A DNA stretch of 64,000 nucleotides from NCBI RefSeq assembly GCF_035084215.1, contig NC_090336.1, forward strand, positions 29,202,001 to 29,266,000. The letters are read 5' to 3'. Below the pieces are notes generated by a model. That model worked only from the letters and a program-made list of their open reading frames with translations. It made no database searches and had not been told where the DNA came from. This DNA comes from Heptranchias perlo (lineage: Eukaryota). A program made the translations under genes and the position numbers. Of this stretch, positions 1 through 64,000 are shown piece after piece. Every line of letters begins with the position of its first letter. Position 1 is the first letter of the stretch.

Positions 1-1144
1 GCGCTGGACTGTAAAACTGGGATGGGTGCGAGAGGGTATGATTGGGGGGGGGGGGGGAGGGGAAGATCGGAGTGAGAGAGGGGAAGATTGGGGGGACATC
101 GGGGGAAGATCGAAGGGGGATCGGGAGGGTGAGATCATGGGGGGGGGAGATCGGGAGGGTGAGATCAGGGGGAGATCAGTGGATGATCAGGGGGAGATCG
201 GGAGGGTGAGATCGGGGGGAGATCAGGGGAAGATCGGGGGGAGAACGGGGGGAGAACGGGAGGGTGAGATCGGGGGGAGATCGGGGGGAGATTGGGGGGC
301 GATCGGGAGGGTGAGTTCGGGGGGAGATTGGGGGGAGATCAGGGGAAGATCGGGTGGAGAACGGGAAGGTGAGATCGGGGGAGATCGGGAGGGTGAGATC
401 GGGGGGAGATTGGGAGGGTGAGATCGGGGGGCGATCGGGGGGAGAACGGGAGGGTGAGATCGGGGGGACATTGTGGGGAGATCGGGGGGAGAATGGGAGG
501 GTGAGATCGGGGGGACATTGTGGGGAGATCGGGGGGAGAATGGGAGGGTGAGATTGGGTGGCGATCGGGAGGGTGAGATCGGGGGGAGAACGGGAGGGTG
601 AGATCGGGGGGGAGAACGGGAAGGTGAGATCGGGGGGAGATTGGGGGGAGAACTGGAAGGTGAGATCGGGGGGACATCGGGGGGAGAATGGGAGGGTGAG
701 ATCGGGGGGACATCGGAGCAGGAGACATTGGAGCAGGTTTCAAAGGTGCATTGAGTGTTTCTTTATTTGCATGTTCCTTTATTTAATTTATTTAATTTCT
801 TGTTCCCTGATCCGGCCCTTCGCTCCTGGTTTCACCAGGCATGAATCAGAAGTATGAGCAACCGCCCAGGTAAGTTAAAAATCTTTCTAATCACTTACTC
901 TGTCACAGGTAAATTGCCTTTAGTACCTCAATGAGGTACATTTGGCTCTTTAATTGTCATCCCGCCGGCTTTAATTGCCGGCAGGACTTCCGTTTTCGGG
1001 TAGCCCGTGTGCATACAGGTGGATCGCTGGGAAACTCGAAAGCCGGCGGGTTGGCGCCAGCTTCCGTACCCGAATGGGATTTGTGTGATTTTCAGAGCCC
1101 CCCCACCCTCAACACACCCGCATTTGCCTCCTAAAATCACCCCC
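1..1144. mobile_element. Non-autonomous Harbinger-type element (left end outside window) with expanded G-rich minisatellite
   Basis: Right end CTAAAATCACCCCC followed by AAA; homologous to the complete copy at 27161-28082. Confidence 0.7.
40..715. repeat. G-rich minisatellite (GGGAGGGTGAGATCGGGGGGAGA variants)
   Basis: Directly visible tandem units; explains the G/R/E- and P/S-rich spurious ORFs. Confidence 0.9.
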
Positions 1145-2015
1145 AAAGTGTCTGCAAAGGGATATTGACAAGTTAAGCAAATGGGCAAACATTTGGCAGA
1201 TGGAATATAATGTGGGAAAATGTGAAGTCATCCACTTTGGGAGGAAAAATAAAAAAGCAAAATATTATTTGAATGGAGAAATATTACAAAATGCTGCAGT
1301 ACAGAGGGATCTGGGTATCTTCATACATGAAACACAAAAAGTCAGCAGGTAATCCGGAAGGCAAACGGAATATTGGCCTTTATTTCTAGGGGGATGCAGT
1401 ATAAAAGCAGGGAAGTCATGCTACAACTGTACAGGGTGCTGGTGAGATCACACCTGGAGTACTGCGTACAGTTCTGGTGCCGTTATTTAAGGAAGGATAT
1501 ACTTGCATTGGAGGCAGTTCAGAGAAGGTTCACTAGGTTGATTCCCGGTATGGAAGGGTTGTCTTATGAGGAAAGTTTGAACAGGTTGGGTCAATACTCA
1601 AAGGAGTATAGAAGAATGAGAGGAGATCTTATTGAAACATATAAGATTCTGAGGGGACTCGATAGAGTAGATGCTGAGAGGATGTTACCCCTCTTGGGGG
1701 AATCTAAAACTAAGGGGCATAGTCTCAGAATGAGGGGTCGCCCATTTAAGACAGATATTAGGAGGAATTTCTTCTCCCAGAAGGTCATGAATCTTTGGAA
1801 TTCTTTACCCCAAAAAGCTGTGGAAGCTGAGTCATTGAATACATTCAAGGCTGAGTTAGACAAATTTTTGATCAGCAAGGGAGTCAAAGGATATGGGGAA
1901 AGGGCGGGGAAGTGGAGTTGTGGTAAAAATCAGATCAGCCATGATCTCATTAAATGGCGGAGCAGGCTCGAGGGGCCAAATGGCCCACTCCTGCTCCTAT
2001 CTCTTAAGGTCTTAT
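1145..2015 (+). mobile_element. CR1 LINE 3' part (RT C-terminus and 3' UTR)
   Basis: HLEYCVQFW...RRMRGDLIETYKIL motifs; duplicate of 28083-31005. Confidence 0.9.
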
Positions 2016-2205
2016 GGTTCACAGATCCACTGGTGAATTACTGAAAAGGGAAGAAGTCAGAGGGACAGCCCTCCCACTTACTGGAAACACAAGAGAAAGG
2101 ACAGAGCAATGCAGGGGCAGTAAGTCAGCCAGTTGGGCCTAGCAAGGACAAAGTCGCTCATCTCAAACACCGAGCCAGTCAGAATCAGAATCAGGAAACA
2201 TTATG

Positions 2206-2237
2206 CTATCCTGCTGATAGGGATACTTTGAAATTTT
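2206..2237 (-). CDS. Candidate terminal exon copy (E)NFKVSLSAG*
   Basis: Duplicate of 31197-31228 with acceptor and stop retained. Confidence 0.33.
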
Positions 2238-2519
2238 CTGTCAAAATATATTAGCCAGCACACAAACCAACCTGAATTCATACCAGTTGGATCCTGAATG
2301 TGTCAATTTTAAAAGTACGTCATTCTAGATCCCAGTTTAAGCACCTGGTAGTAGGGATTTTTGATACCTCTTTAATTAAACAATTGTATCAAATCTTTCT
2401 CTGCCCAAGTGTAATGAAGCAGATCCAAATGTCCAGTTATTGTGAATCTTCAAGTGAAAACTGTCATACTCATTATTAATAATTACTTTCCAACTTTTCA
2501 GTTATGTTTATATAGCAGA

Positions 2520-4610
2520 ACTGTATTCCACCACAATCTGTAACCTCATGGCCTGGCATATTCCTCACTCTACCATTACCATCAAGCCAGGGGATCAACC
2601 TGGGTTCAATGAGGAGTGTTGAAGAGCTTGCCAGGAGCAGCAGCAGGCATACCTAAAAATGAGGTGCCTGCCGGGTGAAGCTAGAACATAGGACTACATG
2701 TATGCTAAACAGCAGAAGCAGCATGCTATAGACAGAGCTAAGTGATCCCACAACCAACGGATCAGGTCAAAGCTCTGCAGTCCTGCCACATCCAATCATG
2801 AATGGTGGTGGACAATTAAACAACTAATGGGAGGAGGAGGCTCCGTGAAGATCCCCATCATTAATGATGGCAGAGCCCAGCACCTGATTGCAAAAGACAA
2901 GGCTGAAGTGTTTGCAACCATCTTCAGCCAGAAGTGCCGAGTGGATGATACATCTCTGCCTCCTCCCGATATCCCCACCATCACAGAAGCCAGTCTTCAG
3001 CCAATTCGATTCACTCCACCTGATATCAAGAAATGGCTGAGTGCACTGTATACATCAAAGGCTATAGGCCCCGACAACAGCCTGGCTGTAGTGTTGAAGA
3101 CTTGTGCTGCAGAACTAGGTGTGCCTCCAGCCAAGCTGTTCCAGTACAGCTACAACACTGGCATCTATGCGACAAAGTGGAAAATTGCCCAGGTGTGTCC
3201 TGTCCACAAAAAGCAGGACAAATCCAATCCGGCCAATTACTGCACCATCAGTCTACTCTCATTCATCAGCAAACTGATGAAAGGAGTCATCAACAGTGCT
3301 ATCAAGCGGCACTTACTCACCAATAACCTGCTCACTGGTGCTCAGTTTGGGTTCCGCCAGGACCACTTGGCACCAGACCTCATTACAGCCTTGGCCCAAA
3401 CATGGACAAAAGAGCTGAATTCCACAGGTGAGGTGAGAGTGACTGCCCTTGACACCAAGGCAGCGTTTGACTGAGTGTGGCATCAAGGAGCCCTAGTAAA
3501 ATTGAAGTCAATGGGAATCAGGGGAAAGTTCTCCATTGGCTGGAGTCATACTTAGCACAAAGGAAGATGGTAGTGGTTGTTGGAGGCCAACCATCTCAGC
3601 CTCAAAACATTGCTGCAGGAGTTCTTCAGGGCAGTGTCCTAGACACAACCATCTTCAGCTGCTTCATCAATGATCTTCACTCCACCATAAGGTCAGAAGT
3701 GGGGATGTTTGCTGATGATTGTACAGTGTTTAGTTCCATTCGCAACCTCTCAGATAATGAAGCAGTCTATGCCCGCATGCAGCAAGACTTGTACAACATT
3801 CAGATTTGGGCTGATAAGTGGCAAGTTTCATTTGCGCTGGACAAGTGCCAGGCAATGACCATCTCCGACAAAAGAGAATCTAACTACCCCCCCTTGACAT
3901 TCAATGGCATTATCATCGCTGAATCCCCCTCCATCAACATCCGGATGGTCACCAATGACCAGAAACTTAACTGGACCAGCCACATAAAAACTGTGGCTAC
4001 AAGAGCAGGTCAGAGGCTGGGTATTCTGCGGTGAGCGACTCACCTCCTGACTCCAATAGCCTTTCCACCATTTACAAGGCACAAGTCAGGAGTGATGGAA
4101 TACTCTCCACTTGCCTGGATGTATGCAGCTCCAACCACACTCAAGAAGCTTGACACCATCCAGGACAAAGCAGCCCGCTTGATTGGCACCCCATCCACCA
4201 CCTTAAACATTCACTCTCTCCACCACCGGCGCACCGTGTCTGCAGTGTGTACCATCTACAAGATGCACTGCAGCAACTCGCTGAGGCTTCTTCGACAGCA
4301 CCTTCTAAACCCGTGACCTCTACCGCCTAGAAAGACTAAAGCAGCAGGCGCATGGGAACACCACCACCTGCACGTTCCCCTCCAAGTCACACACCATTCT
4401 GATTTGGAATTTTATCGCCATTCCTTCGTCGTCGCTGGGTTAAAATCCTGGAACTCCCTGCCTAACAGCACTGTGGGAGAACCTGCACCACACGGACTGC
4501 AACGGTTCAAGACGACGGCTCACCACCACTTTCTCAAGGGCAATTAGGGATGGACAATAAATGCTGTCCTTGGCAGCGATGCCCACATCCCATGAATTAA
4601 TATAAAAAAA
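2520..4610 (+). mobile_element. Degenerate CR1/L2-group LINE (RT)
   Basis: ORFs with GPD, KKQDKSNPANY, QFGFR, QGSVL, FADD; duplicate at 31490-33485. Confidence 0.85.
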
Positions 4611-5149
4611 GAAATTCCCTGCCAGTGGCAATATAACCTTTATGTTCTAATTCTCTCCTATGCATTTTTGTTCAGACTTAAAAAACAAACTTTATAATAG
4701 TAACATTCCGTGGACTATTAGATTGAGGACGATTTTTTTCTCAATTGTTGCTATCTCACTTTCTCCCATGCTACATTCAAGTTGTGCTTAAATTGGCTTC
4801 TATTGTTTTTAACTGGGTTATTAATAAGCTGATGGACCACTGTTTGAGCCTCTTCAAGTGAGTGATTTGAAGTTTCTCACTTGGTGGCAGCTTTGTAATA
4901 ATATTGGCTTCAGCACGTCAGATTAGTGAACTGTAGATTCAGTTGTAGTTCAGCCATATGGCGATCGTGGGGTTTGCTGTGTAGATTGATACAGAGTGCA
5001 GGAAGTCCTGGCAGCTCTTTGTTTTATATTCTAAGAAGACTTGAAATAATTTGGTGCTCAACTGCATATTATGCAATGACTAAGGGAGTGTATTCACCAT
5101 TATTATCAATTAGCTGGAACCTGTCACATAGGCCCACCTACAGGACTTT

Positions 5150-5480
5150 CAGTTGGCTCAGTGGGTAGCATGCTTGCTTTTAAGTCAAAAGATTGAGGGT
5201 TTAAGCTCCATTCCAGGACTTGAGCACATAATCCAGGTGTCACTTCAATGCTGTACTGTGGGAGTACTGCATAGCTGAAGGTGCCATCTTTAAGATCCTG
5301 TATTAAACTAAGGTCCCATCTGTCTGCTTCGGTGGATGTAAAAGATCCCATGACATGATTCCAAGAAGAGCAACATGCTTTCTGGTTATTTTGAACAATA
5401 TTTCCTCCTCAATCAATGTCACCAAAAAACCACAGAAGAAACTAACATTCTTTTTATTCGCTGTTTAGAGGATCTTGCTG
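5150..5480 (+). mobile_element. tRNA-derived DeuSINE-like SINE
   Basis: A-box TGGCTCAGTGG, degenerate B-box, Deu-domain-like GTAAAAGATCCCATG...GAAGAGCA. Confidence 0.6.
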
Positions 5481-5565
5481 TGCATAACTCTATAAGAGTC
5501 TCCTTTCCATCGGCATCTCAGTCACTGCCCTGGAATCTCTATTGTGACACTGAATCCACTTTTCA

Positions 5566-5852
5566 TAAGAACATAAGAACATAAGAAATAGGAGCAGGAG
5601 TAGGCCAATCGGCCCCTCGAGCCTGCTCCGCCATTCAATAAGATCATGGCTGATCTGATCCTAATCTCAAATCTAAATTCATGTCCAATTTCCTGCCCGC
5701 TCCCCGTAACCCCTAATTCCCTTTACTTCTAGAAAACTGTCTATTTCTGTTTTAAATTTATTTAATGATGTAGCTTCCACAGCTTCCTGTGGCAGCAAAT
5801 TCCACAGACCCACCACCCTCTGAGTGAAGAAGTTTCTCCTCATCTCAGTTTT
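5566..5852 (-). mobile_element. CR1 3' end with (TAAGAACA)n tail, same subfamily as the 21.6-25.7 kb element
   Basis: KTEMRRNFFTQRVVGLWN motif and tail repeats. Confidence 0.88.
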
Positions 5853-6023
5853 CAATCTTTGAATCTGGGGCATAAAAAATTTGGAATGTCCCTCTCCCAT
5901 TGAAATCCAACCTGAAATTATCTGTATGCCCACTGTTATAGATTATATGACTGAGTGTGTTTAGAGTGCATTGATAAGAATGCAAATCATGCAGATGACG
6001 TAATTTTGTGGTTCATGAATTAC

Positions 6024-6101
6024 CTCTTTCAGGTTGAGGAATGATGTTCTCAAGAAATTCCCTGCCAGTGACATCTTCACATTCCTTTGGTTTTGTTTGT
6101 C
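6024..6101 (-). CDS. Paralogous 78-nt cytoplasmic exon GQTKPKECEDVTGREFLENIIPQPER
   Basis: Homologous to 37441-37518 with the same splice sites and an open phase 1-1 frame. Confidence 0.6.
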
Positions 6102-6469
6102 CTTAAACAACAATGCAGTCAAAATATATTAGCCAGGGCACAAACTAACCTGAATTCATAGCAGTTGCATCCTGAATGTGATAATATTAAGAAGTACATG
6201 ATTCGAGATCCCAGTTTAAGCTCCTTGAAGTCAAGATTTTTGATACCTCTTTACTGAAGCAAATGTATTAAATTTTTTACTATCCAAATGTAATGAAGCA
6301 GAACCAAATGACTGGTTATTGTGAATCTTCAAATGAAAACTCTCATAATCATGAGTAATAATTACTCTCCAGTTAGGGTAGTTTCTTCAAACTGGAATAG
6401 GAACATGTGATGTAAGGGATAATAGGGCAGCTCCAATAATAGAATATGGATATGGTCGCACAGCGGTTC

Positions 6470-6690
6470 TGTTAGTGGACTAATATTGCAGAGAATATGA
6501 GTTCAAGTCCTACCATGGCCGTTTGTGAAATTTGGAAATAACAGTGACCACGAAACTGTTGGTATGCTATAAAAACCCAACTGATTAACTAATATCCTTT
6601 AGGAAAAGAAATCTGCTATCTTTACGGGATCTGGTCTATATGTGATTGAGTCTTAACTACTCTCTGACGTGGCCAATAATTTACTGAGTA
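6470..6690 (+). mobile_element. Degenerate tRNA-derived SINE (related copy 43055-43270)
   Basis: GAGTTCAAGTCC B-box; shared AAAAACCCAACTG..TAAT.TCCTT.AGG core. Confidence 0.5.
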
Positions 6691-6805
6691 ACACTGATGG
6701 GAAGTAATATTTCCAGATATCTTTATGTTGGTGCCATGTTTCCCAGCTAAATGTTTTCACCATCATGTGCAGGGGTTTGCATGAAGTACAAAATGTAAAA
6801 TCTAC

Positions 6806-7228
6806 CTGCTGTAACGCTCAGTACTGCACTTTTAGTTAAAGGTTCCTCAGGTGTGTCCTGTGTAACTTCGATGATTAACTCAGCACCATCATGCTTGGAT
6901 ATGTCAGGATACAGGGTAACGCCGCAGAATATGGTGAAAGTCCCTTCAGTACGTTGTAATTCTGGCACCTCAGCACTGAAGGAATCATCTTTGTTGCAGC
7001 AACTGGATACATTTGTGAGGGGAAGAGATACTTTCGTTGGTCCTGACAATTTCTCTGCTGGTATTTGCCAGTGAAATAACTTCTTTGCTTCCTGCTCCCC
7101 TTTCCTCTTGAAGGATGTAACAATGTTCACCACCTTTGGATTGTGCAAAGTAACTTCCCAGCTCAGATCGGTTTCCTCGCCATCTTTGATTTTATTTGGC
7201 ATTTTGATATCACTAATTTTAGGAGGAA
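6806..7228 (-). CDS. Ig-like (C1-derived) domain exon, 423 nt, lacking canonical B/F-strand cysteines
   Basis: Strong acceptor tttttcttttgtag|TT and CAG|gtagat donor, phase 1-1, open; VPPKISDI...GEETDLSWEV...EGTFTIFCGVTLYPDISKHDGAELIIEVTQDTPEEPLTKSAVLSV follows the C1 strand pattern. Confidence 0.75.
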
Positions 7229-7304
7229 CTACAAAAGAAAAAACAATAATGTGAAATAAACTTTATATTCCAATTCTCCCCGATGCATTCTTTTTCCTCT
7301 CCAG

Positions 7305-8990
7305 CCAGAGGAAAGCAGCCTCTCAGCATCTACCCTGTCAAGCCCTCTCAGAATCTTATATCTTTCAATGAGATCACCTCTCATTCTTCTAAACTCCAGA
7401 AAGTATAGGCCCATTCTACTCAATCTCTCCTCATAGGACAATCCTCTCATCCCAGGAATCAATCTGGTGAACTTTGTTGCACCGCCTCTAAGGCAACGAT
7501 ATTGTTCCTTAGATAAGGAGGCCAAAACTGTACATAGTACTCCAGGTGTGGTCTCACTAAAGCCCTATACAATTGTAGCAGGACTTCCTTACTCTTGTAC
7601 TCTAACCCTCTTGCAATAAAGGCCAACATACCATTTGCCTTCCTAATTGCCTGCTGTAACTGCATGTTAACTTTCTGTGTTACGAGGACACCCAAATTTT
7701 TCTGAACACCACCATTTAATAGTTTCCCACCATTTAAAAAATATTCTGTTCTTCTATTCTTCCTACCAAAGTGAATAATCTCACATTTCCCCAAATTATA
7801 CTCCATCTGCCACCTTCGTGCCCATTTACTTAACCTTTCTATATCTCTTTGCACACTATTTGTGTCCTCCTCACATCGTAATTTCCCACCTAGCTTTGTA
7901 CTGTTAGCAAACTTGGTTACTTTACACTCGATCCCTTCATCCATGTCATTAATATAGATTGTAAATAGCTGAGGCCCAAGTACTGATCCTTGCGGCACCC
8001 CACTAGTTACAGCCTGCCAATGTGAAAATGACCCGTTTATTCCTACTCTCTGTTTTCTGTCCATTTACCAATCCTCTATCCATGCTAATATGTTACCCCC
8101 AACCCCATGAGCCCTCATCTTGTGTAATAAACTTTTGTGTGGCACCTTATCGAATGCCTTTTGAAAATCCAAATATACCACATCCACTGGTTCCCCTTTC
8201 TCTACCCTGATAGTTACATCCTCAAAAAACTCTAATAGATTTGTCAAGCTCGATTTCCCTTTCATAATACCATGCTGACTCTGCCTAATCACATTATGAT
8301 TTTCTAAGTGCCCTATTACCACTTCCTTAATAATGGATTCCAGAATATTCCTGGTGGCCGATATCAGGCTAACTGGCCTGTACTTCCCTGTTTTCCCTCT
8401 CCCTCCTTACTTGAGTAGCAGTATTCCATTTGCTACCTTTCAATCCACTGGGGCCGTTCTAGAATCTAGGCAATTCTGGAAGATCACAACCAAAGCATCC
8501 ACTATCTCTGCTGCCACCTCTTTTAGAACCCTAAGGTGTAGCCCATCTGGTCAAGGGGATTTGTCAACTTTTAGTCCTATTAATTTCTTTAGTTCTTTTT
8601 CTTTACTAATATTAATTACTTTAAGTTACTCACTCTCATTAGCTCCTCAGTTCTCCACTATTACTGGTATGTATTTTGTGTCTTCGACTGTGAAGACAGA
8701 TACAAATTATTTGTTTAACATCTCTGCCATTTCCTTATTCTCCATTATATTTTCACCTGTCTCAGCCTCTAAGGGAGCCATGTTTACTTTTGCTACTCTC
8801 TTCATTTTTACATACTTGTAGAAGCTTTTACAATCTGTTTTTATATTTCTTGCTGGCTTACTCTCGTTCTATTTTTCCCTTTTTAACAATTTTTTGGTCA
8901 TCCTTTGCTGGTTTCTAAAACTCTCCCAATCCTTAGGCTTACTGCTCTTCTTGGCAACATTATAAGCCTCTTCTTTTAATCTAATACGAT
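7305..8990 (-). mobile_element. CR1 ORF2 fragment
   Basis: [21 protein letters not shown] motifs with stops. Confidence 0.9.
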
Positions 8991-10085
8991 CAGAATAGAA
9001 AGAGCATTGGAAATAGTGCAAACCCTGTATGAAAGGCAACAGAAATGTCACAGATATGAATGATATCATTCACTGAGTACCATCTAATTTATTTCAGAAC
9101 AATTTATATCAGAAAACTGAAAACATTTAAATTTGGAACAGGATATTCGATTCCATCTGATATCTGCATTTGTAAAATGAATTAACTAAAATTTCCAGAA
9201 TTTTATTGAAGAAAAGCACTGTCCAATCATCTGGATAACTTGGACGTACTGTTTTCTGCTTTCAAAGTTTTTTTATGCAAAAACAACAGACATAGAATTG
9301 GAGATCACAAAATGTCTTTGCAGCCTCCTCTTTTTCACATTTTTATGTTTATTGAATATTGGGAAACAATTTCCCTGCTTTAAAATGTTGTGGTGCAAAC
9401 CAGTCATTCTGACTTGGCGTTTGCTGAAAATTCTCTCAATTAGAAGTTTTAAAACAGTGCTCCGATCTGAGGCCTGCACAGTCTTGGGGCCACAAATGAC
9501 ACAAATTGATTTTTGGTCACTAAAATTATATACAATTGATAAAATATATATATAAATTAACTTGTAAAAATTTAACATGTTTGAAATAAGCAACAATACA
9601 GTTGCCACGGTTCAAATTACAATTAAAATCATGCGATACTGCTCTAGTAAAATATAAAACATCTAATATCTACACACATTTCTTGTCAACTTTTTGATAT
9701 TATAAATTCCGAATGTTCACATTTATAATGTAAACTTGTCTTGCTATAATTACACCCTTCCCCCCCCAGTTATCATCTGCATTTGTTCCCTTAGTACTGC
9801 ATTGAGGAGGTTTTCTGCAGGGCTGCTCCATCAAAGGGAAAGCAGTGGGGCAGACCCCAAATCCATTTGATTATGTAGTTCAGACCATGTCCCAAATGCA
9901 AATTACAGGGGTGATCTACACGGGTGCCGCCCACCTGAGACTGCAAGGATGCTTGAGCGACGTCCGTTGGAACATCAGCCCCGAATATGATGATACCTGT
10001 GACAATGCATCTTTGCATCAATACTGCACTGGGGTGTCAGTCAAGATATATGATCAAGTCATGGAATGAGACTTCAACCCAATAC

Positions 10086-10151
10086 CTTCTGGGTTACTTT
10101 GGGTTGCCTTATATCCCCCACCTGCTTCTCTTGTGTCCTCTGGCTTTGACA
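10086..10151 (-). CDS. Candidate shortened exon B' (66 nt) VSKPEDTREAGGGYKATQSNPE; copy at 13986-14051
   Basis: Same acceptor as exon B; a deletion juxtaposes an AAG|gtattg donor in phase 1. Confidence 0.3.
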
Positions 10152-10659
10152 CTGCGCTCAAACAAATACTTCAAAGGCTTTCTGAGACAAGAAACCTCAA
10201 CCCATTCAAACAATCTAAAGTTTAGCTCCTGTAGTCCTGCTGCATCAGAGGGAAAGCAGAGGAGCGGACCCCAAATCAACCTGAACAGACAATTCCAGAC
10301 CCTGTTCCAAATGCCAGGGACAGGGGTTATCTGTATGGATGGGGCAGGCCACTGGAGGCTGCAAGAGTGCATGAGAGACACCCGCCCCGACATCGGCTCT
10401 GAACATTGTCGTGGCACCATGTCACTCCAAGGATAATAGAGGGAGGGCAGGAAGGACCCAATGAACGGGGCCATTTTTTTCATTTTTGGCTCTCAGTGTA
10501 TTAAGGGATACAATTTTAAAAGGGAATCATTCGCCTTTGGCATCAATTAGCTTTATCTAACTCTAACACTTTCCTAAATGTCTCACTTAAATAAAAGATG
10601 CCATTTTTTCCTTCGGTCTAATACTTTTCCCAACATATTATCTTCTTTATTAATCCTAC

Positions 10660-10773
10660 CTTCAGTTCTTTGCTTATTGATCCTTTGAAGTACACCTTCT
10701 TTGTATTGATCATCTGCACCTTGCTCTGTATTCCCAGTATTGTTTAGTTCTATTGTGGAGATTTTCTGTGATT
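10660..10773 (-). CDS. Candidate repeat exon A' (114 nt)
   Basis: Tandem copy of 14560-14673. Confidence 0.42.
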
Positions 10774-11139
10774 CTACATGAGTAGAATAAAACACTATAA
10801 ACAGTATAAACCCCAGAGTGTAGAGGAACAGAAACAGCAGTGATAATGCCATTGGCCAATATTTAAAGAATAAACAGGTATTCAGTTGAGCACGATGCAA
10901 CTTTAACAAAGGAGAAGTGTCATTATTTTGAAGATGGCATCGCATTAAAGACCCTTAAAATAATGCAGAATTGTTTCTCAGTGAGAACACTAACTGCTCG
11001 TAGGCTTTTCTCGCTTCCCTGAATTTACCTCAGTCAACGAGCTTCAAATAATTGCACAACTTGGTTATTCAAGTGCTCCAGTCATTTTCCACACGATACT
11101 TTATTCTGATCCAATCATTGTGCACATACTGTACTTTTA

Positions 11140-11850
11140 TGTAAGGTACATAGATCATTGAAGTGTCATGAACAGGTGCAGAAAATAATCAAGAAGGCAA
11201 ATGGAATGCTGGCCTTTATATCTAGAGGAGTGTAGTACGAGGGGGCAGATGTTATGCTACAGTTATACAAAACCCTGGTTAGACCGCGCCTGGAGTACTG
11301 AGAGCAGTTCTGGGCACCGCACCTTCAGAAGGACATATTGGCCTTGGAGGGAGAGCAGCGTAGGTTTACTCGAATGATATCCGGACTTCAAGGGTTAAGT
11401 TACGAGGAGAGATTACACAAATTGGGGTTGTATTCTCGAGAGTTTCGAAGGTTAAGGGGTGATCTGATCGAAGTTTATAAGATATTAAGGGGAACAGATA
11501 GGGTGGATAGAGAGAAACTATTTCCGCTGGTTGGGGATTCTAGGAGTAGGGGGCACAGTCTAAAAATTAGAGCCAGACCTTTCAGGAGTGAGATTAGAAA
11601 ACATTTCTACACACAAAGGGTTGTAGAAGTTTGGAACTCTCTTCCGCAAACGGCAAATGATACTAGCTCAATTGCTAAATTTAAATCTGAGATAGATAGC
11701 TTTTTGGCAGCCAAAGGTATTAAGGGATATGGGCCAAAGGCAGGTATATGGAGTTAGATCACAGATCAGCCATGATCTTATCAAATGGCGGAGCAGACAC
11801 GAGGGGCTGAATGGCCTACTCCTGTTCCTATGTTCCAATGTTCCTATGAT
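11140..11850 (+). mobile_element. CR1 3' fragment (copy at 15040-15750)
   Basis: RRLRGDLIEVYKIL motif, TGTTCCTA-type tail. Confidence 0.88.
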
Positions 11851-12172
11851 ACATCAGTGCAGTTGCCAGAAGAAAATTTCATCAATTCTGAATTTGAGAA
11901 AAAAGAGATTCCTCTCATCTGAATACGATGGCTCCTGTAACAATGCATCTTTCCATCAATAATGTACTGGGGTGTCAGTCGAGATATATGCAGAAGTACA
12001 GAACAGGACTTCAACACACTATCTTCTGACTCAGGGGCAAGAGTGTTGAATGAAGCAACTAATATTTCCAGGAATTTTGGAGGTCACACTGTGCAGACTT
12101 CACTTCCTGGATGACAAACAATTATTTTTTTCACTTTCAACATTAGCTAAGGTGTTTCACCAAGTTTATTAC

Positions 12173-12286
12173 CTCCACCATCCTTTACATTTGTCTTTTG
12201 TTGTTCCTCAGTGCTTTGTGGATCAGGGTCAGTTTGTGCTGCCTTTTCTCCATCATCTGTTCCTCTTGTGTCCTCTGGCTTTGACA
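12173..12286 (-). CDS. Candidate repeat exon B (114 nt)
   Basis: Tandem copy of 16073-16186. Confidence 0.5.
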
Positions 12287-12856
12287 CTGCGCTCAAACAA
12301 AGGAAACAACTTTCAGCTTTAATATTTCAAAGGCTTTGAGACAAGAAACCTCAACCCATTCAGACAATCTGAATTTTAGCTCCTGAAGTCCTGTTGCATT
12401 GCTGCACCAGTGGGAAAGCAGAGGAGCGGACACTATATTCGCCTGAACAGACAATTTCAGACCCTGTCCCAGAGGCCAGGGTCAGGGGTCATCTGCATGG
12501 ATGGGGGAGGGCACTGAAGGCTGCAAGGGTGCATAAGCGATACCCGCCCCGACATTGGCTCTGAACATTGGAGTGGCAACATGTCACTCCAAGGATACTA
12601 GAGGGAGCGCAGGAAGGACCCAATGAACTGGGGCATTTTTTTCATCTTTGGCTGTCAGTGTATTAAGGGATACAATTTTAAACGGGAATCATTCGCCTTT
12701 GGGATCAATTAGCTTTATCTAACTGTAACACTTACCGACATGTCTCACTTAAATAAGTGATGACATTGTTTCCTTTGGTCTAATACTTTTCCCAACACAT
12801 TATTTTCTTTATTAATCCCACCTTCTGTTTTTGAAATTTGATCCTTTCCGACTCAC

Positions 12857-12937
12857 CTCCTTGTTTCCCGTGATCATCTGCACCTTGCTCTGTATTCCCA
12901 GTATTGTATTGTTCTATTGGGGAGGTTTTCTGTGTTT
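12857..12937 (-). CDS. Candidate repeat exon A (81 nt)
   Basis: Tandem copy of 16757-16837 with consensus GAG|gtgagt donor. Confidence 0.47.
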
Positions 12938-14559
12938 CTACATGAATAGAATAAAACACTATAAACAGTATAAACCCCATAGTGTAGAGGAACAGAAACA
13001 GCAGTGATAATGCTATTGGCCAATATTTAAAGTATAAACAGGTATTCAGTTGAGCACGATGCAACTTTATCAAAGGAGAAGTGTCATTATTTCTAAGATG
13101 GCATCGCATTAAAGACCCTTAGAATAATGTAGAATAACTTGGACGTACTGTTTTCTGCTTTCAAAGTTTTTTTATGCAAAAACAACAGACATAGAATTGG
13201 AGATCACAAAATGTCTTTGCAGCCTCCTCTTTTTCACATTTTTATGTTTATTGAATATTGGGAAACAATTTCCCTGCTTTAAAATGTTGTGGTGCAAACC
13301 AGTCATTCTGACTTGGCGTTTGCTGAAAATTCTCTCAATTAGAAGTTTTAAAACAGTGCTCCGATCTGAGGCCTGCACAGTCTTGGGGCCACAAATGAAA
13401 CAAATTGATTATTGGTCATGAAAATTATATACAATTGATAAAATATATATATAAATTAACTTGTAAAAATTTAACATGTTTGAAATAAGCAACAATACAG
13501 TTGCCACGGTTCAAATTACAATTAAAATCATGCGATACTGCTCTAGTAAAATATAAAACATCTAATATCTGCACACATTTCTTGTCAACTTTTTGATATT
13601 ATAAATTCCGAATGTTCACATTTATAATGTAAACTTGTCTTGCTATAATTACACCCTTCCCCCCCACAGTTATCATCTGCATTTGTTCCCTTAGTACTGC
13701 ATTGAGGAGGTTTTCTGCAGGGCTGCTCCATCAAAGGGAAAGCAGTGGGGCAGACCCCAAATCCATTTGATTATGTAGTTCAGACCATGTCCCAAATGCA
13801 AATTACAGGGGTGATCTACACGGGTGCCGCCCACCTGAGACTGCAAGGATGCTTGAGCGACGTCCGTTGGAACATCAGCCCCGAATATGATGATACCTGT
13901 GACAATGCATCTTTGCATCAATACTGCACTGGGGTGTCAGTCAAGATATATGATCAAGTCATGGAATGAGACTTCAACCCAATACCTTCTGGGTTACTTT
14001 GGGTTGCCTTATATCCCCCACCTGCTTCTCTTGTGTCCTCTGGCTTTGACACTGCGCTCAAACAAATACTTCAAAGGCTTTCTGAGACAAGAAACCTCAA
14101 CCCATTCAAACAATCTAAAGTTTAGCTCCTGTAGTCCTGCTGCATCAGAGGGAAAGCAGAGGAGCGGACCCCAAATCAACCTGAACAGACAATTCCAGAC
14201 CCTGTTCCAAATGCCAAGGACAGGGGTTATCTGTATGGATGGGGCAGGCCACTGGAGGCTGCAAGAGTGCATGAGAGACACCCGCCCCGACATCGGCTCT
14301 GAACATTGTCGTGGCACCATGTCACTCCAAGGATAATAGAGGGAGGGCAGGAAGGACCCAATGAACGGGGCCATTTTTTTCATTTTTGGCTCTCAGTGTA
14401 TTAAGGGATACAATTTTAAAAGGGAATCATTCGCCTTTAGCATCAATTAGCTTTATCTAACTCTAACACTTTCCTAAATGTCTCACTTAAATAAAAGATG
14501 CCATTTTTTCCTTCGGTCTAATACTTTTCCCAACATATTATCTTCTTTATTAATCCTAC

Positions 14560-14673
14560 CTTCAGTTCTTTGCTTATTGATCCTTTGAAGTACACCTTCT
14601 TTGTATTGATCATCTGCACCTTGCTCTGTATTCCCAGTATTGTTTAGTTCTATTGTGGAGATTTTCTGTGATT
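14560..14673 (-). CDS. Candidate repeat exon A' (114 nt) ESQKISTIELNNTGNTEQGADDQYKEGVLQRINKQRTE
   Basis: actcatgtag| acceptor, AAG|gtagga donor, phase 1-1. Confidence 0.42.
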
Positions 14674-16072
14674 CTACATGAGTAGAATAAAACACTATAA
14701 ACAGTATAAACCCCAGAGTGTAGAGGAACAGAAACAGCAGTGATAATGCCATTGGCCAATATTTAAAGAATAAACAGGTATTCAGTTGAGCACGATGCAA
14801 CTTTAACAAAGGAGAAGTGTCATTATTTTGAAGATGGCATCGCATTAAAGACCCTTAAAATAATGCAGAATTGTTTCTCAGTGAGAACACTAACTGCTCG
14901 TAGGCTTTTCTCGCTTCCCTGAATTTACCTCAGTCAACGAGCTTCAAATAATTGCACAACTTGGTTATTCAAGTGCTCCAGTCATTTTCCACACGATACT
15001 TTATTCTGATCCAATCATTGTGCACATACTGTACTTTTATGTAAGGTACATAGATCATTGAAGTGTCATGAACAGGTGCATAAAATAATCAAGAAGGCAA
15101 ATGGAATGCTGCCCTTTATATCTAGAGGAGTGTAGTACAAGGGGGCAGATGTTATGCTACAGTTATACAAAACCCTGGTTAGACCGCGCCTGGAGTACTG
15201 AGAGCAGTTCTGGGCATCGCACCTTCAGAAGGACATATTGGCCTTGGAGGGAGAGCAGCGTAGGTTTACTCGAATGATATCCGGACTTCAAGGGTTAAGT
15301 TACGAGGAGAGATTACACAAATTGGGGTTGTATTCTCGAGAGTTTCGAAGGTTAAGGGGTGATCTGATCGAAGTTTATAAGATATTAAGGGGAACAGATA
15401 AGGTGGATAGAGAGAAACTATTTCCGCTGGTTGGGGATTTTAGAAGGAGGGGGCACAGTCTAAAAATTAGAGCCAGACCTTTCAGGAGTGAGATTAGAAA
15501 ACATTTCTACACACAAAGGGTTGTAGAAGTTTGGAACTCTCTTCCACAAACGGCAAATGATACTAGCTCAATTGCTAAATTTAAATCTGAGACAGATAGC
15601 TTTTTGGCAGCCAAAGGTATTAAGGGATATGGGCCAAAGGCAGGTATATGGAGTTAGATCACAGATCAGCCATGATCTTATCAAATGGCAGAGCAGACAC
15701 GAGGGGCTGAATGGCCTACTCCTGTTCCTATGTTCCAATGTTCCTATGATACATCAGTGCAGTTGCCAGAAGAAAATTTCATCAATTCTGAATTTGAGAA
15801 AAAAGAGATTCCTCTCATCTGAATACGATGGCTCCTGTAACAATGCATCTTTCCATCAATAATGTACTGGGGTGTCAGTCGAGATATATGCAGAAGTACA
15901 GAACAGGACTTCAACACACTATCTTCTGACTCAGGGGCAAGAGTGTTGAATGAAGCAACTAATATTTCCAGGAATTTTGGAGGTCACACTGTGCAGACTT
16001 CATTTCCTGGATGACAAACAATTATTTTTTTCACTTTCAACATTAGCTAAGGTGTTTCACCAAGTTTATTAC

Positions 16073-16186
16073 CTCCACCATCCTTTACATTTGTCTTTTG
16101 TTGTTCCTCAGTGCTTTGTGGATCAGGGTCAGTTTGTGCTGCCTTTTCTCCATCATCTGTTCCTCTTGTGTCCTCTGGCTTTGACA
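16073..16186 (-). CDS. Candidate repeat exon B (114 nt) VSKPEDTRGTDDGEKAAQTDPDPQSTEEQQKTNVKDGG
   Basis: tttgtttgagcgcag| acceptor, GAG|gtaata donor, phase 1-1, open. Confidence 0.5.
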
Positions 16187-16756
16187 CTGCGCTCAAACAA
16201 AGGAAACAACTTTCAGCTTTAATATTTCAAAGGCTTTGAGACAAGAAACCTCAACCCATTCAGACAATCTGAATTTTAGCTCCTGAAGTCCTGTTGCATT
16301 GCTGCACCAGTGGGAAAGCAGAGGAGCGGACACTATATTCGCCTGAACAGACAATTTCAGACCCTGTCCCAGAGGCCAGGGTCAGGGGTCATCTGCATGG
16401 ATGGGGGAGGGCAATGAAGGCTGCAAGGGTGCATAAGCGATACCCGCCCCGACATTGGCTCTGAACATTGGAGTGGCAACATGTCACTCCAAGGATACTA
16501 GAGGGAGCGCAGGAAGGACCCAATGAACTGGGGCATTTTTTTCATCTTTGGCTCTCAGTGCATTAAGGGATACAATTTTAAATGGGAATCATTCGCCTTT
16601 GGGATCAATTAGCTTTATCTAACTGTAACACTTACCTATATGTCTCACTTAAATAAGTGATGACATTGTTTCCTTTGGTCTAATACTTTTCCCAACACAT
16701 TATTTTCTTTATTAATCCCACCTTCTGTTTTTGAAATTTGATCCTTTCTGCCTCAC

Positions 16757-16837
16757 CTCCTTGTTTCCCGTGATCATCTGCACCTTGCTCTGTTTTCCCA
16801 GTATTGTTTTGTTCTATTGGGGAGGTTTTCTGTGTTT
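16757..16837 (-). CDS. Candidate repeat exon A (81 nt) ETQKTSPIEQNNTGKTEQGADDHGKQG
   Basis: attcatgtag| acceptor, GAG|gtgagg donor, phase 1-1, open. Confidence 0.45.
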
Positions 16838-17329
16838 CTACATGAATAGAATAAAACACTATAAACAGTATAAGCCCCATAGTGTAGAGGAGCAGAAACA
16901 ACAGTGATAATGCTATTGGCCAATATTTAAAGAATAAACAGGTATTCAGTTGAGCATGATGCAAATTTATCAAAGGAGAAGTGTCATTATTTCTAAGATG
17001 GCATCGCATTAAAGACCCGTAGAATTGTTTCTCAGTGAGGACACTAACTGCTCGTAGGCTTATCTCCCTTCCCTGAATTTACCTCATTCAAGGAGCTTCA
17101 AATAATATTGGCGTAATTGCACAACTTGGTTATTCAAGTGCTCCAGTCATGTTCCTCACGATACTTTATTCTGATCGAATTATTGTGCATATTCTGTACT
17201 TTTATGTCAGGATACATCATTGGAGTTACCGGAAGAAAATTTCATCAATTCTGAATTTGAGGAAAGAGGAGATTCCTCTCATCTGAATACGAAGGTGCCT
17301 GTAATATTTCCAGATATCTTTATAACTGC

Positions 17330-18897
17330 ATGCTGTAACTGCATGTTAACTTTCTGTGTTACGAGGACACCCAAATTTTTCTGAACACCACCATTTAATA
17401 GTTTCCCACCACTTAAAAAATATTCTGTTCTTCTATTCTTCCTACCAAAGTGAATAATCTCACATTTCCCCAAATTATACTCCATCTGCCACCTTCTTGC
17501 CATTTACTTAACCTGTCTATATCCCTTTGCACACTATTTGTGTCCTCCTCACAGCATACTTTCCCACCTAGCTTTGTATTGTTAGCAAACTTGGATATAT
17601 TACACTCGATCCCTTCATCTAAGTCATTGATATAGATTGTAAATAGCTGAGGCCCAAGCATTGATCCTTGTGGCACCCCACTAGTTACATCCTGCCAATG
17701 TGAGAATGACCCGTTTATTCCTACTCTCTGTTTTCTGTCCATTTACCAGTCCTCTATCCATGCTAATATATTACCCCCAACCCCATGAGCCCTCATCTTG
17801 TGTAATAAACTTTTGTGTGGCACCTTATCGAATGCCTTTTGAAAATCCAAATATACTACATCCACTGGTTCCCCTTTCTCTACCCTGTTAGTTACATCCT
17901 CAAAAAACTCTAATAGATTTGTCAAGCACGATTTCCCTTTCATAATACCATGCTGACTCTTCCTAATCACATTATGATTTTCTAAGTGCCCTATTACCAC
18001 TTCCTTAATAATGGATTCCAGAATATTCCCGGTGGCCGATATCAGGCTAACTGGCCTGTACTTCCCTGTTTTCCCTCTCCCTCCTTACTTGAGTAGCAGT
18101 ATTCCATTTGCTACCTTTCAATCCACTGGGGCCGTTCTAGAATCCAGGCAATTTTGGAAGATCACAACCAAAGCATCCACTATCTCTGCTGCCACCTCTT
18201 TTAGAACTCTAAGGTGTAGCCCATCTGGTCCAGGGGATTTGTCAGCTTTTAGTCCCATTAATTTCTTTAGTTCTTTTTCTTTACTAATATTAATTACTTT
18301 AAGTTACTCACTCTCATTAGCTCCTCAGTTCTCCACTATTACTGGTATGTATTTTGTGTCTTCGACTGTGAAGACAGATACAAATTATTTGTTTAACATC
18401 TCTGCCATTTCCTTATTCTCCATTATATTTTCTCCTGTCTCAGCCTCTAAGGGACCCATGTTTACTTTTGCTACTCTTTTCATTTTTACGTACTTGTAGA
18501 AGCTTTTACAATCTGTTTTTATATTTCTTGCTCTCTTACTCTCATATTCTATTTTTCCCTTGTTATCAATTTTTTGGTCATCCTTTGCTCGTTTCTAAAA
18601 CTCTCCCAATCCTTAGGCTTACTACTCTTCTTGGCAACATTACAAGCCTCTTCTTTTAATCTAATACGATCAGAATAGAAAGAGCATTGGAAATAGTGCA
18701 AACACTGAATGAAAGGCAACAGAAATGTCACAGATATGAATGATATCATTCACTGAGTAACATCTAATTTATTCCAGAACAATTTATATCAGAAAACTGA
18801 AAACATTTAAATTTCGAACAGGATATTTGATTCCATCTGATATTTGCATTTGTAAAATGAATTAACTAAAATTTCCAGAATTTTATTGAAGAAAAGC
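17330..18897 (-). mobile_element. CR1 ORF2 fragment plus flank; duplicate of 7650-9217
   Basis: Near-identical sequence including the non-TE flank ending TTTTATTGAAGAAAAGC. Confidence 0.9.
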
Positions 18898-20775
18898 CAA
18901 AGGGGGAGGTACTTTTTTGTTCCTCTTTTTATGGAAGTGAAAACTTACCATAAATTTCTTTGACTTTTTTAAAACACCAATTTTTTGCCAACACAAAGCC
19001 CCAGAGTCTCCCTCCCCGCCAGGCTATTCCAGTGACATGAATTACGAAAAGCATTTTGAAGCAGCATGCAAACAAGACAAGACAGCGGAGATGTATTGTT
19101 GTGCACGACTTCAAACTGGCCTAAGAGCTGCATTGGAACTGTCCAACCTCAGGTAACCATGCTCAGATGGAGGATGCAGATTTTCTAACTTGTAGCTTGT
19201 TCCCCTGGGGTCTGAAGGCCATTTTGAGGTCTTGGCCCTCACTGTTTCCGAAGCAGCTACTGCAGAATGCTCGGAATGTGCCCATAATTGACGTAATACT
19301 GGAGCACCATACCAGGGAGGGAAATTACACTTGACCGTCTCCATGTCAGAAATAAAATTGACAGATTTTAGAAAATGGTCAAGGAAATTTCTGATGATAT
19401 TGCTTCCATCTATAAAATATGAGTAAGTTGAACTAAAAGTACCTCCCATAGACATCCCCTCCCCCTATACAATGTAGAGTTGCATCACTGTACTCCTTTC
19501 CTGCATCTCCTTGACTTTAATTAAGCAACAACATTTTTCCATTGGACCAGCTTCCAGATTATTTTTTCCCTGCAACTCATCTCCTTGTCTGCAGTTATCA
19601 TCTGTAACTTGCTTTGTTTCCTCAGTGTTGCTTTCTTCACCTGTGGAGGTTTTCTTTGATTCTATGTTAATTCAAAGGAAATCACACTGTAAAAAGTGTA
19701 AACCCCATCGTGTAAAGGAGCAGAAACAGCGGTGATAATGCTGTTGGCCAATACTGATAGAAAACACATGTATTCAGTTGGACAAAATGTCGCTTCACCA
19801 AAAGGGGAAATGTCATTAACTTTCAGAATGGCTCCTCCTCGGAGAATCTCAGAATAATGAAGACCTGTACCTCTGAGAATATTAACTGCCAGTGAACCTC
19901 TCTTGCTGCATTAAATTTACCTTTGACAACTAGTTTGCATTAGGACTGGCAGAATTCCATAACTTGATTACTTCAGTGGCATTTTCCCCCTTTTTTATGT
20001 TCCAATTGGTTTTCTCCAGGAAAGCAGAGTATAAAAATATATGTCCCATTTATGTTCTAACATGATTCAGATCACATCATAAACAAATGCTTGAATTTAA
20101 AGTATAATTCCGTCACTGGCAATTGCAGTAAGAGTAGTCGGGGGAGCTAATAGGATACTCTGCCAATATTCCACATCATTTCAATGCTTCCGAGTACTGG
20201 AAAACAATGGAAGGAAACAAACCATCAGGGTCTGTTTCTGTTGTGGTGGAAAGAATTGGAATGAGGAAAACTTTACAGGATAAGGTTATATACAAATTTT
20301 GCTTTATTTCAGACTGCCTCCAGAAAAGAATATTGGTGCAATTTACATTAACATGCTGTTCTTCAGTTCAAATGTAATGAAGGAGTTAAATTCATCGAAC
20401 AGCAGAGCTGAAAAATATAGTTTAGGATTCAAACAAGTATTCTGAGCCAAAGTGCTTTAAACAATGAAAGTTAGTTTTGAGATTTCAAGAACATTCGTAC
20501 CTATTCAGGTGGGGATGTTTCAATTCATGTAAGCCTAGAGTGAAGTGTTTGCTGAGGACATACTCTTGGGAGAGGGGATAGTTGGTTAGGTGCAGGGACG
20601 ATGTGCAAACTAGCCACGGCACCATGGTTCAGGGGGCCATTCAAGTGGGGGGAGTAAAAAGGAATGTGGTTGTTGTAGGCGACAGTATAGTTAGAGGGAT
20701 AGACACTGTTCTCTGCAGCCAAGAGCGAGAGTCCTGAAGGCTGTGTTGCCAGGGTTAAGGACATCTCCTCAGGGC

Positions 20776-20936
20776 TGTAAGATTCTCAAAATTCACAGAT
20801 CCCCCAAAACTCGGTTGTCTGCTGCACTTTTGTCACAACCCCCAAATCAGTCCAAGGTCTAGAACCAAGGGAGTGGGAGCAATTCGAACCGCTCAGAAGT
20901 CAGAGGTGAAGGTGACACACACCACCATCCCCTACA
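20776..20936 (+). mobile_element. Solo LTR, 161 bp, TG...CA with 4-bp TSD GGGC
   Basis: CA GGGC|TGTAAG...CCCCTACA|GGGC TGG interrupts CR1 ORF1. Confidence 0.75.
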
Positions 20937-21609
20937 GGGCTGGAGAGGAACTTGGAAAGAGATGGGGAGGATCCAGTTTTCATGGTCCATGTCGGTATCA
21001 ACATCACAGGTAGGACTAAGAAAGAGGTTCTGCTGAGGGAGTTTGAGCAACTAGGGAGTAAATTAAAAAGCAGAAGCACAAAGGTAATAATTATTATTAC
21101 CTGAGCCATGAGCAAATTGGCACAGGGTAAATCAGATCAGAGAGATGAATGCGTGGATCAAAGATTGGTGTGGGACAAATGGGTTTCAATTCATGGGGCA
21201 CTGGCACCAGTACTGGGGAAAGAGCTGTTCCGTTGGGACGGGCTTCACCTGAACCATGCTGGGGGAGGAGGGTTCAGGGGGGATGAAGTTTAGATTGATA
21301 AAGAGAAAAGACAGGAAGTAGTACAGGAAAGTGATGGGGGTAATGATTAACAGTGTGTGTCAGGAAGGGACAGAGCGTACAAACATAAGAGTGCACTAGA
21401 AAATGGGGCCAGGGTAGGAAAGAATGGTAAAAAGACAAAATTAAAGCTTCATTATCTGAATGCTCGCAGCATTTGTAATAAGATAGATGAATTGACGGCA
21501 CAAATAGAAACAAATGGGTATGATCTCATTACAGATACGTGGTTGCAAGGTGACCAAGTTTGGGAGCTAAATATTCAGGGTTATTTAACATGATCTTGGC
21601 TCAGAAGAT

Positions 21610-24600
21610 CACAATGTCAAATTGGAGCTGGAGCTGCGGGTGGACTCACTGTGGAGTATCCGTGATGCTGAGACTATCGTGGATAGCACGTTCTGTGAGG
21701 TGGTCACACCGCAGGTAAAGAATACGCAGGCAGAAAGGAAATGGGTGACCGCCAGGCAGAGTAAAAGGACTAGACAGGTAGAGCAGGAGTCCCCTGGGGC
21801 CATCTCCCTCTCAAACAGATATTCTGCTTTGGATGCTGTTGGGGGAGATGGCTTATCAGGGGAAAGCAGCAAGAGCCAGGTTCGGGGCACCACGGGTGGC
21901 TCTGCTGCACAGGAGGGGAAGAAGAAGAGTGGCAGGGCTATAGTGATAGGGGATTCCATTGTAAGGGGAACAGATAGGCATTTCTGTGGCCGCAAACGTG
22001 ACTCCAGGATGGTATGTTGCCTCCCTGGTGCTAGGGTCAAGGATGTCACGGAGCGGTTGCAGGGCATTCTGGAGGGGCAGGGTGAACAGCCAGTAGTCGT
22101 GGTCCATATTGGTACCAACGACATAGGTAAAAAAAGGGATGAGGTCCTGCAAGGTAAATTTAAGGTGTTAGGAGATAAATTAAAAAGCAGGACTTCAAAG
22201 GTAGTGATCTCAGGATTACTACCGGTGCCACGTGCTAGTGAGTATAGGAACAGGAGAATAGACATTGGGACCGGTTCTGGGGAAGGTGGGACCTGTACAA
22301 GTGTGACGGGTTACACCCGAGCAGGACCAGGACAAATGTCCTCACGGGGGTGTTTGCTAGTGCTGCTGGGGAAGGTTTAAACTAGAGTGGCAGGGGGATG
22401 GGAACCTGAGTGGGGAGTCAGAAGGGAATAAAGTTGAGAGCAGCAAGAGAGGGGAAGACCCAGGGGAAATCTACAATACAAATAGTACAAACAGTTGTTC
22501 AAGAACAAGTGAAAGGGAAAAGCATAGAGCAGCGGAAAGAAAGTGTACTTTAGGCACTTCAGGTACTTTAGGCACGACAGATAAAATGAAAACTAGAAGG
22601 CGTAAGGCGATTAACCCAGCATCAAAGCTGTGGCAGGGGGTTGGGAACCTGAGCAGGGAGACAGAGGAAAGCGTATCAGGAAGGGACAGAAGGTATGGAG
22701 TAAAAGGTAAAGTGTTAAAAAAGGAAAAAGCAGGAACTAAGTGTCACAAAACATATTTGAAAGTTCTTTATCTGAATGCACGTAGCATTCGTAACAAAAT
22801 GGATGAGTTAACGGCACAAATAACGACGTATGGGTATGATCTTGTGGCCATTACAGAAACATGGCTGCAGGGTGACAACGACTGGGAATTAAATATGCCA
22901 GGCTATTTAACAATCAGGAAGGACAGGCAGGAAGGAAGGGGAGGTGGGGTGGCTATGTTAATAAGGGAAGGAATCACTGTAATACAGAGAAAAGATATTG
23001 GGACAAAGGATCAGGATAATGAAACAGTTTGGGTAGAGATAAGGAATAATAAGGGGCAAAAAACACTCGTGGGCGTAGTATATAGGCCTCCTAATAGTTG
23101 CAACTCTGCTGGAAGAAGTATAAATCAGGAAATAGTCGGGGCATGTAATAAGGGAACAGCTATAATTATGGGGGATTTTAACTATCATATTAACTGGACA
23201 AATCAAATTGGGCAGGGTAGCCTTGAGGAAGAGTTTATTGAGTGTATTAGGGATGGATTTCTTGAGCAGTATGTAACTGAACCAACAAGGGGGCAAGCAA
23301 CCTTGGACCTGGTCCTGTGTAATGAGCCAGGATTAATTAATAATGTCCTAGTTAAGGATCCTCTTGGAATGAGCGACCATAACATGGTTACATTCCATAA
23401 CCAATTAGAGGGTGAGAAGGTTGGTTCTCAAACAAGCGTACTGAGCTTGAATAAAGGAGACTATGATGGTATGAGAGCGGAATTGATTAAAGTGGACTGG
23501 GAAAATAGATTAAAGGGTAAGACGGCACATGAGCAGTGGTGTTCATTTAAGGAGTTATTTTACAACTTTCAAAACAAATATATTCCACTGAGGAAAAAAG
23601 GGTGTAAAAGAAATGACAGCCATCCGTGGCTAAGTAAAGAAATTAAGGATAGTATCCGACTAAAAACAAGGACATATAAGGTAGCCAAACTTAGTGGGAT
23701 GATAGAAGATTGGGAAGTCTTCAAAAGACAGCAAAAAGTAACGAAAGGATTGATTAAGAAAGGGAAGATAGATTATGAAAATAAATTAGCAAAAAATATA
23801 AATACAGATAGCAAGAGTTTCTACAGTTATATAAAAAGAAAAAGGGTGGCTAAAGCAAACGTAGGTCCTTTAGAGGATGAGACCGGGAAATTAATGGTGG
23901 GAAACATGGAGATGGCAAAAATGCTGAACAAATATTTTGTTTCAGTCTTTACGGTAGAGGACACTAAGAATATCCCAACACTGGACAAACAGGGAGCTCT
24001 AGGGGGGGAGGAGCTAAATACGATTAAAATCACTAAGGAATTGGTACTCAGTAAATTAATGGGACTCAAGGCGGATAAATCCCCTGGACCTGATGGCTTA
24101 CATCCTCGGGTCTTGAGGGAAGTGGCAGTAGGGATTGTGGATGCTTTGGTAATAATTTTCCAAAATTCTCTGGACTCGGCAAAGGTCCCGGCAGATTGGA
24201 AAACTGCCAATGTAACACCCTTATTTAAAAAGGGTAGTAGGCAGAAGGCTGGAAATTATAGACCAAATAGCTTAACAATTGTGGTGGGTAAAATTTTGGA
24301 GTCTATTATTAAGGAGACAGTAGCAGAACATTTGGATAAACATAATTTAATAGGACAAAGTCAGCATGGCTTTACAAAGGGGAAGTCATGTCTGACAAAT
24401 TTGCTTGAGTTCTTTGAGGATATAACGTACAGGGTGGATAAAGGGGAACCAGTGGACGTAGTGTATTTGGACTTCCAGAAGGCATTCGACAAGGTGCCAC
24501 ATAAAAGATTATTGCTCAAGATAAAGAATCACTGGATTGGGGGTAATATTCTGGCATGGGTGGAGGATTGGTTATCTAACAGGAAGCAGAGAGTTGGGAT

Positions 24601-25680
24601 AAATGGTACATTCTCGGACTGGCAACCTGTGGCCAGTGGTGTTCCGCAGGGGTCGGTGCTGGGTCCCCAACTCTTTACAATCTATATTAACGATTTGGAG
24701 GAGGGGACCAAGTGTAACATATCAAAGTTTGCAGATGATACAAAGATGGGAGGGAAAGTGGAGAGTGAGGAGGACATAAAAAACCTACAAGGGGATATAG
24801 ACAGGCTGGGTGAGTGGGCGGAGATTTGGCAGATGCGATACAATATTGGAAAATGTGAGGTTATGCACTTTGGCAGGAAAAATCGGAGAGCAAGTTATTA
24901 TCTTAATGGCGAGAAACTGGAAAGTACTGCAGTACAAAGGGATCTGGGGGTCCTAGTGCAAGAAAATCAAAAAGTTAGTTTGCAGGTGCAGCAGGTGATC
25001 AAGAAGGCCAACGGAATGTTGGCTTTTATTGCTAGGGGGATAGAATATAAAAACAGGGAGGTATTGCTGCAGTTATATAAGGTATTGGTGAGACCGCACC
25101 TGGAATACTGCATAAAGTTTTGGTGTCCATACTTAAGAAAAGATATACTTGCTCTCGAGGCAGTACAAAGAAGGTTCACTCGGTTAATCCCGGGGATGAG
25201 GGGGTGGACATATGAGGAGAGGTTGAGTAGATTGGGACTCTACTCATTGGAGTTCAGAAGAATGAGAGGCGATCTTATTGAAACATATAAGATTGTGAAG
25301 GGGCTTGATCGGGTGGATGCGGTAAGGATGTTCCCAAGGATGGGTGAAACTAGAACTAGGGGGCATAATCTTAGAATAAGGGGGTGCTCTTTCAAAACTG
25401 AGATGAGGAGAAACTTCTTCACTCAGAGGGTAGTAGGTCTGTGGAATTTGCTGCCCCAGGAAGCTGTGGAAGCTACATCATTAAATAAATTTAAAACAGA
25501 AATAGACAGTTTGCTAGAAGTAAAGGGAATTAGGGGTTACTGGGAGCGGGCAGGAAATTGGACATGAATTTAGATTTGAGGTTAGGATCAGATCAGCCAT
25601 GATCTTATTGAATGGCGGAGCAGGCTCGAGGGGCCGATTGGCCTACTCCTGCTTCTATTTCTTATGTTCTTATGTTCTTA
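21610..25680 (+). mobile_element. Young 5'-truncated CR1 LINE with frameshifted ORF1 and intact ORF2
   Basis: ORF1 esterase GDSIVRG/HIGTND; ORF2 below; (TTCTTATG)n tail. Confidence 0.93.
22586..25567 (+). CDS. CR1 ORF2: apurinic-like endonuclease plus reverse transcriptase (993 aa, uninterrupted)
   Basis: LNARS, ITETW, VYRPP, GDFN, LDLV, SDH (APE); DFQKAFD, PQGSVLGP, FADD (RT). Confidence 0.95.
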   Translation: MKTRRRKAINPASKLWQGVGNLSRETEESVSGRDRRYGVKGKVLKKEKAGTKCHKTYLKVLYLNARSIRNKMDELTAQITTYGYDLVAITETWLQGDNDWELNMPGYLTIRKDRQEGRGGGVAMLIREGITVIQRKDIGTKDQDNETVWVEIRNNKGQKTLVGVVYRPPNSCNSAGRSINQEIVGACNKGTAIIMGDFNYHINWTNQIGQGSLEEEFIECIRDGFLEQYVTEPTRGQATLDLVLCNEPGLINNVLVKDPLGMSDHNMVTFHNQLEGEKVGSQTSVLSLNKGDYDGMRAELIKVDWENRLKGKTAHEQWCSFKELFYNFQNKYIPLRKKGCKRNDSHPWLSKEIKDSIRLKTRTYKVAKLSGMIEDWEVFKRQQKVTKGLIKKGKIDYENKLAKNINTDSKSFYSYIKRKRVAKANVGPLEDETGKLMVGNMEMAKMLNKYFVSVFTVEDTKNIPTLDKQGALGGEELNTIKITKELVLSKLMGLKADKSPGPDGLHPRVLREVAVGIVDALVIIFQNSLDSAKVPADWKTANVTPLFKKGSRQKAGNYRPNSLTIVVGKILESIIKETVAEHLDKHNLIGQSQHGFTKGKSCLTNLLEFFEDITYRVDKGEPVDVVYLDFQKAFDKVPHKRLLLKIKNHWIGGNILAWVEDWLSNRKQRVGINGTFSDWQPVASGVPQGSVLGPQLFTIYINDLEEGTKCNISKFADDTKMGGKVESEEDIKNLQGDIDRLGEWAEIWQMRYNIGKCEVMHFGRKNRRASYYLNGEKLESTAVQRDLGVLVQENQKVSLQVQQVIKKANGMLAFIARGIEYKNREVLLQLYKVLVRPHLEYCIKFWCPYLRKDILALEAVQRRFTRLIPGMRGWTYEERLSRLGLYSLEFRRMRGDLIETYKIVKGLDRVDAVRMFPRMGETRTRGHNLRIRGCSFKTEMRRNFFTQRVVGLWNLLPQEAVEATSLNKFKTEIDSLLEVKGIRGYWERAGNWT

Positions 25681-27160
25681 AATCAATTTGAGTGGAGGTA
25701 AGTAATAGCAAGGGAAAGAAATCACTGGTGGGAGTAGTATACAGGCCCCCTAACAATAGCTACACCATAGGGCAAAATATCAATCAGGAAATAGGGGGGG
25801 CTTGTAAAAAGGTAATGCAATAATCATGGGTGATTTTAACTTTCACATAGATTAGACAAATCAAAATTGGCAAAAGTAGCCCTGAGGAGGAGTTCATAGA
25901 GTGTATTCAGGACTGTATGATGGTGGCAAACAACTAAAAAGATATTTTATGACTTGCAACAACAATATATCCCGGTGAGGAAGAAAGACTCCACAAAAAG
26001 GGTGAACCAACCATGGCTAACTAAGGGAGTTAAGGATGCAATCAGGTTAACAGAAAAGGCATACAATGTGGCAAAGATTATTGGTCAGCACAAAGATTGG
26101 GAAAACTTTAAAAACCAGCAAAGGATGACAAAAAGAATAATAAAGAGGGAGATAATAAATTATGAGAGTAAACTAGCGAGAAATATAAAACTGAGAATAA
26201 AAGCTTCTACAAGTACATAAAAAGGAAGAGGGTAGCTAAAGTAAACATTGGTCCCTTAGAGGATGAGACTGGGGAAATAATAATGGAAAACAAGGAAATG
26301 GCAGAGGAATTGAACAGATATTTTGTATCTGTCTTCACAGTAGAAGACACTAATAACATACCAATAATAGTAGATAATCAAGGGGCAAAGGGGAGGGAGG
26401 AACTAAAAACAACCACTATCACTGGAGAAAATGTACTTGGTAAACTAATGCGTCTAAAGGCTGACAAGCCCCCTGGACCTGATGGCTTGCATCTGAGGGT
26501 CTTAAAGGAAGTGGCTACAGAGATAGTGGATGCATTGCTTGTAATCTTCCAGAATTCATTAGATTCTGGAAAGGTCCCAGCGGATTGGAAAACCGCAAAC
26601 GTAACATTCAAGAAGGAAGTGAGACAGAAAGCAGGTAGCGATAGATCAGTTAGCATCTGCCAATGGGAAAATGCTAGAATCCATTATTAAGGAAGTAGTA
26701 GCAAGACATTTGGAGACTCATAATACAATTAAGGAGAGTCAAGATTGTTTTATGAAGGGGAAATCATGTCTGACAAATTTATTAGAGTTCTTTGAGGAAG
26801 TAACAGACAGGGTGGATAAAGGGGAACCAATGGATGCAGTATATTTGGATTTCCAAAAGGCATTCGATAAGGTGCCACATAAAAAAGGTGACTGCACAAG
26901 ATAAATGCTCACGGTATTGGGGGTAATATACTGGCACGGATAGAGGATTGGCTAACTAACAGAAAACAAAGAGTCGGGATAAAAGGGTCATTTTCAAAAT
27001 GGCAATTCCTAACTAGTGGGGTGCCGCAGGGATCAGTGCTGGGGCCTCAACTATTTACAATATATATCAATGACTTGGATGAAGGAACAGAGTGTATTGT
27101 GGCCAAATTTGCTGATGATACAAAGATAGTTGGAAAAGCAAGTTGCGATGAAGACACAAA

Positions 27161-28082
27161 GGCCCCGATATTAGCGGGGAGGTGGATGGCAGCGGGGAGG
27201 AGGAGGGTGGGGGGGCGATTGGGCACGTGGCAAACCCGCATGAACCAAACTTACGATTTCTGACGCGCTCGCACGTTGACTGATAGTGGTTAACGTACTC
27301 TCCGGGTTTCATGCCCGGCAGCTAACCTGATTGACAGGTTGGCTGCCATCAGGAGCTGCAACGCGAGGCGGGGGGAGGGGGGCGCGAGAAAGGGAGAGAG
27401 CCAGACGTCATCCGGCGCTGGACTGGAAGACGGTGGGGGGGCGGGGGGTGAATGGAAGATCCGGCAATGGACTGTAAGACCGGGGTTGGGGGAGAGGGGA
27501 AGATCGGTGGGGAGAGGGGAAGATCGGGGTGACAGAGGGGAAGATCGGGGTGGATCGGGACTGTGAGATTGGGGGGAGATCAGGGGAAATCGGGGGGGAG
27601 ATCGAGAGGGTGAGATCGGGGGGAGAATGGGAGGATGAGATCGGGGGGACATCGGAGCAGGAGACATTGGAGCAGGTTTCAAAGGTAGGTGCATTTAGTG
27701 TTTCTTTATTTGCATTTTTCTTTATTTAATTTAATTAATTTCTTGTTCCGGCCCTTCACTCCTGGTTTCACCAGGCGTGAATCAGAAGCAATGGGCAAGC
27801 CGCCCAGGTAAGTTAAAAATCTTTCTAATCACTTATTCTGTCACAGGTAAATTGCCTTAAGTACCTCAATGAGGTACATTTGGCTCTTTAATTGTCATCA
27901 CGCCGGCTTTAATTGCCGGCAGGACTTCCGTTTTCGGGTAGCCCGTGTGCACACAGGTGGATCCCTGGGAAACTCGAAAGCCGGCAGGTTGGAGTCAGCT
28001 TCCGAAACCGAATGGGATTTGCGCAATTTTTGGAGCTCCCCCACCCTCAACACACCCGCATTTGCCTCCTAAAATCACCCCC
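27161..28082. mobile_element. Non-autonomous Harbinger-type element, 922 bp, AAA TSD
   Basis: Imperfect TIRs GGCCCCGATATTAG / CTAAAATCACCCCC; AAA on both sides; CR1 RT resumes seamlessly. Confidence 0.8.
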
Positions 28083-28276
28083 AAAGTGTCTGCAAAGAGA
28101 TATTGACAAGTTAAGCAAATGGGCAAAAATTTGGCAGATGGATTATAATGTGGGAAAATGTGAAGTCATCCACTTTGGGAGGAAAATTAAAAAAGCAAAA
28201 TATTATTTGAATGGAGAAATACAATAAAATGCTGCAGTACAGAGGGATCTGGGTATCTTCATACATGAAACACAAA

Positions 28277-30328
28277 GGGCTCGAATTTAGCAGGCCTGCG
28301 GGTTCCCAGCGGGTGGTCCTCCGGGAGCGTCGAAAACGCGAACGGCGAAATTAGTGGGTTGCCCACGCGATCGTAGCAGGCAATCCACTAATAGGATCCA
28401 ATTACCTGCTCCTCCGGGGTCCACGGCGCTGGCCTGCGCGTCGGTCGGGCTGCGCATGCGCAGTACGATCTGTCAGCTGGAGGCTCTCTAGTTAAAGGGG
28501 CAGTCCTCCACTGACAGATGCTGCAACCAATGGGACAAATTGCAGCATGGAGCAGCCCAGGGGGAAGGCTGCTCCCAGTTTAATGATGCCTCACCCCAGG
28601 TATCATCAGATGGGGTGAGGAGGAGGGGGAGGACACAGATCTTCCCCCTGGCGGGCGGGATGAAGCGGCCTGCCTCTGCCACCAAGAAGGCCTGGCTCGA
28701 GGTGGCAGAGGGGGTCACCTGCGCCACCAACATATCGCCCACCTGCATACAGTGCAGGAGGTGCTGCAATGACCGCAGTAGGTCAGCCACAGTGAGAACA
28801 CGAAGTCTTTCCCCTACACTCCGTCTGCCACAACACTGCCCCCACCCCAAATCTCCTTCGGCACCGCCAACACTATTCTGTCACATCATCCTTCATGCCC
28901 ACTCACACCCCATCCTCATCTTACCTCCACCTTCTCACCTCGCCAGTACTCATCCTGCCACTAACACGCGACCCAATCCTCATACAATCTCATGGCTCCA
29001 TCCCATACTCACCCTCTCGTGCATCTCCCTCACGGCCAGCCTCACTCAACCTGCCACCACCTGTGCTGCAGCCACAGGGCATGCATCACATATGTGCAGT
29101 AGGCAGGGTAAGGCAAACGTCTCGTCAGCATGAAGGGGGTGCACAAGGGTGTCTGAGGGTTTGTCATGGGTGTTACCCATATTGAATTTCAGAGCCACAA
29201 ACAGCACACATTATATTGACACCACCACTGCCATGTCTCCGCGAATCCTGTCCATTGTGTCCAATAATGCCCACTCCTGGGTATCACTATGAGGACCCAC
29301 CACTGATGCCACCCATTGTGTTACTGCAGAGTAGGTGCAGGTGTATTTGCAGGGCTCGTCCGCGCAGACGACTGAGAGACATCGGCGGTGTAGCCGGCTG
29401 CACCTTGGAAGGATGCGGAGGAGAAGGTGTGGAGGACAGTGGTGACTTTGCCAGCGACAGGTAAGCAGTTGGTGCTGGGGCCAGCCAGGAGCAGCTCGGC
29501 ATGAAAGAGGCTGCAGATCTCCACGACTACATGTCGAGCGAATCTGCGCCTCCCTGTGCACTGCTGCTCGGAGAGGTCCGGGGAGCTGCGCCTCGGTCTG
29601 TGGACCCTGTGGCGAGGGTAGTGCCCTCTGCGACGTGTCTCTCTCTGCGGTAGCCCTCCCTCCTGCTGTGCAGGTGGGCGTGCAACCACACCGTGTTGGG
29701 GGGATCCACGTCTCTGCGGCGGACGGCGTGGACTGCGAGGCTGCTGGTGGTGGTCATGCTCTTCGTCCTCCGAGGGTGTCCATACACCACCCAACTGGCA
29801 GGTGTTGGTCTGAGGGGTTGTGCAGGGTAGGTGTGTGGGTCCTCGGACTGGGGCTGCGGTTTCGTGTCGGTCTGTCCTCTGGCTTGGCCGGGGGGTGGTG
29901 GGGGGCAGGGGTTGCCCTATGTGACGCGGTGGCCTCGTGCGTGGGTGAGGGCTCTCCCCCGTGGAGTGCACCTTGGCACCTGCCACAGGCTGCTGGCTGC
30001 AACACGCCTGGTTTGAAGGGTCCTGTTTCCCCCAGTGTGGGAAACTGACTGCTTTGAACCTAAAATCCCACACTTCCTCTTTTGACAGCTGCTTCAGCTC
30101 ATTAAGTGACCACAACGAGCAAGTTAAGTGCTCTCAAGTGGAACTCCGCTGGCTTTAATTGCCTGCGGGATTCCCACCAGCGGGGCTTTCGCGCGCAGCC
30201 CCGCACGTCAGCGCGGTACCCGGAAGTGGCCGGGATTTCGTCCGAATCCGGTCACGTGATCGGAGATCGGGATTTTCGGGGCCCCCCCGCTGGAAACCCG
30301 CAGGTAACCCGATCCTAAAATCGAGCCC
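28277..30328. mobile_element. Internally deleted PIF/Harbinger transposon (Myb/SANT remnant on +, HARBI1-like transposase N-terminus on -)
   Basis: TIRs GGGCTCGAATTTAG / CTAAAATCGAGCCC, AAA TSD, empty site visible at 1330-1345; KKAWLEVAE...QCRR..ND and LPVAGKVTTVL..FSSASFQ...DVSQSS motifs. Confidence 0.9.
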
Positions 30329-31196
30329 AAAAAGTCAGCAGGTAATCCGGAAGGCAAACGGAATATTGGCCTTTATTTCTAGGAGGATGCAGTATAAAAG
30401 CAGAGAAGTCATGCTACAACTGTACAGGGTGCTGGTGAGATCACACCTGGAGTTATGCATACAGTTCTGGGGCCCTTATTTAAGGAAGGATATACTTTCA
30501 TTGGAGGCATTCAGAGAAGGTTCACTAGGTTGATTCCAAGCATGGAAGGGTTGTCTTTTGAGGAAAGTTTGAACAGATTGGGTCTATACTCATTGGAGTT
30601 TAGAAGAATGAGAGGAGATCTTATTGAAACATACAAGATTCTGAGGGGACTCGGTCGGGTAGATGCTGAGAGGATGTTACCCCTCATGGGGGAATCTAAA
30701 ACTAAGGGGCTTAGTCTCAGAATAAATGGTCGCCCGTTTAAGACAGAAATGAGGAGGAATTTCTTCTCCCAGAGAGTCATGAATCTTTGGAATTCTTTAC
30801 CCCAAAAAGCTGTGGAAGCTGAGTCATTGAATACATTCAAGGCTGACTTGGACAAATTTTTGATCAGCAAGGGAGTCAAAGGATATGGGGAAAGGGCGGG
30901 AAAGTGGAGTTGTGGTAAAAATCAGATCAGCCATGATCTCATTAAATGGCGGAGCAGGCTCGAGGGGCCAAATGGCCCACTCCTGCTCCTATCTCTTAAG
31001 GTCTTATGGTTCACAGATCCACTGGTGAATTACTGAAAAGGGAAGAAGTCAGAGGGACAGCCCTCCCACTTACTGGAAACACAAGAGAAAGGACAGAGCA
31101 ATACAGGGGCAGTAAGTCAGCCAGTTGGGCCTAGCGAAGAAAAGTCACTCATTTCAAACCCAGAGACAGTCAGAATCAGAATCAGGAAACATTATG

Positions 31197-31228
31197 CTAT
31201 CCTGCTGATAGGGATACTTTGATATTTT
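31197..31228 (-). CDS. Candidate terminal exon (E)NIKVSLSAG*
   Basis: ttttgacag| acceptor, phase 1, stop after 10 codons; conserved in duplicate at 2206-2237. Confidence 0.35.
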
Positions 31229-31489
31229 CTGTCAAAATATATTTGCCAGCACACAAACCAACCTGAATGTGTCAATTTTAAAAGTACGTCATTCTAGATC
31301 TCAGTTTAAGCACCTGGTAGTAGGGATTTTTGATACCTCGTTAATAAAACAATTGTATCAAATCTTTCTCTGCCCAAGTGTAATGAAGCAGATCCAAATG
31401 TCCAGTTATTGTGAATCTTAAAGTGAAAACTGTCATACTCATTATTAATAATTACTTTCCAACTTTTCAGTTATGTTTATATAGCAGAA

Positions 31490-33485
31490 CTGTATTTCAC
31501 CACATTCTGTAACCTCATGGCCCGGCATATTCCTCACTCTACCATTACCATCAAGCCAGGGGATCAACCCGGGTTCAATGAGGAGTGTTGAAGAGCATGT
31601 CAGGAGCAGCAGCAGGCATACCTAAAAATGAGGTGCCTACCTGGTGAAGCTACAACACAGGACGACATGTATGCTAAACAGTGGAAGCAGCATGCTGCAG
31701 ACAGAGCTAAGTGATCCCACAACCAACGGATCAGGTCAAAGCCCTGAAGTCGTGCCACATCCACTCATGAATGGTGGTGGGCAATTAAACAACTGACGGG
31801 AGGAGGTGGATCCGTGAAGATCTCCATCCTCAATGATGGCAGAGCCCAGCACCTGATTGCAAAAGACAAGGCTGAAGTGTTTGCAACCATCTTCAGCCAG
31901 AAGTGCCGAATGGATGATCCATCTTGGCCTCCTCCTGAGATCTCCACCATCACAGAAGCCAGTCTTCAGCCAATTCGATTCACTCCACGTGATATCAAGG
32001 AATGGCTGAGTGCACTGTATACACCAAAGACTATAGGCCCCAACAACAGCCTGTGCTGCAGAACTAGGTGCGCCTCTAGCCAAGCTGTTCCAGTACAGCT
32101 ACAACACTGGCATCTATGCGACAAAGTGGAAAATTGCCCAGGTGTGTCCTGTCCACAAAAAGCAGGACAAATCTAATCCGGCCAATTACTGCACCATCAG
32201 TCTACTCTCAATCATCAGCAAACTGATGGAAGGAGTCATCAACAGTGCTATCAAGCGGCACTTACTCACCAATAACCTGCTCCAGACCTCATTACAGCTT
32301 TGATCCAAACGTGGACAAAAGGGCTGAATTCCAGAGGCGAGGTGAGAGTGACTGCCCTTGACATCAAGGCAGCGTTTGACTGAGTGTGGCATCAAGGAGC
32401 CCTAGTAAAATTGAAGTCACTGGGAATCAAGGGAAAATTCTCCATTGGCTTGAGTCATACTTAGCATAAAGGAAGATGGTCGTGGTTGTTGGAGGCCAAC
32501 CATCTCAGCCCCAGAACATTGCTGCAGGAGTTCTTCGGGGCAGTGTCCTAGGCCCATCCATCTTCAACTGCTTCATCAATGACCTTCCCTCCATCATAAG
32601 ATCAGAAGTGAGTTGTTTGCTGATGATTGCAGTGTTCAGTTCCATTCGCAACCCCTCAGATAATGAAGCAATCCGTGCCCACCCGCAGCAAGACCTGGAC
32701 AACATCCAGGCTTGGGCTGATAATTGGCAAGTAACATTCATGCCAGATAAATGCCAGGCAATGACCATCCATCAAGAGAGCATCTAACCACCTCCCCTGC
32801 ACCATCGCTGAATCCCCTACCGTCAACATCCTGGGGGTCACCATTGACCACAAACTTAACTGGACCAGCCATATAAATACTGTGGCTACAAGAGCAGGTC
32901 AGAAGCTGGGCATTCTGCGGCGAGTGATTCCCCAAAGCCTTTCCACCATCTACAAGGCACATGTCAGGAGTGTGATGGAATACTCTCCACTTGCCTGGAT
33001 GGGGAGAGCTTCAACAACACTCAAGAAGCTCCACACCATCCAGGACAAAGCAGCCTGCTTAATTGGCACCCCATCCACCACCCGAAACATTCACTCCCTC
33101 CACCACCGGCGCACCATGGCTGCAGTGTGTACCATCCACAGGATGCACTGCAGCAACTCGCCAAGGCTTCTTCGACAGCACCTCCCAAACACATGACCTC
33201 CACCACCTAGAAGGACAAGAGCAGCAGGTACATGGGAACAACACCACCTGCACGTTCCCCTTCAAGTTACAAACCATCTCGACTTGGAAATATATCGCCA
33301 TTCCTGCTCCATCGCTGGGTCAAAATCCTGGAACTCCCTTCCTAACAGCGCTGTGGGAGAACCGTCATGACACGGACTGCAGTGATTCAAGAAGGTGGCT
33401 CACCACCACCTTCTCATGGGCAATTCGGGATGGGCAATAAATGCTCGCCTTGGCAGTGACGGCCACATCCCATGAATGAATTTTT
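31490..33485 (+). mobile_element. Degenerate CR1/L2-group LINE, duplicate of 2520-4610
   Basis: Collinear homology and identical insertion flanks. Confidence 0.85.
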
Positions 33486-33579
33486 TAAAAATTCCCTGCC
33501 AGTGGCATCTTCACTTTCCTTTGGTTTTGTTTGTCCTTAATTATGTCCTTATAATAGATATTGATTGAAAGCAATCAAT

Positions 33580-34875
33580 ATTAACCAATATCTATTATAA
33601 GTCCACCGACTCCCACAGCTACCTTGATCACACTTGCTCCCACCCTGCTTCCTGTAAGGACTCTATTCCCTTCCGCCAGTTTCTCTGTCTCCGTCGTATC
33701 TGTTCTGACGATGCCACCTTCCGCACCAGTGCTTCCGATATGTCTTCCTATTTCCTCAACCGAGGATTCCCCTCCACTGTAGTCAACAGGGCCCTCGACC
33801 GTGTCCGTTCTATTTCTCGCACTTCTGCCCTCACCCCTTCCATTCCCTCCCAGAACCATGATAGGATCCCCCTTGTCCTCACCTTCCACCCCACCAGCCT
33901 CCACATTCAACATATCACCCTCTGCCATTTCAGCCACCTCCAGCGTGATCCCACCACCGCACACATCTTACCCTCCCCTCCCCTTTCAGCATTCCGAAGG
34001 GACTGTTCCCTTCGCGACACCTTGGTCCACTCTTCCATCACCCCCAACACCCGCTCTCCTCCCCACGGCACCTTCCCATGCAAGCGCAGGAAATGCAACA
34101 CCTGCCCTTTCATCTCCTCCCCTCCCACTGCCCAGGGCCCCAAACACTCCTTTCAGGTGAAACAGCGGTTTACTTGTACTTCTTTCAATTTAGTAAACTG
34201 TATCCACTGCTCACAATGCGGTCTCCTCTACACTGGGGAGACCAAACACAGACTGGGTGATCGCTTTGCTGAATACCTCCACTCTGTCTGCAAGCGTGAA
34301 CCTGATCTGCTGGTCACTTGCCATTTCCCTTCCCACTCCTACTCTGATCGTTCTGTCCTCAGCCTCTTACACTGTTCTAATGAAGTTCAACGTAAGCTCG
34401 AGGAACAGCACCTCATCTTTCGTTTACGCACTTTACAACCCCTTCCGGACTCAGCATTGACTTCAATAACTTCAGATCATAACCACTGCTCCCATTTTAT
34501 CAGTCAGCTAGTGTTGGTAATGGTTCTGCTGCTGCCATTTACAGCTACTCCTGATCAATCTTTTGTTTCCTAACCTGTCCCATTACCACCTTCCTTGCCT
34601 GCACCATCATCCCTTTTGTCATTTAATCACTCGTGCCCGTTACCCGATCACAGACTTTCCCGTTTGTTCTTTCCTCCCCTCCCTCCCCCACTTTCCCTGG
34701 CTCTGTACTTGCTTAAAAACTTTAACTCTTTTAACATCTTCCTGTTCTGACGATAGGTCTTCAACCTGAAACAATAACTCTTTCTTTCTCCACAGATACT
34801 GCCTGACTTGCTGAGCTTCTCCAGCATTTTCTGTTTTTATTTCAGATTTACAGCATCTGCAGTATTTTGCTTTCC
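33580..34875 (+). mobile_element. Penelope-like element 3' part (RT C-terminus, GIY-YIG endonuclease, pLTR)
   Basis: CKRRKCNTC, NLVNCIHCSQCGLLYTGETKHRLGDRFAE, RKLEEQHLIF. Confidence 0.9.
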
Positions 34876-34893
34876 ATTAACTCAGTATTTATC

Positions 34894-35060
34894 AATGTAA
34901 GGAGTCGTACAACACCAGGTTATAGTCCAACAGCTTTATTTGAAATCACAAGCTTTCGGAGCTTTGCTCCTTCGTCAGGTGAAGAAGCAAAGCTCCGAAA
35001 GCTTGTGATTTCAAATAAAGCTGTTGGACTATAACCTGGTGTTGTGCGACTCCTGACATT
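34894..35060. repeat. 80-bp-arm inverted repeat from Penelope pLTR
   Basis: 34894-34973 is the reverse complement of 34981-35060 with 3 mismatches and a 7-nt loop. Confidence 0.9.
34947..34981 (-). ncRNA. Minimal type I hammerhead ribozyme (Penelope-associated)
   Basis: CAC-CUGACGA-A-GGAG-CAAAG-CUCC-GAA-AGCU-U-GUG. Confidence 0.7.
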
Positions 35061-35223
35061 TGTCCACACCAGACAATCACCGGCATCTCCAGGACAGACA
35101 TCACAACATTGGATGCCCTCGATGAGCTTTCAGTCCCTCGACACAATAAAACGTCCACACAGAGGTAGATCAAGGGATCTTGGAAGTATGGGGTTTACAG
35201 CAAATTTTTACATCAGCCCCTTT

Positions 35224-37275
35224 GGGCCCGATATTACCGGGGCGGCGGGTTCACGGCGGTGGGGGGGCGATTGGGCGCGTGTGTAACGCGCCCGGTGAAA
35301 TCAGTCTGCCCCGAACGCAATCGCAGGCTGATTGGATCCACTTACCTGGTCTTCCGGGTTCCCCGCTGCTAAGCTGCGTGTCGGGCGGACTGCGCATGCA
35401 CAGTAAGGTCTGTCAGCTGGAGGAGCTCTATTTAAAGGGGCAGTCCTCCACTGACTGACGCTGCAAGAAATAGGAAAAATTACAGGATGGAGCAGCCCTG
35501 GGGGAAGGCTGCTCCCAGGTTTAATGATGCCTCACTCCAGGTATCATTGGATGGGGTGAGGAGGAGGGGGAGGACAGAGATCTTCCCCCCGGTGGGGGGG
35601 AGGAAGTGGCCTGCCTCTGCCACCAAGAAGGCCTGGCTCGAGGTGGCAGAGGAGGTCACCTGCACCACCAACATATCGCCCACCTGCATACAGTGCAGGA
35701 GGCGCTGAAATGACATTAGTAGGTCAGGCAAAGTGAGTACACTTACTCATTCCCCTACACTCCGTCTGCCACATCACTGCCCCCACCCCACATCTCCTTC
35801 TGCATTGCCAACACTACTCTGTCACATCACCCCTCACACCCACTCAAACCTCATCCTCATCTTACCTGCACTTACTCACCTCGCCAGTACTCATCCCGCC
35901 ACTACCACTCAACCCAATCCTCATACAATCTCATGGCTCTATCTCATACTTACCCTCTCATGCATCTCTTTCACAGTCAGCCTCACTCAACCTGCCACTA
36001 CCTGTGCTGCAGCCACAGGGCATGCATCACATATGTGCAGTAGGCAGCGTAAGGCAAACGTGTCGTGAGCATGAAGGGGATGCACAAGGGTGTTTGAGGG
36101 TTTGTCATGGTTTTTACCTATATTTAATTTCTGACCAACTCACAAAACATATTATATTGTCACCACTACTGCCACCTTTTTGCGAATCTTGTCTGGTTTG
36201 TGCAATAACGCCCTTTCCGGAGGATCACAATGAAGACCCACACCTGATGCCACCCATTGTGTCACTGCAGAGTGGGTGTAGGTGTATTTGCAGGGCTCTT
36301 TTGTGCAGACGACTAAGCGACGTCGGCGATGTCCCCGGTGGCACCCTGGAAGGATGCAGAGGAGAAGTTGTTGAGGGCAGAGGTGACTTTGACAGTGACA
36401 GGTAAGAAGATGGTGCTCCGGCCAGCCGAGAGCAGCTCGGCATGAAGGAGGCTGCAGATGTCCACGACTACATGTCGAATGACTCTGAGCCTCCGTGTGT
36501 ACTGCTGCTCAGAGAGGTCCAGGAAGCTGAGCCTCGATCTGTGGACCCTGTGGAGAGGGTAGTGCCCTCTGTGATGCATCTCTCTCTGCGGTTGCCCTCC
36601 CTCCTGCTGTGCAGGTGGATGTGTCACAGCACTGTGTTGTGGAGCTCCACGTGTCAGAGGTGGACGGCGTGGCCGGCGAGGCTGGTGATGCTGTTCGCCC
36701 TCCGAGGAAGTCATGACTGCAGCTACGGCGTCCCCCATCCGGAAGATGTACATCTGAGGGGGTCCGCAAGGTAGGTACATGTGTCTGGACACCGGGGTAA
36801 GTGTGCAAGTTGGTGAATTTTATTGTTAGGAGGAGGGTGGTGGAGGCCAAACCTTGTCCAAAGTGAGAGTGGCCTCCTGCAATGAGTGAGGGTCTCCCCC
36901 CACCACCTGTCAAATGAACCTTTGCAGCTGCCACAGGCTGATGGCTGCAACACGTCCTTTTGAACTGGGAGTGTTTCCCCCAGTACGGGAAACAGTCCCA
37001 GTTGTTTGTAAAATTCCAACCCTCCTAAAATATCTCATTTATCAGGTCTGTAAACAACCTGAAATACCAAAATAAATAGCTTAAGTGGCACCCCGCCGGC
37101 TTTAATTGCCGGCAGGAGTCCCACATGCGGGGGCTGCGCGCGCATGTCAGTGCGTCTGTGGGAAACCTGGAAGTGGGCGGGTTGAAGCCGGGCTCCTGAC
37201 CCGCCCCGTGAATCCACGATTTTTGTGGCCCCCCCGCCAGGAATGCACCCGATCGCGGGTGCTAAAATCGACCCC
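35224..37275. mobile_element. Second internally deleted PIF/Harbinger transposon (Myb on +, transposase on -)
   Basis: TIRs GGGCCCGATATTAC / GCTAAAATCGACCCC, TTT/TAT flanks; MEQPWGKAAPRFND...KKAWLEVAEEV and LPVTVKVTSALNNFSSASFQGATGD. Confidence 0.88.
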
Positions 37276-37440
37276 TATGAATCTGGAGAATGAAATTTGG
37301 ACCCTCTCTCTCCCATTCAAATCCATTCTGAAGTTATCTGTATGCTCACTGTTACAGATTATATGACTGAGGGTGTTCAGAGTGCACTGATAAGAATGGA
37401 AATCTTGCAGTTGACATAATTATTCTGGTTAATGAATTAC

Positions 37441-37518
37441 CTCTTTCAGATTGAGGAACTTTCTTTTCAAGAAGTGGTTTGCCAGTGGCATCTTCACTTT
37501 CCTGTGGTTTTGTTTGTC
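37441..37518 (-). CDS. Cytoplasmic exon (78 nt) GQTKPQESEDATGKPLLEKKVPQSER
   Basis: gtttaag|GA acceptor, GAG|gtaatt donor, phase 1-1; paralog at 6024-6101 keeps length, frame and splice sites. Confidence 0.72.
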
Positions 37519-40500
37519 CTTAAACAACAATGCAGTGAAAATATATTAGCCAGCACACAAACTGATCTGAATCCACAGCAGCTAGTTCCTGAATGTGACA
37601 ATTTTTTTAAGTACATCATTCTAGATCCTAATTTAATCTCCCTATCGTACATATGTGAAACAAGAATTAACTTGACGTTATCAACTTAAAAAGGAAAAAT
37701 TCATTCATAGTTCAAATAATAAATTTCACAAGTTCTTCCATTGCTGTCCCATTTCCTCATGTTGTGCAAATAATTAAAAGGGGTGGCTTTTCATATGGTT
37801 TTTAATTTCAAACATTTTTATACTCCGCCTTTTTATAGTATTCGCTATGTGATGTCCACATGGATAATAAGGAAAATTATTTCTTGAAATGTAAGCAAGC
37901 TACATATTAAAGACTCTGTATTAATACATGAAATACCTTCCACACCTGCCAAGTGAAGTAAAGACTTCTTTTTTTCAGCTGATAGACCCTACTTCAACAC
38001 CAACCCATAATATTTAATCACCATTTTAGCTTATATCTTGTTAGATTATCATAATGAGGCCAGTCAATGTTAGTCAAATGGATTGTTAGAGAAAAAGACA
38101 ATACACAAATTGTGATTATTTGTTAAGAAATCATTACTTTTTCTACAGTTCAGTACAATAACAACAAATATTGACCATCTTTAAACAAATTGGCATGCAA
38201 GAGGTTAATAACCTGGTAGTTTTTATTTTAATATTTGTAGTTGTTCTTTATGAAGATGAAAAGGACATTACCGTTACATTTTTTCTTCCAGATATAAACT
38301 CCTAAACATGCTGCACAAATCAGCACAACAAATCCACAGATGCCTCCAATAATTGGTCCAATTTGTAATGATTCTGCTAAAGTATAAAACATACACAGCT
38401 CTTTGAAAACTTGTCAATAAATAAATTGTGTCATTTGCATACATTCATTAGAATTTATAACTATCCTGTTCTATTAATCAGATCTGTTCATTACCTTCTA
38501 CAAAATGGGATAGAAATTGGCATGCATTGTGTCTGTTTTTCAGGTGTGAAATGGGCGCAACAGAGTCCAGAGTTTAGGCATTGTAGCTGCTTTTTTGTCC
38601 TTGACTATCCCTTTTTATGTGCACTTTGTTAAGACAAGCTATAGTATGTAAACTATCCCTAAACTTGACATGCACAAAATAGGGAGCCGTGTTGAGGTAA
38701 TGCTAATTGACTGAAGAGCTGATTGAGGGAAGTGGAACGATAGAGATTCAAGTAAAGGAGAAAAATACATAGAACTTCAGAAAAAAGAAAGGGTAACTTT
38801 CTTGGACTTCAATAACTGACAGGGCCATGCAAACAGAAAATTCTACAAGGATGACAAGACAAAGTTTACACCCTGATTTCAACCAACCCTGATTGCTTCA
38901 GTTCTCCTAAAAATTGAGTTGAACTATCCTGAATATAGAACACAACATATCAGTCTCATAAATTCTATTTTTACAAAGTATTAAAAAACGTTGTGCAGTG
39001 CAGAAGAAAGCCACAATGTATTATGAGGCAAGTCCAACTAGTCTCAGATCAGCAGTTTTCCAGGGCCCACGTGAACAATGTGACCTGGGGCCTGAAAAGC
39101 TGATGTCTGCTCCAGAAGCAGATGGCTGGTAATTTCTGGATGCTATGTGTGAGGAATGCCATGGGAGCATCATTATTGAAAGAAAAGAAATTAGAAATGA
39201 AAGCTGTACTCTTCTTTAACCAGATCTTACCTTCAACTGGGTCAGTTTCCAGTGCAAAATTGTCAGGGAATGTTTTATGCATCACCACACATCTGTACTT
39301 AGTACGATCATCCAACATTGGTTCAATTCTTATTTTACTGGAAATGCTGAATGTCCCATCACTGTTCATAACTAGATCCTCAGTGGGTTGACTTGTTGAA
39401 ATATTTTCCATTTTTCCATTTGATAACTTTAACCAACTGATATCAATCTGCTTAGGATAAAATTCCTTAACATCACATGTCACAAAGGTTTCTGTACCAT
39501 TTGCAGTCATAACTTTTTGTGTGGAAGTGCTGACTTTTGGTTGGGCTGTGTAAGAGAGAACAGGATATGGGAGTCATTAGTACATTACCATATATCAAGC
39601 TAGATCTTACTGATTCTTGCTCTGAGAAACCAGAAAAATACAACCTAGTTATATCAGAAAAGCTACTGCACTGCTTCTTCTGTCCTTCACTCCCTTCATA
39701 CCTTTTTCTTGGTTTTCTTTTCAAATTTCTTCCCATCTTTGTTGGAAACACTGTGGGGGATGGTTTTTGTGTCCAAATATTCCCTGTTTACATCTATTTT
39801 TGGCATGCAGATGGGGTGTAGAAGACAAAGAAATCAGGTGAAAAGGAATCCCACTGGATTGCCACCTAATCTCAGCCCTCCACCAATTTCAAGAACATCA
39901 GCTCCACTGTGACGAGCGAAACCTCAATCCTCCATTGACACAGTCCCAGCTGCAAACCTCACAACCTCATGACACTGAAGTAGCTCCACATAGGAGATTA
40001 AGATCAAATATGGAAACAGTTTGTCACATGGGTTAGTCACAGTGATAAGTGGTCGTAGTAGTAGTGGTAGTAGGGCACAATGAAAGGATAATATGGTACT
40101 TTTCTGGTAACTTTGTATACATGTGTATTTCTTCCCAGGAAGGCCTCCTGTCATCCCTGCTTTTGGTGATTGATGTTTGTAATTGCCCTCTTCCAGAGAT
40201 AATATCAGAGGTATTACAGATTAGCTGAACGGTTTTCTGAGCGCAAGGCAAGGGACTGTAAAGGGTTTTATTGTGTCATGCGGATGGAGGGCACCCTCTA
40301 CATTGGATGATGACCTCTTGCCTGGGGACATGTGGTGCTGGCCCACCCCTTCTTTCTCCTGGGCTTCTTCATTATGAGCAGGGGATTAGTCTTCAACACC
40401 TTCTTTGTCTTCATCTCCTATGTTTGGAAGGCCCAATCCCCTTGTAACAGCGAAATTATGGAAGATGCAACAAACCACTAGAATTCTGGACATCCTGCTG

Positions 40501-43500
40501 GACTATACTGCAGGGCTCCCCGATGGTCTGTTCCACAATGATCCTGATAGTACCCAAGGCCTCACTGAATCTGTTTTCTGCTTCAGTACTTGGATTTTGA
40601 AATGCAAGGCTGAAGCTGGTACCCTGGTCTCCTATCACCCACCCTATCACCTTGCTCTGGCTGATCAGTGCAGATATCCTGGATTAAGAATAAGCATCAT
40701 GGCTATTCCCCGGGTCACAGGCGTTGCCGTGCATAATGAGATGGCTAACCTCACTCACTGGTCATTCAGGGAACGAATTCCATCCCTTCCTTCCCTCATT
40801 CTCCCCTCCTTATCCATGGTAGAGATTCTCATCACCACAGCCCTGAACTCTGGAACTCTCTCCCTGAATCTCTTCACCTTGTGATCTCTTTCACTACCTT
40901 CAAAATCGTTCTCATTTACCGTGCTTTACGTTTCTTTCCCTTGCTTGTCTCCTAAAGTGCCATGGGTTGTTTTGTTACATTAAAGAAGTTATACCAATGT
41001 TTTTTTGTTGTTAAAGTCCTTTTTTTCCCCATTTTTTCCTTTCTTGATTTGTTCCCCTCTTTCGCTGAAGGCTTTGACACATTCGTGGGATTTGACTTTA
41101 TGGGTGTTGGCCACCTCCAGTACCTTCCCAAGTGGTACTTATTAATGAATTAGGCTTGATGTGAGTGTTAGCGGGCTATTTGACAGTAAAGGGTATTTCC
41201 TCACTTTACACACACTTCCAGAAGTGGTTTCTGCATTGTAATCAGGACCAGAATCCCAGACGAATTTTCCTTCCCTTAACTTATGTTTACTGAGGCCAAA
41301 TCTAGCAGCCTGATTGCTGCCCCAACTGAGGTTGGTTAACTTTGTAAAGACTGCATTCTTCATGGTCTGTATCGCTCAGTTACTGACTGGTATGCTCATT
41401 GTGTCATCAGGGAAGCCAGAATGTTGATGTTTGCAAAACAATGTTGCCATTTTTAGGTTGCAAACAAATATTATTGCTTATAGCAGCAAATGCCCAGTAC
41501 TGTGAATGTAACGGGAAATTATATAACAAAGCAGAAAAATGATTTTTCTCTCTTACCTGATACTCGCATTACTGAACTCTTTTGTTCTTTCTGGGGAGTA
41601 ACGAAAACAATGCAGGTGTATTTTCCTTCTTCATTAAGTTGTACATTTGGAAGGTAAAGTGAAGCATTTCCTTTCCGTAAAGCGGCGTCAGAAATCTTTG
41701 CTCCATTTCTCTCTGGGGAATGTTTCCCTCCATCAAATATATACACTCTTCTCTTTACTTGCGATTCAAAAACCCATTCAACAGCTACATGTTTGAGGTC
41801 AAGTTCTGGTTTATTGTAGCCAGTTACTCTGCATTTTAGAAGAGCATCTTCATTTACCGAAACTTCCAGCGGAGAGGGAAATATCTCCAATTCTAAAGTG
41901 CCTTAAAAATAATTTAATATTTTAAAAAATTAATACATATAAAAGTACCTTTTATTTGAAATAGATGCAAAATTATAGAAGGAGTTTTAAAATTTTTAGC
42001 TGTTGTTCCACACAACAAAAAAAGACATTTGAAAACTGATTGCTACAAAGTATCAATTCTGTAACAATTTCCTGTAAATAGTTGCCCATATTTCTAGTAA
42101 ACTTTCATTTTTAGACAGTGAAAGGTTTTCTTTCTTAAGAATATAAATTTTATAGGTTTGGAGTCTTTCCATAAAATAAAGTATGTAAAATATTTTTGAT
42201 TCTGATTCTGTCTTACTGCGCTAACATGTTCCAGTCCTGTATCTCCTACTGTAATACCATAGTTTTAAAAATTTCTTCAGCAAGGGTAAATTACAGGCAA
42301 GTTTCACACTGACTACAGTTACACCATTACTAGTGCAAACCAAAATGGGGATGGGGGCGTTCCAATCTAATTTGTATCAATACAGCTCCAAACTAATACT
42401 GTATATTTACACTGCACTATTGGCAGCAGCACTCCTGATCTCCTTAAGAAAACACACCAGGGATCATTTATTTATGTCAGCATCACAAATTTGCTCAAAT
42501 GAAAATTGCTAAGTTCCAATTTGTAAATAACTTTACAGATTGTCACATCTATTTAGTCAGTATTCTACTATGTCAGCTGACAAACGATAGTAAAGTACAA
42601 CTGCTCATAACCATATATGATTTTTTTTATGATCAAAAGCCTTCAAAACAATAATGAACTCCTGAAATAATACAAACGGTTAATGTACTCATACTATATT
42701 ATGCAGGTGTTGGTCCACTTAAAAACTAATACGCACAGCAACATAGTGTGAGCGGCTTTTATACTTGAACTTTGGTGAACAGAAGTATCAATATTTACGT
42801 CTATAAGTACATGTATAAAAAGTGCTACAACTGCACCACTGCATAAGCCTGTGTAAAGTAATTTTTTTTAAAGTTAAAGTAAAATTTTTTAAAAATTAAA
42901 AACATGATAGTTTCAAAAAGAAATTTCCTTTATTTTCATTATTTTTCAGAGCAAGTTTGAGGAGCAATGCTTCAATATGATACAATTGGACATTATTTGG
43001 ATTGAACATTAATAGTCTTTATTGTAAGTTACATTCAATTTTAAATTATTATTAGTCTAGTGGTTACGGTACTGGACCAGCAACCCAGAGGTTGTGAATT
43101 CACAATCCCACTATGGCAAAGTTGTGAAACTGAATTCAATAAATAAATTTGTGTGCTGGCACCGGAAAATGACGTATCGTAAAAACCCAACTGGTTCACT
43201 AATGTCCTTCAGGGAAGGAAACCTATCACCACTGCTTGGTCTGGCCGACATGTAACTCCAGTCTCACACTATCGGGATAAATTTAACTTTTGGAGATGGT
43301 GGAAAATAAGCAGGAGCAGATCGGTCACCATTATACAATTCCAATATTCCTTTTCATTGATGTTAACGAAAGCAAAATTGGATGGGATGTATAATGGGTC
43401 GAAAAATTAGAATAAATTCAGCAAATAATATCATAGAATTTTACAGTACAGAAGGTGATTCGACTCTCTGAAAGAGCTATCCACTTAGTCCTAGTCCCCT

Positions 43501-46500
43501 GTTTTTTCCATACCTGTATAAATTTTTCCTTTTCAAATATTTCTCCACTTTCCTTTAAAAACCATTATGGATTCTGCTTCCACCATTGTCTCTGGTCGAG
43601 CATTCAATACCCTAACAGTCCTCTGCATAATTTCTCCTTTCCTCCACCATTGATCTTCTGCTGATAATTTTATGCTGACTCACCAACCAGTGGAAATAAT
43701 TTTTCCCAATTTACCTTATCAAAATCCCTTGTAACGTGTATCAGATCACCTTTTAACCTTTGTTTTAAGAAAAGAGCCCTAGTTTCTCCAGTGTCAATAC
43801 AGATCTAAAGCCTTCCATCCTGGTAGCATTTTGGTGAATATCTTCTGCAGCCTTTCAATGGGCTCAATGTCATTTCTAAAGTAAAACGGCCAAAACTGGA
43901 CACAATATTCTAACTGCAGTCAAACCAATGATTTGTATGAGTTCAGCATTACCTTTTTACTTTTGCATCCTGTACGCCTATTTATAAAATCAAGAATCAC
44001 CTATTTTTCTTTACAACTGATCCTCCTATTTTTAAAGATTTATGTATTTGAACCCTTAAATCTTGGTCTGCTCCTCTACTCCATTTAAAGTTTAACCATT
44101 AGTATATGTATACGTATAATATGTATATGTCCTTTCTTTATTCAGGCTCCCAAAATGTATCACTTTGCATTTCACTGCACTGAATTTCATCTGACATCTG
44201 CCCAATCTACAACAACAACTTGCATTTATATAGCACCTTTAACATAGAAAACGTTCCAAAGTGCTTCACAGAGGTGTAATCAGAGAAAAATTGATGCTGA
44301 GCCAAAGGAGGTATTAGGATGGGTGACCCAGAGTTTGGTCAAAGAGGTGGTTTTAAAGAGGGTGTTTAAGAAGGAGAGGGAGGTGGAAAGGAGGAGGGGT
44401 TTAGATAGGACATTCCAGAGCATGGGTCCAAACAGCAAAAGGCATGGCCACCATACGCTCCATAGTGCCATCATTTTGTTTGCAGTTGCCCTCTATCAAG
44501 TTGTTGTCTTTGTCACAGCTATTGAATACTGAATATCTGTTTGTCAGTGCACCATTCGAAGGAGATCCCTGCACTGTCTCCTGTCTATTCTTCCTACCCA
44601 GATGGATGGTTTCCCCAACCCCCACTTTCCCTGCCACCCACCCCACTTTCCCTTCCTCAATACCTCACTCAATTGGAGGAACTTGCTGCACTTGTTGTCA
44701 TCCCGGGCACACAAAATATCCAGGACTTCTCATTATTCAGGTATTATATATCATCATCCTCAGTGCATCCCCACCCCACCCACCCGAATGCTAAATTTAA
44801 TTATTTGCTCTTAAAAGATTAAGAACATCAAATATAACTTAGTGACTGACTCCTCAAATATAATTCCTAATATAAAAATGTAAACTGAAAATACACAGTC
44901 AATTTGCAATATCATCATGGGATGTCCTGAAGTTGTGAAAGGCACTATATAAATGTAGGTTCTTGAGGGGAAAGCTAAACCTTATCCAAAAAAGCAAATT
45001 TTAAAAATCCATTCTCAGTGCCAGCTGTTTACCGTGGCACTGAAGACACTCCCCAGGTCCAAAAAGACAACGCAAAATCGTTGAGCAGAAATTGATAGCC
45101 AAGTTCTGCACCCATGAGGATGGCCTCAACCGGGATCTTGGGTTCATGTCGCGCTACACGTAACCCCACCAGCGGGAAAAAAAAGTTATCTGTTTTTAAT
45201 ACAACTGGTCATTCTCTCTCTTTCTCTTCCTTTCGGATGTTTCTCTCTCTCTCTCTCTCTCCCTCTCTTTCTTTGGTTCTGGCCGTTTGTATATTCAGTT
45301 GTCTGGGGTATCTAAGGTTTCTCTGTCTGAACACTATTCAATTAATTTGATGGCCTTGATAATGGGCAGTTGGAAAGATTATCTGTAATCACCAGGCATT
45401 GTTCTATGACTATATATGCGGTAATTTTCAATGAATCTCGACACTCACCTGACGAAGGAGAAAGCCTCCGAAAGCTTGTGATTTTTAAATAAAACTGTTG
45501 GACTATAACCTGGTGTTGTAAGATTCCTTACATTTGAACACCAGGTTATAGTCCAACAGCTTTATTTGAAATCACAAGCTTTCGGAGCTTTCCTCCTTCG
45601 TCAGGTGATGTCAGGTCGGGTGCCACCCAGCCGGGATCCTTTCAGCAAGCTGAAGGGCTACGTCTGGCATTATCATCTATTCTGAGGCTGTTAAATCAGC
45701 TCACCACAGGACTCCCAGCTAACAGTGTATAAAGGTAAAGCTCAAACAAGGTTCAGAGTAGAGGATCCCTCAGAAGTCTGCAGAAGGCAGGATCTGTGGG
45801 ATCCAAGAGGGTGAGGGCTATGAGAACCGTGAGAAGTGAGAGGGAAAGGCACGAGCTCTACCCAGAGTGGAAGCGGGTAATATATCTTCAGTTTCCATCC
45901 AGCAGACTGCTGCTTATATACTGAGTGTATTCTTCATAGTAAAGTATGTGCCACCGTAACCAATTGGGGTCAACTCGAAACTTTTGGAACAGGGAAGTGA
46001 GTCGTGGAGCAGGGGCTCGCTAAGCGGTTGTAGACCGTCTATATCACAAAACTGGTCGCGCCCCCAGGTCAAAATTGCGAGACTCCGCCGCTTGTGCTGG
46101 TTCTGGAAGGATCTTCAAATTGTGCTCATTTTCTTAGGCGCTCAGGCATTGTGGGCATGTTTTTAAGTTTTTTCATATCAACAAATATTCACATTACTAA
46201 GAAACTGACTAGTGTACACCAATGAAACTATTAAATGGTTCAGTATAGTTTTTAAAAATCATTTTCAGTGATTTTAAATCAGGTTACTCACAGGCAGAGG
46301 ACTGTTTATTTTTGGTGATAAACCCATTTCCAGCTGTAATAATAAAACTGCACTCTTAAATACATCAAGGGATAGTTTTTAATGACACTGCCTGATTGCG
46401 CTGGTATTTGGAAGATTTTGCCTTTGTGAGTATGCAAATGAATTTTAGCAGAAACTTGAAATGTAACCTAACCAGCACAATTTCAAGTGTACGTTGGGTG

Positions 46501-47475
46501 GAGTCAATAAATCAAAGCGGAAACTCTGCCCCATTGTACTTAATTTTACAAATATTAGTGGCGTTCTATTACAGTGCAACATTTAATTTGACAACGATTA
46601 GTAACATTGTATTACAGTGCAACATTAAATCCTACCACAGCGATTCATGATTGAAAGAGTACTCATTATTATGGCAATAATCTTTACATTTAAAAAAAAT
46701 TCTGTTAAAAGAGTAAACAGAAGGGCAAAATACATAAAAGTATGAGCTTAGATGTGCAAAGTTCTTAAGTATCAGAAAAGTATAAATTAAATACTATTCT
46801 GTTTCTATAACATTAGATATTATCGGTGGGTTGTGACAGTGTACAGTCCAGTTCAACGGAAAAACTTCAAACTTTTCTATTTGTGCTTTCAGTTTGTGAC
46901 CACACAAGTTTGTAAAGTAATAGAAGTTGTTAAAGAAAAATCAGATCAGTAATATTCACTTGATGGAGAAATTGAAAGCAAAATGACAACACAAAAGCTC
47001 ATCTTTGAACTGGAAACTCCAATATTATAATGTCCCCCCCCCCCGCCCCCGATATATATCTGAAAACCTGCAGTTTAACAGTGTCTTAGAATTATTGCCT
47101 GTTTTACATTCCTTATTACACAGCTATTTATTAATTGAGGACCGACACTTAAGAATCATTATACTGCACAACCCTTTTTGTTGCGTCCAAATAAAACCCA
47201 AGACTACGAGTATTTCAATTACTGAACGTTTTGGTAAACCGTTGGTTAAAAAAACCTCCATGTAGCACAGAGGGGGACTAACCTCTGTGCTTGGACGGAG
47301 AATTGGTCTGAAGCAAAATAAAAGGTCGAGTTTATGATCCCGAACTACGTTAAATGGTTGTTTGTCTCGGCTTCCAGTGCCATACAATCTGACCCAAGAG
47401 AAACCAGAACCCTGGTATTTTACCTGATAATGAAATGAAGGACACGATGACAACAGACAAAAATAAGATCTTCAT
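37441..47475 (-). CDS. NCR3LG1: Spliced B7-family type I membrane protein (leader-IgV-IgC1-TM-cytoplasmic), NCR3LG1/B7-H6-like; span of the confidently joined exons
   Basis: Five exons with AG/GT boundaries, all phase 1, join into one open frame: MKILFLSVVIVSFISLS-GTLELEIFPSPLEV...-AQPKVSTS...-AESLQIGPIIGGICGFVVLICAACLGVYIWKKKCN-GQTKPQESEDATGKPLLEKKVPQSER. Family assigned from the V+C1+TM architecture and motif resemblance; tapasin-related identity not excluded. Confidence 0.7.
38272..38376 (-). CDS. Transmembrane exon (105 nt)
   Basis: ctttag|CAG (NAGNAG) acceptor, ACG|gtaatg donor; IIGGICGFVVLICAACLGVYIW followed by KKK stop-transfer. Confidence 0.88.
39231..39545 (-). CDS. IgC1 domain exon (315 nt)
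   Basis: ttacacag|CC acceptor, AAG|gtaaga donor; VTCDVKEFYPKQIDISW...NSDGTFSISS...YRCVVMH C1-set motifs. Confidence 0.93.
41557..41901 (-). CDS. IgV domain exon (345 nt)
   Basis: ttttaag|GC acceptor, CAG|gtaaga donor; LKC...VAVEW...GNASLYLPNVQLNEEGKYTC canonical V-set motifs. Confidence 0.93.
43430..44200 (-). mobile_element. Highly decayed CR1 3' fragment
   Basis: Residual CR1 RT/3' similarity (CAAAACTGGACACAATATTC, TCACTTTGCATTT). Confidence 0.55.
44208..44445 (-). mobile_element. L2-type LINE/SINE 3' end with (CAA)n tail
   Basis: ACAACAACAACTTGCATTTATATAGCACCTTT terminus. Confidence 0.6.
45260..45607. mobile_element. Penelope pLTR remnant with inverted duplicate
   Basis: Same family as 34894-35060; 45446-45518 inverted relative to 45537-45607. 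Confidence 0.75.
45446..45480 (+). ncRNA. Minimal type I hammerhead ribozyme (inverted copy 45573-45607)
   Basis: CAC-CUGACGA-A-GGAG-AAAGC-CUCC-GAA-AGCU-U-GUG. Confidence 0.72.
46960..47002 (-). CDS. Duplicated alternative leader exon MSFCVVILLSISPS(S)
   Basis: Shares TTCCAGTTCAAAGATGA with exon 1, hydrophobic, phase-1 donor CAA|gtgaat (weak), own GC box at about 47034-47050. Confidence 0.45.
47424..47475 (-). CDS. Exon 1: signal peptide MKILFLSVVIVSFISLS(G)
   Basis: ATG in AAAGATGA context, hydrophobic 17 aa, phase-1 donor CAG|gtaaaa; GC box and ISRE just upstream. Confidence 0.85.
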
Positions 47476-47549
47476 CTTTGAACTGGAAAATCCAACAATT
47501 TTCTCCCCTGGGCGGAGATCCTTGAATACCTGCAGCCCAGTATCGGATG

Positions 47550-47566
47550 ATTTTCACTTTCACTTA
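47550..47566 (-). promoter_or_regulatory. ISRE/IRF-binding element AAGTGAAAGTGAAAA
   Basis: Matches the IRF consensus GAAANNGAAA, about 75 nt upstream of the leader ATG; GGGCGG box at about 47510. Confidence 0.65.
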
Positions 47567-48974
47567 TCACGCCCAGCTATGTGTTGCTGGTGCGACTGTT
47601 CCAAGGACTTTTCGCAGCAAGCTGGGGCAAACATTCACTGGAATCTTTGTAAACTGACATGTAACTTATACTCTTTAAAGTTAAATGCAAGGGAATATTC
47701 TCGTTTGTTTTCTGCTGATGAAATTGTTCAACTGGTTGGTTTTACACGATTGTTTTTGTCCGACAACTCCCAACATATTCCTGGACTCATGGCAAACACT
47801 CCCCAGCCCAACTCAGTTTTCACTGTCCAGGTTTAAATGACCTTTTCAACGAGAAAGAATTATTACCACTGGCAAGAGAACATGTTCAGGCTGAGTAGAT
47901 AGCATTTATTTCATTGAGTGTATTTTATTTTTAAAGAAGAGACAATGTGAATGGTGGAGGAAAATTTAATCAACGAGCATCCTGCTCCTTCCTGGTTCTT
48001 CCATTGCACTGCATCGTGTTTGCAGAAATCTTCCAACCCTGAACCACGGTGTGCCCCTCCTCCTCCACTATTGGTGGCAAAGCCTTCAGCCATTTCATGC
48101 TCTCAGTCAGTGTTTGGGGCGTTTGGTCTGCATGCTTGACAACATTCAGCGTAGCTGGGCTCAGTGTCACTTCAGCTTGTGTCTGGCTGCCAATGTATAC
48201 TGCACCAGATCTGGGTAATCTCAACACCGCTGCTAGTGCCAGGGTAGGGATTGCAGATTTCTGCATACTGTAGGCAGGAACTTTCACAAGAACAGTCCCT
48301 CAGTTTTCCCGACGCTGACGGGAAAAAGCCACCTGGTCCAGTATATTTAAATAGGACGGTGACTGAGCAGAACAGTGGGTGGATGGCAATTAAATGGAAC
48401 AAATGGTAAGAGGCAAATAGATGGCAATGAAAGGAAGAAGTGGGTGAAAGTGAAAGAGGACAAATAGTCGTAATGAATGGGCAATTGAAGAGAGAAATAG
48501 ATGGCAATAAAAGGGGGGAGTGGGTGGAAGTGAAGAGTAAAATGAAAAGGGGGGATTAAGGGGAGAAGGAAGGAGAAATGGTAACAAAGGGGAGGAAAGG
48601 GGGAAAATCTGAGAGTAGTGCTTTTGGGATAGGGTGAGGAGGAGAGACGTTCAGAGCAGCATTTTGGAGTAGGGGAGTTGGGAGAGTATCAGCATGAACT
48701 TGAGGGAGGGTGAATAGGAAGAGTACTAGCTTTAACTGGGGAGTGGAAGAAGAATACCAGCTTTACTAGGCTAGAGGGGGAGAAGAATGCCTGGTTGAAT
48801 TGACGGAGGAACAGTATGAACTGGGAGGGTTGAGCGAGAATAGGGTGTCTCTATGAAAGATTCGTGAATTGGATGGGGTACAGCATCTCTGTGAATTGGG
48901 CCTGGAGGGGGTAGATTGCCTTTGTGAACTGAGGCAAGGGGGTCAGATGTAGGAGAGTGACTGTGGGGATAACA

Positions 48975-49322
48975 TTTGGGAAAATTGTTTCCCCTGGCTG
49001 GAGAGTCTAGAACTAAGGGGCACAGTTGCAGGATAAGGGGTCAGCCATTTAAGACTGAGATAAGGATGAAGTTCTTCACACAGAGGATTGTGAATCTTTG
49101 GAATTCTCTACCCCAGGGGGCTGTGGATGCTGAATCATTGAATACATTCAAGGCTGAGATAGATAGATTTTTGGACTCTAGGGTAATCAAGGATTATGGG
49201 GATCGAGCAGGAAAATGGAGTTGAGGTCGAAGACCAGACATGATCTTATTGAATGGTGGAGCAGGCTTGAGGGACCGTATGACCTATTCTTCCTCCTATT
49301 TCTTATGTTTTTATGTTCTTAA
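48975..49322 (+). mobile_element. CR1 3' fragment
   Basis: KTEIRMKFFTQRIVNLWNSLP and TTCTTATG tail. Confidence 0.88.
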
Positions 49323-49435
49323 GTGTTGGTCTGGTTGGTCTGTTGAAAATCCAAGTGTCACTGTTTCTTCTTTTAAAAAAATGAAATTCTATATTTTGTG
49401 AAATATAAAAATGCTTAAAATTAACCCAGAATTAC

Positions 49436-50172
49436 GGGCCAGAAATTGCTTTCACAGTAACGGCGAGTCTAACAGCGCCCGAAAATGTTCACTCAAACAC
49501 AGAAATCCAGAACTTGTTCTGCCTGGTTTGATGCCGATCTGACAGCTTCACCTTAAAGGGACATTGCCGGCTGCAGTCAATGGAATCAATGGACCAGCGT
49601 CAACTTGTTGTCCTGCCCAGCTGGAAACCAACTAATATCGCCACAAAACAGGAGCGCTCAGTTTTTTAAGTCTAAACTAAGTTTTAACAGTGTGGTAAGT
49701 TTTAATAACTGCCAAAGAACTTCTCTGGTACTAAAAATTAACTTTTAAAAATGTGGAGTCTCATTACTCGTGATTTTAATAGCGTTTGGATATTTAAAAT
49801 AACATTTAAATTTTTTTTTTAACTTTTTGCTTCTGTCTCTTTTATCTCAGTCTTTTAATCTTATCCTGTGTTTATTTGCTTTCTCTATGTCACTTTATAA
49901 TACTTTATCGAACATATCCGTGTTTTTAGTTTGTGCAGTTTGTGAATGAACTGCATTTCCTGGTTCTCACAGAGTGGTTTGCTTCAAGCTGATTGGTTGA
50001 GGGGCCTTAGCGATCCTTTCACCAATCACACAGCCCAGGAAGGAACGCTGATGTTATTTGAACTCACGGTTCAAGGAAGTTGCCGGCAAAAAACATGGTA
50101 ATTTATTGGGTTAATTTAAATCGAATCAGTGGCGACCTCTGCTGATTCGCCACTCGGAGCAATTCATGGGCC
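49436..50172. mobile_element. Non-autonomous TIR element (Harbinger-like MITE)
   Basis: GGGCCAGAAATTGCT ... AGCAATTCATGGGCC. Confidence 0.6.
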
Positions 50173-50175
50173 AAT

Positions 50176-50948
50176 GGGGCAGACATTGCTTGCAAAATAA
50201 CAGTGAGCTCAACAGTGCTCTCTGTTGTTAGTGGCAAAATGGAGGAGAAAGTTCTGGGATGCGCAGTGAAACGGGGAAATCCAGAACTTGCTCCTGTTAG
50301 TTCGCCAGCGATATGACAGCTTCGAATTAAAGGTATATCGTCGGCTGCAATCAAGAAAATCATTGAAAAAGCGCCAACTTGCTCATCTGCCCAGCTGGAA
50401 ATTAACTAACATCGCCACAAAACAGGCCTGCTTAAAAATACCAGGTCTAAACTAAATTTTAATAGTGCGGTAAGTCTTAATGACTGCCAAACAACTAAAG
50501 ATTAACTTTTCAAAATGTGGAGTCTCATTACTCCTTATTTTCATAGCTTTTGGTCATTAACAATATTTTAATTCAAAAATTAAAACTTTTTAAAAAACGT
50601 TTCCCTTCTGTCACTTTTATTTAATTCAAGTATTTCTTACCCTCTCTTTTTTTCACTGTCTATAACTGTTTTTACAATGATTTTAATTTTGTATCTTTCA
50701 CTCACTCGGTTTCAGGTTGGAAGCCTGCAGAAACAGTTTCACAGCTTGTGAAAAATGCTGCAATCTGATTGGTTGAGGGGAGAGAGCGATCCACTCGCTT
50801 TTCCCACAGTTCCTAGCTTCGCTTGAACTGACACTGGGCTCTTCTCCGCTTCCTATTCGAGGAAGTGCCCGAAGTAAGTTAGTGGGTTCGTATAAATCTA
50901 TGGAGCGGTGAGCACTGTTGGTTCACCACTCTGAGCAATTTCTGCCCC
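50176..50948. mobile_element. Related non-autonomous TIR element, 3 nt from the previous one
   Basis: GGGGCAGACATTGCT ... AGCAATTTCTGCCCC, AAT/AGT flanks, shared internal blocks. Confidence 0.65.
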
Positions 50949-53900
50949 AGTGAATCATTTCAGGAAGTCAGCTGTTTTTTTATTCTATAAAACACTAAAT
51001 GAAGCTGTGAGATTGGAATTTTAAAGTGTATCATTTATTGTCAAAAATGTTTTCTGAAGTACTATGCTCAGAGATTTGAACTGCCATTCTACAAAGAGAA
51101 AACTTGCTTATCTAAATTCAGTACTTGGATGATTTTTGTTCATTCTTTGAAACTTAAAACTGAACTCAGAACAAGCTGCCAATATTTGCTGCACACTCTG
51201 GCTTGTGATCTCTTAGCAACCGGGCAGTTGATTCGAAGTCCTTTCCAGCCATGTGATATTATGGCACATCTTTTCTTTTGTGTATATTAGGTAGAATAAT
51301 AGGTTACATGTAGTGGGGCAGTGTCATGATAACACACATTGGAGCACTGATGCACAGCCCTCACAGGATGGTGAACACAGGTCTGATATCGTCTTTCTCT
51401 CAGTTCCCAATCTGAGATGGACTTTGGGTGGCAATGCACCTACTGAGAGGTGCTGTGCGTCGGCCGGCCTTTTCCAGAACACAATAATGACCTTGCATTA
51501 CCACTGAGATTTGAGGCTTTGTTTTAAATATATTTTGCAGCTTAATGAGACTTATGCCCTGAAGCAATGGGAGCCTCTTGTACCTCCAGTGCCATCCTGT
51601 CAGATAAGGATAGCACTGGGGCTAGGTCAGGCAGACGTTAACACACTTCTACTGCAAGGCCAGAGCTCCACAATTTCCAGCATCTGGTGCACAACAGCCG
51701 AATTTAGCCCAATAAATAGTAGTTATCGTAATAGCTATGAATTATTAAAAAAACACAAAACTGCATGGAACTTTTGTACTTGTGCTATTTTTTAATTAAT
51801 ATTTGTTTGATGTGATTTCCAGATAAAATGAGTCTATCATGTGACGTTAAGGTTTAACATATACACAGCTTAGTGATTTAAATGGTAATTTGGTTCACAA
51901 TGAAAAACATTTTGAAACATTTGCAGCTGAAATTGGAAATTAGTTTTCGACAGAAATTATAAGCAGACAAACACACACAATTGCAGAATACAATCACACA
52001 GACAGCAAGTGATCTGAATAGTGCATGATTTAAACAAGCTGTGATAGGGAAAGAAGTTAAACATTTTCAGAAGAAACTGCAAGATTACAACATCTTGGCA
52101 CCAAAACAGCAATTTTGAAATTGAAAAATTCAGCTGCGACCTCAAACGTCTTTAAAAATTCTCTTTTGATGATGCCCTAAGATAACATTTGTAAGATAAG
52201 ATTGTAGTCAGGCAAGATATGTTTAAATTACTTTGTAATATAGTACCTCAACTAATCAGCCTCCTGAATTATTCCTTCCGCCAGATCGTAGATTCCACTG
52301 ATTAAAAATTGTGGTTGGAGGCCTTTAATATGAAGGTTTTCAAAACTGGCATCTTAGTATAAGGCTTCCAAACTGCTGACATCATGTGAAGGGGAACGGC
52401 TGTTCCCTAATATCAATGTTGTACAATGGACACTATTGAAAAAAAGCCACGTATTCTTTTCTACTTTTTTCTTATTGGAATACATTGAAGATGCACACTT
52501 GTAAGATTATTATTTTTTACAAAATGCTATTGTTTCCCTTGTAAGGGTTCGGCTGCTGGGTTAACTCATGAGCACACAAGAGCAGCCAGTCCCTGTTGTA
52601 TGATTAATGAATAATTATGTCTTTCTGGAAGATCAATAGGAGAAAGCAGAAAATAAAATAATCTAACAATTCTTCTTGAGAAGCCGCAGTAGAATATCTC
52701 AAGGAAATGTTTCAATAAAAAATTGGAACCAACCATCCAATTAGACACAAAGGTGGAATATTTTGGTTTGTCAGTCCTGGTACAGATCGGTTTGATTATC
52801 CAAACATCTACAACCCTGTTGAATCCTATTCCAAAGTTTAAGGAAATGCTGCACCAAATGATTACTGGGATCAGCTCCATCATTCCAAAGTTTCCTCCTA
52901 ATCAATACCCAGCAGCAGAAAGCCCAGAACACGAGAAAAAAAGATGCATCAATAAATATGCAATGGGTTCCGATTGAAGTTCCTTTAATATCAGAGTTTT
53001 AACATTATCTTAAAATAAAATAATATCTCCATATAGACTCCGTGACCGTTGGAAACCACATTTCCTCATACTCAAGTGTTCTGCGTCTGGAATCGGTCTG
53101 GGGTTAACTTGGATCATTGATCACTTTCTCTGTATGACAAAAAATATGAATAATTATCCTCAGATTTTAACAAGAGAAAGTGCGATGGAAAAAACTGAAC
53201 TTCAGCATTTGACCAATATGGCCCATATCTCTGTATATATATTAAAAAGCTTACATCTCTGCACACTTCCATTATAAATATTTATGCCTAAAATTATAAT
53301 GAAAACTGCTTATGTAAACACCTCACAGTGTAATTACACTCTCTCGCCATTGGTGGCGCTGCAGTGCCCCAGTTTTGCACCTCTCCGTTCCTCAGTCTGT
53401 ATCACAGAAAGACTCCGACAATCTAAACAACTTTATTTATCCGCTTCCCTACTGGCCGTAAGTGTTTCTATTTAACTATAAGCAACAATACAAAATAAAG
53501 ACAGAACGGGGACTGAGTTATGTCTGTGCACCTTGGTTGAATGATACCCTGTCCTCCAATCACACTTTTCCTGACAACTATACTTGGTCTTTGATCCCCA
53601 CATGAACAATGCTATGGGAGATTGATAATTATTAATAATTATAAATGCAAAAAGTAGCTTTTTATAATTTTACCTCAAAAATCAATCCAACACTCTCCCA
53701 TAGAAGAGAGTGAATGAATCAATCTGTTATGTGTCCTAGCTCTTCGGTGTCATGTCTGGTATGAATATCTGAGTTGTTCAACTAGGTTGAACAAATTGGG
53801 ATGTTAATGCTACAATTTTTCTGTTATAAAGTAGTTAGCCTGAGCTCTCCAGATGACAAGCAAGTGGCATTTCATTTCTTTGTGCACTGTCCAATCAACT

Positions 53901-55689
53901 GGATAACTTGGAGGTACTGTTTTCTGTTTCCAAAGTTTTTTTTATGCAAAAACAGACATAGAATTGGAGATAACAAAATGTCTTTGCAGCCTCCTCTTTT
54001 TCACATTTTTATATTTATTGAATATTGGGAAACAATTTCCCTGCTTTAAAATGTTGTGGTGCAAACCAGTCATTCTGACTTGGCGTTTGCTGAAAATTCT
54101 CTCAATTAGAAGTTTTAAAACAGTGCTCCGATCTGAGGCCTGCACAGTCTTGGGGCCACAAATGACACAAATTGATTTTTGGCCACGAAAATTATATACA
54201 ATTGATAAAATATATATATAAATTAACTTGTAAAAATGTAACATGTTTGAAATAAATAACAATACAGTTAGAATCATAGAATCATAGAAGTTTACAACAT
54301 GGAAACAGGCCCTTCAGCCCAACATGTCCATGTCGCCCAGTTTATACCACTAAGCTAGTCCCAATTGCCTGCACTTGGCCCATATCCCTCTATACCCATC
54401 TTACCCATGTAACTGTCCAAATGCTTTTTAAAAGACAAAATTGTACCCGCCTCTACTACTGCCTCTGGCAGCTCGTTCCAGACACTCACCACCCTTTGAG
54501 TGAAAAAATTGCCCCTCTGGACCCTTTTGTATCTATCCCCTCTCACCTTAAATCTATGTCCCCTCGTTATAGACTCCCCTACCTTTGGGAAAAGATTTTG
54601 ACTATCTACCTTATCTATGCCCCTCATTATTTTATAGACTTGTATAAGATCACCCCTCAACCTCCTACTCTCCAGGGAAAAAAGTCCCAGTCTATCCAAC
54701 CTCTCCCTATAAGTCAACCCATCAAGTCCCGGCAGCATCCTAGTAAATCTTTTCTGCACTCTTTCTAGTTTAATAATATCCTTTCTATAATAGGGTGACC
54801 AGAACTGTACACAGTATTCCAAGTGTGGCCTTACTAATGTCTTGTACAACTTCAACAAGACATCCCAACTCCTGTATTCAATGTTCTGACCAATGAAACC
54901 AAGCAAGCTGAATGCCTTCTTCACCACCCTATCCACCTGTGACTCCACTTTCAAGGAGCTATGAACCTGTACTCCTAGATCTCTTTGTTCTATAACTCTC
55001 CCCAACGCCCTACCATTAACGGAGTAGGTCCTGGCCCGATTCGATCTCCCAAAATGCATCACCTCACATTTATCTAAATTAAACTCCATCTGCCATTCAT
55101 CGGCCCACTGGCCCAATTTATCAAGATCCCGTTGCAATCCTAGATAACCTTCTTCACTGTCCACGATGCCACCAATCTTGGTGTCATCTGCAAACTTACT
55201 AACCATGCCTCCTAAATTCTCATCCAAATCATTAATATAAATAACAAATAACAGCGGACCCAGCACCGATCCCTGAGGCACACCGCTGGTCACAGGCCTC
55301 CAATTTGAAAAACAACCCTCTACACCCACCCTCTGTCTTCTGTCGTCAAGCCAATGTTGTATCCAATTGGCTACCTCACCTTGGATCCCGTGAGATTTAA
55401 CCTTATGTAACAACCTACCATGCGGTACCTTGTCAAAGGCTTTGCTAAAGTCCATGTAGACCACGTCCACTGCACAGCCCTCATCTATCTTCTTGGTTAC
55501 CCCTTCAAAAAACTCAATCAAATTCGTGAGACATGATTTTCCTCTCACAAAACCATGCTGACTGTTCCTAATTAGTCCCTGCCTCTCCAAATGCCCGTAG
55601 ATCCTGTCTCTCAGAATAAACTCTAACAACTTACTCACTCCAGATGTCAGGCTCACCGGTCTGTAGTTCCCAGGCTTTTCCCTGCCGCC

Positions 55690-58600
55690 ATGTGTGAGGA
55701 CAACACAGTGTGCTGAGAGTTCGGTACGTGTGGGAGTTTGGTAAAGTGGGGGAAGGAGGTGCTGCTTTGCCTTGCTTTTCCTGCAGAGCGGTAGTGGACC
55801 TGAGAGCGGTGAGCGGCGGTAAAGAGCGAGACCAGAGCGGGGATAAAAACAGCGCAGAGAGAGCGAGAGTCCAGTCGGTGAGCGGCGGGAGAGAGCGAGA
55901 CCAGAGCGGAGATATAAACAGCGCGGAGAGAGCGAGACCAGAGCTTACTCTGAGAGCGAGACTCTGAGAACCAGCGGCAGTTCGGGGTGACGTCACCAGT
56001 CAGAAAGTGACGCGGCACAGGGGAGGCAGCTGATTGGTGAGTATTTCTACCATTTTACTGTAAGTAAAGTAATAAGAAAGGGAAAATCTGCAGGTTTTAT
56101 AGCAGATAGTGTTTTTTTTTAGTGAACCTAGGTCCCTAGTATAGTTAACATTTTCTAATTTCAACGTAATTTAAAAGGGGTAACTCAGCTAAGGCAAGTC
56201 ATGGCAGCAGACCTCGCACCCGTGATATGCTCCTCCTGCAAGATGTGGGAAGTCATGGACACTACCAGTGTCCCTGCCGACCATGTGTGCGGGAAGTGTG
56301 TCCACCTGCAGCTACTGACCGATCGTATCTCGGAGCTGGAGCTGCGGGTGGACTCACTGTGGAGCATCCGCGATGCAGAGAAACTCGTGGATAGCACGTT
56401 TAGCGAGTTGGTCACACCGCAGGTAAAGGGTATACAGGCAGGAAGTGAATGGGTGACCACCAGGAAGAGTAAGAGATGCAGGCAGGTAGTGCAGGGGTCC
56501 CCTGTGTCCATCCCCCTCTCAAACAGATATGCCACTTTGGATGCTGTTGGGGGGGATGACTTATCAGGGGAAGGCAGCAGCAGCCAACTTCCTGGCACCA
56601 CGGGTAGCTCTGCTGCACAGGCTGGGAGGAAAAAGAGTGGCAGAGCTATAGTGATAGGGGACTCAATTGTAAGGGGAATAGACAGGCGTTTCTGCGGCCG
56701 CAACCGAGACTCCAGGATGGTGTGTTGCCTCCCTGGTGCAAGGATCAAGGATGTCTCGGAGCGGCTACAGAACATTTTGGAGGGGGAGGGCGAACAGCCA
56801 GCTGTCGTGGTGCACATAGGCACCAACGATATAGGTAAAAAAGGGGATGAGGTCCTAAAAGCAGAATATAGGGAGTTAGGAGGTAAATTAAAAAATAGGA
56901 CCTCAAAGGTAGTAATCTCAGGATTGCTGCCAGTGCCACGTGCTAGTCAGAGTAGAAATAGGAGGATATTTCAAATGAATACGTGGCTAGAGGAATGGTG
57001 CAAGGGGGAGGGATTCAAATTCCTGGGACACTGGAAACGGTTCTGGGGGAGGTGGGACCAGTACAAACCGGACGGTCTGCACCTGGGCAGGGCCGGGACC
57101 GCTGTCCTAGGAGGAGTGTTTGCTAGTGCTGTTGGGGAGGGTTTAAACTAAAGTGGCAGGGGGTTGGGAACCTGAGCAGGGAGAGAGAGGAAAGCGTAAC
57201 AGGAAGGGACAGAAGGTATGGAGTAATAGGTAAAGTGTTAAAAAAGGAAAAAGCAGGAACTAAGCGTCACAAAACAGATTTGAAAGTTCTTTATCTGAAT
57301 GCACGTAGCATTCGTAATAAAATGGACGAGTTAACGGCACAAATAACTACGTATGGGTATGATCTTGTGGCCATTACAGAAACATGGCTGCAGGGTGACA
57401 ACGACTGGGAATTAAATATGCCAGGGTATTTAACAATCAGGAAGGACAGGCAGGAAGGAAGGGGAGGTGGGGTGGCTATGTTAATAAAGGAAGGAATCAC
57501 TGTAATACAGAGAAATGATATTGGGACAAAGCATCAAGATAATGAAACAGTTTGGGTGGAGATAAGGAATAATAAGGGAAAAAAAACATTAGTGGGCGTA
57601 GTATATAGGCCTCCTAATAGTTGCAACTCTGCTGGAAGAAGTATTAATCAGGAGATAGTCGGGGCATGTAATAAGGGAACAGCCATAATTATGGGGGATT
57701 TTAATTATCATATTAACTGGACAAATCAAATTGGGCAGAGCAGCCTTGAGGACGAGTTCATTGAGTGCATCAGGGATGGATTTCTTGAGCAGTATGTAAC
57801 TGATCCTACAAGGGGGCAGGCAACCTTGGACCTGGTCCTGTGTAATGAGTCAGGATTAATTAATAATGTCCTAGTTAAGGATCCCCTTGGAACGAGCGAC
57901 CACAACATGGTTGAATTCCATATCCAATTAGAGGGTGAGAAGGTTGATTCTCAAACAAGCGTACTGAGCTTGAATAAAGGAGACTATGATGGTATGAGAG
58001 CGGAATTGATTAAAGTGGACTGGGAAAATAGATTAAAGGGTAAGACGGTACATGAGCAGTGGTGTTCATTTAGGGAGTTATTTTACAACTTTCAAAATAA
58101 ATATATTCCACTGAGGAAAAAAGGGTGTAAAAGAAATGACAGCCACCCGTGGCTAAGTAAAGAAATCAAGGATAGTATCCGACTAAAAACAAGGACATAT
58201 AAGGTAGCCAAACTTAGTGGGAGGATAGAAGATTGGGAATTCTTCAAAAGACAGCAAAAAGTAACTAAAGGATTGATTAAGAAAGGGAAGTTAGATTATG
58301 AAAAGAAATTAGCAAAAAATATAAAAACAGATAGCAAGAGTTTCTATAGTTATATAAAAAGAAAAAGGGTGGCTAAGGCAAACATAGGTCCCTTAGAGGA
58401 TGAGACCGGGAAATTAATGGTGGGAAACATGGAGATGGCAAAAATGCTGAACAAATATTTTGTTTCAGTCTTTACAGTAGAGGACACTAAGAATATCCCA
58501 ACACTGGACAAACAGGGGACTCTCGGGGGGGAGGAGCTAAATACGATTAAAATCACTTAAGAGATGGTACTCAGTAAAATAATGGGACTCAAGGCGGATA

Positions 58601-60289
58601 AATCCCCTGGACCTGATGGCTTCCATCCTAGGGTCTTGAGGGAAGTGGCAGTAGGGATTGTGGATGCTTTGGTGATAGTTTTCCAAAATTCCCTGGACTC
58701 AGGAGAGGTCCCGGCAGATTGGAAAACTGCTAATGTAACACCGTTATTTAAAAAGGGTAGTAGGCAGAAGGCTGGAAATTATAGGCCAGTTAGCTTAACA
58801 TCTGTGGTGGGTAAAATTTTGGAGTCTATTATTAAGGAGACAGTAACGGAACATTTAGATAAGCATAATTTAATAGGACAAAGTCAGCATGGCTTTATGA
58901 AGGGGAAGTCATGTCTGACAAATTTGCTTGAGTTCTTCGAGGATATAACGTATAGGGTGGATAAAGGGGAACCAGTGGACGTAGTGTATTTAGACTTCCA
59001 GAAGGCATTCGACAAGGTGCCACATAAAAGATTATTACTTAAGATAAAAAATCACGGGATTGGGGGTAATATTCTGGCATGGGTGGAGGATTGGTTATCG
59101 AACAGGAAGCAGAGAGTTGGGATAAATGGTTCATTTTCGGACTGGCAACCAGTAACCAGTGGTGTTCCACATGGGTCGGTGCTGGGTCCCCAACTCTTTA
59201 CAATCTATATTAACGATTTGGAGGAGGGGACCGAGTGCAACATATCAAAATTTGCAGATGATACAAAGATGGGAGGGAAAGTAGAGAGTGAGGAGGACAT
59301 AAAAAACCTGCAAGGGGATATAGACAGGCTGGGTGAGTGGGCGGAGATTTGCAGATGCAATATAATATTGGAAAATGTGAGGTTATGCACTTTGGCAGGA
59401 AAAATCAGAGAGCAAGTTATTTTCTTAATGGCGAGAGACTGGAAAGTACTGCAGTACAAAGGGATCTGGGGGTCCTAGTGCAAGAAAATCAAAAAGTTGG
59501 TATGCAGGTGCAGCAGGTGATCAAGAAAGCCAACGGAATGTTGGCTTTTATTGCTAGGGGGATAGAATATAAAAACAAGGAGGTATTGCTGCAGTTATAT
59601 AAGGTATTGGTGAGACCGCACCTGGAATACTGCATACAGTTTTGGTCTCCATACTTAAGAAAAGACATACTTGCTCTCGAGGCAGTACAAAGAAGGTTCA
59701 CTCGGTTAATCCCGGGGATGAGGGGGCGGACATATGAGGAGAGGTTGAGTAGATTGGGACTCTACTCATTGGAGTTCAGAAGAATGAGAGGCGATCTTAT
59801 TGAAACATATAAGATTGTGAAGGGTCTTGATCGGGTGGATGCAGTAAGGATGTTCCCAAAGATGGGTGAAACTAGAACTAGGGGGCATAATCTTAGAATA
59901 AGGGGCTGCTCTTTCAAAACTGAGATGAGGAGAAACTTCTTCACTCAGAGGGTGGTAGGTCTGTGAAATTTGCTGCCCCAGGAAGCTGTGGAAGCTACAT
60001 CATTAGATAAATTTAAAACAGAAATAGACAGTTTCCTAGAAGTAAAGGGAATTAGGGGTTATGGGGAGCGGGCAGGAAATTGGACATGAAGCTGAGTTCG
60101 GATCGGTCAATGCCCTGTGGGTGGCGGAGAGGGCCCAGGGGCTATGTGGCCGGGTCCTGCTCCGACTTCTTGTGTTCTTTAGATTTGTGGTTGGGATCAG
60201 ATCAGCCATGATCTTATTGAATGGCGGAGCAGGCTCGAGGGGCCGATTGGCCTACTCCTGCTCCAATTTCTGATGTTCTTATGTTCTTA
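55690..60289 (+). mobile_element. Full-length CR1 LINE (5' UTR, ORF1, disrupted ORF2, 3' tail)
   Basis: GC-rich repetitive 5' UTR; ORF2 has a stop at 58558, a frameshift near 59355 and a stop at 59964. Confidence 0.95.
56201..57151 (+). CDS. CR1 ORF1: CxxC...CxxC zinc finger, coiled coil, SGNH esterase
   Basis: CSSC, CGKC, GDS, HIGTND, DGLH motifs; intact 316 aa. Confidence 0.92.
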   Translation: MAADLAPVICSSCKMWEVMDTTSVPADHVCGKCVHLQLLTDRISELELRVDSLWSIRDAEKLVDSTFSELVTPQVKGIQAGSEWVTTRKSKRCRQVVQGSPVSIPLSNRYATLDAVGGDDLSGEGSSSQLPGTTGSSAAQAGRKKSGRAIVIGDSIVRGIDRRFCGRNRDSRMVCCLPGARIKDVSERLQNILEGEGEQPAVVVHIGTNDIGKKGDEVLKAEYRELGGKLKNRTSKVVISGLLPVPRASQSRNRRIFQMNTWLEEWCKGEGFKFLGHWKRFWGRWDQYKPDGLHLGRAGTAVLGGVFASAVGEGLN

Positions 60290-62242
60290 TTCTTAAACAA
60301 AGGCACAACATTTGCTACCCTCCAATCTTCAGGCACCTCACCTGTAGCTGTCGATGATTCAAATATCTCTGCTCGGGGACCCGCAATTTCCTCCCTAACC
60401 TCCCATAACGTCCTGGTATACATTTCATCAGGTCCCGGAGATTTATCTACCTTGATGCGCATTAAGACTTCCAGCACCTCCCTCTCTGTAATATGTACAC
60501 TCCTCAAGACATCACTATTTATTTCCCCAAGTTCCCTAACATCCATGCCTTTCTCAACCGTAAATACCGATGCGAAATATTCATTTAGGATCTCACCCAT
60601 CTCTTGTGGTTCCGCACATAGATGACCTTGTTGATCCTTTAGAGGCCCTACTTTCTCCCTAGTTACTCTTTTGCCCTGGTTCAAATTACAATTAAAATCA
60701 TGCGATACTGCTCTAGTCATATATAAAACATCTAATGTCTACACACATTTCTTGTCAACTTTTTGATATTATAAATTCCGAATGTTCACATTTATAATGT
60801 AAACTTGTCTTGCTATAATTACACCCTTCCCCCCCATTATCATCTGCATCTCACTTTCTACTGCATTGTGGAGGTTTTCTGTGGGGCTGCTCCATCAAAG
60901 GGAAAGCAGTGGAGCAGACCCCAAATCCATTTGATTACGTAGCTCAGACCATGTCCCAGATGCAAATTACAGGGGTCATCGACACGGGTGCCGCCCACCT
61001 GAGACTGCAAGGATGCTTGAGCGATGTCCGTTGGAGCATCAGCCCCGAATATGATGATACCTGTGACAATGCATCTTTGCATCAATACTGCACTGGGGTG
61101 TCAGTCAAGATATATGATCAAGTCATGGAATGAGACTTCAACCCAGTACCTTCTGACACAGAGACAAGAATGCTGAATGAGGCAACTAAAATTTCCAGGA
61201 ATTTGTGAAGTCACAATGTGCAGACTTTAATCCATGGATTATAAACTATTATTTTTTTCACTTTCAATAGTAGATAAGGCGTTTGAGCAAATTTATTATC
61301 ACCATCGTCCTTTACACATGTTGTGTTGTCTTGTTTCTCAGTACTGTGAGCATCAGGGTTACTTTGGGTTGCCTTATATCCCCCACCTGCTTCTCTCGTG
61401 TCCTCTGGCTTTGACACTGCGCTCAAACAAATACTTCAAAGGCTTTCTGAGACAAGAAACCTCAACCCATTCAAACAATCTAAAGTTTAGCTCCTGTAGT
61501 CCTGCTGCACCAGAGGGAAAGCAGAGGATTGGACCCCAAATCCACCTGAACAGACAATTCCAGACCCTGTCCCAGAGGCGAGGGACAGGGGTTATCTGTA
61601 TGGACGGGGCAGGCCACTGGAGGCTGCAAGGGTGCATGAGAGACACCCGCCCCGACATCGGCTCTGAACATTGTCGTGGCACCATGTCACTCTAAGGATA
61701 ATAGAGGGAGGGCAGGAAGGACCCAATGAAAGGGGTCATTTTTTTCATTTTTGGCTCTCAGTGTATTAAGGGATACAATTTTAAAAGGGAATCATTCGTC
61801 TTTGGCATTAATTAGCTTTATCTAACTCTAACACTTTCCTAAATGTCTCATTAAATAAAAGATGCCATTTTTTCCTTCGGTCTAATACTTTTCCCAACAT
61901 ATTATCTTCTTTATTAATCCCACCTTCAGTTCTTTGCTTATTGATCCTTTGAAACGCACCTTCTTCTTTGTATTGATCATCTGCACCTTGCTCTGTTTTC
62001 TCATTATTGTTTTGTTCCATTGTGGAGGTTTTCTGTGATTCCACATGAATAGAATCAAACATTATAAACAGTATAAACCCCATAGTGTAGAGGAACAGAA
62101 ACAGCAGTGATAATGCTATTGGCCAATATTTAAAGAATAAACAGGTATTCAGTTGAGCACGATGCAACTTTAACAAAGGAGAAGTGTCATTATTTCTAAG
62201 ATGGCATCGCATTAAAGACCCTTAGAATAATGCAGAATTGTT

Positions 62243-64000
62243 CCCCCTACAAATGGCGACCCAGATGGGACTTTGGCAAAAGGGATGTGACACATTGGAC
62301 ACTGATTTGGAAGAGAGAACTGTAATGGAAGAGAGGATTTCAGATTATGTGTTCAGTAAGGTGAATATGGAAAAAAAATGGGTCACTAATCTGTTAAAGG
62401 CTGGGCGCCCGGTAGATGCTGCAGCGAAATGGACAGGAGGGAAGGATCATAAAAAATCCATAGAAAAGGCAGTCTGGCTGATGTGCTTCAAGAAACAGAT
62501 CCAGCTTTTGGACAGGCTCGTTGAAGCAAAGGCAGCTGATATTCGGCAGTCAACTCTTGAAGTCCAAATAAAGGCCCTATCAGGGGAGAAGTTACTGTTA
62601 GCATTGCAGACTCTGAACCAGGAAAGGGTGCAGTTAGTGGGGGAGCATAAGACCCAGCAGGAATATTTACAGTGTCAGGTCACTGAGGCCAAGAACAACG
62701 AGCTGAGGTTGCGGGAAAAGAATGCCCGCCTAGCAAGTCAAGTAAGAGAGCAGGAGGAGAAAGTAAAAGGCTTACAGGCAGCCTTTAAGATAGTGAGCGC
62801 ACAGAGGTTTGAAGATACAGACCATGGCCCCTGCCAGAAGCAGATAGAGAGTCTGAACCTTGCTCTAAGGACGGCAAAAGGCATGGTATGCCTCATAAGC
62901 CCTAGTGCAGCCCAGGTCGACTTCACAGGGAACCTGGGGAGAACGGTTCAGACACCACAGGTAGTGCCAAGGGACGACCTGGTTGAGGAGCAGGAGGGCC
63001 CACGACCACCACCCGTAGCGCCAAGCTTTAGCGAAATCTGGCAGGAGAGGGGGGTGGAATTAGGGGCAGAAGCAGAGGAGGAAAACCCCCAGCAAGAGAG
63101 GCTGGGACCGGGGCCGATGTGCCCGGCCCGGCAGCAAAGGTTCGGCCCGCCAGCTGGTAACGGGGATGAGGGACCCCTCCAAAACCAGTTCGTAGTTCCC
63201 CACGGCACCCAACAGCTTTGGGCCATGGTAAGCCATTTAACTAAACTTGCTGCAAATGGGGACCCCTCAGTCCACTTCAGGGAAGTGGAACAAGCAGCAA
63301 GCATCAACGAGTGCAATGATGCTGAACAGGCCAAAATGCTGCTATTCTCCCTGGAGAGTCAGCTCTTTCAGTCCCTCTCTGACCAATGAAAGATGGGACA
63401 GTGTGATTATGGGGAGCTCAAGGAGGAAGTTCTTGAGGCCATGGGGATGAATGAGGGAAGTCCTTTCTCCCGGGTGGAAAAAACAGTGCAGCTCGTAGGA
63501 GAAACCCCGCAGGCTTTTGCAGACAGGTTGTGGCCGGTGTATAGGAGCGCATGCAGTGGGATGCCTAACCGGGCTAACCTGGACCAGGATCAGCGGGCCC
63601 ACTGGCTCCGTTGCCTGGTGGCAAACAGCTTGCCACAGTTCAGGGCCACGGCAGGAATGTGGTTTGACCCAAAGAGTCCCCTGACTACCGAACTCACAGT
63701 GGTCAGACAATTGACCATAGCTTACCGTAATGGTAAAGGAACCGATGCACACCCACCTAAAGGGAAAGTGCATGAAATGAAACCCGGCCAGGGTAGGAAG
63801 GAGTGGCATCAGGAAGGGAATAACCCTTCCAGCACAAAACTCAACTGTTATGGGTGTGGGAAGGATGGACACTGGAGGAAGGAGTGTAAGAATCCTTGGA
63901 AAGATAACAAGGGAAAGAATTCCTCAACCCCAGCCCAGAAGGCAGAGACAGGAATCCCTCCCGCCACGGTCGAGTCATTTTTGGATGCCATGAGAACCCT
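62243..64000 (+). mobile_element. LTR retroelement (Gypsy/retrovirus-like) gag region; continues beyond window
   Basis: PBS, coiled coil, PPPVAP, MHR-like QLVGETPQAFADRL, CYGCGKDGHWRKEC knuckle at 63846-63887 in the same frame after one TGA at 63387. Confidence 0.88.
62254..62271 (+). other. Primer-binding site TGGCGACCCAGATGGGAC (tRNA-Arg)
   Basis: Follows ...CCTACA-AA; complementary to the 3' end of a vertebrate tRNA-Arg(CCG) as I recall it. Confidence 0.8.

What the first reader, a model, noticed from the sequence alone, without database searches (positions are those of the whole stretch)
6806..7228. Probable intracellular, disulfide-less Ig domain in a B7-H6-like receptor
Seen: a clean, open phase 1-1 exon with a C1-like strand pattern lies on the same strand downstream of the TM exon. 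I found no other leader, V or TM exon between them, and the exon is followed by a copy of the cytoplasmic 78-nt exon. Both canonical Cys positions are replaced (LSW for LxC, LII for YxC), the C-strand Trp is missing or displaced, and there is a long insert. Known: B7-family Ig domains are extracellular and disulfide-bonded, while cytosolic Ig folds usually lack that bond. Inference: this is a V-C1-TM receptor with a cytoplasmic Ig module, an architecture atypical for the B7 family. TLYPDI matches the ITSM pattern TxYxxI but may be buried in a strand.
Basis: partly seen in the sequence, partly recalled or inferred. Interest (0 to 1): 0.9.

Follow-up and report, generated by a model that had tools for sequence, protein, structure and literature searches.

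The report
Ig domain encoded after membrane anchor
A shark immune-ligand gene of the B7-H6 type has a real, expressed exon, placed after its membrane-anchor exon, that encodes an antibody-like domain without the usual disulfide bond, so this domain probably sits inside the cell, which is unusual.

Summary
Window 7228-6806 (minus strand) is a 423-nt open phase 1-1 exon with AG/GT sites. RNA contigs from one sample splice it exactly at those borders to an acidic micro-exon upstream and to the 78-nt exon copy downstream.

It folds as an Ig sandwich (AlphaFold pLDDT 91.5; Z 11.8 to solved Ig domains). It is a diverged C1-set domain (profile match 99.1%, E 1.4e-18) in which the two canonical Cys and the core Trp are replaced by W23, I119 and T37.

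The RefSeq model XP_067849687.1 (Heptranchias perlo) joins it to the C1, TM and 78-nt exons of the B7-H6-like gene in this window.

The same domain type follows the TM segment in 72 of 77 N-terminally complete family models of the 99 proteins fetched, from chimaera, sharks, rays, reedfish, coelacanth, frogs, newts and geckos. Several are auto-named NCR3LG1. One 3.5-kb contig, too short to hold introns, also carries this order.

The caveat is that the TM exon is a frame-neutral cassette: 5 models skip it exactly, giving soluble forms, so cytoplasmic location is probable but unproven. The proposed ITSM is not conserved (1 of 21).

This scan already noted paralogues with Ig C1 tails elsewhere in this genome (s1-882554, s1-882556). 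I found no paper describing the architecture, but two key B7H6 papers were not held.

The parts
6806..7228 (-). IgX exon. 423 nt, phase 1-1. Encodes a 141-residue disulfide-less Ig-fold domain derived from C1-set (W23, T37 and I119 at the canonical Cys, Trp and Cys positions).
   Evidence: Sequence and splice sites. Spliced RNA contigs. AlphaFold pLDDT 91.5. Z 11.8. hhalign 99.1%. 100% match to P0003 residues 377-516.
6024..6101 (-). Second copy of the 78-nt linker exon (cy78'), spliced directly after IgX. Encodes GQTKPKECEDVTGREFLENIIPQPER.
   Evidence: 86% identity over 161 nt to 37560-37400. Joint 6806|6101 in contigs of X1 and X2. P0003 residues 517-544.
10660..10773 (-). Last acidic micro-exon (114 nt, phase 1-1), spliced directly to the IgX acceptor.
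   Evidence: Joint 10660|7228 in X1 and X2. P0003 residues 338-375. Splice sites.
12173..12286 (-). Acidic micro-exon (114 nt).
   Evidence: P0003 mapping. Splice sites.
12857..12937 (-). Acidic micro-exon (81 nt).
   Evidence: P0003 mapping. Splice sites.
14560..14673 (-). Acidic micro-exon (114 nt), in the upstream copy of the 3.9-kb tandem unit.
   Evidence: P0003 mapping. Splice sites.
16073..16186 (-). Acidic micro-exon (114 nt).
   Evidence: P0003 mapping. Splice sites.
16757..16837 (-). Acidic micro-exon (81 nt).
   Evidence: P0003 mapping. Splice sites.
37441..37518 (-). First 78-nt linker exon (cy78), directly after the TM exon in the model.
   Evidence: Sequence. Translation. P0003. 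Splice sites.
38272..38373 (-). Transmembrane exon, 102 nt, phase 1-1, so skipping it keeps the frame. Encodes ESLQIGPIIGGICGFVVLICAACLGVYIWKKKCN.
   Evidence: Hydrophobic segment P0003 117-135, score 2.66.
39231..39545 (-). Extracellular C1-set exon with canonical Cys, Trp and Cys.
   Evidence: Pfam C1-set on P0003, E 6e-13. PDB sequence hits to Ig constant domains, E 1e-17. Borders.
41557..41901 (-). Extracellular V-set exon of B7 type.
   Evidence: Best solved relatives are CD276, E 8e-12, and NCR3LG1 (B7-H6), E 1.3e-10. Borders.
47424..47475 (-). Candidate leader exon (MKILFLSVVIVSFISLS, phase-1 GT donor). It is not part of the RefSeq model, which starts inside the V exon.
   Evidence: 67% identity to the leader of P0001, plus a brute-force scan. 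No read evidence.

Best explanation
The exon encodes 'IgX', a folded Ig domain that descends from a C1-set domain but has replaced the disulfide pair and the core Trp with W, I and T.

It belongs to the B7-H6 (NCR3LG1)-like gene on the minus strand of this window. The exon order is leader, V, C1, TM, 78-nt linker, six acidic micro-exons, IgX, 78-nt linker, and more acidic exons beyond the window start.

IgX is the shark and ray derivative of a domain type that is always the first domain encoded after the TM exon in an old jawed-vertebrate family. In the long form of that family it is followed by four to seven further C1-set domains.

In mRNAs that keep the TM exon, which is the usual model, the protein is type I: V-C1 outside, one TM helix, basic residues, then the tail. 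IgX then lies in the cytosol.

There it most likely serves as a structured docking or self-association module, held away from the membrane by acidic disordered linkers. This would be analogous in logic to the B30.2 domain of butyrophilins.

Shown: the exon, its splicing to both neighbours, the fold, the homology, the conservation, and the domain order in models.

Inferred: linkage to the TM exon in this species (RefSeq model only), cytosolic location, and function.
For: Exon and RNA:
- Open phase 1-1 exon with AG/GT.
- Contigs X1 record 1 and X2 record 11 join it to both neighbours. The intron bins 6348-6745 and 9134-10526 have zero depth; only X3 has depth in 6149-6347.

Fold:
- pLDDT 91.5, pTM 0.85 with a 21-sequence alignment.
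- Foldseek hits to Ig V domains and MHC class II C1 domains.
- VIA-align Z 11.8, rmsd 2.6, 114 residues aligned.

Homology:
- hhalign 99.1%, E 1.4e-18 to the canonical second post-TM C1-set domain, giving the W23, T37 and I119 equivalences.

Same gene:
- P0003 (XP_067849687.1, Heptranchias perlo) holds C1, TM, cy78, micro-exons, IgX and cy78'.
- No other family exon lies in between.

Conserved order:
- 72 of 77 N-terminally complete models have a TM segment before the first IgX-like domain, usually 7-19 residues before it.
- Taxa run from Callorhinchus to geckos.
- P0051, from a 3517-nt contig too short to hold introns, encodes V-C1-TM-IgX-like plus further C1-type domains.

Selection:
- IgX is 44-65% identical to seven shark and ray relatives, like the extracellular C1 domain at 45-73%.

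Signs of a non-secretory location:
- Canonical disulfide lost in all 21 aligned IgX domains at the F strand.
- Short family: N-glycosylation sequons are 32 observed against 14.6 expected in ectodomains, but 26 against 27.2 after the TM.
- Long family: only 29 of 83 scorable post-TM C1 domains keep both canonical Cys, against 19 of 21 extracellular C1 domains (heuristic).
- Basic residues follow the TM (KKKCN, KYLRK).
Against: - The TM exon is phase 1-1. It is skipped exactly in 5 of 77 models: P0042 Heterodontus X3, P0054 Cetorhinus X2, P0056 Carcharodon X2, P0061 Bombina X2, and P0018. In those forms IgX would be secreted.
The only link is an automatic gene model, and that model lacks the leader and most of the V exon.
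- Domains 2 and 3 of the long family keep both canonical Cys and the Trp over more than 400 million years, as expected for domains that fold in the ER.
- Long-family ectodomains show no sequon excess either (46 observed, 39.9 expected), so the sequon argument holds only for the short family. The sequences are related, so these counts are not independent.
- The Cys tally uses regular expressions. 21 of 104 domains could not be scored, and some frog rows are visibly mis-hit.
- RNA evidence comes from one sample whose runs are only guessed to be RNA, although the spliced contigs and empty introns argue for RNA.
- No function was tested.
Confidence: 0.6

Rival explanations
1. IgX works outside the cell. 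The functional product is the soluble isoform made by skipping the TM cassette exon (V-C1-linker-IgX...). Inclusion of the TM exon yields either a minor form or a form whose tail is a passenger.
For: - Exact TM-exon skips occur in 5 of 77 models from five sources.
- All exons are phase 1-1, so skipping keeps the frame.
- Long-family domains 2 and 3 keep Cys, Trp and Cys.
- Soluble forms made by skipping the TM exon are known for B7 and CD28 relatives (recalled, from no call).
- The rapid copy-number change of the linker+IgX unit (1 to 7 copies) could equally suit an extracellular stalk.
Against: - 72 of 77 models and the contig-derived P0051 keep the TM.
- The TM sequence with its basic stop-transfer residues is well conserved.
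- IgX has lost both canonical Cys and the Trp.
- There is no sequon excess after the TM in the short family, although the ectodomain has a 2.2-fold excess.
- Most long-family post-TM domains have an unpaired canonical Cys.
Confidence: 0.25
2. The tail is a separate transcription unit. An internal promoter downstream of the TM exon gives a soluble cytosolic 'aspartic and glutamic acid-rich' protein with one Ig domain, and the RefSeq model fuses two transcripts.
For: - P0003 is N-terminally incomplete and is auto-named after its acidic repeats.
- About 20 kb of repeat-rich intron separates cy78 from the first micro-exon.
- The TM-to-tail joints were not read here.
Against: - The same order, without a break, is modelled in dozens of species. 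In many the TM exon is joined directly to the IgX-like exon.
- That order also lies on one 3.5-kb contig.
- All tail exons are phase 1-1 and have no start context of their own.
Confidence: 0.08
3. IgX here is a decaying, functionless relic exon that is still spliced in.
For: - There is a single copy in this species, against 2-7 in other sharks.
- The canonical core residues are lost.
- A LINE fragment abuts the acceptor.
Against: - It is open over 141 codons.
- It is 65% identical to Heterodontus copies and as conserved as the extracellular C1 domain.
- The model is confident.
- W at the B-strand position is shared by all the closer shark and ray relatives in the alignment, which indicates a stable alternative core rather than decay.
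Confidence: 0.04

Closest known systems
Human B7-H6 (NCR3LG1)
   Same: V plus C-type Ig ectodomain, a single TM and a long cytoplasmic tail. The V exon here hits solved B7-H6 chains at E 1.3e-10. NCBI names frog and gecko members of the long family NCR3LG1.
   Different: The human tail is described as homologous to a GAG polyprotein with ITIM, SH2 and SH3 motifs (passage read in PMC2715080), not as Ig domains. CD276 (B7-H3) scores slightly better for the V exon (8e-12). Orthology was not tested by tree or synteny. The human tail was not compared with IgX.
Long-form NCR3LG1-like proteins of sharks, rays, chimaera, reedfish, coelacanth, amphibians and geckos (all automatic models; e.g. P0050 of the same species)
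   Same: The first domain after the TM is the IgX type: F-strand Cys lost, conserved W53, P-D turn and insert. The IgX profile picks it as the best match in 27 of 27 further proteins tested, 26 of them with a TM just before it.
   Different: Many long forms keep the B-strand Cys. They go on with four to seven recognisable C1-set domains and lack acidic micro-exons. This gene has one IgX, both canonical Cys lost, and acidic linkers.
Butyrophilins (B7-related V-C ectodomain with a cytoplasmic B30.2 domain)
   Same: The logic is the same: a B7-type ectodomain, one TM, then a folded beta-sandwich domain in the cytosol. The V exon hits BTN2A1 and BTN3A chains weakly, E about 2e-3.
   Different: B30.2/SPRY is a different fold family. 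No B30.2 is present here (Pfam). The role of B30.2 is recalled, from no call.
C1-set Ig domains (Pfam PF07654) of Ig, TCR, MHC and B7-H6
   Same: Homologous by profile comparison (99.1%). Foldseek lists MHC class II C1 domains.
   Different: The Pfam C1-set model does not hit IgX even at E <= 10. Cys, Trp and Cys are all replaced. An insert adds strands, so the best structural matches are V-type domains. Every C1-set domain I know of is extracellular or lumenal (recalled, from no call).
Integrin beta4 (cytoplasmic FN3 domains) and IGSF1 (Ig loops on both sides of an internal hydrophobic linker)
   Same: These are precedents for beta-sandwich modules encoded after a hydrophobic segment of a membrane protein.
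   Different: Both are recalled, from no call. The one IGSF1 abstract I read (PMC6552037) describes only the mature protein with seven extracellular loops. Neither protein has C1-derived domains or a B7 ectodomain.

Membership tests
Immunoglobulin fold | Two-sheet beta sandwich with Ig strand order | tested here: met
   AlphaFold pLDDT 91.5 with ten strands. Z 11.0-11.8 to 50 listed Ig V-type chains, rmsd about 2.6, about 114 of 140 residues aligned.
C1-set Ig domain (PF07654) | Significant match to the family profile | tested here: inconclusive
   The Pfam model gives no hit at E <= 10. A family profile of IgX matches a canonical C1-set domain of the same protein family at 99.1%, E 1.4e-18.
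C1-set Ig domain (PF07654) | Canonical B-strand Cys, C-strand Trp and F-strand Cys | tested here: not met
   W23, T37 and I119 occupy these columns. The F-strand Cys is absent in 21 of 21 aligned IgX domains.
B7 family / B7-H6 (NCR3LG1)-like | N-terminal B7-type V domain followed by a C-type Ig domain and one TM | tested here: met
   V exon matches CD276 at 8e-12 and NCR3LG1 at 1.3e-10. C1 exon is C1-set. TM exon.
B7 family / B7-H6 (NCR3LG1)-like | Orthology to mammalian NCR3LG1 by tree, synteny or NKp30 binding | not tested
   I have only automatic NCBI names for frog and gecko relatives. No tree, no synteny and no binding data.
Type I membrane protein with cytoplasmic IgX | Signal peptide, a single TM, and IgX on the same mRNA as the TM | tested here: inconclusive
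   Candidate leader. One TM. The RefSeq model joins the TM and IgX. Reads show only the joints on either side of IgX. TM-skipping isoforms occur in relatives.
Type I membrane protein with cytoplasmic IgX | IgX experimentally on the cytosolic face | not testable with these tools
   This needs protease protection, tag accessibility or glycan mapping.
ITSM-bearing receptor | Conserved TxYxx(V/I) motif that is accessible in the tail | tested here: not met
   T.Y..[IVL] occurs in 1 of 21 aligned IgX domains. It sits at the end of strand E, running into the conserved P-D turn.

The most novel reading that the evidence does not exclude
Jawed vertebrates have an old and so far undescribed class of B7-H6/NCR3LG1 surface proteins whose cytoplasmic tails are built from folded, C1-derived Ig domains. 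IgX is the membrane-proximal, disulfide-free founder domain. It acts as an intracellular docking or sensing module that couples the state of the cell to the display or clustering of an NK-receptor ligand, as B30.2 does in butyrophilins. Skipping of the TM cassette exon switches the same gene to a soluble decoy. Sharks and rays then amplified the linker+IgX unit (1 to 7 copies) and mixed it with acidic spacer exons.
Probability: 0.4. Interest if true: 0.85.

Novelty: new variant of a known kind. Interest (0 to 1): 0.66.

Why it matters
As far as I know, C1-set-type Ig domains are a hallmark of extracellular adaptive-immune molecules (Ig, TCR, MHC, B7-H6); this is recalled, not tested.

A conserved family in which such domains are encoded after the membrane anchor would be a new use of the Ig fold in immune signalling. 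The domain nearest the membrane has dispensed with the disulfide.

It would also change how non-mammalian B7-H6/NKp30 ligand systems are read: tail-mediated inside-out control, or a switch between membrane and soluble forms through a cassette TM exon.

It gives concrete constructs to test. It also bears on annotation, because these genes are currently named 'uncharacterized', 'aspartic and glutamic acid-rich', 'neurofilament-like', 'RP1L1-like' or 'hemicentin-like'.

Tried and rejected
- Pfam on the exon alone gave no family at E <= 10.
- A PDB sequence search with the exon gave only two chance-level hits, E 0.77 and 0.96.
- A profile built from the second post-TM domain, used to read the Cys columns of all domains, gave fragmented local alignments, so I dropped it.
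- A first regular-expression version was off by one and I dropped it. One search is the corrected heuristic; it still leaves 21 of 104 domains unscored.
- The search for homologous proteins with the C1-TM-IgX part of P0005 found only NCBI models and no transcript-derived protein of the short family.
- Literature. Searches for B7H6 with shark and cytoplasmic terms, for eighteen phrasings of cytoplasmic, intracellular or cytosolic Ig domain, and for B7-family, shark and Ig-domain terms found no description of this architecture.
- Two papers mention B7H6 only in their reference lists (passages). Passages of PMC10751288 and PMC12227049 concern UrIg and NKp30.
- Flajnik et al. 2012 (PMC3709836) and Ohta and Flajnik 2015 (PMC4594805) are not held. 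They may describe these tails, so 'not in print' is not established. Supplements were not opened.
- ITSM reading: rejected.
- Second gene of the family in the window: rejected.
- Pseudo-exon: rejected.
- I built no spliced model of my own and searched none. The exons were searched one by one (IgX, V, C1). The only joined sequences used were stored database proteins such as P0003.
- Not done: comparison with the human B7-H6 tail, a tree, synteny, dN/dS, and reads over the TM-to-tail joints.

Full report
**What is at the coordinates.**

On the minus strand, 7228-6806 is a 423-nt open exon. A pyrimidine tract and AG precede it, and GT follows it. It is phase 1-1 and encodes VPPKISDIK...VLSVTAG once the split codons are completed. 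On its own it has no Pfam family at E <= 10 and no meaningful sequence match to solved structures.

One search for runs holding the exon returned four runs of one sample, X1-X4, kept as contigs and only guessed to be RNA. It also returned four runs of another organism with small shares.

I laid X1-X4 on window 5950-11900. X1 record 1 (578 nt) runs 6023-6100 and then 6805-7228 without a break. Joints 6100|6805 (equally 6101|6806) and 7228|10660 are seen in X1 and X2. Both have CT..AC on the plus strand, which is GT..AG on the minus strand.

The intron bins 6348-6745 and 9134-10526 have zero depth in all four runs. Bin 6149-6347 has depth only in X3 (0.87), from an unspliced contig over 6000-6169. 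Repeat-derived contigs pile up over 7144-9133 and 11124-11900.

Spliced contigs with empty introns argue that these runs are RNA. This is one sample, and contigs cannot give expression levels.

**Which gene it belongs to.**

phmmer against 1.84 billion representatives gave 39 hits at E <= 1e-3. P0003 is 100% identical over the exon. It is XP_067849687.1 of Heptranchias perlo, auto-named 'aspartic and glutamic acid-rich protein-like'.

Mapped back onto the window, its exons on the minus strand are:
- C1 39545-39231
- TM 38373-38272
- 78-nt linker 37518-37441
- six acidic micro-exons: 16837-16757, 16186-16073, 14673-14560, 12937-12857, 12286-12173, 10773-10660
- IgX 7228-6806
- second 78-nt linker 6101-6024
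- further exons beyond the window start

The model starts inside the V exon. An intact V exon (41901-41557) and a candidate leader exon (47475-47424) lie upstream.

The V exon's best solved relatives are CD276 (8e-12) and B7-H6/NCR3LG1 (1.3e-10). The C1 exon is a textbook C1-set domain. tblastn with family proteins found no other V, C1, TM or IgX exon in the window.

The link from the TM exon to the tail rests here on the RefSeq model only. I could not read those joints.

**What the domain is.**

With an alignment of 21 IgX domains, AlphaFold gives pLDDT 91.5 and pTM 0.85, with ten strands and two short helices. Foldseek lists nanobodies, other V domains and MHC class II C1 domains at E about 1e-4. 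VIA-align gives Z 11.8, rmsd 2.6 and 114 aligned residues, with 933 of the 1000 re-aligned chains at Z >= 8.

A profile of IgX matches the canonical second post-TM C1-set domain of the long family at 99.1% probability, E 1.4e-18, over 111 columns. In that alignment:
- W23 stands at the B-strand Cys.
- T37 stands at the C-strand Trp.
- L117-I118-I119 stands at Y-x-C.

The roughly 30-residue insert between strands C and D adds strands, which explains why V-type domains are the best structural matches.

The near-invariant positions are P2, W53, F83, G95, P107, D108, L136 and V138. The TLYPDI 'ITSM' is present in 1 of 21 domains. It overlaps the conserved P-D turn before the E-F helix, so I read it as structural.

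**It is a family trait, not a one-off.**

- 88 carry an IgX-like domain.
- 11 of those are N-terminally truncated.
- 72 of the remaining 77 have a hydrophobic TM segment between the V-C1 ectodomain and the first IgX-like domain. The gap is mostly 7-19 residues. P0003 has the longest gap, 242 residues.

Two sub-families appear.

The short form occurs in sharks and rays. After the TM it has one to seven repeats of [26-residue linker exon + IgX], with or without acidic repeats. Heterodontus P0001 has seven near-identical copies. Some paralogues have only acidic repeats.

The long form has TM, an IgX-like domain (often still with the B-strand Cys), then four to seven C1-set domains. It is found in Heptranchias itself (P0050), many sharks and rays, Callorhinchus, Erpetoichthys, Latimeria, newts, many frogs and geckos. 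NCBI names several frog and gecko members 'natural cytotoxicity triggering receptor 3 ligand 1'.

P0051 comes from a 3517-nt Logan contig and encodes a complete 958-residue V-C1-TM-IgX-like protein with further C1-type domains. A contig of that size has no room for introns. I therefore take it as an assembled transcript that carries the TM and the Ig tail together.

**Conservation.**

Against seven shark and ray relatives, IgX is 44-65% identical. The extracellular C1 domain is 45-73% identical and the V domain 42-77%. That is the behaviour of a folded domain under constraint, not of a spacer.

**Inside or outside?**

For a cytosolic place:
- There is one TM, followed by basic residues.
- The canonical disulfide is lost in every IgX.
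- In the short family, N-glycosylation sequons are enriched in ectodomains (32 observed, 14.6 expected by shuffling) but not after the TM (26 against 27.2).
- In a panel of 22 long-form proteins, only 29 of 83 scorable post-TM C1-like domains keep both canonical Cys, against 19 of 21 extracellular C1 domains. The pattern of loss is the same from chimaera to coelacanth: B-strand Cys only in domains 4 and 5, F-strand Cys only in domain 6.

Against:
- The TM exon is 102 nt and phase 1-1. Five models skip it exactly: P0042 Heterodontus isoform X3, P0054 Cetorhinus X2, P0056 Carcharodon X2, P0061 Bombina NCR3LG1 X2, and P0018. This would give secreted V-C1-tail proteins.
- Long-form domains 2 and 3 keep Cys, Trp and Cys.
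- Long-form ectodomains show no sequon excess (46 against 39.9).
- The Cys tally is a regular-expression heuristic with 21 unscored domains and some wrong frog rows.
- The sequences are related, so none of these counts is a set of independent events.

**My reading.**

The exon, its fold, its origin and its gene are settled. That IgX lies in the cytosol of the main, TM-containing product is the most likely reading, at about 0.6. A secreted role through TM skipping comes next, at about 0.25.

The proposed function is inference only: a structured docking or self-association module held on acidic linkers, comparable in logic to the butyrophilin B30.2 domain.

**Known or new?**

The gene is in RefSeq as an automatic, misleadingly named model. 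Six full-text searches found no description of Ig domains after the TM of a B7-family protein. Brandt et al. 2009 describe the human tail as GAG-like (passage).

The two papers most likely to mention it were not held. Supplements were closed.

This scan has already noted long-form paralogues in this genome (s1-882554 with a follow-up, and s1-882556). It also has first-reader notes on the acidic micro-exon array and on the leader cassette of this window.

What this report adds:
- IgX as a distinct, membrane-proximal, disulfide-free domain type.
- The amplified linker+IgX short family.
- RNA joints on both sides of IgX.
- The cassette nature of the TM exon.

Noticed in passing
window 38215-38271, minus strand: If the donor after the TM exon is not used, the frame runs 14 more codons to TAA. 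An AATAAA hexamer overlaps and follows that stop. This could give a short-tailed membrane isoform by intronic polyadenylation. The intron is AT-rich, so it may be chance.
   Followed up: no
window 10660-16837, minus strand: A 3.9-kb tandem duplication in which each copy carries three acidic phase-1 micro-exons (81, 114 and 114 nt). The two copies' exon translations are 93-100% identical. First-reader note s1-883256 covers this array.
   Followed up: partly
window 33497-33540, 31231-31256, 2240-2265: Short fragments (26-44 nt, 92-98% identical) of the 78-nt linker exon and its upstream flank lie inside repeat-rich DNA. Part of that flank may itself be a repeat.
   Followed up: no
window 7229-8322, minus strand: LINE reverse-transcriptase ORF fragments run right up to the IgX acceptor. 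RNA-run contigs from many repeat copies pile up there.
   Followed up: no
window 46960-47002 and 47424-47475, minus strand: Two leader-like exons with phase-1 GT donors: MSFCVVILLSISPS and MKILFLSVVIVSFISLS. The second matches relatives' leaders. Both fit first-reader note s1-883389.
   Followed up: partly
window 6000-6169: One contig of run X3 covers the second linker exon together with both intron flanks, unspliced. This is either pre-mRNA or some DNA in the run.
   Followed up: no
proteins P0070, P0071, P0072 (Chiloscyllium, Hemiscyllium): Paralogues with V-C1-TM and long acidic repeat tails but no IgX. NCBI auto-names two of them: P0071 as RP1L1-like and P0072 as neurofilament-M-like.
   Followed up: partly
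window 1-860: G-rich low-complexity repeats give long spurious ORFs on both strands, with GC skew 0.43.
   Followed up: no

What the first reader, a model, noticed from the sequence alone, without database searches (positions are those of the whole stretch)
10086..19700. Tandemly amplified array of symmetric phase-1 acidic micro-exons: an expandable cytoplasmic tail
Seen: alternating A-type (81/114 nt) and B-type (114/66 nt) segments, each with an AG acceptor, GT donor, phase 1-1 and an open hydrophilic T/E/D/Q/K-rich frame. They repeat through nested duplications (about 2.2 kb, 3.9 kb and 9.7 kb spacings); a diverged A copy sits near 19.6 kb. Inference: because the exons are symmetric, any number can be included in frame. 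Tail length between TM and the Ig-like exon could therefore vary by splicing and copy number.
Basis: partly seen in the sequence, partly recalled or inferred. Interest (0 to 1): 0.78.

Follow-up and report, generated by a model that had tools for sequence, protein, structure and literature searches.

The report
Shark B7-H6 tail grown by exon-copying
A shark relative of the killer-cell ligand B7-H6 has lengthened its predicted inside-the-cell tail with a recently duplicated set of short spliced exons, likely a floppy spacer copied from the neighbouring gene; sharks and rays have stretched this tail in many different ways, but tuning of its length by splicing is not shown.

Summary
The segments are real and mostly real exons. 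They lie on the minus strand of a V-C1-TM gene of the B7-H6/NCR3LG1 cluster beside KCNJ11. Spliced RNA contigs of one sample join A81>B114, B114>A114, A114>A81 and A114>Ig-like exon at the predicted sites. The used unit is therefore A81-B114-A114 (103 aa) twice, as in RefSeq XP_067849687.1. Corrections: the 66-nt B copies are skipped deletion remnants; the 19.6 kb copy has no donor; the 9.7 kb spacing is a flanking retroelement duplication; every exon of the gene is phase 1-1, so symmetry is not special. The exons change as fast as introns (pN/pS 1.1 to 2.0, not different from neutral) and read as disordered. The array resembles a larger one in the upstream paralogue. Orthologues carry 0 to 8 cysteine-less Ig-fold domains or unrelated acidic repeats behind the membrane. 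Variable inclusion was neither seen nor excluded. The scan has noted cytoplasmic Ig tails of B7-H6 before on other DNA. Verdict: new variant of a known kind, moderate interest.

The parts
47424..47475 (-). Probable signal-peptide exon (MKILFLSVVIVSFISLS), phase-1 donor
   Evidence: weak tblastn hit to orthologue leaders; sequence; not checked in RNA
41557..41901 (-). V-set Ig exon, 345 nt, phase 1-1
   Evidence: Pfam V-set E 8.8e-10; boundaries; run X1 holds 0.38 of its words
39231..39545 (-). C1-set Ig exon, 315 nt, phase 1-1
   Evidence: Pfam C1-set E 1.8e-13; P0013 map
38272..38376 (-). Transmembrane exon, 105 nt, ending WKKKCN
   Evidence: hydropathy 2.66; P0013 map
37441..37518 (-). Linker exon 1, 78 nt
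   Evidence: P0013 map; boundaries
19549..19661 (-).
   Evidence: skipped by P0013
17323..18897 (.). Retroelement-type fragment, right flank copy (96% to 7644-9217)
   Evidence: the element label is from my knowledge of the ORF pieces
16757..16837 (-). Exon A81a
   Evidence: splice sites; in P0013; its two private bases were not seen in RNA contigs
16073..16186 (-). Exon B114a (identical to B114b)
   Evidence: RNA contig ends at both boundaries
14560..14673 (-). Exon A114a (identical to A114b)
   Evidence: RNA joints 12173>14673 and 14560>12937
13986..14051 (-). B66a: 3'-deleted B copy, skipped
   Evidence: joint 14560>12937 crosses it; deletion against 61416
12857..12937 (-). Exon A81b
   Evidence: RNA joints on both sides with copy-b bases at 12894 and 12908
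12173..12286 (-). Exon B114b
   Evidence: RNA joint 12857>12286 in X1 and X14
10660..10773 (-). Exon A114b
   Evidence: splice sites; A114>Ig-like joint
10086..10151 (-). B66b: 3'-deleted B copy, skipped
   Evidence: A114 joins the Ig-like exon directly; not in P0013
7644..9217 (.). Retroelement-type fragment, left flank copy
6806..7228 (-). Post-TM Ig-fold exon ('IgX'), 423 nt, both canonical cysteines absent
   Evidence: RNA contig 0 mismatches; model pLDDT 75; V-type Ig folds Z 11.0, rmsd 2.7, 112 aligned; end (the end entered was 3 nt off)
6024..6101 (-). Linker exon 2, 78 nt; the tail goes on left of the window
61303..62040 (-). Last A/B unit of the upstream paralogue's larger array, closest relative (96%) of the A114-B66 unit; its A copy has lost the acceptor AG

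Best explanation
The array is a set of six short exons (A81-B114-A114, twice), joined in spliced RNA contigs, that adds about 206 residues of predicted disordered, mildly acidic chain to the predicted cytoplasmic tail of a shark B7-H6-family protein, where it likely acts as a sequence-tolerant spacer between the membrane and a cysteine-less Ig-fold domain. Shown: gene identity by sequence and synteny, exon use, two dead copy types, neutral-looking sequence change. Inferred history: the A and B exons are related to the small exons at the 3' end of this gene; they were amplified in the upstream paralogue; a block of about 8 kb was copied into this gene's intron and the 3.9 kb unit then doubled. 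Because all exons are phase 1-1, and in-frame Gly codons (G|GT) offer new phase-1 donors, copies can be gained, shortened (135 > 117/114 > 81 nt) or lost without breaking the frame. Inferred function: the ectodomain would bind an NKp30-like receptor; the tail would serve trafficking or scaffolding through the Ig domain and short motifs, the repeats setting spacing and charge. Inclusion is most likely mainly constitutive.
For: RNA joints at exact boundaries agree with RefSeq P0013. Best single V+C match in the PDB is B7-H6 (81.9 bits, against 46.8 for B7-H3 and 55.5 for TAPBPR; query the whale-shark orthologue). KCNJ11 lies about 214 kb left of the window, as NCR3LG1 lies next to KCNJ11 in human and cattle gene lists (PMC3608171, PMC7655849, passages). 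Exon divergence among copies is not below intron divergence (A 0.080 vs 0.052 upstream; B 0.106 vs 0.071 and 0.089); 2 synonymous to 18 non-synonymous variants in A (p 0.40) and 9 to 38 in B (p 0.86) fit neutrality. FoldIndex -0.395; no ITIM, ITAM or Yxx-phi match in the array. Both indels inside exons are 3 nt, against 1 of 7 in flanking introns; the 36 nt released to intron in A81 copies carry a 1-nt deletion. Window units are 92-96% identical to paralogue units; B is 66% like the C exon and C 66-69% like D. Orthologues (clade support 100/99) have unrelated repeat units of 19-36 aa (6 of 8 proteins tested at 0.79 or more).
Against: RNA comes from one sample: joints in 2 of 3 runs of it, none in X15 or in the other organism's X2; depth 4-12; two joints have 30-letter short sides; the runs are only guessed to be RNA; they may not be independent of the RefSeq model. 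The linker>A81a joint and A81a's private bases were not seen. Absence of stops is weak: 0.8 and 2.2-2.5 expected, and three diverged edge copies (two with broken frames) were left out. Topology, NKp30 binding and any spacer role are untested. The direction of copying rests on one derived deletion and on the older copies lying in the paralogue.
Confidence: 0.65

Rival explanations
1. Regulated molecular ruler: cells include a variable number of the symmetric exons, and individuals differ in copy number, to tune the distance of the Ig domain from the membrane.
For: All used exons are phase 1-1. A114>IgX could come from either identical copy. RefSeq lists isoforms of orthologues with different repeat numbers: white shark 7 or 8 IgX, zebra shark 2 or 3, cloudy catshark 3 or 4. 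In-frame alternative donors exist inside the exons.
Against: All 4 joints seen fit one path; no skipping of A81, B114 or A114 appeared. Isoform models in near-identical repeats are unreliable (my knowledge). No data on individuals.
Confidence: 0.2
2. Diversifying selection: the tail is a target of pathogen proteins that remove B7-H6 from the surface, and repeat turnover is an escape.
For: pN/pS 2.0 in A cores; both differences between A81a and A81b change residues; each lineage has a different tail; herpesviruses down-regulate human B7-H6 (PMC6514059, passage).
Against: The excess is not significant (p 0.40, 0.86); unequal crossing-over alone gives such turnover; no shark pathogen evidence.
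Confidence: 0.1
3. The 3.9 kb doubling is an assembly artefact (two alleles laid in tandem), or the transcript is a non-functional by-product.
For: 99.05% identity; B114 and A114 copies identical; A81a-specific bases not seen in RNA.
Against: The joint A114>A81b needs an A114 upstream of A81b, so two units in one molecule unless back-spliced. V, C1, TM and IgX frames are open, and V and IgX are 60-77% identical to orthologues.
Confidence: 0.05

Closest known systems
Human B7-H6 (NCR3LG1), ligand of NKp30
   Same: Type I protein with distal V and proximal C1 domain; best single-pair PDB match; next to KCNJ11.
   Different: The human tail is homologous to GAG with ITIM, SH2 and SH3 motifs (PMC2715080, passage). 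Here the tail is about 510 aa of short-exon repeats plus an Ig-fold domain, and the gene is one of at least six paralogues.
RefSeq XP_067849687.1 'aspartic and glutamic acid-rich protein-like' [Heptranchias perlo] (P0013)
   Same: Models this gene and uses the same six array exons.
   Different: Named by composition only; starts at the end of the V exon, so it lacks leader and V; not recognised as B7-H6.
Non-mammalian B7-H6-like proteins with a chain of C1-like domains behind the TM (chimaera, rays, bichir, lungfish, amphibians; the paralogues left of this window)
   Same: V-C1-TM followed by Ig-like domains (33 of 50 new representatives, counted by eye; names). IgX is related to their first post-TM domain.
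   Different: This clade has lost both canonical cysteines in that domain, lacks the later C1-like chain, and fills the tail with repeats of IgX or of short hydrophilic exons.
Symmetric-exon repeat stalks and tails of surface proteins (mucin-like stalks, CD44 or CD45 variable exons; recalled)
   Same: Short in-frame low-complexity exons that can be duplicated or skipped.
   Different: Those are extracellular and, for CD44 and CD45, regulated; here predicted cytoplasmic, and regulation is not shown.

Membership tests
B7-H6 / NCR3LG1 | Type I layout: leader, V, C1, TM | tested here: met
B7-H6 / NCR3LG1 | Ectodomain closer to B7-H6 than to other B7 members or TAPBPR | tested here: met
   81.9 bits vs 46.8 and 55.5 per V+C pair, using orthologue P0033; 4Ig B7-H3 ranks first only by summing two stretches. 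No human sequence was in the tree.
B7-H6 / NCR3LG1 | Position next to KCNJ11 | tested here: met
   KCNJ11-like ORF, E 6e-179, at the far end of the cluster; mammalian order. NUCB2 on the other side not looked for.
B7-H6 / NCR3LG1 | Binds NKp30 | not tested
   no shark NKp30 sequence was fetched; no complex job run
B7-H6 / NCR3LG1 (human form) | GAG-like tail with ITIM | tested here: not met
   no ITIM match; tail is repeats plus Ig fold. A feature of the human protein, not of the family as seen.
Ig C1-set (for IgX) | Ig beta-sandwich fold | tested here: met
   AlphaFold pLDDT 75.2, pTM 0.71; best matches V-type Ig domains, Z 11.0, rmsd 2.7, 112 aligned; Foldseek TM about 0.6
Ig C1-set (for IgX) | B- and F-strand cysteines | tested here: not met
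   W and I at those columns; of 30 first post-TM domains 2 keep both, 9 one, 19 none
Ig C1-set (for IgX) | Profile match to C1-set | tested here: inconclusive
   no Pfam hit; hhalign to the family's own C1: probability 39%, E 3e-4, 92 columns, against 1.5% for V
Alternatively spliced cassette array | Exons are spliced at the predicted sites | tested here: met
   3 of 4 array exon types; B66 skipped
Alternatively spliced cassette array | More than one exon chain in RNA | tested here: inconclusive
   4 joints, one path, one sample, short contigs, identical copies

The most novel reading that the evidence does not exclude
In one elasmobranch B7-H6 clade the cytoplasmic tail is a tunable module: symmetric exon cassettes move between neighbouring paralogues, expand independently in each lineage, and are spliced in variable number, so that cells set how many disulfide-free Ig domains and how much acidic spacer hang under an NK-cell ligand.
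Probability: 0.2. Interest if true: 0.7.

Novelty: new variant of a known kind. Interest (0 to 1): 0.42.

Why it matters
It shows exon birth, donor shift, death and probable transfer between paralogues in progress inside an immune-ligand gene, with RNA support. It also identifies a mislabelled RefSeq protein as a B7-H6 paralogue. The tail of B7-H6 has been rebuilt repeatedly (C1-like chains, cysteine-less Ig repeats, acidic repeats, a GAG-like piece in humans), which makes the question of what this tail does testable by natural variants. The array itself looks like tolerated spacer, which limits the score.

Tried and rejected
B66 and the 19.6 kb copy as exons: rejected. Purifying selection on repeat sequence: not found. 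The A downstream-intron divergence (0.158) was not used because one copy breaks off there. First RNA lay over 6500-20500 was swamped by retroelement contigs; the second avoided them. No listed holder was on record as RNA. No contig with the upstream paralogue's A or B variants was laid at 85% likeness: no evidence either way. Pfam gave nothing for IgX alone; PF25404 PH_29 on P0006 had no stretch passing alone and the fold search does not favour it. ESM Atlas best score 0.80, no lead. Earlier notes near this place: none. Ten literature searches (listings only) showed no title or abstract on shark B7-H6 tails. The two papers most likely to treat them (Flajnik 2012, PMC3709836; Ohta and Flajnik 2015, PMC4594805) are not held, so absence from print is not established; their supplements may bear on it. 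Scripts (last part) and 50 failed and were rerun; the alignment for the B66 deletion was uninformative, so the deletion rests.
Full report
Setting. The window is G000:C12:29,202,001-29,266,000 of a 3.25 Gb genome. A database protein 99% identical over the Ig-like exon, on a contig of the same length, is labelled Heptranchias perlo (P0013, XP_067849687.1). I read 420 kb around the window. Coordinates outside the window are given relative to it.

The gene. On the minus strand lie a probable leader (about 47475), V (41901-41557), C1 (39545-39231), TM (38376-38272), a 78-nt linker (37518-37441), the array, an Ig-like exon (7228-6806), a second linker (6101-6024) and small exons left of the window ending ENPSQ. 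With the whale-shark orthologue as query, the best single V+C match among solved structures is human B7-H6 (81.9 bits; B7-H3 46.8 per pair; TAPBPR 55.5). Five V exons, six C1-TM pairs and many post-TM Ig-like exons form a cluster that ends at a KCNJ11-like gene about 214 kb left of the window. Human and cattle gene lists put NCR3LG1 beside KCNJ11 (passages of PMC3608171 and PMC7655849). So this is a B7-H6-family paralogue. An ectodomain tree of 23 rows (8 of 25 chosen proteins dropped by the cutting motif; no human row) places it with shark and ray orthologues at 100/99, apart from the upstream paralogue's clade (98/99).

The observation. All eight segments exist with AG and GT ends and open frames. 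The 3.9 kb units differ at 37 of 3892 columns; B114, A114 and B66 copies are identical and the A81 copies differ at two bases. Contigs of public runs (kind guessed as RNA; X1, X14, X15 are one sample, X2 another organism) were laid on 11870-15030. Cover from near-identical contigs falls on A81, B114 and A114 only. Joints: 12857>12286 (X1 depth 11.8, X14 4.3), 12173>14673 (X1 11.8), 14560>12937 (X1 7.2), and a loose end at 14560 identical to the start of the Ig-like exon. X15 and X2 gave no joints. The last two joints have 30 letters on the short side, one below the tool's bar for bridging. RefSeq P0013 uses the same chain: linker, A81, B114, A114, A81, B114, A114, IgX; it may rest on the same RNA. 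The A114>A81 contig carries both copy-b bases, which needs two units in one molecule unless it is back-spliced. The linker>A81a joint was not seen.

B66 is the first 63 or so bases of the B exon at 61416 followed by a deletion of about 200 bp (61155-61353 missing); its donor is former intron and RNA skips it. The 19.6 kb copy belongs to an older exon type (D) found at -3.9, -18 and -34.8 kb; it is cut short, has no donor, and the contig laid on it fits the -18 kb copy. The 9.7 kb spacing is a 1.57 kb retroelement-type piece on both flanks of the array. Every internal exon tested is phase 1-1, so symmetry is the gene's default.

Origin. A larger array (about 10 A and 10 B copies, 61-85 kb, period near 1.48 kb) lies in the tail region of the upstream paralogue. 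The window's A114-B66 unit is 96% identical to the unit at 62040-61416, its A81-B114 unit 92-93% to others, and 9216-10091 matches 53884-54269 and 60671-61155 at 94-96%. The paralogue holds the most diverged copies and the undeleted B, so I infer copying from it into this gene, then the 3.9 kb doubling. B resembles the C exon (66%) and C resembles D (66-69%), so the small exons are probably one family. Exon length shifts by donor change: D 135 nt, A 117 or 114, A 81. Each donor falls at an in-frame G|GT, and the 36 nt that became intron in six A81 copies carries a 1-nt deletion.

Selection. Over 13 A and 10 full-length B copies (left out: two B66, three diverged edge copies, D copies), exons differ as much as or more than nearby intron (A 0.080 vs 0.052; B 0.106 vs 0.071 and 0.089). 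Variants are 2 synonymous to 18 non-synonymous in A (p 0.40) and 9 to 38 in B (p 0.86). No stop occurs where 0.8 and 2.2-2.5 are expected; both exonic indels are 3 nt against 1 of 7 intronic ones. These are weak signs that frame matters and sequence does not. The 206-aa insert is T/Q/E/G/D/K-rich, D+E 21%, K+R 12%, FoldIndex -0.395, with no ITIM, ITAM or Yxx-phi match.

The Ig-like domain. Folded with 8 sequences it gives a beta-sandwich (pLDDT 75.2) matching V-type Ig domains at Z 11.0, rmsd 2.7, with a weak profile match to the family's C1 (probability 39%). A profile search of 1.84 billion proteins gave 57 hits; 33 of the 50 new ones show a TM followed by such domains. The 20 I looked up come from chimaera, sharks, rays, bichirs, lungfish and amphibians, one named NCR3LG1. 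Of 30 first post-TM domains, 2 keep both canonical cysteines, 9 one, 19 none; the window's has none. This, a single TM and the basic stop-transfer WKKK argue for a cytoplasmic tail, by inference. Earlier notes of this scan reported the cytoplasmic Ig chain of B7-H6 on other DNA and in a neighbouring paralogue (read after my own tests).

Across species. Orthologue models carry 7-8 IgX (white shark), 7 (horn shark), 4 (basking shark), 3-4 (cloudy catshark), 2-3 (zebra shark), 2 (Mustelus), 1 (skate, stingray, this gene), 0 (whale-shark model). Six of 8 proteins tested also have hydrophilic repeats of 19-36 aa with different sequences. Tail expansion is thus a habit of the clade. These are annotation models, not checked against RNA here.

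Mechanism and verdict. Most likely a frame-safe exon architecture lets unequal exchange add spacer to the tail at little cost, and the repeats are constitutive disordered linker (0.65). Regulated length (0.2), diversifying selection (0.1) and artefact (0.05) remain. Papers seen: passages of PMC2715080, PMC6514059, PMC13262535, PMC3608171, PMC7655849; mainly reference-list hits in PMC11599192, PMC3964593, PMC10751288; the rest as search listings. The two key comparative papers are not held. New variant of a known kind; interest 0.42.

Noticed in passing
G000:C12, window-relative +61,000 to +85,000 (L001-L003): Larger A/B array in the upstream B7-H6 paralogue: about 10 units, some identical; three A acceptors are GAG, one AG is lost, edge copies are frameshifted. 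No IgX exon and no ENPSQ end were found for this paralogue, though its catshark and Mustelus orthologues have IgX.
   Followed up: partly
window 62226-63389 (+): A 387-aa ORF at the edge of a roughly 7.6 kb insertion that splits the paralogue's array; looks gag-like to me (recalled; no Pfam hit). Opposite strand to the gene; probably unrelated to the GAG-like human tail.
   Followed up: no
window-relative -29,700 to -39,000 (L013-L014): An orphan second tail after the gene's stop: frameshifted IgX, linker, intact IgX, D copy, second ENPSQ exon, without V, C1 or TM. Relic or alternative 3' end.
   Followed up: no
window-relative -65,000 to -186,000 (L016, L024-L036) and +160,000 to +199,000: Four further paralogues with C1-TM followed by five or six C1-like exons; graded cysteine loss in the first post-TM domain.
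   Followed up: partly
window 37441-37518 and orthologue linkers: A Leu-Leu or similar pair after acidic residues recurs just behind the TM (DATGKPLL here; DDSDRSLL, ESERSLL, EESQSLM in relatives). It does not fit the strict [DE]xxxL[LI] pattern here; possible sorting signal, untested.
   Followed up: partly
window 33480-33540: A partial copy of the linker exon (44 nt, 98%) in the long intron; not in P0013.
   Followed up: no
window 22361-25567 (+): Uninterrupted 1068-aa endonuclease/reverse-transcriptase-type ORF with a 95% copy at 57153-60179: a young LINE-type element in the intron (label recalled).
   Followed up: no
P0013 / XP_067849687.1: The RefSeq model starts at the last residues of the V exon and omits leader and V, although both are intact in the window.
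   Followed up: yes
window-relative +86,250 to +88,850 and +131,600 to +146,200: Long minisatellites (periods about 25 and 24 nt; 2.6 kb and 14.5 kb) within the cluster.
   Followed up: no
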